From positions 29,388,001-29,452,000 of the forward strand of contig OZ281496.1 of NCBI GenBank assembly GCA_965637545.1: 64,000 bases of DNA, written 5' to 3'. The position numbers were made by a program, and so were the translations under genes. The notes below the pieces were generated by a model. It had not been told where the DNA came from and made no database searches. It saw only the letters and a program-made list of their open reading frames with translations. Origin of the DNA: Phallusia mammillata (lineage: Eukaryota). Positions 1 to 64,000 of this stretch are shown here, piece after piece. Positions within the stretch are counted from its first letter, which is position 1. The number at the start of each line of letters is the position of its first letter.

Positions 1-208
1 AGTAAATGCTTCCTTGCAAGACAGTTTTGGCACATTGAAAAGCACAGCTAAAAATATTTTTGGGTGTTAAATAAGCAGATCAATGCCTCTGCTATTTTTC
101 TTCCACTAAAGAAAGGCATACATGTTGAAAGCAAATAAATTTCAAAGTTTCAATAATTATGACGAAACAGCTTTGGGCATCTTTTCTGTAAAATAAACTT
201 TTTCATAG

Positions 209-1828
209 GCTGATGTTACCTGCCCAGGATTTAAGGACTATCACCAGCGCATGGAGAGTTTTATTTTATGGTTTATTGATGCTGCCTCGTACATTGATGC
301 AGATGACGACAAGTGGGATTTCTATACTGTGTAAGTAGGCTTGAGAGAATTCCTTCCATCAAGAAAGTTACTGATATTTTTTAAAGGCCATCTTTTACAA
401 AACTCTAGCTATGACTTGCATTTATAATGTATTAGTTCACTTTGTTTTCTTTTTAGATTTGAGAAGGTTGTTGAAAGTGGAATAACAACCTTTAATTTTG
501 TCGGGTATTCAACCTGCTACAGATTCTATGCGTACCCAGACAGATGCAGACCAAGAATAAGGTGAGTTTCCAACATTCAATCAAATACTCTTGTCTTATT
601 GCTATGTGCCAGTTATATGTTCTAGCATTGAGTACATTGGGCATTAACCACTGCATTTGTTTAAATTGTCCCAATTTTGGTTCAAGGTCAGTGAAAATAT
701 ATTATTTTTGCAGTCAAGTTCTAGTGCTGCCAGTTTATCAGAAACAAGGTCATTGTACTGCGTTACTTTCCACTATATACCAACAATACACAAACAACAG
801 CAGTGTGGTTGACATCACAGGTCAGTGACTGTCTGTCATATTTCTTGATAAAATTTTCTTACTTCTCGGTAAAATCCCAAGAAAAAAACTATAGCATTCT
901 CAAAGGATTAGCTAATTGGCATTACACATTAGCATTTATTATCAAAAGAATATAATTTTTTGTGAAAAGCTTGTGTTACTAAAATGCTTTTGCTTTCACT
1001 TTAAGTATTGTAACCTGCAAACATTTTGCGTTTTTACCTTTCAGCTGAAGATCCATCCGACAATTTTCAACGAGTGCGTGATTTTGTTGATGCAAAAAAC
1101 CTTGCACAGTTAAAAGCTTTTTGTCCAGCAAATCTTAAAGAATCATATTCAAAGGAAATGGAGAAGTCAGCTAAAGAAAACCATAAAATCAACAAGGTAT
1201 AGTGAAGTTATACTGTTTACAAACTTGTAGGTAGTATGACTGCTATTGTATTTGTACTTCTTATTTCAGAGGCAGGCCCGTCGAATATATGAAATTCTGC
1301 GTCTCAGTCACACAAACGAGCATGACGACGATGAATTTACAAAATACCGCCTGTCAGTAAAGGAAAGAATCAATCGTCCCTTCAAGGTGAAAAACCCAGT
1401 ACTAAAATCTTGCCTAAAACACCAGGGAATTCACCAAAGCAAAACATTGCTTTTGCATGGCCATTTGGGTAAACCCTAGAATTTTTGCACAATATTTTCC
1501 AGAAGGGGAAATTATTGGTATTTGGTTTTGGGTAATTTTGTTTTCTAATGAAGTGACTAATTGCTTTTTGAATTACTGCCAAACAAAAGTTGACATTAGC
1601 ACTTAAAATGTGTAAGTCACCACTTTTGGTCTTAAAGTTGGTTTAAAGATTTGCTGCGAAGTTTACCCTTGTTTTTATCCTTAGAATGAAAGTATGCGGA
1701 AAAAATCTCGCCTTTTGCACGACCAGCTCGTACCACAGGCAGAAGAACGTCGCCTAATACTACAGAAAGAATTCGAAAAATGTTTGGAGGAATATAGAAA
1801 AGTTGTGTCCCGTCTACAGGCCTGTTAA
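209..1828 (+). CDS. HAT1: Histone acetyltransferase type B catalytic subunit, 3' portion (5' exons lie before the window)
   Basis: Exons 209-330, 457-561, 714-820, 1045-1196, 1270-1386, 1685-1828, all GT-AG and phase-compatible. They translate to ADVTCPGFKDYHQRMESFILWFIDAASYID..WDFY, FEK..VGYSTCYRFYAYPDRCRPRISQVLVLPVYQKQGH, DITAEDPS..RVRDFV, ARRIYEILRL..YRLSVKERINRPFK..EEYRKVVSRLQAC*, colinear with HAT1. Confidence 0.96.
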
Positions 1829-2610
1829 AGTTCCAACTGATTTTCATGTTCTTTTTCGTTTATTGCATCTTCACAATGGTTTCTTAAATACTGCCAACTT
1901 ATGCTTTCTCTTGTGTAGATATTTGTGACTTTCAGAGTAAATCTTTTCAGCCAAAATCTAAGTGTCATTTTTTGTCTGACTGCACTGGTATCAATATAGA
2001 TTACAGTTTTCTTATTAGGTGGCCTGATTTGGCCCCTGCAATTTACAGCAACAACTTACCTCAATGCAGCAAATACCAACAGTTAAATCTCACTTACCTT
2101 AGAGCCCACAAACTTTTTTCTTGGTGTAAAAGTCAGGTTAACCTTAAACTTACCTAGAAAAGTTTGTGGCCAAAACAAGTTTCTTCAAATGCCTTCTTTG
2201 TCGGCCTCATATTCTGTATGTCATATATACTTACCTTGATTTCATTGCAACTGTACAAACCTGCCCTTACTTCAACTCAATCCAAGACTGTTTAGCTTTG
2301 GTTTTTGTGCCACAAAGAGGCAATAACTAAGAAAAAGCATCTGTCTTCTTAAAAACTTGAAAAAAGACAAACCAATAAAAAACAACACCTCTAGTGATAA
2401 AATGCAACGCAAGTCATAAAAACAGCAACAACAGTTTAAAACTATGATTGGTTTTACAAAAATCATTATAAAAACTCAGAAAAAAGGCACTCAAAATGGC
2501 AACTCTAGCAGCATCATTGCTGGCAGCACAAAAGCACCAAACATCTTGGTCTAGCAGCATGAGATTATGAAAGCTTTTTTGAAGAACTTTGAAAAGGTAA
2601 AACTGGTTGT

Positions 2611-5600
2611 CTATCGGTACGGCTTCGGCATACAAACATCAGCAAAGAAGTTGTGTTGCAAAGCAGTTTTGGCAGTGATTCTTTGGACAGGATCATAAAC
2701 TATCATTTTCTAAAATGAAACAATTGAAGTTAGATATTTCACAGTACGTCGATAAGTATGCCTTAATGGCAGGTCTACATCGACGCTTCAGGGCTGATCC
2801 CAGTATGAATTTATTCATCTTAGAAGTTAGATATTTTAATAGTAGTTACCAAAATTAGTAACATCCATTTCTTTCTGACAACTCAAATTGCAGCAACCCA
2901 TTTTTTCCTAAATGACCATCTTGATCACACCTTTTTAAAACTAGATTTTAAATTAAGTTTAGCCGAATAACCACCACAAAAACATTAACTGGTTAACTCT
3001 GTAGTATATAATAGCCTAATTATTTTAGAGAAATTACCTCCATAAGGTTTATTCCACAAGAGTCCAAATCCGGAAACACTGATTGAAAAGACTGTTGTGG
3101 CCATTGTGGAAATTTGTTTTTAAAGTCAGGCAGTGAAGTGACACCGGGCCATATGTTTTCTGTGGGAGTCCCAAGTGTGCGGAATATTCGGAACAACTGA
3201 TCGATTTCGGAGTCACCAGGAAATAAAGTCTTTTTGTGAATCTGTGACAGAAAACAGATGCAAATGACAAGTGATACCTTGGTGATTGCTGTATACAAAC
3301 AGTAGGACTGCCAGAAGTCCGGAATTCCCCAGACATGTCTGGAATTCGGGCGTAAAATCATGTCTGGAACTAATTTTAAAATACACTCCAAATGTCCGAA
3401 AATCAGTATGTAGAAATGTAGTATGGTGCCAGTTTGGTTTCGAGAAAGGTATTTATTAAAATTGTAATTCTGTCTATTGGATACAGTAACCCTAACATAC
3501 AGTAGGAACCACATACAAATATACCCAGTTAATGACATAACTGCTAATCTCACTAACCATTTCAGAAAAGATACAACCAATGCTCCAAATATCCACAGCC
3601 GCTGAGTAATACTTTGAACCAAGCAAAATTTCTGGAGGTCTGTACCAAAGAGTGATCACCTGGGCAACACAATGTTAGATAACTTTGTAATCATAAATAT
3701 TAATAGTCATGGTTGCACTTACTTCATGTGTGTACATACGAACGGGGACACCAATTGCTCTTGCGAGGCCAAAATCTGCCAATTTGATGTGACCTATATC
3801 ATCAATCAATAGATTTTGTGGTTTAAGGTCCCTGTGTAGAACTCGATGAGAATGACAATATGCAATTCCCTGGAGCAACTGGTGAAGGTAACTCTGTAAC
3901 CACACAAAAAACATAATCGTTAAGTTAGTTTATTGCTACAAACATTCCTTACAATATCAAAAATCAGTTGTATAACTACAGCCGTAAATGTCACAACAAA
4001 CAAAAAAGTGTAAGAACAAGTGGTTGCGGCCCATAGAAGAAAGCACTCAACATTTTTATCCTTCTCAAGTTCTTATTGTAAATTCAATTCTGGAGTATAT
4101 AATAGCAATCCTGTGTCGACTTTAAATATAGACAGGGAAGGCATAAAATACAAATGATGGTAAAATGGCTGTTTAACCAAATTTGTCATTTGCTAATAGT
4201 ACTTTCCTGAACAGTCCATTAACACATGAACATTTCTTAGATGCAAAATATTTTATCTTAGATGTCATTAAACCTAAAAGTACTACATACAGGTTAGATT
4301 GAATTTATGTGGTGCAAAAATCACAAAATTATTGGGACTATTTATGTGTGGTGAATTAAATTCAATATTAAATTTGCCATTAAATATCAAACTAACACAG
4401 AAATAGTTTTTTAGACAGTACCTTTGCAAGAGGAAGTGGTAATCCTGACTTTTGATCATCCATAAATTTCTTCAGGTCCTTGCTTAAATATTCAAACACC
4501 AAATACAATTTCATCTCACTGTGTATGACATCCATTAGTCTGAAACACACAAATGTTTGTAAAAAGTCACTAGTAAGGTAGCAAATTAGGCAGGATCATT
4601 GGTAAAAAAAAACATAAACAAGTTTAAGCGTGGTGCAAGCAATTATGACAAAAAGCAGAGTATTCCAATTTCCAAAAACTGATATAATCCAACAAACAAC
4701 TGGCTTCATGAAACAAAGGGAGAAAATTTACAAAAATTGATAAAATGTAAGAATGTCAGACAGCAAAACACATAAAAAGCCTATCATGTAAATGTTAAAA
4801 TGCAAATTATGATTTAAAATGTAAACTACTTAATCCAAACCTACTGCACAAAGACAAACAAATTTTGAGAAGCATGGCTTACCTAACAATATTTGGGTGA
4901 TCAAGCTCCTTAAGAAGTGAGATTTCCCTGATGGCAGTACTTGGCACTCCTTCAGTTTCACTACAAAATACAAAAAAATAAACAGAAACAGAAAATAGAA
5001 CAAGTAACAGCAGCCAGTCTGCAGAACATGGCAGTTCCCGACGAGATCTCGCGCGTGCAGGACCTATATGTCCCACGTGCGCGCGTGCACGGCCAATTAA
5101 TTCGCGTGCAAGACCAATTTCAACAGGCGCAAAGCAAGCGATAGAGTTTAAGATAGGACAATTAATGCCTTTGATGCGAAATTTCCGCATGCAACATTTT
5201 TTTTTCAAAACTAAATCGCGTGTGCAGCTGCCATACTCTGCAGACTGGAACAGCAGTAATTGCCTGAACGAAACACCCAAAAAAGCAGTTTTAAATTATC
5301 TTTTTTTGTAGACTTGATTCAAAAAATAGCAGATGCATATCTAAGGAACTGGCAAAATTTTTACTATGTAACACAATTAATTATCTTCACTGTATTTACA
5401 AATTTGCAAGCATCTGTCTTTATGCAATTAGATGTAAAAACAGGATTTGCTTGGTCGATTTTTGTCTTTGTCGACACAAAATTCAAAATATATGACATTT
5501 TTTATGTCCAAAGTTTTACATACGTGTCCAAGCGAATTTTTTTAAGCGCGACCATTTTTCCAGTCAGTTTGTCCAAAGCTTTGTACACAATTCCGTATGT

Positions 5601-5639
5601 TCCTTCTCCAATCTTTTCAATTTTATGAAATCCGTCCAT
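2611..5639 (-). CDS. CDK2: Cyclin-dependent kinase 2/3, 295 aa, 7 exons
   Basis: Exons (minus) 5524-5639, 4883-4960, 4422-4539, 3723-3893, 3558-3659, 3038-3241, 2611-2709; 888 nt in frame. Motifs: [45 protein letters not shown]-terminal [22 protein letters not shown]. Intron positions match the vertebrate CDK2 pattern. Confidence 0.96.
3303..3494. mobile_element. Degraded hAT-like MITE in CDK2 intron 5
   Basis: Termini TAGGACTGCCAG ... CAGTAACCCTA (degenerate inverted repeat), flanked by near-identical 8-mers ACAAACAG (3295-3302) and ACATACAG (3495-3502). Confidence 0.55.
5014..5248. mobile_element. 235-bp MITE with 8-bp TSD in CDK2 intron 1
   Basis: 21-bp TIR CCAGTCTGCAGAACATGGCAG / CTGCCATACTCTGCAGACTGG (2 mismatches); perfect TSD AACAGCAG at 5006-5013 and 5249-5256; internal GCGTGCA repeats. 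Confidence 0.85.
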
Positions 5640-6398
5640 GGTTTTGATTTTGATTCCGGTATCGAAAACTTGTCTGCAAAGAAATTAATGCCAACAAACA
5701 AACTCGTCAATGTGGTTTGTTTGTGGCTGCCAAAATGAAATGATCGCAAAAAAATAGCGGCAAAATTTTTGCACTTAACACTCATCCAACAATCCTTTCA
5801 GTCATCCGTTTAAGCACCAAACAATGTTTTTTTTTACCAAAGAAAAGTCAAAACATAAAAAAGAGCATTTTTTTGCTTAAAGAACAACATCAAAATTTCA
5901 TTACTTAAATCTTCATGCATTTTACAGCTCTTAAAGTCATTAGTTTAAATATACTCAAATTGCTTAAATAAACAAAATGAAATTTTAATAATTGCACTTA
6001 TCAAATTAATTGCTTTAAACATAGACATCATAAAAACATACGATTTCGATGGTTTCACAGCAAAGTGTCAACAATGCAGTTTAGCTGCATGAGGAAACCA
6101 ACTTTGCATTTATAAATGAGCTTTATTGTTCGTGTTTACTTTAGCTTTAAGCTTTGCAGACGTGTAAACAGAGCTTACTGGATAGAATGTATGGATTTAA
6201 AAGGATTTTGTCCACAGGAAGTCTTGCTAATCACTAATCAGATTTTTCCACGAGTTAAAAAATAAGTGTAAATCGCTGTTTATTAATTGGCTCATTTTTA
6301 TGTTTTCTTTACTTGATTTACACAATATGTTGCTTTTTTTATAACAGAATCATTTAAAAACATTGCAGTTTAATCGGTACATAAAAATACTGTGTAAT

Positions 6399-7352
6399 AT
6401 GGTGTTAAAATACATCAGATATATTCTTTTATTTTGCCTTCTATTAACGGTGGCAATATGTACATTGGTATGGCAAGCATCTTCGACCAAAGAATACAGC
6501 CGTTCCACATATGGCAAAATGCGGAAACTACCTCAAAACTATTTCATTGATGGACCATTAATAACGCAAGTTGTATATAATCGTATTGGAAAGTGCGGCA
6601 GTCGATCTTTGAACACAATTATACATTCACTGTCAAAGAAGAATGAATTTCATTTTTACACATCTCCAGTAGGAAATGTTACAAGACCAAAAATTTTGGA
6701 TCTTATGAGTGAAGTGAGATTGATTGAGAGCATGCCAACTCCTATGCTTTACACAAGACACATTCACTTCATAAACTTTGAAAAGTTTGGACATCAGCCC
6801 CCAGTGTACATCAATGTTATTCGTGATCCAATTGAGCGCTTCGTATCTCAGTTTTACTTCAAAAGATACGGTGATAATCACATGGGTATGTCGCGTCTAG
6901 CACGGCCATGGCATGACGGAGAAAGAGACCTAGACATCAACACTTGTGTGCTGCGAAACTACAGCGAATGTTCTGGACTAAAATTGTGGTATGTTGTCCC
7001 GTACTTTTGTGGTCAATCCCCAATTTGCAGAGAACCTGGTAGAGATGCATTGCTAAGAGCCAAACGTCATTTGGTGGACAACTATTTATTGGTGGGGGTG
7101 CTTGAAGATTTCGAAGGGACCTTGCAGGTTTTAGAAAAACTACTGCCAACTTATTTTAACGGAGCAGTGAAAATATGGAAGAAAGTGGAGAACAAAAGTG
7201 TCAAAAACACTGCGACAAGAAATAAAGTTCCGTTGACGCCTGAAGCCGATGCTGTTTTAAGAGATAAAATGAAGTTGGAATATGAATTTTATGACTTCGC
7301 TTTTGCACTATACAGGCAATTGAAAGTTTTCCAATTAGGACTTGATTTATGA
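6399..7352 (+). CDS. UST: Uronyl 2-O-sulfotransferase (dermatan/chondroitin sulfate), 317 aa, single coding exon
   Basis: ATG 6399 gives a type II membrane anchor (YILLFCLLLTVAICTLVW). YNRIGKCGSRS is the UST-type 5'-PSB loop (HS2ST has YNRVPKTAS); also YINVIRDPIERFVSQFYFKRYGD and PYFCGQ. A splice acceptor at 6346-6347 lies upstream in the leader. Confidence 0.9.
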   Translation: MVLKYIRYILLFCLLLTVAICTLVWQASSTKEYSRSTYGKMRKLPQNYFIDGPLITQVVYNRIGKCGSRSLNTIIHSLSKKNEFHFYTSPVGNVTRPKILDLMSEVRLIESMPTPMLYTRHIHFINFEKFGHQPPVYINVIRDPIERFVSQFYFKRYGDNHMGMSRLARPWHDGERDLDINTCVLRNYSECSGLKLWYVVPYFCGQSPICREPGRDALLRAKRHLVDNYLLVGVLEDFEGTLQVLEKLLPTYFNGAVKIWKKVENKSVKNTATRNKVPLTPEADAVLRDKMKLEYEFYDFAFALYRQLKVFQLGLDL

Positions 7353-8155
7353 GATCTTTCATAACTTTGACAATGTGCTATCATATAGCTTTGTGTGTTT
7401 AATTTTTGTTTTGTGAACAATCTGTGAGAAACACCATGTGGTACAAATTAGTATGTTCTATTCATTTGTTTATTTTATTCATATTGAATTATAACACGAT
7501 ACATGAAATGTTTAAAACACTGCTTTAAACTTTTTGCTGCCTTGTGTGATGCCATTTATTCAACAATCAAATGTTTTGTTTTATTGCTTTTTTACAACTT
7601 GAAGCCTTGAGCTTTTTTTCTACCCAAGTAAGCAGTATTATATTCTTGTGTCATATGTGTAACCTGCACCACTAAACAGCAACCTTATGAAGTATATTGC
7701 AGCACTATTGTTTGTTGTACACTAAGATTATTAACGTTGGCAATTTGTAGTGTTGATTACAAACATAACTTCAAGACATGATTAGTTGTTTTTTTCATGC
7801 AAGTGTTATTCATTCCTCTCTTGTTCTCACATCTACATCATTTTTAAACATCAGCATGCTACCTTTTCACTTTGATGTCACATTTCTTCTGTGTTTTTCT
7901 CTGGTTACGATTTCAACACGGTATGATATTGTGGGCTAATTATGGTCCTTTTATGCATGATGTGAACAATTTGTATCAACACGAACCAGACATTTTTTTG
8001 CTTAAACTAAGCATTTATTTTGTTCCTCATGTTTGATAAAAATCTGTACTGCAATTTTTTCCATGGTGAACTCAATATGCGCCACAATTAAATTAAGTTT
8101 ATGTGTATTAACCCAATGTTTATTTGCTGTCTCCAATTGGACAGGCAGAATACAT

Positions 8156-8548
8156 TAGTGATGGGACGAGTACCCGGTATCGATGGTATCGAACGATTTC
8201 AGTGGTATCGATACTCGTACTCGGTATCGAAATATTTTGTCTCAGTTTTCGATACCAACGTGCAAGTACCGAAGGCCTGATTTACACCATAAGAATACGG
8301 GCAACTTTTGGCCAATATTTGCTTCGGACAGTACGAAATTGGAAAAAAGTTCTGCCAGTTTACGTACGTCTTTTTCGCTATCACGTGGTGATTACATTTT
8401 TCGGCATGTGTGTGCGCACGCCTTTACCCCGAGCATGGCAGATAAATTAGCTAGTGATATACAACTAAGTACAACACTACACTTAAGTACTCGGTATATA
8501 CATGTGGTACTCATACTCGCTTCAAAATCTGGTATCGTCCCATCACTA
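8156..8548. mobile_element. 393-bp hAT-family MITE
   Basis: Perfect 14-bp TIR TAGTGATGGGACGA / TCGTCCCATCACTA; perfect TSD GAATACAT (8148-8155, 8549-8556); subterminal GGTATCG repeats. Confidence 0.92.
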
Positions 8549-9060
8549 GAATACATAGTGTCAATAATCCCTTCAGATCTTTTTTGCAACATTATATTGT
8601 TTGTATTTTAAGTGCCGTTCACAAATAAAGAATAAATGCTTTTCCATCTCTTTAGTTAATTGTTTTGATTGGAGCGGTTAAGTCCCTGATAAGTTTCTTT
8701 ATGTGGGTGAAATTATAATAAACTCTTTGTTGCTAATTTGGGCTTCATGCCTATGAGATAGAAATAGATAAGTGTTAATGGATATCCATGGATCATGTGG
8801 CCACTTGGGAGTTCAGCTCAGCTGGACAGTACTGGCTTTACATACTTTTAAAATTGTATGCATTAGATTGTGGTTTACAACAAAAGTATCACGCTCACAC
8901 AAATGAAGATGTAAACTTTTTAATGTGACACAATACATGAAATGTAGTTGAAAATAGGAGAGGTTTAGGGTATTTTCTGTCAACCAGAAGCAGTTGTATA
9001 GTTTTGAGACACATACACCTTATCAATGCAGAAAAATCAACCAGGCATTAGATTTTAAAG

Positions 9061-9380
9061 CAGGGGTGGGCAACCTTTGTTACTGTAGGGCCAATTATAA
9101 ATGTCAAAATTGGATCGCGGGCCGCACATGTGTATAACACAAAGTGATTTTGCTTGGTTTTTTTACCAAATATGCTTAACTACAAGTATAATTCGTATTT
9201 GATCCTAGCCACATTTTGCCAGGTCGCGGAAAACTAGCATCAGGCGTATTAATCAGCTCAAAAATATGAAACAATTGGACTCGTTTGCCAGCACTTTTGA
9301 AATCCAAGCGTCTCTGCGGGCCACGCAACCTTTAATGAAGGGCCGCATGCGGCCCGTGGGCCCCAGGTTGCCCACCCCTG
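9061..9380. mobile_element. 320-bp hAT (Charlie-like) MITE
   Basis: Perfect 16-bp TIR CAGGGGTGGGCAACCT / AGGTTGCCCACCCCTG; perfect TSD TTTTAAAG (9053-9060, 9381-9388); GGGCCGC subterminal motifs. Confidence 0.93.
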
Positions 9381-9850
9381 TTTTAAAGCATTTAAACCTG
9401 AATTAATAATCAACAAAACACTGTAACTGTAAAAACAGGGTTAAAAGCGACAAAAAACATAACACATATTAAACGGAATGGCTTTTCGCAACAGAAAAAA
9501 AAAACTTGAAACGAAACCTTTGGGCACAACAACGAAAACCAAATAATTTGCCAATTGCAAAGCGATAATAAAAAGCGCCTTATAAGTTGTTGGAAAATCA
9601 CAGTGACATAATCACTTTATCCTTCAACATAATAAGAAACATACAAATTGGCTACACAAGCGAATTAACAATATTTTTCCTAAAACATACTTTTTTTATC
9701 TCTGATTTTATTCAACCAAAAATGCAATTGACATAAGTTTTGTAACAAATAGTAGGTTGGAAAAATACAATATACCATGCGTTTAAATTGAATAAATATC
9801 CTATTCACAAAAATGCAATTTACAAACACTGCGAAGTTTATAACAAAACA

Positions 9851-11974
9851 TCACAACTGCTTAAAAAGCCAAACCAATCCATCCTCAAGGCCATTTAAAT
9901 TGTCAACTGTGACATCTTGTACATACCAAGGCCTATCATTGATGCTAGCAAGATCAAGAAGAGAGGCAATCTCAATACATGGAATCCGCGGCGATAATGC
10001 ATTTTCTGTACAACATAAAACAAGCAGGGGCCTTCTGTTTGAGGGATGCTGGAGACCAGATATGCCTGTAAAGTTCATAATAGAAGAAAATGCTGAAGCA
10101 TCAGGCATATGTGCGTTATTTTCTTCAGTGGTATTAGTATGCTGTTGTGCTTGCTCTGTTTCATAACTTCGAATGCCACTGACAACAGCCTGCAGCTCAA
10201 GGCGATTGTAAGATAACTGCTCAAATGGTTGATCATTTGTTGCATCAACTACATATATTAGCCGACAATTCATGTCTCTCTCTTTTAGAAAGTTGTCAAC
10301 TGGTTCACGAAGTTGAAACTTGGGTAGAGCATTTACATCTGATTTTGTTTCGCTATCGTTTGCGGAAGTTGTCTCTGTTTCCTCTGGAGAAACTTCAACT
10401 AGAATATTGCTTTCTTGCAACCGTTTTAGTCCTACTCTTCTTTGACGATCTCTTCTGTTTCCGGAGTACAATGCAATCAAGTTAAAGCGTTTCTCCCCTT
10501 TAAATTCCAACTCGACACCAGACCCGACACCGTCTTGGCTGCCAGGCAAAAGACGCACTGTCATTAACAAGTCAGGCCGAGCCCACAAAAGACGACGAAA
10601 AATTTTACTGGTATTTGGTGACTCCATTCCAGGGCCCATCATTATCACTTCTCCACTCCCTGACCTCATTCGCATCCAAAGACTCCGCAAAAACCTTGGA
10701 AAGCTCTGGCTTGATGCTGCTAATGATTGGTTTCCTTGCTGCGGCATAGTAGTTGAATCAGTAACTACATCAATTGCTGGGGAATTATTTGATACAAGTC
10801 CAATTATTTGCTTGTCCTGTTGCCTTTGGTAAGCAGAATGAAAATACAAAGCTTTGTAGTTAACGTTACCCCTCGCACAAAGTTGCTGATGAAAATCCAA
10901 ATAGACGTTGTTTGAAGATACATTTTCACCATCTTGATGTGAATCATGCAAATCCAAATCATGCACTGGAATAAGTGGAGTGCTTTTCTGGCTTAAGTGA
11001 CTCCACTTGTTGATATCCCTGAACAGTAGTTCCCTCCATAAGAACTGGTCTCTGCACATTTCACTCCAATGTCGGCTTGTCATTGACAAGTGGCAGATGT
11101 CTGTGGTTTCCAGTTGGGAGAGAATAATTAGTTTGCAATAAAACGGCAAGTCATCAAGCTGAACTACATCAATCTTGAATTCATTTAAGCTGGTGTCATC
11201 TTTTGGTGTTACTTCTGCAACAAAACAAAAATAGATATTTTGAATTCCTGTAAAAACTTTGCACAAAAACACAATTATTTCATGGCATTTGGTGTGCTAT
11301 AAATCAGGGGTGTGCAATCTTTTTTTCTGTGGGGTGAAATACAATTTTCATGATTAGATCGCCGGTCGCACTGTCTTTATACAACAAGTTAATTTTACGT
11401 TGTTGCGTACCCAATATGCCTATTTTGAGTTAACAAGTACATTCCCATTTGATTATAGCAGATTATTGTCTGGACGCAGCAGAATAGCACCAAGTACATT
11501 AATCTGCCCAAAAGCGTATCATAATTGGACTTGTTTTTCAGTACATTTGATATCCAAGTGTCTCTGCGGGCCGCACAACCTTTATTCAAAGGGCCGCAGA
11601 TGGCCTGCAGGCTTCAGGTTGCACAGTCCTGCTATAAATAATCCAGGCAAGGAATTATAATATTTTAGTACAACTATTACTTACAAAAAGTTTAAAATGT
11701 TGTGCAAAAAATCATCTTTACACAACAGAAAAATGGTTTATTTACCAGGTCCTGTCAAATGAGAGGTTGGCATATGCCGAGGACTTTTTGTCATTCCATC
11801 TTTTAGCTTTGTCATGCATTGGTCTTTGAAATGGCGAAATGCATCAAAGATAGTCTTTTCATTGGTTCCGTTCACAGATAGTGAGGTTTGGTTTGGACGA
11901 AAATTGTTTTGATGCAAACCCATTGAACCCATTGAACCCTGGCATGCTGGTAGGTTTTTTACTGAAGAAGCCAT
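9851..11974 (-). CDS. FBXO4: F-box only protein 4, ~530 aa, two coding exons
   Basis: Exons 11746-11974 and 9851-11214, joined in phase 1 (G+AA = Glu). F-box DDLPFYCKLIILSQL..ICHLSMTSRHWSEMCRDQFLWRELLFRD; C-terminal GTPase-like fold ending RPLLVLCC..IPCIEIASLLDL..RPWYVQD..GLEDGLVWL, as in FBXO4. A likely non-coding first exon ends at a donor near 12349. Confidence 0.9.
11305..11631. mobile_element. 327-bp hAT (Charlie-like) MITE in the FBXO4 intron, related to the 9061-9380 element
   Basis: TIR CAGGGGTGTGCAATCT / AGGTTGCACAGTCCTG; perfect TSD CTATAAAT (11297-11304, 11632-11639); shares the ATCCAAG.GTCTCTGCGGGCC..CAACCTTTA..AAGGGCCGCA block with the 9061 element. Confidence 0.9.
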
Positions 11975-13981
11975 TAGTCTAAAATTATAAACACTGAAAA
12001 AACATCATCTGTAAACATAAGGATATAAAATATTACACAAACTAGTATTCAACCTGATTTTTTCAAACAAACTGTAAAATACTGAAATATCTTAGTCACT
12101 CACTAAACTTTCGTGATGAAAACCTAACAGTTTACTACAAAAAACATGATTGTTTTAAATTTTAACAAGACATGAACATTAAAAGTTTAAAACCTGTGGC
12201 CTTTGCTTTTGCAATATATAATATCACTAATAATTGTCCAATGTCCATACTAAACCCAAAACTTTTTTCAGCAAATTAAAGACTTCAAAAAGCTCTCTGC
12301 AGTCTGCATCTTAACAACCCTCGTCCCTCACAGAGTATCTAAAATACCTTAGTTTGAGCAGGAACTTCCTATTACTACGGCTTTTTTATTAATACAGTGT
12401 GTATTCTGTGATTGAATAGTGAATACAAAGCACTCTTGTGGTTATTGAGTATGAATAACTTCTTGTGGGTTTGACGTCACATAGAAAACGTCACTTGTGC
12501 TGTGACGACAGGACGAGCGTGTAATTTTCAGGTTGGAAGTTTGTTTTAGAACATAACGTGGTATTGTATTAATTGCAGTTTTATCGTCGTCATAGCTGCA
12601 AATGAAACTGAAAGCCCCCCTAATCTGCAATGTGTATAATTTTCGTTTTGTGCTTTCGGCTTTTGAACAAAAAATTAAAAGGCGATTTTTCGCTTTGTTT
12701 CAATTTTTCCATGATTATCAGTTCCTGGTGACTGAACGTTACAAATTAGATATTCTAATCAACGTTTCGTTCAAAAAACTACAAAAGGTCGTAACGAAAC
12801 GAACAGCAACAGGCTAGAAAAGCGCCCTATAGTGGTACGACTATTACATACTTTTGCACCACTTGTATTGCCAAAGATAAAATTATCGTGGATTTTCATG
12901 AACAAACACAAAAACTATGGCACACGCCTACAAATAAGGCAAGAATGGATGACTTCGACTCAATCAAAGCAGTACATTTCAAAATCACGTGCAACAACTG
13001 TTCCAAATTCCAAAAATTCAAACGATTATCAGTTTTAGTAAATATAGTTGCAACCGAACGAAGTATTTGAAAAACAAATGATTATGATTGTTAAGTCAGG
13101 ATGGCGAATGCAATTGAATTTATCAGACATTGCACACAATGAATGTACTAACAGACAAATTAACTGAAAAGACAATCTGTTAAAACGACATTGTTTGATT
13201 TGAGGGCTTTGAGTGCCGGTGGAACGCTGGTTTAATGATTCAACAACCCGACATTTACATTCTCACACTAAGTTCCCGTTCGAAACAAAATTCTCAGTCG
13301 TCGTATGGTCGGCGTCGGCATACCCACGAAGTCACGAGCTCACGTTATAGCCGAGTACCAGCAAAAGACTCGGGGGACGCCCCAGGTACAGATGTTAGGT
13401 AGCGGAACTGGAAGTTACCCTAGCGTCGGGCGTTGCCTAATTCTCTGAAATCTTTAGCAGCTGATGAATTAGGAGAGAAATCAGTATTGACTGCTGTTAA
13501 AAAAGGTTCGCGCTTTCTTTACCGACAACGCAGCTTCCATGAAATGTTTTTGTGATGAAATAAAGTTGTAAACGAGGCAAAAATCAATTAATCGTGACCT
13601 TGCGTTTACCTCAGGGGCCATTTAATATAATATCACTCGAGTAAATCACATTAAAAAAGACCTAACGTCAGCTGATCGTCAAACTGACAACAGGTCTCGC
13701 TCTCTCCATTGCTTGGCGTGTCAGGACTTGTCTGGCGTCGGGAGAATAAAAGAAAGAAAAAAGCAGAGGAGCGCCAAGAGGAGTGTGGAGCAAAAACAGT
13801 CCGAGGGGAAGTACCACCACGTGAATATTCTTTTTTCCTTCTATTTTGGTTGGGTTTATATGGTTACGCAAGGGAGAGGCTTGCTTTAGTCTACGTGTTA
13901 TTCACAGCCAGCGGAGCTCTGTCATTTGAACACCGAGTATTTTTACTGCTTTTGCGGCAATTAAGATTTCACAGAGTTATA

Positions 13982-16514
13982 ATGGTTCACATGCTACATG
14001 TTTACGACGAGGAACCCGGGAAACAGCCACTGAGCAACAATAGTAAGTCGAATAAGCAGCGTTTGGCAAAGTTCTTTGTTCTAGCTCGCGCGACTTGACA
14101 ATGGCTACGGCCCTTCTTACTGATGCTTATGTGTTTTAAACCGTAATACAGTGCAATGTGATGTCTGTAAGTGATTAAAAATATATTGTTTATGCAATTG
14201 CTATAGTGTATTAAAAAAAACACGCAGCTTGCATAGGAATATAGGATAGCAATGCACACATGTGAATATATAAATAGCTTTATAGGATATTAGATACTGT
14301 TTGTATCCAATTAACAATTGTATTTAACTGTTGTGTAGGTCAGATTGCGAACGAATATTCGTTTCCATCAGTGCAGTCAACCCCTGCAGAAGAGTATCTA
14401 CAATTGCAATCGTGCGACGCGAAAAGCAACATGCATGCTGACGACAACAAAACCTCCTACACACATGACGCGTTCAACTACGCAATGCAGACCGATTACT
14501 CGCCTGAACCTTGTACACCAATGGAGGCTGACAGCTCTGAATTTCCATCTGGCAATTTCTGCAACTTAAACACAAGAAGCAATACCACAGTAGAGCAAAT
14601 CTTGTTCAGTCCGCCTAAGGTTGAGCACCAATGCCCCACAGTAGAGCAAATTAATCCGATGGAAGTCTTGTTCGGTCCGCCAAAGGTTGCGCGCCAGTAC
14701 TCGATCTCATCGGTAATGGAAGTAATTGCAAATGATGCAATAAACGGTGCAAATACGAACACACCTCAACTGGTCAAAACGCCCAGTGCAATCACTCGAC
14801 CTATCAACATCAAAAAGAACGTTCAAATGGGCACATACGATGAACGCAGAGCAACACCTACCACATGTCGAGTGTCAAACACCCAGCCATCATCGGATTT
14901 GCCTTATGCTTGTTCACCAGCCCATTCAAACAGCCCGATGCCAATCCCCTTCACTGGATACAGAAACCTCCCAGATACGCCTCAATCTTCACAATTCGAA
15001 GTGCAGAGCAACGCATCAAATTCGTTCAACGAAAATAACAACGTTGGATCTTTCGGTAAGTAGTTTTTAGCAAAAAAAGACATCGCTAGTGTGTAAGTTT
15101 CGTTTTGACACATAAAACGCTCTCCATTGTCTTTTGGTGATTAGTTTTTAGCAAAAATGCTATTGCCGTACATAACACGCGTTCCTATGTCATAATGTTG
15201 CTTTAAGCACATTATTACGAAAATTACATAAATTAGCAATTGTAGCCCCGTAAATTTTTAAAGTGTATAACCGCGGCATTTAATTTGCGAAAAATAGTCG
15301 CAATCAAAAATAGCTACAAATTTTTTTTTGGCGTTCTGCACTTTTCCTGTGCTTCCAACTGTTTATAAATTAGGTCGCTTAAAAACTAACCTTTTTAGGT
15401 ATTAGTTTCGCAAAATGTCCGACGCAAACCGTTTTAACGAATTTTTACAATGTATTGCATCATCACGTGCGATCTGCATGGCGTCCGCCATTTTGAAAAA
15501 TCGCGACAATTTTTTCGGTAGTCTGGACGCTATCGACGAGACAAAAGCCTTCCATGCACGTGACAAAACGCAGTCGGCTTGCCAGGACCTGCCCGTAGCT
15601 CGCGTAGCTCGCGTAGCCGTCGTTTCGACGCGACAGGTGTTTGTGTGTAACATCGATGCAGCTTCCAAATCGTTATATTCCCAACAGTTAGACGAGCAGC
15701 GCGGTTTCTCGTATCGAGTGACAACCCTCGTCGTTTTTCGCGCGAAAATAACTTGTCTGGACACGCCCGCAGATTAAAGCGCCAGTGAGTCGATTAATTG
15801 CGCCACACTTGGTAGTTGTTAGCACCACACGCGACGTTGTTTGTAAATATTGCGAATCGGTTTTGTCAATACCGCAAATTAAACGTTTTATCTTTTCTTA
15901 ACTCCACAGGTTCAACGACCGATAATGCGAACCAGGCATTTCGTACAACTTGCCACGGGATCCAAGAAACCACGAACAGGCTGCAGACGAACACGGGCAA
16001 TTGGTGGGGCGCGTTGGGCAGCCAGTTTGGCTCCGCGCCAACCTTTGAAACCGCGTTGCCAGTTCACAACAAACTGACCAACGTCTCATCATGTCCTGAT
16101 TTCGACACAAACAACGAAGTTTTTGGCGACGGTTCTGATGTTTTCCAACAATCGCCGCAATATTCAGGCCGCGCCATGTCGGCGTCATCACCTCGGCCTT
16201 TCTCTGGCTCCGGATTCGATTTCCAGGCAACAGCTTCCGGTTTCGAACTTCAGGAAGTCACACCGGAAGCTGTCACCAACGATATCTCTGACGACATCTA
16301 CAGTCAAGTAGACAGAGCGGACCGACGTCGTATCCGCAACAATCTAGCGTGCAGGGCTTCCCGACATCGTCGCAAACTCCGAAAAATTAACAACGAACGG
16401 CTAGCAGCAGGACTGGAGACGCAAAACCAGGAGTTGAGGGAGAGAATCCGACAACTGGAATCGGAATGCCAAGTTACCAGGGATACGGTGCTGCGTCGGA
16501 TGAGCGAAACGTAG
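13982..16514 (+). CDS. Orphan bZIP transcription factor A (C/EBP superfamily, CHOP/Xrp1-like), ~460 aa
   Basis: Exons 13982-14042, 14339-15055, 15910-16514 joined in phases 1/1 (1383 nt). S/T/N/P-rich low-complexity N-terminus; C-terminal bZIP RRRIRNNLACRASRHRRK..LETQNQELRERIRQLESECQVTRDTVLRRM. The first coding exon and start codon are less certain than exons 2-3. Confidence 0.85.
15454..15768. promoter_or_regulatory. Intronic regulatory module in bZIP-A intron 2 (CARE, E-box, YY1, p53-family site)
   Basis: ATTGCATCA (C/EBP-ATF response element) at 15454-15462, adjacent CACGTG, CCGCCATTTT (YY1) near 15485, and TAACTTGTCT GGACACGCCC (two abutting p53-type decamers, one mismatch each) at 15749-15768. 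Motif matches only. Confidence 0.5.
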
Positions 16515-19500
16515 CTTGCACGGCGGACGGCCGATGTACATAAAGCAATTGACTTAAACTGAATCAAACACTGCTTTTTCCTAAACGCGAGGTCATCGGA
16601 CGATTTATTTATTTCGTGACCAACCGCTAATGGAACATTCCCTGATAGTTTCATATACTGTCCCTATTGTACAGAGGTTTCTATTTTTGTTGTTTCTATT
16701 TAATTTGAAAATTGTTCTATTGCATGTAAAGAAAACATGTTTCTTTCTTTTTTTCTTTTCTACATGTTTTGTTTCTATCCTGTGTGGGTATCAACCATTG
16801 TGAATGTAACGCGGGCCGATGACTTTCAATTCGCAAGTGATGCGAAGGCTGCTTTGAGTTTACTTATACCTTTGTTAAAGGCCTGTTGTTGTTTTTGTTA
16901 CGTTAGGAGCCTGCCGAACACTTCCAGATGATTTTGATGCATGTCCCGCGTGGTGCCATAAAACGGTTGAGTATGGGTCGTCTTGCCAAAGTGCTTGTTT
17001 TTTGTGTGTTAATGTGCCTTGTACACATGTGACAATGATACGGACTCTGTGAAGGCTGTGCCTGCGGTGATTTTTTTTGTAGAAGCGCGAATGTTTCTGT
17101 TAGACAAGTATTTGTCGATTATTGTTGCTTCAAAAAAGGCGTGTTTCAACTTTTTGCTGTAGCGAGTTCGTTAATGCTGGCATTTAAGCGCTCCATGGCG
17201 GCGTTTGGTTGTTCACCCTGTTGCTTTATGTGTGTGTGAGTTTGTCTTGAGAGTTTCCGTTTCTCTCGTTTTCCATCTTTTGTTTCTTCTTTTGAAAATA
17301 AAAACATGTGCAAAGTTCATATTGTTCTGCCGAGTTGCGTTGGTCGAGTCACGTTCGAAAAGGAATAAATCAACAAACTTACGCCAGGTGTCAGGCCCGC
17401 AATGGACAACCAACAAAGAGACATTTGTTCAGAACCGCAAGTCTTATTTACTCGACAGCTCTGTAGCATGAACTGATGCACCCACATTTGACACACATTA
17501 ACTAGTCCCATCAAATGGCGTTTGCGAACTGGGAAGACGGTTAATTAACTTCGTCCGTCGCACGCAACTATAACAAAGCCCGTCGAGGCTACGTCGAGCC
17601 TAAAGCGCGCGCTGTTGGCTTTCTACTTACAGCTGTACACCAGCAGTCTGGCACCAGGCCAGAAATAATCCACACGACTCGCTAACCTTTCAATTCAATG
17701 GTGAGTCATACGTTTGTTAACGCTTTCCATTCCGAATCCACTAATAGATGACTGGCTGACTGCTGCTGAGGCTTGAGGTTACTTACGGACAATGATAACT
17801 TTATTTTGGAAGTGTCCAGTCATTTGTCATCCCCGTTATTTTTAGGTTTGGCATTTCCTTTTGTTTAATACCAGCACAGTGATAGTATTTTGAAACCAGT
17901 ACGAAAATTACGTGAGGCAAGTTCTAAACATACAACATATTAAATTAAATTTGATGCACTATCTGCTAAACCTGTATCTACTTATTATTTGTTAGGTTAT
18001 AATCACAAAAGCTTTGTAAATCAGAGAAAAAATGAGTTATTATTTATTTTACATGTTATATTTTGTACAGTATTTTCGAAAGCCATGTGCAACCTACACT
18101 TTCATCTCCACGACAAATAACCCTTAAATGGCCATGAAACCCCTCGTTAAAAGATTGAACAAACAGGAGCTAGAATCTGTCTCGTTTGACCTGCAGTTGT
18201 TTCAACTTGTCAATACTAAAGCTTTGCGCAACAATAAAGTATTTACGTCACAGACAGTTTTGTAAAATAAAAAGGTTTTATGTATTGTAGGATAATTTCG
18301 TTTCTTTTGTAATGTTTCAAAAACTATATTGTTTGTCTTTTGATTCGTTGTAAAGAAAACTGTTAAAATATAGTGTCTGCATTTGTACATTTTAGCAGTG
18401 AAACCTATAAACGCTCAAATGAACATAGACACTAATTCAACAAATATTTTACGGCTTACAAATGGAATTGTGTTTCGAATTGAACAATAGCCGTAAAAGT
18501 TTTGAAACTGCAGGCTTCAAAACTTGGTGGGGGTGAGGTAACCTCTAAATGTCCCCGTTAATTGTCGTGTTACGTTTACGTAGGAGTAATTCAAACATTA
18601 CAGGCAAACAATTGTGTTTGGCAAGATACGTATGATATAGCGCATGTCAACCGCGTTTTTACTGTTTTTTTCAGAACTGTTAAACGCGTTTGCAAACTAT
18701 CATGTTGCATGTTATATTGTTTTGTATTCGTTACTTTTATGTGGAAATGAATTGTAACAAAATTGTGTTTTTAGGATGTTTTTTTCGCCTTGATGAGGCT
18801 CTTACTTTTTAAAATAGAAATGCAAATGGTGTTAATGTGGTATTAAAACGAACAATTACTAGAAAAGATTAAATTTCGTTACATTTTGGATACATATAAA
18901 AAACGCGACAATAACATAGTTAACTTGGACTTTAGGAAAAAAGTTTTAAATTTGATGATAATTATTCCATGGTGCAAAAACTAAAAAATATTGCACAAGA
19001 TTCTGGCAAAATGAGGTATCAACTCCTTGTGGCGCAAAAAAGCCTGTAAAGTAACAATTAGCGAGTCGCTAAAAGTTCGACAATTCGATTGTGACGCAAG
19101 TGTGTGACGTCATAGTGCCAGGATTGACGCAGATTCCATGGTTTAGCTGGGGGACTGCGCGTGAATGATATACGTAAGAACATGTAGGTTTGGTTGCGCA
19201 CAAGTATCATGTTAATAAGACTGTGTGCGCACTCTGGTCCCTGGCCTGACTCATTTCAAAGAAAAACTCGGTGGATTTGCGTAGGACAGGAGCAGACTGC
19301 GGCCAGCTAAAAACCAATTAACATTTTTATCGGTTGCTTTCGACAACTTCAGGAACTGAAAACTTGAAAACCGAAACTTGGTGAAATTTGCAATTAAATT
19401 TGCATTATATTTTTGAACGGCCATACAGAAGCGTTGCACACTTTATATTGTTTCACATACTCCATTTCCTTTTTAAGGGCTTGATCGTCATACGAGCGTG

Positions 19501-22500
19501 TGTGACAACAGCGCCATAAAATCGCATTTGATCTTATTAGTTGTCAAATACACACAAATCTGGTGCACACCAAATTCTTTAACCAACATTTTTTTGTATT
19601 TTCAATACGCCGCACATAAAATATATTTGTTGGTTGCTGAAGCTTAATAAAGATAAAGTCGCTATTCTAGTCCCTGATGGCTATAGAGTCTTGACGAGCT
19701 AACGAGTCAGTTCAGGAAGTACACGATCATGTACTCTATTAGACTAAGCACGTGACGTTGTATGACACCGATAAGACGCGGTGTGACATACGTGAGTTGT
19801 ATTATGATGCCTGTCATATGATTAGGCGTCAAACAAAACGTTGACCTTTTCAAAGTAAAGGTCAAATATTCCTCTAGTCAATGCCCGCTACACCTCCATT
19901 CAAAAAATATTTAACTAACGCGTAGGCTATATACGCCTTTTTTCCTTGTTCTTAAATATACAAATAAAGTTAGTTTTTTACATATTGAAGACCATGTTGT
20001 TACTGCCTTATTTTTTGTGAATAACAATATTAATAATAACATAACTTTTTGTCAAATAAATAAAGACAATAAAGCGAAGTAACAATATTTAACTTCTGAG
20101 AACGAAAAAAGTTTTGTACCGACATAGAACTTTATGTGTGAAATTGCGAAGGCCGTCGCCATCTTGGTTTCGGCAACACGAAATGACGTCATCCGGGTTC
20201 TCAGGATTCTCTAAATCAAGTCAAAGAATTAGTCACGTGATAACAACAGTGAAAATTTGATCATTGCCTGGCTGACATAATTGAAAATCCAAAGAGGAAC
20301 TTATAGGATGGAAAAAGCGCGTTGTGTTCCAACCGGTTCTGGCAAGTTCAAATTTGGTTCCTAACTGGCGGATAGAACAAAATCGCCAATGCTGCACGAA
20401 AAACGCTACACCGGCCTTGACAAATTAAGTCTCGTATACCTGGCAATGATCGATTAAACGGAGGTTTAACAGATAAACAGAGCGTTTCTCCTAAACCGAC
20501 ATAATGACCTTATAAGGAACCGAGCCACTTCGCACGCAAAGTGGTGTGGCTTTGTTGGTTTGGGTGGGCGGTATATTTTTCTCGTTACTTAACCTACCAC
20601 GAACGCCCAATCCAACACAGCAACACGGCCCTTGTTCACTCGCACGCGCCATTGTGGCTAGAGGGACTTTCCTCTTTTATATTTTTGTATGGGCGTGGGG
20701 ATATAGCCAGTGTGGGCGGTTTTATATGCTTGACTAACATAAGGTCATATGTTATACAGCACCCTATTCTATTATGTCATTTAATTTAATTATATACAGC
20801 AGTAATATGTTCCGATCTTTGGTTTCGTTGATAAAATTAATCAACAGTTTCCAAAGACTCATTATCCAATTAAAAATATGGTAAAGCGTAAAAAAATTGC
20901 TTTTCCCATGCACGTTTGCGTCTTACGTCAACCAGTTGTTAATCAATTCACTTTAATTAGAAGGTGTAATATAAAGCGAAAACACAGAAATCATATCTAT
21001 TTTTCACAAATAACTTTCGCTAACCAAACATTTATTCGGCCATAAACTGATAACACACAACGAAATGAGATACGTGTAAATGCGTGGTATCAAGGCAAAC
21101 AAAAATATTTAAATTTAGAAACAAACAATTCTCTATGCAGGCCTTAGTCAAATTCTCCTTGGTCTGATAATATTTGTTTGTTACCAAATATGGAAAACAA
21201 TTATATTCCACACTTTGCACAGTCGCTTTGGGCGTGCGAATAAATTCCCACGCATGGTTTTAATAATTATCCAATTGGCAGCGGTTTACCAGAGTTTCGA
21301 TGTGGGAAAATTTGCGGAATTGATTTTATGGGTGTGACAGGTTGGGCTATAGTTTCGGTGTTTGTCTTGAAAATATCTATTGACCTTGTTGGTTATTATT
21401 TAACTTTGTGATTGAAATAGTCTTTGTACGAATTGAGATGACTAAGCAGCCTGTGACATATGTCAATTTTATATAAAATTATCGTGTTTATCGTTTGTTT
21501 GTTTTTTGGCTAGTCACGTAAACCCGTAATTTGCAACTGTTTCATTTCAATCACTCTACGCTTCACCTATTAAATAATTAAGACAGCCTCTTAGGTATGC
21601 TTAGAAGACGGCTTGATTCGGTGTAACAATCCTCTAATAGTTTTAGGCCTGGCGTACTGAGTGATTTACCCATATATGAGTGTAGATGAATCATGATCGG
21701 CATGTACGCTTTAGGGCTAATCCCAGAGATGAACACATATTGACAGTTTCATTTAACAGTTTTTATTCAATTGTTCATTCACTTGAACGCGAAAACCGCT
21801 TACAGTGTTGCAAAACACGAAAATGTTCCCTTATATTATGTCGTGCAAACACGGCGAGTTTACATGGGACAAATACGACACGATACAGCGACAAGACTCG
21901 GGTAGTCTGTCGCTTAAACCTAAACCGGATCAGTAATAAATCCTCTTCACCCACACCCTATAAGCAGTCAACTGTCGCATCCCAATTGGCAAGATTGAGA
22001 TAAATCGCTGAGTAGGGTATCTCGAAAGCTGATACTATAATCGTCCGATTGTTTGTTTTCTTTTGTCCGACACAGTGGGTTAGATGTCAACGCTTTTACG
22101 ATGGCAGCAGATTTTGCAGCGTTAGCTATTTTTGCACAAGTAATTCATAAGACATGCGGGCGTCAACAAATACTTTCAACCGTGTTTTAGTGTGGCGTGA
22201 TTTATGATATGTCAGCATACTACAGTGCCACCAACTATGACTGATCCTTAACACGCTGCAATGGACAACTTGTGCTTCAAACGATCAGACTGGTGTAAGC
22301 TTAAAATTAAGCAAGTTTTTGCTGTCAACAATGGCATAATCGACATCCAAATAGTATTAATATATTAGCTATAGGTGAAGGAATTTGGAAGGCATTAACT
22401 TCATAAAAATACTGAAAAGTGCTACTATATATTTCTAAGTCCAACACAGAAATAGGATACGGGTGATTAATTTGACGTTAAACTCGCACAACTATGCGAA

Positions 22501-22817
22501 GTCACGCGCTTTTTGTGGCCCAACCACCGTCGAGTCGTCACCTGGTGCTTTCCCTACTGGTAACAGATATAGGTAAGCACCCGTTATAAGCCGTATGATG
22601 CTGGTCATGGCCGAATGCTTCACCACACCCGCCTATTTCAGTTCTAGCTCCACGATTGGGCAATAAGCAGACGTTCCACGGCAATCTGTGCGCATTGGTG
22701 CTTGCGACGTGGCCTTTTTCATTCTTCTGTGCTCCCCTTGGTGTTTTTTTGTAATATGTAAAGTTACGCGGGTTGTAAAATGACTTCATTTTTTTCGCCG
22801 TATGACAAGTGGACTTT

Positions 22818-22878
22818 GGAAGGTTCTAGAAAAACTGTTGGACCTTTTGATTCGACTGCGGGGCTTTTAGAACATTCC
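22818..22878. promoter_or_regulatory. Heat shock element cluster
   Basis: Perfect three-unit HSE gGAAg gTTCt aGAAa at 22818-22832, and a two-unit aGAAcaTTCc at 22869-22878. Confidence 0.45.
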
Positions 22879-24934
22879 CCTAGACGGGACGCCAACTTTA
22901 TTTGGGGATCGAAACGTTACCACCACATACAAAAGGGCATTTGCTTATGCCATGCCTGAAACTACAGTGTTGTCCAATCCAAAACTGAATTCTACCAACT
23001 GGGTTTGGCAAATATAATGTCATATGTTGCGAGTTCGGTGCATATTTATTTGGCCTCGACTAAAAATAATGGCACACTATTGTGGTAAACCACTCAAGCT
23101 TGAGATTTAGGGGTGGTCTAAATTTGGGTCATGTATTTTTAGGAAACCATATAAGCTTTAAGGGGAACTTTCAACTAATTTAGTGACCTTACCTTTGGTT
23201 TAGACTTGTGGACGTGATCGTTTTGTCCGCGTTTCATCAAATATTACCTGACAGGCGAGACTACAAAACAAATGTGTCAACGTGCATTCGAATGACACGG
23301 TTCTAGTTTCGAAGAGGTGTACACAATAGCTTGACGTCTGACAGGCAGCGTGGGACAACCGCGTTTCAAGTCGTGTCTTGCCTTATTGAGGCCAGGAGCA
23401 ATTATGAAAACAACCTACTAATTGATTCATTAAGTAGGAGTGGCGTATACTGCTGCTCGGCAACGGACCACAATTATACCTGATCGAGGACATCGATAAA
23501 AACATCGAGCGGTTGGAAAAGCTGCACAGACCCGCGGCCGAACAAAGGCGATTGTACGTGCGAAACGGCGGCGGGCTTAATTGAGTTGTGTACTTAACAA
23601 AACCGACCTTGTTTGCTTCAAGTTATCGAGGCCGTCCTCACGTGTAAGTTGCTATATCGCCTGACAGTCGCCCCCGCATTAAATGTACGTCACTCTTCTT
23701 TGTTCACGCCGCGCTTGTAATATAGTCTCGCGACATCTAAGCCCGATTCCTGTTTGTTGTGAGCTCTCGCGACGTTGCAATTAACATCGCTACTCCCTTC
23801 GTTGAGACGTCCTGTCAATCATAGACCGCAATCGTGTGTCCTCGGCCTTAGCGACGCGAGTTTTCATGTTGCGTTGACAGTCGCGGCATCGGGTTGTTAC
23901 AGGTGGCCCGCGGCGCGTTGAGCTACTTGCGGTTGCCCCTCCCCCAAGCTTCGCGCCACAGATAAAGCGGAAAGTTTTTGTAAAATTCGCGCGCTCTTCG
24001 AACCATTGCAGCTGAAAGCCTTGGGCTGTTTAGCTTGCAAACCGCGTAATTGGGCTTCGAGAGATTTTGATTCCTGCAAACGGCAATTCAAGATGCGATT
24101 GCGCACGACTTAAGTGTTTTGTGGAAAAACGAGCTGACTTCTTTTTGCTCTATCGTTGACAGCTTGCGCGTGGCTGACAAACGGTTCTTGTGTTTTGCTT
24201 GTTTTATTAACCCCTATGGCAAATTTCGGGGCATATACACAGAACAATTTGTGAAAGAGGATTATTACACCAGCTGGTATTGTGGGGGCCTATCAACCAC
24301 AAAATACTGCTTAAAATTTTATTAAAAAGCATGCCAGCGTATATGAAATGATTTTTATCGCGTTCAACAAAACGTTTGTTAGAGTCAAAACACGTTTTTG
24401 CTGTTGCGTTTTAAGCCGGCAATTCAAACTTTCTAAAGATGATTCAGACCATTTTGTCTACTGCTGCAATACGACCACTAATTGTTAGACGAAAACAAAA
24501 GAGATTTATATTTAAATTTCACGTGCCCTTTATGCTGTGCTAACACCGGGGTGCCCCTTTTGAGAACATGTCTAATTCGCATGCTAATTAGGTTCCTTAA
24601 ACTATAGGACCACCTTCAGCATATAAACTGCAATGAAAACACCGTTTCCGTTTACGTGACTGACAGGATTAGATAACGTCTGTAATACTCGTTTATCTTG
24701 GTATAATGTATAGACATCAAGCTTGAACAAAGGGATGTATTTTAGGATGGTGGCTTTTCAATTTGTAGGCGTGGCAAAGCCGTGATTGTCTTTTGGTGCA
24801 ATCAGGAGCATTTTGATTATAGTACAAGTGGAATTACGTTTAAACGAGTAATACTATATAGAAAAGTAGAATATAATTAGTGGCAAACGTACAAGTACAA
24901 GAAGTGCCTGATCTGACCCATTGTAGCATTATAT

Positions 24935-25065
24935 ACGGATCTGTTCATAAGTTTAATGATGAAAATAACGGCCCAAATAGACGTAAAAAGCGACAAACGT
25001 TTGAACAATAAAGCATGCCGCTTTTTACGTCTATTAGGCAGTTATTTTCATCATAAAAACTTATG
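24935..25065. repeat. Palindromic (foldback/MITE-like) element; partial second copy at 31427-31486
   Basis: 47-bp arms 24946-24992 and 25019-25065 are near-perfect inverted repeats around a 26-nt spacer. AATAAAGCATGCCGCTTTTTACGTCTATT recurs at 31427, followed by CTTATGAAAAGGTCCGT, the reverse complement of the left terminus. Confidence 0.75.
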
Positions 25066-27373
25066 GTCCATTGTTTTTTAGAGATTAACAATACCTTTAG
25101 GCTAATGTTGACGCACTAAAATACCCAATTTTCCACTTCCAAAAGGACAAACCCTATATTTGTAGTTAGTTGAATTTCCTATGCAAAACTTGACCAACCA
25201 ATCAATTAAAATGTAGATTGCGCTTCTTCACCGCAACGCTAAGTTTTAAGCAATTATCGTGGTGTGCGGCATTCCCTGGAAATTAGTTTTTGCAAATTCA
25301 GCTCTAATTACGCGTTATGTTCGCGTACGTGCTGAGTAAGATAACGTTCCTACTACGAGCCTGGAAAACATTTCACCACCAACAAAAAGTTTCTATTTTA
25401 AGAAAAATTCTGGGTTCGAAGGTTTATCTATGAGGGGAATACCCTCTTGTATAGATTGTTTGGGATTTTCCGCGCTTGGGTTTTAGGCGGGTTCGCTTAT
25501 TTTAAGCAGTAACTGCCGTTAAAATAGAGTATGTTGACTCAAATAAATTGAAAGATTCCAATAAATTTCTATGACTTAGGCTATCGCGTCTTTTTCTATT
25601 TTCGGCAACGCGGTATTGGTCACTGCTGTTTCAACTTGAGTTTTCAACCTATAACTGTATTTTGCAGGAACAAATACAAAATAATCACATGATATATATC
25701 TTTTAACTTGCAAAAATCATTGACATTAATTACTTTAAGTCACAAGACCGTAAACAGAAAGTTTTTTGAATTGCGTCCAGCTGATACAAAATTGCATGGC
25801 GTCTGCAAATGAAGTTGTTGCGCTGCAAAAAAAACACAACAAAATTTGCAAGGAGATATTAATTTGCATAACGCGCAAACAATCGAATTACACAAAACGC
25901 CACCAGCTGAGCGCACTGGACGTGTAATATCCGTTCACCAATCGTGAGAAATGAAAAACTAAATATATATATCCGGTCTATTCAAGACGGGGATGGCGAA
26001 ATACTTGCACATACGTTGCTCTTATCCGGATGAAGTCGCCCTTACCTCACACATCTATAGCGCAATTTCGTGTTGCAAAAGACGTATTTTTAGTATAGTC
26101 TGTTATACTTGATTGGAGGTGTGAAAAAAAATTAAACGGTCACCCGACGAATTATCACAGGACATGGGACCACCAGTTTGGACTGTATATTGTCATAAGA
26201 TGCACGCGCCCACCTATGACTGCGGGTAAACGCATGACAATTAATCACATGATTGATTGGCCAGATATTACAGGGGATATACCAAGGTTTTCTGGCCTTG
26301 CATTGGGTCGGGTAAATTCAGGCGGCTTTAATTTTGCAGGATGATGCAACTTGCCGTAAGATTTTTTTTAATCATGGGTTGTGATCAGCGTGCAACGTTC
26401 AGTGGTCGTATCGCAGGGTGAAGAAACGGTCATCGCTGCCAAATTTGGGACGGGTTTGTGCGTGTGTTGCCAAAAACTTTGACCAAGCATCTAGTTTATT
26501 AAACTGAACCAACGTTCCCCCAAACTCTGAGACACATGAGCTCCCTGATTGAGTACACCATATTCCAGAGTATAAGCGGGTCTGTACTGGAGACCGAACC
26601 TGAAAGTGCAATTGCACTTGCTTAAGCCCGAAATCCAAGCCAAACACGAATCAAAAAACAAACACCGTTTCAAGCAAAACATAGAATTTTTTTTAAAATA
26701 TGGTATTAGATTTTTTTTAAATGCATCAAATGTGAAGAGTTGAGCCCGAATTGAGCTTGGTTGATTGGAACTCAAACCCAAACAAAGTCAACCCCGAACC
26801 TTGTCCAACTTACAACTCTGCTGGAAGCAGCACGTTATTGGTCCAAGTAATTTGCAGTCTGTAATGTATTTTTACTGCACGATATATTTATATAGTGCTG
26901 TTTCTATTTTTGTACGCTTGTTAGAAACGGCATCCGTCTATTTTGGGCTCATCGTGGCATATTTATTTGAGTAATCATCCATTTAACAAACAAAGCCATA
27001 CTAACAGTAAGTATTTACCCAATACACGTTACAGATGCAACCAATTTTCTTGTAATCGGTGCACGCGTTTCTGCAAAAAGCGCACTCGCCATTGCAGCGA
27101 AGCGTTCCATTCATTCAGCAGCTAAGGTGACGTGGAGGTTTTGACGTGAGTCAGTTTTTCCAATGACATTTAAAGCAGCACTGATGCACCCGTGAAAAAC
27201 ATAACCCGCTGAACTCATTGACCCTATAATGCGCATAAACCTTCAGTTTCAAAGAAATACCTCGGTGTAAACGCCTACTTATTTATAAGAAACTTTAAAT
27301 TGGACTTTGGGCAGCCAGGGACGTTAGCGTACAACCTTATGTTTATACGTAGAAACAAGAATTAAGATCTATA

Positions 27374-27550
27374 CAATAAAACTCGGTTAATTCGAATCTT
27401 CTCCGAATTCGGACAAAACTTGAGGTAGGCCCTACAAATAATTTGTAATGTGGTAGTGCTTAAATTGGATATCGGTTAGTCCGGATCGTCGCCTAATCCG
27501 GACAATTTGTTCGGTCAAATCGTGTCAGGATTCGATGTTAACTTTATTTA
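27374..27550. mobile_element. Degenerate pogo/Tigger-like MITE (same family as 62486-62653, opposite orientation)
   Basis: Starts TA|CAATAAAACTCGGTTAATTCGAA; internal TCGCCTAAT and CAATTTGTTCGGTCAAA match the reverse complement of the 62.5-kb element; the right end is decayed. Confidence 0.55.
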
Positions 27551-30500
27551 TTTAAAAAAAATGAATTGAATTTGGCAGTCATTCTGGGGTAATTAGTTTA
27601 AACTGCATTAACACGTTAAGCAATTGACCAGAAAAGCAGCCAAGAACATAAAATGCATGCTTAAAATAAACCCACTCATTGCCATTGGACACGGTATCTC
27701 AGGCGACTAACACGTGAACGGGCGTGTGTATTAATAGAATCAAAATGAGCAATACACCACGCAACACTCACGCGCATTGAGAGTGATTGATTGCTTTCAA
27801 AACGGGACACAAGCGTTCTTAACGTTCTATTCCACCTTGAATGAAAAGCCTAGCAAGTCTCGTGATCGACCGTTTCCGGTTTAGCCAAGGCACTGACAAA
27901 ATTACCACAGCACAACAAGTTAGCTGCCTCGATATATTAATTCGACTAAGTCACGCGCGCTGCCCAAGTATGGAAAGCTTTTTTCAAGTGGCGCTCGTTC
28001 TGCGTCCTGCAGTAGCGATAAACAACCACCGGATGTTTTTGTGCAAAAACTGTCCAGTGTTCTGCCGCGTCATGCGTGTTGTGTACTGGCTCGACGATGC
28101 AAATTTGCATGACCGAGACATTTTTGGCGCTTCCAGGCTTGTCAAGCGGCTATGAGACGGGAAGCTAAATGGCATAGAACGGTCAGTCTTAAATCGCGTG
28201 CCCACTTCTATGACGCCAATTAATTATGACGCAATTCAAGCATAAAAATATTTTGTTGCATAGCTTATATCAATGACTAGACTTCAATAAAATTGGTAAT
28301 GAGGAAAATGCGATCAATTTGGTGGTACACAGTTCATTTATACAACAAAACGTGCTTCAATAACTTAATAACTGCTCGTAGCATTCGTCATAAGGCTTAC
28401 ATGAACTGAAAAACAAGCGTACTCCCTTTTGTGTGTGACGTCACAAAGAAAAAAACATGTAATTACGGCCTGGATTGACATGCTGACGTCATAATTTAAT
28501 TAGGAAACCGGACGATAACTTGAATTTAAACCAGTAATTAGTTATTTGTTGTGTGGATATGAGACAGTTAAGTTATAAAAAAACCCTTACGCATTCCAAA
28601 TATCGTTTCGTGTAACACACTTAAAAAAAAGTTTTCCAAAAAAAACCTTCTACAATCTACAAAATTAGCGGTGGTGGAAATTGAACAATCAAACATGAGT
28701 TATTCAAAAGATCGGTCACGGTTGAGCGAGTGCACCTGTTTGGTAACAATCAAGGAGCGTTGCTTTACTCAGCTGTCCAGACAGATTGCTAAAATTACAG
28801 GGCTTGGCACAAAGTGACGCAATACCTGGTGTTGTTCATCCATTTTGACAAGTCAGATGCACAACAGGTGTGTTGTTTTGGTTGATAATTAATCGCCTAA
28901 ACTGGTTGTTATAACATTGGGTTCGCCTAAACTAGTTTTAGCATGACATTCGCCAAAATGGTAGAAGCCGTTGCCTTAAGACATTCTTACTAAACAGTTC
29001 TCTGCTGGTAAGTAATAGTTGCAATGTTTTACACATTTTAATGTAAAATCTAGCGAAGTTGTCCAATCGTAATTGTCACTATGAAATATGTAAAGTTAAA
29101 TCATGTTGGTTGGTCATAATGTAGGCTATAAAACGAAACTCCAGAGCAAATAATATTATGCAGAGGCGTAACGTTTGCAGCCAATGACTTTTTGACCTGA
29201 GTAGTTGCCATGAAACCTTTACCTGTCCAATTCTCCTCTGAGTCAGTATGACTATAACATCGCGAACACTGTAATCTCACTAGCCTACCCTCTTATATGG
29301 CCGCGTTGTTTATACTTCCTCAAGAGCCTTTAGTAATTCGAAACTTCAACGATATACAAGTGCAAACAAGTACGCCATTGTCATGTAAACAAAGTGTTGG
29401 TTGTTTGACTTATCTGATTTAATAATTTTTATCGAAAGTGATTTGGAAATTTTTTTGTTGTCTCTTACTCTCAAAATGTTGGAAGCAAAGTTATTAAAAA
29501 CGACAAAGTAGGCCTTATTGCATATCGTTTGCACGTTGAAGAGATGATTTAAACCAAAAAGTATCAAATTTGTGATTACCGCCAATTTAGATAAATTTGT
29601 TTTTATTACCCTCTAAATGTTAAAAGCAAAAATGAAACCACAAAGTATGCTTTACTATACGTTATTTGTACGTTTAAAGATAGTTGGAAAGGCCTTTTCA
29701 TAACGCCAATTCATTGAACAACAAGTTCAAATTATTTCCATAGATACTGATATGGCTTTGCTTATTGGTCAAATTAAACAAAGCAGTTGTAAGGAAATTG
29801 TTTGTTTTTTCGGTTGGAAACCACTCAAAAACATTCCATTGGCCTTAATAATGGAAACCAATTGCCTAATTAAAACACCGTAGCCCGAAATATGCTCAAC
29901 ATTGTGCAACAGCGCCAGCTATCGGAGACTGTGTATATAAATTACGTCATTATTGTAAGATGGAAATCAATTAAGCCAAACCGGATTCGGTATGTAACTT
30001 ATTTTAGGAAAAGACGTTAAGCTCATTGGATTTCAAACAATCCTGGGGGTAAGTGCACCGGAATTAAAGCCCTCTTTTCTGTTAAACAAACGCGCTGAGC
30101 GGACGAGCACTGCCTTATTGGTGGGTGTAGGGCGTCCCTATTGTTAACAGCGATACACGTGGAGAATAAAGGGTCATCATAACAAGAGGGTTACGTATTG
30201 TGCTATTTTTAGATCGCTTCTATGGGATTACATAAAGGTAAATGTTACTGTGCAAAGCATTGCCGATTCCACACAACTATTTAAGCGGCAAATTTATGTT
30301 GACATAGACATTACGTAATGATAACGAAGGCGTTTGCTTTTATGTAAACCTACACCACAGTTTGGGATTCACAACAACGACAAACAAAAGGCGTTTCTGA
30401 CGCAAAACCTCATTCCAAATTCGGTGCGATACCAAACTCGCGCTATTTTGTTATTATCACAGTAAAATCTTTGAAAACGTCCGTCAAAAATCAATAAAGC

Positions 30501-32187
30501 GAGTTTGACGACCAATCGCAGGCATGTCCATATTTGGAGAGCCGTTTTGGCGGATTATTTTTTCGCATTTCGCGGGAAAACAGGTTACAATGTGATTACG
30601 ACACGGTCATATGTTGTTTCGTATTCGATTACGTCACCATTTCTTTCGCACGAGATCTCTGGGTGCTCTGGATTTGTAACAGCTACAATTAAGGCCGACG
30701 CCCAAGTATGCGGCAAAATTGGAAGGAACATTTTTATGGAAAACAAAACCACGAAACTTACAGTGGTTGAATGTAGCCTTAGCGAAACTATTACATTAGG
30801 ACTAGTATTTATGATTAATCAAATAAAGAAGCTGTGTTTATTTAAGAGTTTTAACACCAAAATGTCTTACTAAAATGAAGTGCTCATACACTATTCTTAA
30901 TACAGAATAACCGCCAAACTAAAATGCCTAATTATTATGCGATACATCCACCAGTTTTTTTCCCTATTACTGCCATATGATTTGGATCAAACCTAAATAA
31001 TTTGTGTTCAAATATTACTTGGACCAGTTTAAGTGATACTTAACAAACTCGCCTATGACGTAAAAATCGAACAATAAAAAACGTCGTGACCAGACAACAG
31101 ATGCGACAGTTTTTCTTGCCGTGCGAAGTAATTAAGCATTACGTAAGCCCCAACCTTGCGATTCTGACAACTTAGTGGCGCAATGATTTCGACGTTTCAC
31201 AAACTTGGTGGAGAGTTTTATGGGTGCAATAAAACTGTTGTCCCATATTGACAGTGTACACATTGCGTAAAATGTGGTATTGTTAACCCCTTTAAGGTTA
31301 AAATTTCATTATTTCGGCATATTTTACGAAAAGATCTTGCAACCCACGGCTTTACAAATGCCACTAAAGTATTTTGGGTTAGGTATAGAAGCATAAATTA
31401 AGTGCCAGTTGCTGAAACGCCTGAATAATAAAGCATGCCGCTTTTTACGTCTATTTAGGCCGTCCGTAACTTATGAAAAGGTCCGTGCATATCCAAAGTG
31501 CCCTCAGTTTGGGTTATTTAGTAATCTGTAGCATTTTGTTATATCTGTTGATAAGGATTACCTATTTGCAAAATAACACAGGTAAGGTACAAATATTTAC
31601 ACTTTATTTCAACTTTTTTTGCGATATGTTACGAGCTTCAAGGGGCATTGCAATACAAATTACAAAGGGCGGGGAAAAAGACACGAACGAAAACAAGGCT
31701 ATTTTTTGTAGCAGGATTTTCGTTTGATATTTTTCACAATTTTTTTTCAATTTTTTTGCAATGACACAGGGCTGTACACACAACGCAAAAACACTCGGAA
31801 CTTTTCAACTCTCAAACATTTCCTAAAAAGGACCAACGTCACTGAAACTATGGCAACAGAAGAATGCTGCCGATATAAAACAAGAGGGTAGAAAATTTAG
31901 GCCAGTAGAAAAAAGAATTTAACTAAACCAGTAAATTAAAACATTCAAAGAATCCAATAAATAATGACAATTTCAGCTATGCAAACCAACTTTCTATCTT
32001 ATGTTGTAAGACGTTAAAAATGCAAATAGTGAAAACTATTGCATTTCATACAATGGTCTGTAAAAGTAAAGACAGTTTGACTATATTCATATTAAAAGTC
32101 AAACATAATAATCAATCCATACAACAGAGGAACTTTATGAAAACATCACACATCTCCAAAAGGTCGGTCCACAAATTAATTGGACAG

Positions 32188-33783
32188 TCATTTTTTGCTT
32201 TTTCCAGTCATCTCAGTCAGGAGTGTAGCTCTCGTCTCCTTTACTTCTTGCTCCAGTTCAACAATTTTCTTGCGCAAGAGCTCGTTATCATCAGTCAGCT
32301 CCTGCATCTTCTCCGCTGCCTCATCGCGCTGCACTTTGCGCTTCTTTCGCGACTCCCGACAAGCTTCGTTGTTCTTACTCCTCTTCCTGATGTAGGAGCT
32401 TGTTCTTTTCATCTTCGGGGTTTCAATGCTCGCTGAAGTCGCTGGCTCTTCTTTAGTCAAATCTACGACGACATTTTGAGGCACTTCTGGTTGCATGTCA
32501 CCAATTTCAATGGTTGAAAGGTCACTTTGGTCGACCACAATTTCCACAGCCTGTAAAGATAACAAATTATTATTTAGGTATCAAAGCTATAACCCTAATG
32601 TAGTCAAACAATTGCTGCTGCTCTTACATGTGGTAGGACTGGAATCTGCTGAAGTACGGATTCCAAGGTGAGGCTGTCCTCTCTAACCATCTCTTGTTGG
32701 ACCACAGAAGTTGTGTAGACATCAGTGACAACCATATTCATTTGGCATTCGACATCACTCACTGTGGTCTGTGTGCAGACACTTTCATCTGATGTTGTGT
32801 TGACTTGGTTATTGTTGTTGTTGTCATTGGTTTCTGCAGTGTCTGTTAAAGATTAGTTTGTTAAATCTCGGAAGTGGGTTAAAAATAAGATATTTATAAA
32901 GCACAAATGGTTGCGTACCTGAACAGTGTGTGATGACTGGTGCATCCGTGAAGTATGGCTCCAAGTTGACGGGATAAGAGCTGTACAAAGTTGCATCCTC
33001 TGAAGCGGCTCTGAGCCGGTTGTTAAGCGGAGGAGAGGGAACAAATTCACCTCCCCAGGACACATTACGATGCCGTGCCAAAGAGCTACTGGGAAGCTCT
33101 GCATGTGTGAAGGAAGGAGAAGGATGAGCAATGTGTGCATCATCATCCAAGAAGGGAGTTGGGATGGGCGACTCTTCATGGTATTCTTCTTCATTGTCAT
33201 TTGGGATTGGACCCAAAACTTCAAGTACCATGCTCAATGATGACTGCCTTTCCATCTCGGGGATGGAGTGGTATGCACTCTTTTGCTTCAAGAGTTCTGG
33301 GAATTCTTGCATGGAATGTTTAGGGGTTGAAGGATTAGGTGAAGTCAAAGGATAGTCACAGCTATCAAGCTGGCTGTATGGGGATTGTGCCCACAAGCTG
33401 TTGGTGCTGGGCGCTGGAGAGCATTTGTTTTCAATGTCTCTGCAATAGTCAGTTTCAGCGTAACCAACATTGTCATTGGACACAAGAGCGTCAAGAGTTT
33501 CCATGTCATTTGTCCGGTTCCAGGTCATGTTATAGGCATCCGGGATTTCTGTAATGTTTAAAAGAGCCAACATTAAAACCATGTCTACTATAACCAGAGT
33601 CTTATGTTTGGAATGTTTTTTACCTGACAGGTCGCTACCCACAGAAATAGGTAGGTCTGGGAAGCACTCCCCCAAAGTCACCTCTGGCTGGGGGCTCCCG
33701 GGGCTCTGGGGCAATTGCCCCGCCCCTGGGTTTTCCTCTCTGAGCAATGTTTCTGTCTGCATGATGCAAGTCGAACTGAGCAT
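32188..33783 (-). CDS. Orphan bZIP transcription factor B (C/EBP superfamily, CHOP/Xrp1-like), ~455 aa
   Basis: Exons (minus) 33624-33783, 32919-33548, 32628-32842, 32188-32550, phases 1/1/0, 1368 nt. Acidic S/P-rich N-terminus; bZIP YIRKRSKNNEACRESRKKRK..MQELTDDNELLRKKIVELEQEVKETRATLLTEM. Start is ATG 33783 or the in-frame ATG 33762. Confidence 0.88.
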
Positions 33784-34049
33784 TGGATTGTGAAGCAACC
33801 ATTCTGAAATAGGCAAATATAAGTTTTAATACACATTCTGCAATGATATAATCTTACAATTAGACTAAGTCCCCAATTAGAAACAAAACGTTTGACGTAC
33901 CTCACAAAAGCAAGTTCTATACACACATTCATCCACAAATGCAATAAGTTATACTGTTTTTAATGCACAAGGACTCAGGTCCCAACAAGTTAATTCACAA
34001 AAGCAACAAAACATGTACCAGCGCTGCGAGGAACGCGATCGTTGATCAT
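33635..34049 (-). other. Spliced 5' leader of bZIP-B with uORFs (uORF1 11 aa; overlapping out-of-frame uORF2 66 aa; 3-aa mini-uORF)
   Basis: Exon 1 ends at 34019 (donor GTACAT), exon 2 is 33901-33953, exon 3 starts at 33803. uORF1 ATG 34049 = MINDRVPRSAV*. uORF2 ATG 33932 (second in-frame ATG at 33802) stops at 33635-33637, past the main ATG. Mini-uORF ATG TGT GTA TAG at 33917-33928. Confidence 0.65.
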
Positions 34050-34166
34050 GTTCTGTGCTTTGTTTTCTTTTTGCAACAATAACAAACTTTCACGCGGATT
34101 GCTCTCTGAAGGTCTGCTCGGCTTAGCGACTGTCAAGTTGTGGGGCTAGCGCGGCGCGAACGTTTA

Positions 34167-34311
34167 TATTTATAGCCTGGCTTCGAGAGGGTAAAAACGT
34201 TTCTCAAACGTTTCGGGGCACTTTTTTCGCGTCACTTCTCTCGTTTCTAAGCACGCCCGGACATGTCCGAGCACGTTTGGCAAGGAAAAAGCATCATGTG
34301 ATGTGACGTCA
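34167..34311 (-). promoter_or_regulatory. bZIP-B proximal promoter: TATA box, triple p53-family half-site array, CRE
   Basis: TATAAATA on the minus strand at 34167-34174; AAGCACGCCC GGACATGTCC GAGCACGTTT at 34249-34278 (three abutting RRRCWWGYYY-like decamers, the central one perfect); TGACGTCA at 34304-34311. Confidence 0.65.
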
Positions 34312-36009
34312 AAAGCGACAACGCGACGCTTTCGGTACAATAACAACCCGGGAAGACCCCAGCCGGTAGAGCTGGCGCGTTGCTCACATTCCTAACAACG
34401 AATGCAATGACTTAATACCACGAAATTTGCACCCAAATATGCCAATCAGTTAACCTTAGCCGGTCGCAGTAAGTAAGTTTACCCGTCTTAAAGCGGTTAA
34501 CAATGGCAGAAATTTCGGGACAGTGCGAAGGACACCGCCCACGCCACTCCCGCCGGCGTCGCCGGGTGCAGTTGCACCAAAACAAGCCGCGATTGCGCAA
34601 CATGCGGCCTCATGGGAGCAATACTTGACCGGCGAAATAACTGCGGCTAAGGTGAAGCGAGCGACAATAACAAACTACCGGTAAAAACCGGACTTCTCCA
34701 GTTTGGCTGGACTTGAATTTTAGCGCTCAGGAAAGCGATTACGGGTGTCAACAATCACTTGGTTATTTATATGTCATGTTAACGCCTTATTACAGTTTTG
34801 TCATTGCATTTGCGTCCAACATACCGACAAAAATCTTTACACAAAATGGAAACGTTATGAATTTTAAGTTGAAAAACTTGAAACAGATTATTTATAACAC
34901 CAAAAACCTAAGATTGCGTTTGTTCTTAACACTAAACCCATTTTACCCCATGCAAACCATCACAAATCTCAAAACAGCTCACAGCAGCCATACAAGTTCA
35001 AACAATGCACAAATTTAGTAAAAAAAAACAACCTTTCACTTGCTCACCTGACAAACTTAGCCATTTGGCTTTTTGAGTTTTCTCGAAATGACCCCTTGGG
35101 GTTTCGGAACACTCCAGCAACGCCTAAGCGCGCTGATAGCGATTCATCTTTTTTGTGGGATTATAAAGTTGACAAAAACAGGACTTAGGAACTTGTAAAG
35201 ATTGAGAGTTCATAAAACAGTGCCAACCCATTGAAGTAAACAAGGAATCTGAGTGTAAAATCGTGCTTGACCAGTCGCAAATAGAAGGTGTTGTAGTAAT
35301 AATTGTCTCAGTAATTTGAAAATCAGAAGCAGCAAATGGGTGTGAAGAAGCCTCAGAAATCATCGGAAAAATCTCAAAATCAAGCAAATATACTGATGAC
35401 CAGGCGACCAGCTATTAGGACAGCCTCCCAGAAATTCTTTTCTCCAAATGGTGGTTTGCAAAAATTGTTAAGACCCAAGGTTGACAACAAAATTAACTAC
35501 TGATAACCAGCTTTAATACAGATATTTATTTGCTTTTTTTGTGTAATCTATCAATGCAAAATATACACTTCAATAAACACCAATTGTCCAACCAAAGCTA
35601 TTTTCATTATATATCTCCATTTCATAAAGTCTAAAGGTAATCTAGCTTACCCTAACACAAGTCAAGTTATTGGATGCTTTCTGTTATGTATCTATTTCTA
35701 TATTAACACAAACTGATTATATTTCTTTAGACGCAACTTGCCAGTAAAAGCTATTGTTTAAACACTGACAAGCGACAACCACAGAAAAACCACGTTTAAA
35801 ATTGTACAAGGGAAAACTTACAGGCTAATCAACTACCTTGTACAATCATTAGACCTGGTAGCCTTCACAACTTAACCAGCTCATAAACAATGGCATTCTA
35901 TAACCAACTTAAACTACATGTAGTTCCTGTACTGCTCGAAATACCCATGCCCAGACTGAACTGATGACGCCACGCTAAACGCTCAGTGACTATATGCCTG
36001 CGAAACGGA

Positions 36010-36039
36010 TGATGCAACATTACGCGAGCAGTGACGTCA
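36010..36039. promoter_or_regulatory. CARE + CRE cluster ~1.9 kb upstream of bZIP-B
   Basis: TGATGCAAC (36010-36018), ATTACGCGA and TGACGTCA (36032-36039) within 30 bp. Confidence 0.45.
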
Positions 36040-37830
36040 CGGGCATCACGGGACTAGCCAAGGTGACTTTGCGCGTGCTGAGCAGCTTTAAAGACACGTC
36101 TTAAAACGGAATTTTACAAGTAACACTAATTTTTTTCTCCCGGGTTTGCTAATAACCAATTTCTTGGGTTTGCAATGCTGCGGTTAAGAGTATAAATTTC
36201 CAATCCAATTTAACATTTACGCGCCTGGGGGCGGGTGATCGCATTTTTGCAATTTACAGCTTACTTCATTGGTTTTTATAAGACGAGAGGTTACGTCCAA
36301 AAATATTTACAGCTAAGCGTAAAACGTATCAAGCACGCAACACAACAGAGACCCATTTTATACATTAACGTTAATACGTAAAGTGACATTACAGATAAAC
36401 TTTTTTTAATAAATCTACTGTTTCCACTCATGCCAGGTCATGGTTGTTTCGCTAATTTTCGATAAACAAGTATCGTTAGATAACGACAGCATTCATGATA
36501 AGCGCAGCCCAAATTTTGCAAGTCATTCCTGTGCGAGCCGGCCGCCATCTTGAAAACAAGCTATCGTTTCTCCCAGCGAAAAAAAAAGCACCGCTTAGCA
36601 ACCAGCAGGTAAAACTGAAAACCACATTTCACGAGCTGTGCATTGGAGAAAGTCAGAATAAGAAAAGAAATTCCTTCCACAACTACAAATTATTGGTCCA
36701 ATAGTTTTTCTAGTGGGACAATAACCAGAAAAACACACAAATATTTTCTTAGTACATCGTTTCACATTCACAAACCACACATTCCACATGCAAAGGGCAG
36801 GTTTCACACATTTTATGCAAAGCAAAATATGCTCTGTGGATTTTCAAAAATGTCATCGAAAATTGCAATCAAAGGGCTGTTTTAAATGAGTCGTCCATTG
36901 TGACGAATTACAGGATAACCTAGGATTTCGTCAACTTTTCATAGTTACCTGAATTGTGAAAAGTTTCGACAGACTCAAAATTGGAAATGTTGATCAAAGA
37001 CGAATTCGATGTAGGAAAAATTTCGCTCTCTGTAAAATGGTCAGATTGAGCAAAAAGTCCCACCAACTTACCGCCATGACACACAATTATATTGTTAAAA
37101 GTTGTTTTTTAAACTTACCACCGTTTTTAAGGTTGGAGAAAATTGTTTTCTTTCCTGTACGCCTTGTTGAATCCAAGTTTCACGCAGAAATTCCGACTTT
37201 TAGCTTCACTCTTCAACAGCAAGCAAGGCCACTAACTCTAATTGAGCTAGCAACCAGTAAAAACAAAACTTATTTCGATCTCGACGCTTGTCGAAGACCG
37301 ATACTAACGAAAACGCTTGTAAGTTATCCAGCGATTCTAATGCACTTGCCTTTAGACAAGAATATAGCGCGCTCTTTCCGTAGCTTGTTGTAAGACTTCT
37401 GTCAAATGTCGATGTGATATTGCGCCACGGTTGCGCAACAGTTTTAGCCTGTCACACGGGTGTTCCCCGGCATTTTCCGGCGTCGCCATTGGATGCCGTA
37501 ATCACGTGGGTCGACCGGCCTATAGGAAGTGAGCAAACTGAAACTCCCCCAAGCGTAACTCGGTCAACACGGTCGTGAGGGCAACCGATCTTTACACAGC
37601 CAGACATAAGTTCTAAATTCGGATATTCCGTGCAATGAAAATTGACGCCGCATTTGATGACGAAATACGATATATGCTGTCCTCACAATACAGGCAAACA
37701 TGGATGTGGTCTACTTATCATTAGCTCTTCAATAGTACATCAAAAATGCCCAAACCTTCTTAGTATTTTCGATTTTTACTCAATACATTTAATCAATTCA
37801 AAACACTTCAACTATACCAACAGTTTAACC

Positions 37831-38182
37831 CAGTGGTTCTCAACCTTTCGTGGACCGTGGCCCCTTTAAAGTAACGTTTTGGCCTCGTGGCCCCCTTCAA
37901 TTAACCATGTAGGTCCTGTGGCCCCCTTAAATTGTAGATAACAATCTCATGTTGGAATGCGGTATTAATTTTGACCTTAAACAGGTCTAATAGAGCAACC
38001 AAGCGTGATAAAACTCACTATAAACAAATAGTATGTGAAATAGTCGATTAAATTCGGGAATAAAGTTATAAAGAAGTGAAAATGACTTTTAGTGGGTATT
38101 TCTTGTGAATCTACGCCCGTGGCCCCCCAGAACACAGCTTGTGACCCCCTTGGGGGTCATGGGCCCTGGCTAAAAACCACTG
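37831..38182. mobile_element. 352-bp hAT (Charlie-like) MITE
   Basis: TIR CAGTGGTTCTCAA / TAAAAACCACTG; perfect TSD GTTTAACC (37823-37830, 38183-38190); repeated GTGGCCCC subterminal motifs. Confidence 0.9.
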
Positions 38183-38738
38183 GTTTAACCCCACAAGAAA
38201 TGAGGTGGATTTAAGTGATATAACATTAGATTTTTAACATGAGTTCATTAAATAAAAAAATGTGGTCCAAACTTGTGTGTGACACTGCAAAAAAATATAT
38301 ATTGTTTTCCTGCGTGAAAAGGGCAGCTGATCATAAACTTTATTGGTAATGCTTTCTTTTGGTGACACTGACAAAATCTTATGCAATTCGACAAAATAAC
38401 ATGCTTTCTTATGTGTGTATTTCTATTTGTGTATGCACTGATATAACTTTAGCACAATTGTGCACCAGTACACCAGTTTAGTTTGAACAATAACAATATA
38501 CTTTCAACTACAAGCAGCAGTTATTAATTAAAAATACAAAACATCAGCTAATAATTGCACAAGATTGTCATACTCTAAAACAAAAATTCAAGTACCAACG
38601 TAAGTATTCTAAAAAAGAAACATGTGGGGAAACTGCATTTGTCATGTTGAAAATGATGTTTTGAGCTTAAACAGCAACATAAATACAATAAAATTTCATA
38701 ACACTAACATGTGATGCTGAACAAATTTGCTGTGTAAA

Positions 38739-39689
38739 TTATACTTCGATATTGGGGTTAGATGGTTTTCCAAGCTTTATTAATTTGTCTTCCTGTTTCA
38801 TTTTTGCTTTTTCAGTTCTTGTGTGCCACACTAGAATGTCAGTGCATTGATTCGCTTTGGCTTCCATGTCATTAATTGTCAAATGAAGGCCAGTTAAAAA
38901 ATGGGACTCCAAGTATCCTCTGGGTGTTGCATTTGAAAACCCAGCCTCTTTGTACTGAAACAACAGCTTAATGTTGACTGCAAATCCTGCCATGTCAATC
39001 GGAAATGGCCTTTCAGGTTTCCAGGCAGTGTACCAAGAGAGTACTTTTCCATCCTTACAAAAGCCAGGTCCCTCAAATTTTAAGCCGCCACTTAATCCAA
39101 CTGGCCATGCAGATGCCATTTGGGTAGTGCTAATTTCTTTAAATAGTTGTAAATCATATGTATTGTCATCATCCATAAAATAAAGATAACCCTCTGTTTG
39201 TGGTGAAATATTATTTCGAATCCATGTTAGGCCTGTGTTTCTTTGAGCAACACCTCTTGGCATTAACCAATTCGGGTCACTGTCTTTTAACTTAAAGTTT
39301 TGATCAGTTTTGGCATTAAGGTGTGTATATTTTAAGCCACAGTTGGACAAAAACTTTGTCACCAACAGAGTTTTGCGGTCAGCATCTTCTACAACAATCC
39401 AATGAAAGTTTTTTACATGCAATAATGTTTGAGACAATCTTGTTAGATCCGCTTTCTGAGTCCATCTTGCATATGTTGGTGTTATAGCATAGATTGTAGG
39501 AAGAAGCTCCTCATTTACAGACTTTTCATTTTCCCCATCAATGATATCTTGCAAGTAGCTGACTTCTTTCTTTAACTTTTTAATTTGCTTCTCATTGTCA
39601 CATGTTAGAGTAAGAATGCAGTAAACAAGCAAAACAACCAGATTTAAAGTTAATAAAAGTCGTAAACTATAAATAGGAATTACCTTCAT
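38739..39689 (-). CDS. B3GAT: Galactosylgalactosylxylosylprotein 3-beta-glucuronosyltransferase (GT43, B3GAT1/2/3 family), 316 aa, single coding exon
   Basis: ATG 39689, N-terminal TM anchor, ITPTYARWTQKADLTRLSQTLLHV..HWIVVED, RGVAQRN, YFMDDDNTY, WPVG, RPFPIDMAGFAV, LVWHTRTEK. Leader acceptor at 39712-39713. Confidence 0.95.
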   Translation of the reverse strand: MKVIPIYSLRLLLTLNLVVLLVYCILTLTCDNEKQIKKLKKEVSYLQDIIDGENEKSVNEELLPTIYAITPTYARWTQKADLTRLSQTLLHVKNFHWIVVEDADRKTLLVTKFLSNCGLKYTHLNAKTDQNFKLKDSDPNWLMPRGVAQRNTGLTWIRNNISPQTEGYLYFMDDDNTYDLQLFKEISTTQMASAWPVGLSGGLKFEGPGFCKDGKVLSWYTAWKPERPFPIDMAGFAVNIKLLFQYKEAGFSNATPRGYLESHFLTGLHLTINDMEAKANQCTDILVWHTRTEKAKMKQEDKLIKLGKPSNPNIEV

Positions 39690-40441
39690 AACAGTACAAA
39701 AAACATAACTTCTGCAAACAGAAAACAGAACTGCCAAATATATTTTTCATACCATGCAATCACTCTTGTGAATAATAAATTGCATGTTACCTACACAACA
39801 AAAAATAATGGCTCACTAACGAGCCAATTTGGCATATATTACTACATACTGGCTCAATGTTCCAACATTGTGCTCATTTTGCATATTGACTTATTTCATA
39901 TTGGCTAATTTCAAATGGCCATAATATCTAAGACAGGCTTAGGTAGATCCAGCAGCATCCTTTTTGGCTAATCTTGCGTCAAAATTGTCCATTTTGTGTA
40001 GGATGACTAGAGAATAGAGATCATATTTACAGTTTGTCAGTTTATATCCATTTTAAAACATGTCTGAATATCGAAGGTAAATAGTTCTACTTTTACCATT
40101 TTTGCATATTGTAGTGAAGCTTGATGTAAGAACTCCACATGATAGACATAACTTGAATCAAACCCACAGTTCAAGAACAGCACCAACTATAAGCATTAAT
40201 AACACATTGAAAAGTAACACTTTTTATAAAAAAATTCTTGAAAATAGTCTTGAATTTTACAAAACAATTTAAAAGGCAGTTGATTCTTACCAATGTTTAA
40301 TTAACCACAAAAATCTAAAAAATATTTTCCAGGTTTACAAGATTCTGACCTGAAACAAACATTTCAAAATTTTGTTTTCATTTTTTAATTGCCAGCTGGT
40401 AGTACCGGCATAGAAATCATACTTTTCATTGATGCCTTTTG

Positions 40442-40475
40442 TTACGTCAGAGCTCTGGTGACGTCACTTGCGCAA
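40442..40475. promoter_or_regulatory. Core of the B3GAT/ABHD10 bidirectional promoter
   Basis: TTACGTCA (40442-40449), TGACGTCA (40459-40466) and the C/EBP palindrome TTGCGCAA (40468-40475), lying between the two divergent genes. Confidence 0.5.
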
Positions 40476-40883
40476 ACGTATTTGCAACATGATCCAGCGC
40501 CTTTTTAGTCAGTTTACCTTGTCAGTTAAAACTTTACATCATGTTTTTTTTAAAACAATCCAAATGAAGAAAACGCAAAATTAATAAAACCAACAACTAT
40601 CAAAGAGCGAAAATTAATGTGTTAAAATAGGGAAATTTCCCATTTAACATGTGTTACTTTTGATTTTTATGTTTCAATTTTTGCGCGCAGAAATGAAATA
40701 AAGGACGTTTTTATAATATTACCAACGCTTTAAATATTCTGCATCAACGTTTAAATAAAATATATTATTTGTTTTGTTTTTTCATTCCAATATTTTGTTA
40801 ACTAGCTGGGCTAAAACAAACTGTCAGGTTAAGCGAGAAAAGCCGTTAATGATAAATGTTTGTTGATTTGCAGATCTGACAAA

Positions 40884-42932
40884 ATGACAAGTTTTTTGCG
40901 TCGCGTAGGCAAATCTACTCTTGGATATAGCTGCATTGGTGGCACAAAATCTCCTGGTGTGATGTTTATTCCAGGTTTTATGTCAAAGATGAATGGAAAA
41001 AAGGCACTTGCCTTGGAAGAATGGTGCAGGTATTGTATAATTTTATGTGATTAAAATTGTGATTCAAATGACATTAGCTATGAGTTTGCATGTTTTTTTA
41101 TTTTGCTTTTGTATTAAATTTCCTCACTGATTGAGTTGTTTAACCTAGCGAGTGACTAATATATGAAAAAGTGTGTCTAAAATTTGTATGCCGAATGACC
41201 ACTTTATCTTTTTTACCTGAGGACCACCAAACACAATGCTACTCTAACAGGCTACATAAACACAACAAAAACAATAAATTTATGTTTTGTGTGAAACTGT
41301 TTTGTGTAAAAACCTCATTCAATTATAAATCCAACAATATGTTTAAAAATTATTTTGTGACATGAAAAACCAAGTAGCATGGTTAAAAACACTTGCCTAG
41401 TTATTTTGTGGGTCACTAGATGGCGATGTTAGGTCACTGTAGGACTGTGCTCTTAGTGATGTTTCACAACACAACATAGGAACTCATATCTTCCACCCAC
41501 ATACAGTGCCGGAATAAGGGTCTGCTGGCCTGTAGGCACATTTTATAAGTGGCCCCAAAATCAGGGTTGCCAACTAAAAAATTAGAATGATCAGTGTTGC
41601 CAAATCATTGTCACAATCACAAAGATCGTTGTTGTAAAGTGGCCTGGATTTTTGACTAACCTGTAGGCACGTGCCTACTTTGCCTAATGGTTAATCCAGC
41701 ACTGCCCAATATAGGAACGGAATATGTGTTTTGGTTATAGTCACTAAAACATTATGGAATGATATTGAACTATTAAACTTGAATCACGTGTGAAAATAAG
41801 TGAACTTATTTTAAAATCAACCCAGTAATATTTCAGATTTTTTGTCAACCTTTTGCACCTGATGTTTAATGATTTTGCACAAAGTCAACATATTTTGAAT
41901 AAAGTTATCCTGTTAGTAGAAAAGTTGTGTAAACTGTTTTTTACTATGATCTGCATTTTTGCACACTCACATTGTAGAACATGTTTAAAGGAGTGACAAC
42001 AGACCCTTTGTCCGGTTTGACTACACTGGAATAGGAGCATCTGAGGGCAAAATTGTAAGATTTTCTGACTGGATAGAAGATGCATGTGATGTATTTGCAC
42101 AGCTTACAAAAGGACCTCAGGTAAATTCAAATACATATTTTTTATTAGCAGCTTTACAGCATGGTGCATTACATCTAAACATGGATATGGTATTTACTAT
42201 TGTCGAGCCATAGTTTTCAAAAACATATAGCTTGGAGTAGGAAGTGTTATACTTATATAAAACATTTTGGATCTCATTTCAAATCTGTAACTTCAATACA
42301 TACACACCAAAAAATCATGCAGAATACTATATTTTTTCATAAATACCCTTACAGTTTGTGACACAATCAACGTACATACAAGTTTTAAATCAGAAAATTC
42401 TGAACAAACATCACTTAAATTAAAATTTTCAAACAAATCACTTATGTCAAGTAATATTCCTATTCTCATACTTTAGATTGTGGTGGGTTCCAGCATGGGT
42501 GGTTATATGATGCTACAAGTGGCAAAACGTTTTCCAGAGCGTGTGGCTGGCATGATAGGGGCGGCCCCATCTTTCTTCAAAACAGTTAACCAGCTTAAAA
42601 TGCAAAACGGTCCATATGCTTTGTCGTCACATTATGCACAAGATGGCGCATATGAGCTACCGGCCACTTTTAATGACGGTATTTCTGATTTTGATCTCTT
42701 TCCAACTGCCGACGCTGTTTATACGTTACGCTGTAAGTTATATATTCTGCATGGAATGCTTGACGATTCTGTCCCATATACTGACTCGCTTAAATTTGTG
42801 CAATCTTGTATTGGCAAACCAGAACACGAAGTCAACCTGGTATTAAGTAAACTTGGTGAGCATCGGCTTTCAGAGGATGCTGATATTAGTTTGTTGCTTG
42901 AATTGTTACAACGTATGGTTCGTCAAAGCTAG
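40884..42932 (+). CDS. ABHD10: Alpha/beta hydrolase domain protein 10 (serine hydrolase/depalmitoylase family), 243 aa from ATG 40884
   Basis: Exons 40884-41029, 41991-42120, 42477-42932 in frame. PGVMFIPGFMSKMNGKKALALEEWC, VRFDYTGIGASEG, GPQIVVGSSMGG (nucleophile), HGMLDDSVP (Asp), GEHRLS (His). A possible extra micro-exon 40489-40520 could add a targeting peptide. Confidence 0.9.
41504..41704. mobile_element. 201-bp hAT-like MITE in an ABHD10 intron
   Basis: TIR CAGTGCCGGAATAA / TTAATCCAGCACTG (2 mismatches); flanks CCCACATA and CCCA-ATA form a near-TSD; internal GTAGGCAC repeats. Confidence 0.7.
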
Positions 42933-45900
42933 ATAATCTTTTGTAGTTCATTCTAATTAGGGAAATGCCATTTGAAGGCTGTTTAAATTATAATTGTTTG
43001 AAGTCGTGATTTTTCCACGCAAAACTGTGATTTTTGTTACCGCTTGGTGGCGGCAGATAGTTTAATTTTGCTACTTGTGCATGGCTTGAATACATTGAAA
43101 AAAGATTATGTGGATGTAAATGAATATCGGTGCGTTACCGTATTTTTTATGTGACTTTTACTAACAAATCATGAAAAAGTTTGCACAACTACCCTTTGCA
43201 CTGACAATTAATTCTTGTGCATGACGTTGGCAAATTTTGCTTTTAATTTCTTCTCAAATGCATGGCTTAAGCCAAAGATGTGTGCGGCAAAATCAAAATT
43301 TTTACGAACAAAAATTAAAAATACGAACAAAAATTTTTTTTATGGTGACATTGTGTACTTTGGCTTCATGCAGCCGTCAGTAAGTTTAAGTATCCAACTA
43401 ATAAATAGCTTCATTTAGAGTTGAATATTTCGCTTTCCGTGTCTTAAATTGTAACAGACTTTCCGAAAAAGCAATTCACAAAATTAATTAAGACGTACCA
43501 GGCTGGTCGGGGTAGACATGAGCCACTGTCCAAAATCTGATTGTTAAATTCCCTATAATCCCCTGTTTAAACAATCGTGTGTATTGCTTGCGACTAGGGA
43601 GCTAAACCATGTGTGGTAAGCAGAGGCAAATCTGCGTCGCGTGCCGGTGGTCTGTAGTGTTGATTCAGCGTTTTCTAATACCCCGTATTCGTGCGCTGGA
43701 CGACTGCGATATTTGGATAACCCAATGCAATACACTGGTATAGGGTTCGTATATTTGAGATGCGAAATACACAGATTGCGATGGTTTATAAAGAATAAGC
43801 CCTAATAACTTAACAAGTCTTAATTTTGTTTCAATAATCATTCCATGGCTGTGCATATGTCTTGAATTTGTTTTTTCTGGTGTGGTACATTTTTTACATA
43901 AAAATCGTTGTTGGAAATGTTGTCATATACCAGCATAATTTAGAAGCCCTGGTATAGTACATATAATTGTAGTTGGGTCGCCTTTAATTAGGTAAACAAA
44001 ACCAAATGTTTTTTACACTATACCCTACGTATAACCTTATTTATAACTGTCTCGAGGAATCGGGTTATATGTATTTGTAAGGTTGGGACCATATTCATTG
44101 TGTTTGTTGGCCACTTGGCGGGGAAAAATCACTCTGACCAGTTTGACTTATACGCCAAAATTTCCTTTTGCGACATATGGACTGAACAGAATGCGCAATG
44201 CTTGGGCGTCCCAATCGTTTTTGTCTGTCTGCCGCTAATATACTCCTGCAGTTAAATCTGATTTTCTTCCACCCAAATCGAATTTTACTCTGCGCTCACG
44301 GGCCTTCTGTCTTCAGTAGAACCTTTCTCGGCCCTGTGATGTAGCACCTACAAGACTTTGTCGCTAATTTTCGTTTTGTAACCGACGCTTTAATTGAAGT
44401 TCCCTGTTTTACCCCGGTTAATTACATTACACTATGAGCAACTTGTAAGACCTGCGCTATATAGGACAAGGGCGCATGTATGACGTCAGCAGTATTGTTT
44501 GGTCATCGACCTTGCGTGGCGATGACGTCAGCGTGTTAGCTAGAACCTTTGACCTTTAGTGACCTCTGTGGATTCACCAAGTTTCATTTTAGCTATTGTA
44601 TCACACATTACATGTTGCATTCCATAAACATTCGTCCATTTTGTAACAGTTGTTTTAAGAATATCAGCTACTGTACTGACTTAGAAAAAGGAAATGGTTG
44701 CGGAACCTTCGGTGTTAAAATTACGCCAATAGCAAAAAAGTGAGGCGCAATGTTGATTTTTGCCTAATTTATGAGTCTGGCTGCTTCAAAAAAGCAACCA
44801 CGCACGACTTGGCTCATCCAGTGCATATTGTCAACATCGACATACTGTCCATGTCATTTGATTCATATTAACCCGATGTTTGTCGAAAAAACAGTCAAAA
44901 CGGCGGACGCAGCAGAAAATTCCGCGTGGCATTGGCTTAATTAATACGCGCAACGCCGCATTTCTGCCCCTTGATCGCCCGTTTTCCAACCAGTCACAAT
45001 TTTCCGCTTTTCCTAAACCGCGTGTGCCGTTCTATACACTGTAACAAGGCTGTTGTTTTGCCGTCCCACCAGGTCGTACGGCGCGTATGTGCATGCGAAG
45101 ACAGTGGTTGCAGAGATTTATCCGGCGACTGCATGCGACATATGGGACCTTATCTACGACTCAAGCGAACACATTAATAATAGATGAATATTATCGACAC
45201 GGCCGCCCAGCCTGAACCGAACGGGCGAACCCGCAATCTCATCTGTATGTCGATGTATATGCTTTGCTGTTATTATCTCTTTCCGAACTTCGATTCTGTC
45301 ATGTTTGTCACGTTTGGCAACTGTAACGTGATGCAATCTGTAGCCTACATTTGAGGCCATGCAATGCTTTTGCGAAATGAGGACTGCTGCGTTATGTAGT
45401 GCCGAACGATTTTAACTACATTTTAGCCCAATTTCATAAAACACCACAAAAGTGTACAAATCGACAATTGAATGACTTACAAAAAAAGCTCAAAGCCATC
45501 GTTTATTATACGATGAAGGCGATTTTAAACACCACATAGTCAGTTACGAGGCCATTCATAGGAAAAAATCTTGCGGTAGTTTTGACCTTGCCGACTGGTT
45601 TTTAAAAGGCAGGTCGTCAAATTATGAACAATACAAAGCATGCCCGGTTTCATCAATCAAACGCAGTGCCGCGTCTTTAACCTCCACCTCATGTAGTGTT
45701 CTATTTACCCGGGGCATCAGGCTGAAAGCAAACCACGTCAAATCCTATTTTTCAACATAACCCTACGATTGTCAGAGCTGGGTTCACCACTAGGCCAGTG
45801 CGATATGATTGACAGGATTTCGAGTGAGTCTCCAAATCCCCCGTTGGGCATCTAACCGAACCCTAGTGCTCATGACCAACACTAGAAATCTTAAATTTTT

Positions 45901-48900
45901 CACCGCGGTGCTATGATACATCGTCCCGGGCGAGGCTTTGATGACTACGAGTATCTGACGTCATCCTGGTGAGTGGCCAGTGAAACTGCGTTGTGCGGAA
46001 ATAAAGGAATTAGAAATTGTTAGAGGGATGACACCGATTGAGGCGACCTGCTGCGAAGGCACCGGGCATCTATTGTTTAGTGACAGTTCGTAATGCGCTT
46101 TGGCTCCAAGATGCTGCCAGCCTGCGGAGTGTTTACCTACTGTTGCACGCGAACAAAACGTTGCCCAAAAGTCGTGGAATATTTTAGGTTCAGTTCCCTT
46201 AGTTCTTTTGAAAAATCTTAACATACTGAAATTTTGTCATAAACATAAATAATAGATGAATATACGCTAGTGTAGCATTTTTTGTTGATATCAAGCAGAG
46301 GTATTTACACAATTACCAAGTTTAACAAAATCGATAAAAAAGAAATGCAGCATGAATAAAACAGCAAAAACTGTTAAACCCGGTCCCAACAAAAATAAAA
46401 GCAAAAAATATTAAATTGTACTTAATAAGGATCATTTTTCAAAACGAAAAGCAGAATATCAGCAAGGTCAAATGGAAGAAACATTGGCGTAAATTGTTAA
46501 AAACTTGCCCTGTGCACCAACCGGCGATCAGCATTGGAATGCGCCATGGCATTTGGCCTCGATGTCCACTCTGTAAATGTAAACATTAGCCAAGGTTCGA
46601 GGCATAACGGATGTATGGGGATTAGCTACGCTGAAATCCGACAACACAACACCCATCGTTGATGGTTTGCTTTCAGGCTTGGTACACTTGCCATAATTAA
46701 TGCGGCTCGGCACAACTGTTCATCCGCCCTACAACGTTACTTAGCGGGATGCTAGTTGACTTGATGCCTGCTCCGTCCGCTGGTTAAGCTCGGACGATAT
46801 TGTTTCTGCAACTATTGGTGAAAGTTAAATCAATAAATGCAAAGTTGTGATCAATATTGTGTTTACTGATTTTTCTCGTGCCGGTTTTGTGGAAATCAGT
46901 GTTTTTAACCGCACAAATCTAATCAATTTTATTAGCCGAGCAAATGTCACAAAAAATCCTCAACATTAAAGGCGTTTCTTTATTGTATAAATAGCTGAAG
47001 GTCAAGCGTGCATTATGGGCTAAAGTTTATCACCGGAAACATACAGTAAATGGCAAAAATTAATTTAAAACACAAACCGACCAAAAGATCACGTGGCATT
47101 TTAAAATAAAGCAGAAAATATGTTTAATGCAACTTGTTTAGGCCTTTATAATGTAGACACCAAGGGTGCCACGTGTCAGACATGTCACTGGCCTGGCAGC
47201 TGCCACAAAGCAACTGGCACCAAACGCCGCTCACCTGTCAGTAAGTCAACCGAGTTTACAATGCACGTTATAAAATATACACATACATATATGGACGGAC
47301 GTATATCTCATCGCAGCGACAAAGGAAGTTGTCTCAGGCCAACAGGAAAAGCATTTCTTCGGCCGTAAACAATTACCACTGGCGCCCGCACAGATCCCAC
47401 CACCGACGGGCAAACTTAGGAGAAAACAAGACGTGGTTATGAGTGCGCGCATGGAGTTAATAACCTACCCTGGGGGACACACGAAGTCAGGATGTTGCAT
47501 TCAACGAGTGTCCCTTGGCGCCTGGTTCTGTGCAGAGGCGGAGTCCTTTAATGAGGAGCCAGCGAAAATCTCGGGCCTTCATAGAAGCATTACTCCGACG
47601 CAATTTTGATAATGATGCTTGCGAGGCCGTTTGGGACTTTTCCTCGCATTCGTGCTTTTTGATTTCTCGACCTCTGGGACAATTGTACGTGTTGTTGTTT
47701 GTATTGTGCGCCCAATCATCGCTCATCACAGAAATCCACATTTCCTGGCCGACTCAGCAACCATTTTGTACATTGAAACACATGTTGCTTTATTGTTATG
47801 CGGATTGGAAACAATCAGCGTTTATAGAGGGTACCACGTGTTTTGTGGTCGGTTTCGAACCCGTGTCGAAAAACTTCTAAAAGACAACCAACCGATTTGT
47901 GCTAAAATATGACTTTTTTCGTTTTTTTTTCTGCTCGGTCAACTTTTATTTGTAGATTAGGTACTTCTTATTTCTAACTCAATGCGTTGTTGTTTGGTCC
48001 CCTTAATTAATCTCTGTCAAATTTAGCTTCTTATGACCGAAATGTGCGAAAAAATCGTTCCATTGCCCAATTATTGTGAAACAATTACTTACCGAAAAAA
48101 AGTGAACATGAGATACCGAAGACATCAATTAATTACAATTTCAGGTGCAACAAAAAAATATATTTTGCTATGCTGTGGAGTTTGATTTTATCAGGAAACC
48201 CGTGTCGCTAATCAGAGTTCAAATCTTTTGTGTAAATCCTTCTTCTTTCTTGGGTCTAATATGCGATGTACCTGGGGTGCTTTCAAATGGAACAAATAAG
48301 TTTTTCAATGCCAAAAACACAAATGGCTACATATGCACCCGATCTGTCTTCCATAATCGATAAGCGCTCTTTAGAACATGATGTATGCATTTGTGTCTGT
48401 GCGCCGCGAGAACGACACCAAAATTTACGATTCCCTCAAAACTTGTACGCCAGATCGGGCCAAACGAAAAGAACATGCTGCTCAACGTCGTTAATTCTTG
48501 TGTCGTCTTTTCCCTGACAGAAGACGCTAGCTCATTCCCCATCTGTTGTGGCTGACTTCGCTGGGCCGTGCATACGGGGTGTGGGACGCAAATTATGCTC
48601 CTCTATTGTTCGTCGCTTTGTCGCCAGCCATTGTCCCATCACTATCTCTGATCGCGCTGCGGGAACCCTCTCTCCGCGCGCGTCTACGAGCTGCTGTTGC
48701 AGTTAGGCCACGCGCTCGCTTGCTTCTTGCTTTGAACGCGCGTGTCCTACAATTAGTAGCAACAATAGTGCGTTCCTTGATGTGGAAAAGTTGAACAACA
48801 CGGGTAGCAATTAGTAACAATCGCTTTAAACAAATATTGGCTGATGTACTTGTTTGTTTTTCACCTGTTTCCGATTTTAGGAGCATCTGGCGTTAAATGA

Positions 48901-50571
48901 ATTGAAACAAAAGGAGGGAAGTTACTTTTATCATTCCATTACTTTTCTTTAACGCAACCTTTAACGCTGTTCTCGGTATTACGATGTCCTGAGCTATTAT
49001 TAGAACCACTAAAGTATGCTTCCTTTTCTTTATGCCTATATTTTCAATATGCTATTAAATATGGGCGCAATATTTACAGTTGTAAAAAAACGACAAGAAA
49101 TACACAAAGCCCATTTAACCGAAAAAGCATTTTGACCGACTGGTACACTTTTCGAAATAATTTTAAAATTCTGAATTTAGATTATATTTCGCGAACGGCA
49201 AAATGCTTTAACTCAAATATGCCTAACTGTATGCTTTTTTTTCTGTTTATTTATATACTAATTATTTATTTTATCTCATACAACAGGCAATAACCACAAC
49301 CGTGTTTACCAAGCAATATTTTGTAAGCTTTTGTAAAAACAGCAAACATGTTGTAGGTATAATATAGGGAAATGGCCAAGGTTGACGTTGCGAAGAGTTT
49401 ACATCAAATATTTCCGCCATTTTGTAGATTTTAGAGCCACTAATCATCAAAATTAATATTTTCTACTTATAATAAGATTTCAATAGTTTTGAAACGATGA
49501 AGCAAATCAACAGTTATATTGTGATACCAATAAAAACTTTATTCCTAAATAAAAATCAAATTAAAACAGTTTATTAAAGTAAATTATTACAATGTTGCTT
49601 AAAACTGCATTTTAACAAACGGTGGTTGTTAGACGTAATTCTTGATTGTTTTGAGTTACGGCGAAATAGTTTCGCCAAATTTTGGTCGATAATTGGGAAG
49701 TTACGCTTCGGCAATTCCCCGGGACGACAGATGCTTCGCCCCCGGTTCAACATGATTAAACCGCCGTCATCTTTGAATGGAACAGTCTCGCGCTCTCGCT
49801 GCATAAGAAAGAGAGGGAAAAAGGGAAAAGCCTTCCAAGATCGCCTTTCCTTCGATGCACTGCCTTTTTCCCCCGAACTCTTCAATGCAATATTTGTAAA
49901 GAATCGAGACTGGCTTGGAGTTTAAAAACGGCGTTCATCTCTCTATGGACACATCAATCCATGTTCGTGGCCTCAAAGGACGCCAGTTGGGCCACCGTTT
50001 GGCGTAATGTCTGCAGGTCAGGTCACTAGGCACTAGGCAGCTAGAAGCGGTGTCCCAGTGCGCCAAGTGAGGCAGCAGCAGCACAGCAAGTCGACTTGGG
50101 CCTCCGCGGGATTACTTGCAAACAAACTGCAGGGATCGCTCGCCCAGGGATTTTATATGCAATTTGTGAAGGTTTTAATTGCGCTTAGTGACAGGCATAC
50201 GAAGTTCAATGCAGGAAAAGCGTGCAACGTTTTATCATCAAGGGTAAACTGAACGCCAGGGAATTGCAAAGTCCTTTTTGTTTACTTTGAAGTTTCGCGG
50301 TTCAGAAGTTATCACTGCTTATACTAAACATGTACAATGACAAGAATAGACTAACAACACATAAACATTTTGAATATATGTTGCGTTTAAAAATACAATA
50401 GCCTATACTGATGTCTAGACAGCATTTTTTCAAAATGAAACAAAATTTGTGTTTTTGGATGTGGTGTTTAAATTCTGTCCACGTTTTTCACAACATGTTC
50501 TTTCACAGATTGACGTACATCAAACCATTTGAAAACTTGAACAATTTCTTGCAAAATTATCTTGAAATAAA

Positions 50572-63120
<12,549 letters not shown>

Positions 63121-64000
63121 ATAAAAATTACAATTTTGTTGTTTGAAAACATATTTGTTTTTGTAGTTTTTCATTTCTTAAACTTTACAACTTTTTTGCC
63201 TTTTTTTAAGTTTTTGGTTGTGCAAAATATTTTTTTTTAGTTTTTTATTTATTCAAAAATTTCAAAATTTTAGTTTTTCATTTATTCAAAACCTTCAAAA
63301 ATTTGTGCCCGTTCAAATTTTGGAGTTTTTGGTTTTGCAAATTTTGTAGAAGTTCAACTTGAAAAACTTTCTCGAATTTAAAAAGTTTTTCCGGCTTAAC
63401 GCACTTTGACCTGTGACCCTTAACCTTTTGAACTTTTTTGCAGCTCTGAACGGGTACAGTTAAACCAGCGATCCGCAATCGATCAATTAGAGCTTGACCG
63501 CCGTGAAGAAATTGAAGGCAGAAAGTCGCTTACGTCATGCCGTTGCCATGCGACAATAAGAATTATACAGTTCCAATCCTCTTCTGCAGACAGAGCAGTA
63601 TTTTTCCTGACTTTTTCGTTTTTTTCTTGTGTTTTTCGCTTTGTATATTTTTGATCGGCGAATAATTTTGGTTAGTTTCTCGCCATAAGGTGTCGCCCCG
63701 CGCCAGATAATCCGAGTTTTTTATTTTTTTTGCGTGGCACCGTTTGACGATTTGTCACCAACTATTCAAACCAATTACCGACAAAGCACATTACAATTGC
63801 AACTCGATTGCGTAAAAGACAAATTCTTGCCCAAAATGTAGTTTTCCAAACCAAAATCGACAAACAATTATTCGTTAAATATTAACAACCGTATTTTAAA
63901 GGCAAGCGGGTTTAGGTAGTTCTGCTTTATAGAAGACTAAATTTTCTGAACCTGATTTAGTTGAATGTCAAATCTAGTTGGGGTGTCGTTATCGCAGCAG

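What the first reader, a model, noticed from the sequence alone, without database searches (positions are those of the whole stretch)
13982..33783. Tail-to-tail pair of CHOP/DDIT3- or Xrp1-like bZIP genes with an intact basic region in an invertebrate chordate
Seen: two ~455-460-aa low-complexity proteins with C-terminal bZIPs, convergent across 15.7 kb. The heptad d positions are L-L-L-T followed by R and a terminal M: A = LETQNQELRERIRQLESECQVTRDTVLRRM; B = LTDDNELLRKKIVELEQEVKETRATLLTEM. Established (from recalled sequences): human CHOP reads [30 protein letters not shown], whereas C/EBP alpha, beta and gamma have Leu at the fourth d position. CHOP has a disrupted basic region; both genes here keep a canonical N-x7-R basic region. 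Drosophila Xrp1 is a p53-induced, uORF-regulated C/EBP-class factor proposed as a CHOP counterpart. Inference: this could be a pre-vertebrate DNA-binding CHOP/Xrp1-type subfamily, locally duplicated and forming a stress-integration locus.
Basis: partly seen in the sequence, partly recalled or inferred. Interest (0 to 1): 0.85.

Follow-up and report, generated by a model that had tools for sequence, protein, structure and literature searches.

The report
Conserved tunicate pair of orphan bZIP genes
Two neighbouring, tail-to-tail genes of the sea squirt Phallusia mammillata encode DNA-binding bZIP transcription factors that sit just outside the ordinary C/EBP family. One of them has a dimerisation helix that looks more like the vertebrate stress factor CHOP than like any C/EBP, a testable lead but not proof of common descent.

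Summary
Gene A (+ strand, 3 exons, 460 aa) is the deposited Phallusia mammillata 'Orphan bZip-2 transcription factor protein'. Gene B (- strand, 4 exons, 455 aa) is the deposited 'Transcription factor protein' A0A6F9DFC5. Both end in a Pfam bZIP_2 domain with an intact N-x7-R basic region. Their stop codons lie 15.7 kb apart.

The same layout, F-box gene, then A, then B pointing back, occurs in Clavelina lepadiformis, so the pair is old. A and B also share an N-terminal motif, which fits an ancient duplication.

In trees both lie outside the canonical C/EBP clade (98/96) and outside PAR/NFIL3. They carry Cys where C/EBP has Val. Every named member of this Cys class is a tunicate. The nearest non-tunicate relatives are the 'PAR-L' bZIPs and beetle AT-hook bZIPs built like Xrp1.

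CHOP likeness is real for B's zipper only: 29.6 bits against 16.9 for C/EBP. It rests on a CHOP 30-mer recalled from memory, because no tool returned a DDIT3 sequence. The AU test does not separate the placements. Stress function is untested.

Verdict: known orphan genes, better classified; DDIT3 orthology is possible (about 0.3) but unproven. The scan's only other notes here lie on this same window (B's leader and promoter), not on other DNA.

The parts
13982..16514 (+). Gene A, 'Orphan bZip-2': exons 13982-14042, 14339-15055 and 15910-16514 (stop included); 460 aa
   Evidence: Hand-built GT-AG model. It is 457/460 identical to the deposited P0003, CAB3224146.1.
16323..16502 (+). Gene A bZIP: basic region RRRIRNNLACRASR (16323-16364) and zipper LETQNQEL...VLRRM (16413-16502)
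   Evidence: Pfam bZIP_2, E 3.3e-09. Coordinates.
14677..14727 (+). Gene A N-terminal motif PPKVARQYSISSVMEVI, shared with B-type proteins
   Evidence: Alignment of nine ascidian A- and B-type proteins. Coordinates.
32188..33783 (-). Gene B (UniProt A0A6F9DFC5): exons 33783-33624, 33548-32919, 32842-32628 and 32550-32188 (stop included); 455 aa
   Evidence: The spliced translation equals P0001 exactly, with GT-AG introns of 75, 76 and 77 nt.
32209..32391 (-). Gene B bZIP: basic region IRKRSKNNEACRESR (32391-32347) and zipper LTDDNELL...LLTEM (32298-32209)
   Evidence: Pfam bZIP_2, E 5.5e-10. The AlphaFold model is one continuous helix over residues 16-81, mean pLDDT 90. Coordinates.
32434..32472 (-). 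B-type-only motif VVVDLTKEEPATS, 29 residues before the NN of the basic region
   Evidence: The VVDLT form occurs in 9 B-type or B-like sequences of the 150 scanned. Only two loose LT..P matches lacking VVD occur elsewhere.
33211..33261 (-). Gene B N-terminal motif PEMERQSSLSMVLEVLG, shared with A-type proteins
16515..32187 (.). 15.7-kb interval between the two stop codons. No gene was recognised. It holds four perfect CRE palindromes.
   Evidence: No tblastx match to the Clavelina or Styela downstream flanks. No long repeats. CRE counts.
9851..11272 (-). F-box gene lying head-to-head upstream of gene A; part of the conserved layout
   Evidence: Pfam F-box and F-box-like. An F-box gene sits in the same position and on the same strand relative to the A-type gene in Clavelina and Styela.

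Best explanation
The locus holds two ancient paralogous genes for sequence-specific bZIP transcription factors of a tunicate 'Cys class' within the C/EBP superfamily. Gene A is the orthologue of Ciona Q4H324, a gene of the group called 'orphan bZIP'. Gene B is the orthologue of Ciona Q4H322/Q4H323.

Shown:
- Each protein has a long disordered N-terminal part with one short conserved motif, Phi-x-R-Q-x-S-[LI]-x-x-[VA]-x-E-V.
- Each has a C-terminal bZIP with an intact basic region, N-N-x-A-C-R-x-S-R. This is the C/EBP-type contact set with Cys where C/EBP has Val.
- Each has a short zipper of three Leu heptads followed by a polar residue, and the protein ends a few residues later.
- The pair and its flanking F-box gene are conserved between two ascidian orders.
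- The class lies outside canonical C/EBP and outside PAR/NFIL3.
- Its nearest non-tunicate relatives are the PAR-L bZIPs that Jindrich and Degnan list as lost in humans. That group includes the probable Drosophila Xrp1.

Inferred:
- The proteins bind C/EBP- or CRE-like palindromes as dimers.
- Thr at the fourth d position weakens self-pairing and favours heterodimers, with C/EBP, C/EBP gamma, ATF4 or each other.
- B's zipper core (a3 Val, d4 Thr, e4 Arg, Met at position 30, short tail) is the CHOP pattern. B may therefore share CHOP's partners while still contacting DNA with both basic regions.
For: - Gene models match deposited cDNA-derived proteins.
- Pfam bZIP_2 is found in both.
- Among solved structures, C/EBP beta and alpha score 44 bits, NFIL3 25 bits and ATF4 13.5 bits.
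- The HMMER search of 1.84 billion representatives gave 767 hits. The top hits are Cys-class sequences, then beetle AT-hook bZIPs (76.5 bits) and PAR-L, with canonical C/EBP lower at about 47 bits.
- Named Cys-class members come from Phallusia, Ciona, Clavelina and Styela only.
- Trees: A-type clade 87/95 to 97/60; B group 96/84; canonical C/EBP clade 98/96 without A or B; PAR/NFIL3 outside.
- Ciona also has a canonical C/EBP and a C/EBP gamma, and no Ser-type PAR-L.
- Clavelina has A-type (+) at 2948843-2952137 and B-type (-) at 2964419-2966069 of OX392447.1, with an F-box gene upstream of A.
- A and B share an N-terminal motif.
- CHOP zipper scores and diagnostic positions.
Against: - The backbone of the tree is unstable. 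The careful tree joins the Cys class with PAR-L (93/83), while the quick tree of all 150 rows joins it with canonical C/EBP (SH-aLRT 90).
- The Cys class as one clade has weak support (31/75), so A and B as sisters rests mainly on shared motifs and adjacency.
- Family labels for the reference groups were assigned by basic-region motif, not by curated names.
- Many relatives come from unnamed metagenome contigs, so 'tunicate only' may reflect sampling.
- DNA binding, partner choice and any stress response are untested.
- Protein language-model neighbours of a B-type bZIP are generic bZIP and C/EBP beta clusters.
Confidence: 0.75

Rival explanations
1. B-type, possibly together with its paralogue A, is the tunicate orthologue of vertebrate DDIT3/CHOP. 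It would preserve the ancestral DNA-binding basic region that CHOP later lost. PAR-L, Xrp1, the tunicate Cys class and DDIT3 would then be one old stress-bZIP lineage.
For: - The recalled CHOP zipper scores 29.6 bits on the B-type zipper profile. It scores 16.9 on canonical C/EBP, 15.5 on A-type and 12.4 on PAR-L. No canonical C/EBP exceeds 17.5 bits on the B profile.
- CHOP has the B-type majority residue at a3, d4, e4 and position 30, plus the short tail. It matches the canonical C/EBP majority at none of these four positions.
- In two trees the CHOP zipper sits next to B-type. Holding CHOP with B-type costs no likelihood.
- The phyletic pattern is complementary. The Ciona bZIP list has A- and B-types and no sequence of DDIT3 type, although DDIT3 was also left out of that paper's human list.
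- Blanco et al. 2020 (PMC6946401) report that DDIT3 may be the human bZIP closest to Xrp1.
- Memory-only lead: CHOP has LAWLTEEEPEP where B-types have VVDLT-EEP-TS. The PASLAWL part is confirmed in PMC5718554.
Against: - No DDIT3 sequence was retrieved by any tool, so only one recalled 30-mer was used.
- Placing CHOP with canonical C/EBP is not rejected (delta lnL 7.4, p-AU 0.35).
- By my manual count against the human strings, CHOP over the first 23 zipper residues matches human C/EBP gamma and beta (12 and 11 of 23) as well as it matches B-types (10 to 12 of 23).
- The diagnostic positions were chosen after seeing the match.
- B is 455 aa against about 170 for CHOP.
- DDIT3 is absent from the best 150 profile hits.
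- A zipper can converge under selection for the same partner.
Confidence: 0.3
2. A and B are fast-evolving, tunicate-specific descendants of a C/EBP or PAR-L gene with no special relation to DDIT3. The CHOP-like residues in B's zipper are chance or convergence.
For: - All named Cys-class members are tunicates, a lineage known for fast sequence evolution.
- The fourth d position varies within A-type: Ala, Thr, Phe and Met.
- The tree backbone is unresolved.
- AU tests do not discriminate between placements.
- Language-model neighbours are C/EBP beta-like.
Against: - The B-type zipper pattern is conserved across the 17 B-type rows, whose named members span Phallusia, Ciona and Clavelina: Thr in 13 of 17, Val at a3 in 14 of 17.
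- The gap of 12.7 bits between the B-type and C/EBP profiles for CHOP is large for 30 residues.
Confidence: 0.45
3. The two genes are ordinary members of PAR, NFIL3 or XBP1, or are the tunicate C/EBP alpha/beta-type genes.
For: Pfam bZIP_2 is shared with these families. NN in the basic region is shared with PAR and C/EBP.
Against: - The PAR/NFIL3-type rows form the outgroup (88 to 93 support).
- The canonical C/EBP clade (98/96) excludes A and B.
- NFIL3 scores 25 bits against 44 for C/EBP.
- Ciona has separate canonical C/EBP, C/EBP gamma, PAR, NFIL3-like and XBP1 genes.
- Cys replaces the family-specific Val or Ala.
Confidence: 0.03

Closest known systems
Ciona intestinalis 'orphan bZIP' genes (Q4H324; Q4H322/Q4H323; ENSCINP00000002531 and ENSCINP00000002543), and Phallusia 'Orphan bZip-2'
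   Same: Direct orthologues. Ciona P0039 falls in the A-type clade and P0020 in the B-type group. They have the same Cys-type basic region, the same short zipper and the same N-terminal motif.
   Different: Nothing of substance. These genes were catalogued but left unclassified. Their family labels in Table S1 of PMC4736632 are visibly scrambled.
PAR-L subfamily of Jindrich and Degnan 2016 (PMC4736632), including Drosophila FBpp0083114 (probably Xrp1) and beetle AT-hook bZIPs
   Same: - NN basic region without the PAR N-terminal extension.
- Zipper ending near position 30, often with Met, and a tail of only 3 to 6 residues.
- Best non-tunicate profile hits.
- Grouped with the Cys class at 93/83 in the careful tree.
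- Reported as lost in humans.
   Different: - PAR-L has Ser (Ala in amphioxus) where A and B have Cys.
- PAR-L has Met at d4 and Ala at a3, against Thr and Val in B.
- A and B have no AT-hook.
- The grouping is not stable between trees.
- The Drosophila sequence is a very long branch.
- Its identity as Xrp1 is inferred by elimination only.
DDIT3 / CHOP (vertebrates)
   Same: - B's zipper core has the CHOP pattern: a3 Val, d4 Thr, e4 Arg and Met at position 30.
- The C-terminal tail is short.
- Zipper identity reaches 50% in some B-types.
- C/EBP-superfamily membership.
   Different: - CHOP's basic region is disrupted by Gly and Pro substitutions, whereas A and B keep N-x7-R.
- CHOP is about 170 aa against 455 to 460.
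- A's zipper is not CHOP-like.
- Orthology is untested with real DDIT3 sequences.
Canonical C/EBP (alpha, beta, delta, epsilon) and C/EBP gamma
   Same: - Closest solved structures, 44 bits.
- Same DNA-contact residues except one.
- Asn at the first a position.
- A conserved g3 Glu to e4 Arg pair (read from the sequences).
   Different: - Val is replaced by Cys in the basic region.
- Leu is replaced by Thr at d4.
- There is no fifth Leu heptad.
- The tail is much shorter.
- A and B lie outside the 98/96 C/EBP clade.
- Tunicates keep separate C/EBP and C/EBP gamma genes.

Membership tests
bZIP superfamily (Pfam bZIP_2, PF07716) | Basic region with N-x7-R followed in register by a heptad Leu zipper on one continuous helix | tested here: met
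   bZIP_2 at 37.1 and 39.6 bits against a cut-off of 22.3. NNLACRASR and NNEACRESR are present. The AlphaFold model of B is a single helix, residues 16-81.
Canonical C/EBP | Basic-region signature RNNIAVRKSR, with Val at the specificity position | tested here: not met
   A and B have Cys there, as do 53 relatives. All 20 canonical C/EBP rows have Val.
Canonical C/EBP | Groups inside the C/EBP clade; Leu at the fourth d position; a longer zipper and tail | tested here: not met
   The C/EBP clade at 98/96 excludes A and B. At d4, C/EBP has Leu in 19 of 20 rows, against Thr in A and B. Median tail is 21.5 residues against 3 to 6.
DDIT3 / CHOP | Basic region disrupted at conserved DNA-contact positions by Gly and Pro substitutions | tested here: not met
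   Both proteins keep the full N-N-x-A-x-R-x-S-R contact set. CHOP's unique substitutions are described in PMC5718554.
DDIT3 / CHOP | CHOP-type zipper core and short C-terminal tail | tested here: inconclusive
   Met for B: 29.6 bits on the B profile, and four of four diagnostic positions shared. Not met for A: 15.5 bits. The CHOP string was recalled, not supplied by a tool.
DDIT3 / CHOP | Orthology shown by phylogeny with vertebrate DDIT3 sequences | tested here: inconclusive
   Only a 30-residue recalled zipper was available. It sits beside B-type without support. AU p is 0.52 for CHOP with B-type and 0.35 for CHOP with C/EBP.
DDIT3 / CHOP | Induction by ER stress, amino-acid starvation or DNA damage; translational control by a uORF | not testable with these tools
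   Only sequence motifs are available: uATGs in B's presumed leader, a TATA box, a CRE and one perfect p53 half-site.
PAR-L (Jindrich and Degnan 2016) / Xrp1 | Two Asn at basic-region positions 13-14, no PAR-specific N-terminal extension, and grouping with PAR-L sequences | tested here: inconclusive
   NN is present and there is no PAR extension. PAR-L gives the best non-tunicate hits. The careful tree groups them at 93/83. The quick tree does not.
PAR-L (Jindrich and Degnan 2016) / Xrp1 | AT-hook N-terminal to the bZIP, the Xrp1 architecture described in PMC6946401 | tested here: not met
   There is no GRP core in P0001 or P0003. It is present in the beetle relatives P0091 and P0015.
PAR / NFIL3 | KNNxAAKRSR basic region with its extended N-terminal box, and grouping with PAR/NFIL3 | tested here: not met
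   The Ala-type rows form the outgroup at 88 to 93 support. NFIL3 structures score 25 bits against 44 for C/EBP.

The most novel reading that the evidence does not exclude
The B-type gene, with A as its old paralogue, is the tunicate orthologue of vertebrate DDIT3/CHOP and still has a working DNA-binding basic region. CHOP would then not be a vertebrate invention derived from C/EBP. It would be the degenerate survivor of the PAR-L/Xrp1 lineage that is listed as lost in humans. That would link fly Xrp1, the tunicate orphan bZIPs and CHOP in one ancient stress-factor family.
Probability: 0.3. Interest if true: 0.7.

Novelty: new member of a known kind. Interest (0 to 1): 0.45.

Why it matters
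CHOP/DDIT3 is a central effector of the integrated stress response, yet no invertebrate orthologue is recognised. Fly Xrp1 plays a similar role and has no recognised relative outside Diptera (PMC6946401).

Tunicates are the sister group of vertebrates. A tunicate bZIP with a CHOP-type zipper and an intact basic region would show what CHOP looked like before it lost direct DNA binding. It would also make the proposed Xrp1-CHOP link testable in Ciona or Phallusia embryos.

Even without that link, the work gives the long-standing 'orphan bZIP' genes a place. They form a conserved, convergent gene pair of a tunicate Cys class next to PAR-L and C/EBP.

Tried and rejected
1. Fetching DDIT3 with the search for homologous proteins. 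An alignment built to carry words shared with DDIT3 (A3) gave 12 candidates and no hit. Searches with B's N-terminal ORF and with B's bZIP region found only Phallusia, one unnamed fragment and Clavelina.
2. PDB holds no DDIT3 chain among the matches.
3. Foldseek against Swiss-Prot models returned one weak C/EBP beta match.
4. Two ESM Atlas searches gave generic bZIP and C/EBP beta clusters.
5. Full-text searches for CHOP peptide strings found nothing.
6. Reinke et al. 2013, which measured Ciona bZIP interactions, is not held.
7. Searches for literature on the 'orphan bZIP' genes found nothing useful.
8. Ciona genomic context could not be fetched. Adjacency in Ciona therefore rests only on close Ensembl identifiers.
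9. No partner gene lies within 10 kb in two unnamed contigs or in Styela.
Two 59-residue Drosophila strings from the paper's table were the only added rows.
11. PAR/NFIL3 membership was considered and rejected.
Full report
**What is there**

The window is Phallusia mammillata DNA. The 330-aa ORF on the minus strand found a deposited P. mammillata protein (P0001, A0A6F9DFC5, 455 aa). That protein maps back exon by exon at 100%. After refinement to GT-AG junctions, gene B has these exons: 33783-33624, 33548-32919, 32842-32628 and 32550-32188. The spliced translation equals P0001 exactly.

I built gene A by hand from frames and splice sites: 13982-14042, 14339-15055 and 15910-16514, giving 460 aa. 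The HMMER search of representatives then returned P0003, a 460-aa protein named 'Orphan bZip-2 transcription factor protein [Phallusia mammillata]'. It differs from my model at three residues.

Both C-termini are Pfam bZIP_2. The stop codons are 15,673 bp apart and the genes converge.

**Conservation of the pair**

In Clavelina lepadiformis (OX392447.1) the A-type gene lies at 2948843-2952137 on the plus strand. The B-type gene lies at 2964419-2966069 on the minus strand, about 12 kb downstream. An F-box gene sits upstream of A on the opposite strand. The window has the same order and orientation, with its F-box gene at 9851-11272.

Styela clava keeps the F-box gene and an A-like gene, but has no B within 9 kb. 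Ciona has both types (P0039 = Q4H324; P0020 = Q4H322/Q4H323). Its genomic context could not be fetched.

BLASTP aligns A and B significantly only in the bZIP (39% identity, E 1e-10). A multi-species alignment, however, shows a shared N-terminal motif: PEMERQSSLSMVLEVLG in B and PPKVARQYSISSVMEVI in A. It is present in Phallusia, Clavelina, Ciona and Styela. The two genes are therefore old paralogues, duplicated before these ascidian orders split. This is not a recent local duplication.

**Family placement**

A profile of the two bZIPs found 767 proteins with E below 0.001 among 1.84 billion representatives. The hits rank as follows:
- First, proteins with the same Cys-containing basic region (NNxACRxSR).
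- Then beetle proteins with an AT-hook directly before the bZIP (76.5 bits).
- Then a large Ser-type group.
- Then canonical C/EBPs with NNIAVRKSR, at about 47 bits.

Every Cys-class protein that carries a name is from a tunicate: Phallusia, Ciona, Clavelina or Styela.

The Ser-type group matches the 'PAR-L' subfamily of Jindrich and Degnan 2016 (PMC4736632). They trace PAR-L to the last common metazoan ancestor and list it as lost in humans. Its Drosophila member FBpp0083114 is probably Xrp1. I infer this by elimination, because Baillon et al. 2018 recognise three fly C/EBP homologues and slbo and Irbp18 are otherwise accounted for.

Among solved structures, C/EBP beta and alpha score 44 bits, NFIL3 25 bits and ATF4 13.5 bits.

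**Trees**

I used 65 columns in fixed register. The quick tree of 150 rows and the careful trees of 91 and 93 rows agree on four points:
- An A-type clade (87/95 to 97/60).
- A B-type group (96/84).
- A canonical C/EBP clade (98/96) that excludes A and B.
- PAR/NFIL3-type rows as the outgroup.

The trees disagree on the backbone. The careful tree joins the Cys class with PAR-L and the AT-hook proteins (93/83), as sister to C/EBP. The quick tree joins the Cys class with C/EBP (SH-aLRT 90). The Cys class as a single clade is weakly supported (31/75).

The full Ciona bZIP list in Table S1 has a separate canonical C/EBP, a C/EBP gamma, PAR, NFIL3-like, XBP1 and ATF4 genes, and no Ser-type PAR-L. 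This fits the idea that A and B occupy the PAR-L slot in tunicates.

**The CHOP question**

No tool returned a DDIT3 sequence, as set out under what I tried. I therefore used only the 30-residue CHOP zipper quoted in the finding. I recall the same string, but it is unverified.

Evidence in favour of CHOP likeness:
- Ungapped BLOSUM62 scores against it are highest for B-types: 57 to 71, with 12 to 15 identities. Canonical C/EBPs in the set reach at most 53.
- Zipper-only profiles give CHOP 29.6 bits for B-type and 25.2 for other Cys-class sequences. They give 16.9 for canonical C/EBP, 15.5 for A-type, 13.7 for PAR/NFIL3 and 12.4 for PAR-L.
- No canonical C/EBP exceeds 17.5 bits on the B profile.
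- At a3, d4, e4 and position 30, CHOP has Val, Thr, Arg and Met. That is the majority state in B-types (14, 13, 12 and 11 of 17). Canonical C/EBPs have Leu, Leu, Lys and Gly or Pro.
- B-types and CHOP end within about 6 residues, against a median of 21.5 for C/EBP.
- In both careful trees the CHOP row sits beside B-type.

Evidence against:
- Forcing CHOP with canonical C/EBP costs only 7.4 log-likelihood units (p-AU 0.35), while CHOP with B-type gives p 0.52.
- By my manual count against the human strings, CHOP over the first 23 residues matches human C/EBP gamma and beta as well as it matches B-types.
- The diagnostic positions were picked after the match had been seen.

A's zipper is not CHOP-like. 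The accurate statement is that B has a CHOP-type zipper core on a DNA-binding-competent bZIP. Orthology is open.

One further lead comes from memory only. B-types have a private motif, VVDLT-x-EEP-x-TS, 18 to 36 residues before the basic region. CHOP has LAWLTEEEPEP in a similar place. Only the PASLAWL part is confirmed by a paper (PMC5718554).

**How it most likely works**

Shown: two expressed, conserved bZIP genes with all C/EBP-type DNA-contact residues except Val to Cys, and a short zipper.

Inferred from established bZIP rules:
- They bind C/EBP or CRE-type palindromes as dimers.
- Asn at the first a position, and the g-to-e' pairs read from the sequences, allow pairing with themselves, with each other and with C/EBP-class partners. 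In A these pairs are R-E and E-R. In B they are D-R, K-E and E-R.
- The polar d4 residue and the missing fifth heptad should weaken homodimers.
- The conserved Cys on the DNA-contact face might make binding redox-sensitive, as in Fos and Jun. This is speculation.
- The shared N-terminal motif fits the Phi-x-R-x-x-S-x-x-x-Phi consensus of AMPK and CaMK-type kinases. This too is speculation.

The 'stress-integration locus' idea has only motif-level support. B has a TATA box at 34174-34167, a perfect CRE at 34304-34311 and one perfect p53 half-site at 34259-34268. It also has several upstream ATGs, but a likely 5'UTR intron makes the uORF layout uncertain.

**Verdict**

These are real genes, already catalogued as orphan bZIPs, and now placed as a conserved convergent pair of a tunicate Cys class next to PAR-L/Xrp1 and C/EBP. 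The DDIT3 orthology reading keeps a probability of about 0.3 and is directly testable.

Noticed in passing
window 12472, 19105, 20184, 28436, 28484, 34304, 36032, 40459, 44481, 44523, 45956, 61518: The perfect CRE palindrome TGACGTCA occurs 12 times against 0.71 expected, and none of 100 shuffles reaches 12. The flanks differ, so these are not copies of one repeat. Four lie in the A-B interval, one between the F-box gene and gene A, and one about 130 bp upstream of gene B's TATA box.
   Followed up: partly
window 40440-40485: A cluster of bZIP sites within about 40 bp: TTACGTCA, TGACGTCA and the perfect C/EBP palindrome TTGCGCAA. It lies upstream of the GT43 (B3GAT-like) gene at 38739-39737 (- strand). 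Near 36010 a CARE-like TGATGCAAC sits next to another CRE.
   Followed up: no
window 33784-34320 (- strand): Gene B's upstream region has TATAAATA (34174-34167), a perfect p53 half-site GGACATGTCC (34259-34268) and upstream ATGs at 34049, 34014 and 33932. The last opens a long out-of-frame ORF across the main ATG. A likely 5'UTR intron (a GTACGT donor, then CATTGCAG and TTTCAG acceptors closer to the ATG) could remove some of them. This bears on earlier notes s1-361533 and s1-361557.
   Followed up: partly
window 14677-14727 and 33211-33261: The N-terminal motif shared by A and B fits the kinase consensus Phi-x-R-x-x-S-x-x-x-Phi of the AMPK/CaMK/MARK type: V-A-R-Q-Y-S-I-S-S-V in A and M-E-R-Q-S-S-L-S-M-V in B. 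It is conserved in four ascidian genera.
   Followed up: partly
window 3020-5280 (-), 6363-7352 (+), 9851-11272 (-), 38739-39737 (-), 42480-42932 (+): Neighbouring genes: a PSTAIRE-type CDK in pieces, a family-2 sulfotransferase, an F-box protein with an Arf-like C-terminus, a GT43 glucuronyltransferase and an alpha/beta hydrolase. From memory, human CDK2 and DDIT3 both lie on 12q13. I did not test this as synteny.
   Followed up: no
P0015 (Abscondita terminalis KAF5292755.1): This firefly protein carries three repeats of the AT-hook plus bZIP module, with ARRGRPPKRP at residues 460, 613 and 762. It is either a tandem gene array merged by the annotation or a true triple-bZIP protein.
   Followed up: no
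PMC4736632 Table S1, Ciona rows: The family labels of the Ciona intestinalis rows are shifted against the sequences. For example, a MAF sequence is labelled BACH, an ATF4 sequence NFE2, the B-type SMAF and the A-type LMAF. The label list holds three CEBP entries and one NOVEL entry, but there is only one canonical C/EBP sequence. A and B were therefore probably filed as CEBP or NOVEL.
   Followed up: partly

Follow-up and report, generated by a model that had tools for sequence, protein, structure and literature searches.

Overlapping out-of-frame uORFs (upstream open reading frames) form the hallmark of ATF4-type stress control, and inspection of the letters of a 64,000-nucleotide stretch of Phallusia mammillata DNA (hereafter the window) had pointed to such a layout in the leader of a minus-strand bZIP gene. 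The question raised by this locus is whether the overlapping frame belongs to the mature mRNA, whether it has been maintained in other tunicates, and what kind of control it could exert. Comparison of the sequences indicates that an overlapping uORF is conserved on a C/EBP-type tunicate bZIP gene and that the ATF4/Xrp1-like layout is real. The leader that carries it in most of the RNA is not the TATA-driven one put forward in that sequence-only reading, since the dominant upstream junction is 33803/35048.

The gene encodes the Phallusia mammillata bZIP protein A0A6F9DFC5 (UniProt 'Transcription factor protein'). The spliced model is identical to that entry over 455 aa, and all three CDS introns are backed by RNA contigs; Phallusia transcripts matching the exact protein were sought and none is on record. 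The protein matched the Pfam family model PF07716 (bZIP_2) with 39.6 bits against a cutoff of 22.3, and PDB searches returned C/EBP beta and alpha as the nearest solved structures (profile E down to 2e-9), followed by NFIL3. Within PDB entry 1CI6, the C/EBP beta chain was matched at E 3e-8 and the ATF4 chain gave no match even at E up to 10, which by sequence identifies the protein as a C/EBP-type bZIP and not as an ATF4 orthologue. A profile search gave 23 proteins below E 1e-10, and those traced to their source were tunicate sequences or unlabelled fragments. Word-based protein searches reached fragments from Phallusia, a close relative (L001) and Clavelina only; Ciona and Styela were reached by the full profile search. 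A literature search on an 'orphan bZIP' in Ciona found nothing.

Seven loci were compared: Phallusia, L001, Clavelina lepadiformis (L002), Styela clava (L004), and three from ENA assemblies taken as tunicate (L003, L005 and L006). Ciona intestinalis and Styela clava were also compared through their protein isoforms, Ciona being known here from protein alone; genomic loci of Ciona and Styela X2 are not on record. The named species cover three orders, Phlebobranchia, Aplousobranchia and Stolidobranchia. The transcript of a distant relative (L007, 526 aa), whose 56-nt leader contains no upstream AUG, is uninformative.

RNA evidence was taken from the Logan contigs of four RNA-like runs, each belonging to a different study (X1, X4, X9 and X17), whose word share of 0.65-0.77 fits spliced RNA. 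Contigs give no precise isoform ratios or transcription start sites, and rare junctions (34019/33803) or a 16-nt spliced leader can escape them. Acceptor 33803 and donor 33624, which bound exon 2 (Table), were seen in all four runs. The dominant junction upstream of it joins the acceptor to the distal first exon E1b, with a contig depth of 387 in X1, 24.5 in X4 and 38.8 in X17, and a TATA-like TATATAA lies upstream of E1b at 35613-35607. E1b was recognisable in Clavelina, L005 and L006; in Styela and L003, a search of ~10 kb upstream gave no counterpart. A third alternative first exon, E1a, was placed through a loose contig end at 33808 (X1 and X9) that was located at 36954 in the window, and it was the sole 5' exon seen in X9. 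The proximal exon E1c lies below a TATA box (TATAAATA) found at 34174-34167 on the minus strand, where the sequence-only reading had put it. Its junction to exon 2, 33803/33901, which that reading had also predicted, does exist in RNA but was seen in run X1 only, at a depth of 23.5 or about 6% of the main depth. An X17 contig covers 33901-34092 (depth 5.1), and the uncovered interval 34106-34975 agrees with a transcript start of its own at the TATA promoter. First-exon use thus varied by run, with E1a only in X9, E1b in X4 and X17, and all three exons in X1. Taken together, at least three alternative first exons are all joined to the one acceptor at 33803. The contigs show cis-splicing with the upstream AUGs included, and none of them starts downstream of the overlapping uORF; trans-splicing and downstream starts had been named as the findings that would speak against uORF control.

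Table. Features of the bZIP gene and its leader (window positions).
Feature	Position	Strand	Remarks
E1a, third alternative first exon, 3' part	36949-37029	-	spliced to 33803
E1b, distal first exon	35048-35549	-	main 5' exon in three of four runs; contigs end at 35548/35549 with no unmatched letters
uORF-b	35124-35363	-	nested in-frame AUGs 35363, 35231, 35213 and 35147, giving 79, 35, 29 and 7 codons
Spacer, uORF-b stop to splice junction	35048-35123	-	76 nt; holds ATG 35064 in the gate frame
E1c, proximal TATA-driven exon, long form	33901-34140	-	minor isoform; 5' end at ~34140 inferred from the TATA box
Proximal uORF ('uORF1' of the sequence-only reading)	33990-34049	-	ATG 34049; 19 codons when the exon continues to 33901
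Conserved weak donor	34017-34019	-	CTG/GTACAT; joined to 33803, would put ATG 34049 in the bZIP frame
ATG 33932 and 3-codon mini-uORF (33928-33917)	33917-33932	-	E1c isoform only; both conserved in L001
Exon 2	33624-33803	-	180 nt; common to all mRNA forms; carries the gate AUG along with the two candidate main AUGs
Gate uORF ('uORF2')	33635-33802	-	ATG 33802; 55 codons; TAG 33637-33635
Annotated main ATG	33781-33783	-	weak context (C at both -3 and +4); Met not conserved here in other species
Second in-frame main ATG	33760-33762	-	A at -3; conserved Met of a C-x-M motif
bZIP CDS	33783-32188	-	exons 33783-33624, 33548-32919, 32842-32628 and 32550-32188; bZIP domain in the last exon

The overlapping uORF (hereafter the gate uORF) was present in every mRNA form seen. 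Its AUG occupies bases 2-4 of exon 2 in the context AGAATGG, which is optimal with an A at -3 and a G at +4, and the A at -3 comes from the AG that closes each upstream exon. The claim that this AUG opens a frame overlapping ATGs 33783 and 33762 out of frame was confirmed, in the mature mRNA as well; the gate uORF spans both ATGs, and its stop lies 148 nt beyond ATG 33783, with the exon-2 donor 11 nt further on. ATG 33762 is likely the start of a short protein form. As the original caveat on spacing had stated, the gate AUG lies close to the main AUGs, 19-40 nt before them in Phallusia and 19-55 nt over all species. Two upstream ATGs extend the gate uORF in frame, ATG 35064 in E1b to 61 codons and ATG 33932 in E1c to 66 codons.

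Conservation of this frame in orthologues, which had been proposed as a check, was found at seven loci in three orders. The gate AUG is kept at bases 2-4 of exon 2 at each of the seven; the orthologous exons measure 171-183 nt and begin (A/G)ATGGT, the gate frame runs for 49-56 codons to a stop 8-23 nt before the exon-2 donor, and a main-frame Met follows the gate AUG at 37-55 nt. These features persist across exons whose identity between lineages is merely 50-60%. When main-frame codons were shuffled, P values for an equally long open second frame were 0.0015-0.085 per locus, and Fisher's combined P over five lineages was 5.6e-7. The base before TGG is invariably A while the main-frame codon to which it belongs varies among E, G, R and stop, and the uORF peptides are alike in the first two or three residues only. 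The fixation of the A that completes the AUG despite its changing codon, the long open frame and the diverged peptide together indicate that the AUG and the open frame are under selection and that the peptide is not. Free drift of the peptide beside a conserved frame across three orders is strong comparative evidence that translating itself is maintained.

The distal exon E1b contains a second conserved element, uORF-b. All versions of uORF-b share the stop TAG at 35126-35124, inside the conserved motif CGCGCTTAGGC, and in four species (Phallusia, Clavelina, L005 and L006) the frame ends ..RA-TAG within CG(C/T)GCTTAGGC. There are no out-of-frame AUGs inside uORF-b, and in the four species the AUGs upstream of its stop all fall in one frame. 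The last of them, 5-7 codons before the stop, has an A at -3 in four of four species; the contexts of the upstream AUGs are mostly weak, and that of the earliest is weak in all four. From the uORF-b stop to the splice junction the spacer measures 76, 76, 77 and 79 nt in the four species, so that the stop lies 77-80 nt upstream of the gate AUG, and any AUG within the spacer shares the gate frame. Immediately 3' of that stop the sequence is GC-rich, and a 15-mer within the spacer is identical between Phallusia and Clavelina. RNAalifold on the spacer of the four species predicted 14 pairs with zero compensatory changes, and the spacer looks to be conserved as primary sequence rather than as an RNA fold. 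Stop-codon readthrough from uORF-b into the bZIP ORF was considered, as the two share a frame with only the TAG between them. Differences between the Phallusia and Clavelina spacers, counted on the alignment, are spread 7, 8 and 5 over codon positions 1, 2 and 3, which is no coding signature, and readthrough was therefore rejected.

The Ciona X1 and Styela X1 proteins are longer than the X2 proteins by an N-terminal peptide that runs into the exon-2 main frame; Ciona X1 starts MIKDR.. and Styela X1 contains ..MIDQR... In six of the seven loci the matching ATG is in frame with a donor of the form G/GTA.., at distances of 31, 34, 37, 46, 76 and 34 nt, each leaving a remainder of one on division by three. 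The exception is L005, where the distance is 62 nt and a TGA is formed at the junction. In Phallusia, a hypothetical 34019/33803 splice would read MINDRVPRSA-EWLLHNP.. into the bZIP ORF, and a search for an AUG in the 150 nt upstream of ATG 34049 found none. The 34019/33803 junction was not found among the Phallusia contigs of the four runs. This short donor is weak (GTACAT) in both Phallusia and L001, and the one seen in RNA is another, conserved donor (GTACGT at 33901); the counterpart of the ATG 34049 uORF in L001 has 20 codons. ATG 34049 thus appears to be an ancestral start codon that now opens a 19-20-codon uORF in the Phallusia/L001 lineage because the 33901 donor replaces the weak 34019 donor in RNA. 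The proximal TATA promoter bears conserved CRE-like and p53-like blocks.

How these elements might act together is best explained, in our assessment, by ATF4/Xrp1-like delayed-reinitiation control of the bZIP protein through the gate uORF and uORF-b, an explanation for which the case for and the case against are about evenly balanced. Under such control, translating the gate uORF, and not its peptide, would hold bZIP synthesis low. Ribosomes finishing the short 3' version of uORF-b would resume scanning and, with ternary complex plentiful, would reinitiate at the gate AUG; with eIF2-alpha phosphorylated, some would scan past the gate AUG and begin at 33783 or 33762. By analogy, the bZIP protein may then be induced by the integrated stress response through eIF2-alpha phosphorylation. 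The TATA-proximal promoter would provide a second route, which in other ascidians would yield a uORF-free mRNA whose ATG (34049 here) starts the extended protein; the Phallusia shift to the 33901 donor would have made ATG 34049 a 19-codon uORF. Delayed reinitiation is the model established for ATF4 (PMC9971878), and a similar uORF model has been proposed for Xrp1 (PMC8514241, PMC13268129). Several features sit poorly with this mechanism. The 19-40 nt between gate and main AUGs here, and the 37-55 nt in other species, leave little room for delayed reinitiation to discriminate; use of its upstream AUGs would lengthen uORF-b to 29-79 codons, and reinitiation should therefore be disfavoured; the uORF-b stop is followed by GC-rich sequence; E1b lacks a counterpart in the ~10 kb searched in Styela and L003; and E1a mRNA may carry no upstream uORF besides the gate, so the two-uORF logic would not apply to all mRNAs.

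The same short gap would suit a gate uORF that acts as a constitutive repressor with no response to eIF2-alpha, the output being set by promoter and donor choice, with distal exons giving gated mRNA and the TATA exon with its short donor giving ungated mRNA and a longer protein. The gate uORF, which ends upstream of three exon junctions, might then also trigger nonsense-mediated decay. First-exon use does differ among the four runs, Ciona and Styela have an annotated extended isoform that lacks uORFs and whose extension stays in frame at six of the seven loci, and the Xrp1 isoform switch in cell competition is a precedent (PMC13268129). Constitutive repression nevertheless leaves the conserved uORF-b, its frame discipline and the 76-79 nt spacer unexplained, and in Phallusia the proximal exon found in RNA still has uORFs while the junction that would bypass the gate is unseen; we regard this alternative as possible though on balance doubtful. 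That the AUG and its open frame are by-products of the main-frame extension (E-W-L-L-x-N-P), or reflect dual coding of a small protein, we consider improbable. The motif GAATGGTTGCT does encode the conserved EWLL of the extended isoform, and just past the motif the Phallusia-Clavelina changes affect the main frame more mildly than the uORF frame. The base completing the ATG stays A, however, while its codon changes, the motif cannot account for ~50 stop-free second-frame codons across exons of 50-60% identity, and uORF peptides alike in so few residues speak against dual coding.

Still less probability, and very little in absolute terms, attaches to the leader as originally modelled, in which a TATA-driven transcript with a 65-nt intron removed (34018-33954, junction 34019/33953) would carry an 11-codon uORF1 and a 66-codon uORF2 as the regulated leader. 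In its favour, L001, Clavelina and L003 keep both the TATA promoter block and the E1c exon, and its 33901/33803 junction exists. The exon is minor, however, contributing ~6-13% of contig depth where present and absent from two runs. The proposed intron was not confirmed by the RNA contigs: the 65 nt are retained in both covering contigs (33901-35077 and 33901-34092), which read straight through, and L001 preserves the reading frame across the supposed intron. The uORF starting at ATG 34049 accordingly stands in its unspliced form of 19 codons, with a stop ending at 33990, and not in the 11-codon spliced form. Likewise, the 3-codon mini-uORF is present in the sequence, and the 33901/33803 junction does give a 66-codon uORF2 from ATG 33932 that ends at 33635, but both are confined to the minor E1c isoform.

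Among known systems, the last uORF of ATF4 has 59 codons, compared with 49-61 for the gate frame here, and its upstream uORF has ~3 codons, compared with nested starts of 5-79 codons in uORF-b. The uORF of CHOP has several in-frame AUGs in poor context. C/EBP alpha and beta, the closest bZIP type, have an out-of-frame uORF near the first of several in-frame main AUGs that controls isoform choice; it stops a few nt short of the main AUG and directs ribosomes to AUGs further downstream, whereas the tunicate uORF reaches ~150 nt into the coding region, across both AUGs. The ATF4/ATF5 leader (PMC9971878) resembles the tunicate one in having an upstream uORF and, after it, a final uORF lying out of frame over the main start, and in the conserved spacing from the first-uORF stop to the inhibitory AUG. 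It differs in that the tunicate protein is C/EBP-type, and in that no more than 19-55 nt separate the tunicate gate AUG from the main AUG downstream, and in the placing of that gate AUG at an exon junction common to three alternative first exons. The long-isoform leaders of Drosophila Xrp1, a stress-linked bZIP gene that likewise has several 5' isoforms, carry a uORF1 and a repressive uORF2 overlapping the main ORF out of frame, and other isoforms have no uORFs (PMC8514241, PMC13268129). As in Xrp1, a uORF segment in one species is part of the main ORF in others. An Xrp1-like isoform dependence may apply here: three gated 5' exons were seen in Phallusia RNA, and the ungated extended isoform, annotated in Ciona and Styela, would be in frame in Phallusia too, but its junction was not among the Phallusia contigs. 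The Xrp1 uORFs differ in length (124 and 288 codons) and in the conservation of the uORF2 peptide, the tunicate gate peptide not being conserved. CHOP/DDIT3 (PMC9971878, PMC8167367) is a C/EBP-related bZIP with a 105-nt uORF close to the 32-35-codon MGWH version of uORF-b, but its single bypassed inhibitory uORF does not overlap the main start and no second, overlapping uORF is present.

The locus represents a known kind of control in a well-conserved added case; new are the gate AUG's origin at a shared splice junction and the start codon turned uORF, which illustrates how a splice-donor shift can effect such a change. To our knowledge, few examples of overlapping-uORF control outside ATF4 have evolutionary support. 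Tentatively, and expecting that it may well fail as a whole, we put forward a joint reading in which the gene would be a lineage-wide tunicate stress bZIP, functionally analogous to fly Xrp1 or vertebrate CHOP. Its distal promoters would produce mRNAs gated by a junction-created uORF that is read by the integrated stress response, its proximal TATA promoter would produce an ungated extended protein, and in the Phallusia family a recent donor shift would have made the ancestral start a uORF. Ascidian embryos accept injected or electroporated reporters, which makes each of three elements directly testable in them: the gate AUG, the uORF upstream of it and the spacer of fixed length.

The window contains no N. 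A search of it for a second copy of the exon-2 motif gave a one-mismatch match at 47756 only, which is at chance level. A diverged paralogue lies at 13982-16505, tail to tail with the gene.

The leader of the main distal first exon, E1b, contains two short words that are identical in Phallusia and Clavelina. One, the 15-mer ATTTCGAGAAAACTC, lies in the spacer that follows uORF-b, where the flanking sequence has diverged, and contains a TTCnnGAA core. The other, TTCAATGGGTTGGCA, opens the 'MGWH' version of uORF-b, which is 32-35 codons long; further along this frame, His, Pro, and Ser codons differ between the two species by synonymous changes. These synonymous changes hint that the 'MGWH' peptide may be under some constraint.

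Sequence comparison of four loci identified a block upstream of the proximal TATA that is conserved across ascidians. Within it are a TGACGT(C/A)-type CRE-like site, an E-box-like motif (CACATGATG / TCACGTGA), and a GGACATGTCC-like palindrome that is a candidate p53-type site.

Coordinates of conserved leader and promoter elements and of the paralogue
Feature	Window (strand)	L001 (close relative)	L002 (Clavelina)	L003 (presumed tunicate)
Spacer 15-mer	35075-35089 (minus)		8678-8692	
'MGWH' start of uORF-b	35221-35235 (minus)		8541-8555	
TATA-upstream block	34240-34330 (minus)	60-170	9560-9640	9120-9190
Paralogue bZIP-A	13982-16505 (plus)			

The paralogue bZIP-A is 39% identical to the minus-strand bZIP over the bZIP domain, and a central ..RQ.S.S.V.EV.. 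motif is common to both. Its first coding exon opens with ATGGTT, the ATG being in frame with the main ORF, and no exon-2-type acceptor is present in the paralogue. In Styela, the gate uORF, which in Phallusia overlaps the bZIP start out of frame, is closed by a run of three stop codons, TAG TGA TAG (L004 10305-10313).

On the minus strand, the RNA contigs reach as far as 31614 and 31600, and the bZIP 3′ UTR is therefore approximately 590 nt long (31600-32187, minus). Across the bZIP gene, RNA-like run X17 departs from the window at six single bases and by a one-base insertion of T, and an 8-nt deletion polymorphism is present in the proximal exon at 34094 in run X1. Low-depth transcription (depth 7.6), which may belong to the E1a exon or to another gene, was also observed in run X1 at 35772-36000, continuing beyond 36000.

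What the first reader, a model, noticed from the sequence alone, without database searches (positions are those of the whole stretch)
34249..34278. Triple p53/p63-type response element just upstream of the bZIP-B TATA box
Seen: three abutting decamers AAGCACGCCC GGACATGTCC GAGCACGTTT, 75-105 bp upstream of the TATA box. The centre is a perfect RRRCATGYYY; the flanks have CACG/CGTG cores. Established: zero-spacer RRRCWWGYYY arrays are p53-family sites, CGTG cores are tolerated by p63/p73, and Xrp1 was discovered as a p53-dependent irradiation-induced gene. Inference: bZIP-B is a direct p53-family target, linking DNA-damage signalling to an ISR-gated bZIP.
Basis: partly seen in the sequence, partly recalled or inferred. 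Interest (0 to 1): 0.7.

Follow-up and report, generated by a model that had tools for sequence, protein, structure and literature searches.

The report
Candidate p53-type site inside bZIP intron
A 30-letter stretch that looks like a triple binding site for the p53 family really exists in a sea-squirt stress-type bZIP gene and is unique in its genome, but it lies inside the first intron of the main mRNAs, not at their promoter, and p53 binding remains untested.

Summary
The letters are as described. Window 34249-34278 holds three abutting decamers. The centre, GGACATGTCC, is a perfect p53 half-site. Each flank keeps C4 and G7 but has a CACG/CGTG core. A TATAAATA motif lies 75 nt away on the gene's strand.

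The array is rare. It is the only non-satellite triple seen among the listed sites in the 240-Mb Phallusia mammillata genome, against 0.09 expected under the loosest pattern. Single and double consensus sites occur at chance frequency.

The genome encodes a p53/p73 gene with intact DNA-contact residues. Published work confirms that p63, p73 and fly p53 tolerate CGTG cores.

Spliced transcript contigs from three studies join exon 2 to leader exons at 35048-35549 or ending at 36949. The "TATA exon" junction appears in one run at about 6% of the depth, on a contig that runs unbroken through the TATA motif and the array. So the array sits in intron 1, in a CpG-rich block with a CRE. This may be an MDM2-P2-like internal promoter or an enhancer.

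One natural variant hits the array and preserves the pattern. The paralogue has a weaker look-alike.

Verdict: a plausible, unproven p53-family site (about 0.4).

The parts
34249..34258 (.). Decamer 1, AAGCACGCCC (minus strand GGGCGTGCTT). It fits RRRC..GYYY with a CACG/CGTG core.
34259..34268 (.). Decamer 2, GGACATGTCC. A perfect palindromic p53 half-site and the centre of the 12-nt palindrome CGGACATGTCCG.
   Evidence: PMC2807882
34269..34278 (.). Decamer 3, GAGCACGTTT (minus strand AAACGTGCTC). It carries the natural variant T>C at 34276, which keeps a pyrimidine at that position.
34163..34174 (-). TATA-like motif TATAAATATAAA. Its use as a core promoter is not shown.
34304..34311 (.). Perfect CRE palindrome TGACGTCA, 26 nt from the array. 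The E-box/M-box-like TCATGTGA sits beside it at 34294-34301.
   Evidence: read from the sequence
34195..34214 (+). Tandem AAACGTTTC repeat with an 11-nt period, between the array and the TATA motif. One unit is absent in another individual.
34000..34900 (.). CpG-rich block (CpG o/e 1.26-1.45) that holds the array, the CRE and the TATA motif. It is flanked by a CpG-poor gene body and by leader exon 1b.
33901..34145 (-). Putative minor leader exon '1c'. The donor at 33901 is joined to 33803. The 5' end is inferred from the TATA motif only.
   Evidence: joint 33803/33901, depth 23.5 in one run
33804..35047 (-). Intron 1 of the major mRNA form. It contains the array.
   Evidence: joint 33803/35048, depth 387 and 24.5 in two runs
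35048..35549 (-). Leader exon 1b of the major mRNA form. It carries an ~80-codon upstream ORF.
36949..37320 (-). Distal alternative leader exon 1a. The 5' end is approximate.
32098..33803 (-). Exons 2-5 of the bZIP gene (protein P0001, 455 aa). The bZIP domain is in the last exon.
13714..13743 (+). Weaker look-alike in the 5' region of the paralogue bZIP-A: TGGCGTGTCA GGACTTGTCT GGCGTC... CGTG sits at the same offset and in the same gene-sense orientation.

Best explanation
The 30-nt array is a composite p53-family response element. It has one optimal half-site flanked at zero spacing by two p63/p73-type CGTG-core half-sites, so four of its six quarter-sites are canonical. It sits in a CpG-rich, CRE- and TATA-containing block inside intron 1 of a Phallusia mammillata C/EBP-like bZIP gene.

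Inferred mechanism: after DNA damage, tetramers of the tunicate p53/p73-a protein occupy overlapping pairs of the three half-sites. They then raise transcription of the bZIP gene in one of two ways. They may fire an internal, normally quiet TATA promoter whose exon '1c' splices to the common exon 2, as at MDM2 P2. Or they may act as an intronic enhancer on the upstream promoters.

Shown here: the sequence, its rarity, its intronic position, the presence of the trans-factor, and the existence of the 33901>33803 splice. Inferred: binding, inducibility and the internal transcription start.
For: - The array is unique in the genome. A Markov model expects 0.09 relaxed or 0.001 strict triples.
- C4 and G7 are intact in all three decamers.
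- GGACATGTCC is among the tightest p53 half-sites. p63, p73 and Dmp53 accept C(A/G)(T/A)G, and p63 prefers RRRCGTGYYY in two studies.
- A p53/p73 locus on C3 keeps S241, R248, R273, C277 and R280.
- The CpG o/e of 1.3-1.45 marks a likely unmethylated regulatory block.
- The donor at 33901 is used.
- The only variant inside the array keeps the consensus.
- The paralogue has CGTG-N3-GGACTTGTCT-GG in the same orientation. Those two sites are the only matches to that pattern in 240 Mb.
- There is a fly precedent, p53 to Xrp1.
Against: - There is no binding, induction or conservation evidence. Orthologous DNA was unobtainable.
- Perfect p53 double sites occur at exactly chance frequency in this genome, so the consensus alone carries no sign of selection.
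- Both flanks break the classical CWWG core.
- The flanks are also direct repeats (AGCACG...GG, 20-nt period) in a stretch with other small duplications. The three decamers may therefore not be independent events.
- One SNP in 30 nt is no sign of constraint.
- The paralogue similarity is not significant under a-priori definitions: 15/30 identities and a Smith-Waterman score at shuffle level.
- No transcript start was seen at the TATA motif.
Confidence: 0.4

Rival explanations
1. Chance composite. A lone p53-like half-site happens to sit between two copies of a locally duplicated AGCACG word, in CpG-rich regulatory or merely unmethylated DNA. p53/p73 plays no role at this gene.
For: - Single and double consensus sites are at chance level.
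- The flanks are a 20-nt-period direct repeat. The neighbourhood holds other small tandem or dispersed repeats, and one is polymorphic.
- The pattern was defined after seeing the site, in a very large scan.
- The block is the most polymorphic part of the stretch laid: 7 SNPs per 900 nt plus an 11-nt indel.
Against: - Even the loosest triple pattern is expected only 0.09 times per genome, and the strict one 0.001 times.
- The array lies next to a TATA motif and a CRE in the 5' part of a stress-type bZIP gene.
- The SNP inside the array preserves the pattern.
Confidence: 0.35
2. A real cis-element read by other factors. One candidate is two same-orientation RCGTG(CT) sites for bHLH-PAS/ARNT-type factors (HIF- or AhR-like), two helical turns apart and flanking a palindrome bound by an unknown dimer. 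They would work together with the adjacent CRE and E-box.
For: - On the gene-sense strand the flanks read ACGTGCT and GCGTGCT, exactly 20 nt apart.
- The natural variant turns ACGTG into GCGTG and so keeps RCGTG.
- The paralogue keeps GCGTG at the same offset.
- TGACGTCA and TCATGTGA lie within 45 nt.
Against: - RCGTGCT is not enriched in the window: 9 seen, 11 expected.
- No known factor other than the p53 family is recalled for GGACATGTCC. This rests on my own knowledge and was not tested.
- The purine and pyrimidine triplets around each core fit p53 and are not required by bHLH-PAS sites.
Confidence: 0.15

Closest known systems
Canonical p53 response element (two RRRCWWGYYY decamers, 0-13 bp spacer) and clustered or 'three half-site' variants
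   Same: Zero-spacer decamers with C4 and G7 invariant. The central decamer is the optimal GGACATGTCC.
   Different: Only one decamer meets the CWWG core rule. The two flanks have CACG/CGTG. No binding has been shown.
p63/p73-type element RRRC(A/G)(T/A)GYYY (Osada et al., as cited in PMC2807882 and PMC9091270)
   Same: Both flanks are exact RRRCGTGYYY on the gene-sense strand. Tunicate p53/p73 proteins are closer to the ancestral p63/p73 type.
   Different: The specificity of the tunicate proteins has not been measured. In Brandt et al. A at position 5 still bound better than G.
MDM2 P2 internal promoter (p53 sites plus TATA in intron 1 giving an alternative first exon). Recalled from established knowledge, not tested here.
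   Same: Intronic position. The array lies upstream of a TATA motif. An alternative leader exon is spliced to the common exon 2.
   Different: An internal transcription start is not demonstrated. The minor junction sits on a contig continuous with the upstream intron.
Drosophila p53 to Xrp1 axis
   Same: A p53-family factor upstream of a fast-evolving C/EBP-like bZIP with stress functions.
   Different: Orthology of this tunicate gene to Xrp1 (or to CHOP) is not established. No induction data exist.

Membership tests
p53-family response element | At least two decamers matching RRRCWWGYYY, spacer 0-13 bp (classical definition) | tested here: not met
   Only 34259-68 is a full match. Each flank has one core mismatch, CACG. 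As a 20-mer, each pair has 1 mismatch in 20, within the range commonly accepted for functional sites (my own knowledge).
p53-family response element | p63/p73/Dmp53-type decamers RRRC(A/G)(T/A)GYYY with invariant C4 and G7 | tested here: met
   All three decamers fit on the minus strand. Literature basis.
p53-family response element | More frequent or better placed than chance | tested here: inconclusive
   The triple is unique, with 0.001-0.09 expected. But the pattern was chosen post hoc, the flanks are direct repeats, and double sites are at chance level genome-wide.
p53-family response element | Cognate factor present with DNA-contact residues | tested here: met
   PF00870 gives hits at two loci. 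The C3 copy keeps R248, R273, C277 and R280. The C1 intronless copy has His at R273 and Thr at R283.
p53-family response element | Conserved in orthologous loci | not tested
The metagenome scan and an ORF-based search were empty.
p53-family response element | Bound by p53-family protein; gene induced in a p53-dependent way | not testable with these tools
   Needs EMSA, ChIP, a reporter, or irradiation RNA-seq.
Promoter-proximal element of the working core promoter | Transcripts start about 30 nt downstream of the TATA motif | tested here: inconclusive
   Contigs cannot show starts. The 33901>33803 junction exists at about 6% depth in one run, on a contig unbroken from 33901 to 35077.
Promoter-proximal element of the working core promoter | It serves the main mRNA forms | tested here: not met
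   The main junctions into exon 2 come from 35048 (two runs) and 36949 (two runs).

The most novel reading that the evidence does not exclude
Both members of an ancient tunicate pair of C/EBP-like stress bZIP genes keep a p53/p73 element (CGTG-N3-GGACWTGTCY-GG, gene-sense). In bZIP-B it drives a damage-inducible internal TATA promoter. Its transcripts keep the conserved exon-2 uORF gate but skip the long uORF of the constitutive leader. That would be a chordate counterpart of the fly p53 to Xrp1 axis, combining transcriptional (p53) and translational (ISR) control.
Probability: 0.15. Interest if true: 0.6.

Novelty: new member of a known kind. Interest (0 to 1): 0.35.

Why it matters
No p53-family target element has, to my knowledge, been defined in tunicates; three literature searches found none. 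If it works, this one would tie DNA-damage signalling to a uORF-gated C/EBP-like bZIP, in parallel with fly p53 to Xrp1. It would also give a compact 30-nt element for reporter tests in electroporated ascidian embryos. If it does not work, it is a useful warning: even a genome-unique consensus array is not evidence of function where plain consensus sites occur at chance frequency.

Tried and rejected
- Orthologous DNA. A JGI metagenome scan with the protein gave nothing. A protein search with the chance ORF that spans the array (34170-34346) gave nothing.
- Repeat or transposon origin. The promoter block and leader exon 1b are single-copy in the genome.
- RNA gene or structure. There were no Rfam hits in 33700-35700.
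- Paralogue promoter homology. The Smith-Waterman score equals the shuffle level. The look-alike ranks high only with a core I chose post hoc.
- Metal-response element, E2F and NF-I readings of the flanks were considered from memory. They were dropped because key positions mismatch.
- SL trans-splicing at exon 2 as a way to hide a TATA-driven start. The junction depths already add up to the exon-2 depth in run X5.
- Spliced model. The protein was searched exon by exon, by reference only.

Full report
**What is there.** Window 34249-34278 reads AAGCACGCCC GGACATGTCC GAGCACGTTT. On the minus strand, which is the sense strand of the neighbouring gene, it reads AAACGTGCTC GGACATGTCC GGGCGTGCTT. 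The centre is a perfect RRRCATGYYY and the core of the 12-nt palindrome CGGACATGTCCG. Each flank keeps the R and Y triplets and C4/G7, but has CACG/CGTG in place of CWWG. Counted as quarter-sites, four of six are canonical RRRCA and two are RRRCG. Within 45 nt on the other side lie a perfect CRE (TGACGTCA, 34304-34311) and TCATGTGA (34294-34301). Between the array and the TATA motif is an 11-nt tandem repeat of AAACGTTTC.

**The gene.** The minus-strand gene encodes a 455-aa bZIP_2 protein identical to UniProt A0A6F9DFC5 of Phallusia mammillata. That identifies the organism. Earlier notes of this scan describe it as one of a tail-to-tail pair of C/EBP-like orphan bZIP genes with a conserved exon-2 uORF.

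**Is it more than chance?** The answer depends on the level.
- Single RRRCWWGYYY decamers: 22 in the window, against 19 expected.
- Perfect zero-spacer double sites in the 240-Mb genome: 20, against 18 in the reversed control and 20.3 from a first-order Markov model. The consensus as such is therefore under no visible selection here.
- Pairs of a CRYG-core decamer with a CATG-core decamer: 6 per strand, against 4.4 expected.
- Three abutting RRRCNNGYYY: 64 sites. Of those listed, all but this one and one other are 10-bp satellites, (AAACCGGTTT)n and (GGGCAGGTCT)n. The Markov expectation is 0.09, or 0.29 with the local CpG-rich composition.
- The CRYG-CATG-CRYG triple is unique in the genome, with 0.001-0.002 expected.

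Two caveats apply. The pattern was defined after seeing the site. And the flanks are a direct repeat (AGCACG-YYY-GG, 20-nt period) in a stretch that has other small duplications, so the three decamers may not be independent events.

**Where it sits in the gene.** I laid Logan contigs of three RNA-type runs from three studies, and of one DNA run from another individual, on 32000-36000. The RNA contigs are spliced, with GT..AG ends on the minus strand, so they are transcripts.
- Exon 2 begins at 33803.
- In X5 (depth 387 of 398) and X12 (24.5 of 24.5) exon 2 is joined to a donor at 35048. That leader exon runs to about 35549 in both runs.
- In X14, and in a minor X5 contig, exon 2 is joined to a distal exon ending at 36949 (loose end located; sequence).
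That is about 6% of the exon-2 depth.
- That junction sits on a contig running unbroken from 33901 to 35077, through the TATA motif and the array.

The array therefore lies in the 1,244-nt intron 1 of the main mRNA. It is 446 nt upstream of exon 2 and about 1.27 kb downstream of the main transcript start. Contigs cannot show starts, so a weak or stress-only start at the TATA motif is neither shown nor excluded.

**Context that speaks for a regulatory block.** CpG observed/expected is 1.26-1.45 across 34000-34900. It is 0.25-0.6 in the gene body and 0.13-0.39 around leader exon 1b. The block is single-copy and has no Rfam match.

**Natural variation.** The DNA contig of another individual (X4) differs at 15 letters over 3 kb. 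Seven SNPs and an 11-nt deletion (one AAACGTTTC unit) fall in the CpG-rich block. One SNP, 34276 T>C, lies in decamer 3. It keeps a pyrimidine (p53 model), keeps RCGTG (bHLH-PAS model), and makes the two flanks more alike. One individual cannot show constraint or its absence.

**The trans-factor.** PF00870 finds two loci in the genome. The multi-exon C3 copy keeps the contact residues...FMCLSSCVGGINRRP... and ...VRICSCPGRDR.... The intronless C1 copy has His at the R273 position and Thr at R283. Brandt et al. report that GGACATGTCC is among the tightest p53 half-sites. They also report that p63, p73 and Dmp53 accept C(A/G)(T/A)G, although A at position 5 still binds best (PMC2807882). A review cites two studies in which p63 prefers RRRCGTGYYY, and it describes the two Ciona p53/p73 proteins (PMC9091270). 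Xrp1 is the primary p53 target in flies (PMC13588501).

**Paralogue.** About 260 nt upstream of the bZIP-A ATG, and 115-145 nt upstream of a TTTATATGG motif, lies TGGCGTGTCA GGACTTGTCT GGCGTC. CGTG-N3-GGACWTGTCY-GG matches only these two places in 240 Mb, each on its gene's sense strand. But I derived that pattern from the two sites. With a-priori queries the match is weak: 15/30 identities, and not among the top window hits for the 20-mers. Overall promoter similarity is at shuffle level. I treat it as a lead only.

**Conservation.** It could not be tested. Two work-arounds found nothing.

**Conclusion.** The promoter anatomy is not as drawn. The p53 reading is the best single explanation for the letters (about 0.4) but is unproven. 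Chance plus local duplication (about 0.35) and other factors reading RCGTG repeats (about 0.15) remain open. It is a candidate new member of a known kind of element, of moderate interest until binding, induction or conservation is shown.

Noticed in passing
window 35124-35363 (minus), inside leader exon 1b: The main leader exon carries an ATG-started upstream ORF of about 80 codons (listed as an 87-aa TTG ORF). This comes on top of the conserved exon-2 uORF. A transcript starting at the internal TATA motif would skip it.
   Followed up: no
G000:C1:28581084-28581650 (L002:1261-2349, minus): An intronless p53-family copy (362-aa ORF) has His at the position of human R273 and Thr at R283. These are changes at DNA-backbone contact residues that the multi-exon C3 copy does not share.
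   Followed up: partly
genome-wide, e.g. G000:C5:7347166, C7:24535198, C8:6426561; C8:2928-4701, C5:4124, C6:3636: Two 10-bp-period satellites dominate every periodic RRRC..GYYY search. They are (AAACCGGTTT)n in many clusters and (GGGCAGGTCT)n near contig ends, possibly subtelomeric.
   Followed up: no
window 34195-34214: The 11-nt tandem duplication of AAACGTTTC is polymorphic: one unit is missing in run X4. Run X5 carries an 8-nt deletion at 34094.
   Followed up: partly
window 34294-34311: A perfect CRE, TGACGTCA, sits two nucleotides from an M-box/E-box-like TCATGTGA. A half-CRE, GTGACGCG, lies at 34229-34236 (minus). These are candidate ATF/CREB and MiT/TFE inputs to the same block.
   Followed up: no
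window 35200-35900 versus 34000-34900: The RNA-supported leader exon 1b and its upstream flank are strongly CpG-depleted (o/e 0.13-0.39), while the intronic block is CpG-rich. This is the reverse of what a simple '5' end is unmethylated' picture predicts.
   Followed up: no
window 33549-33623 (minus): A 75-nt intron is in frame and free of stop codons, so the genomic ORF reads through it. This accounts for the 91% identity to the UniProt protein.
   Followed up: yes
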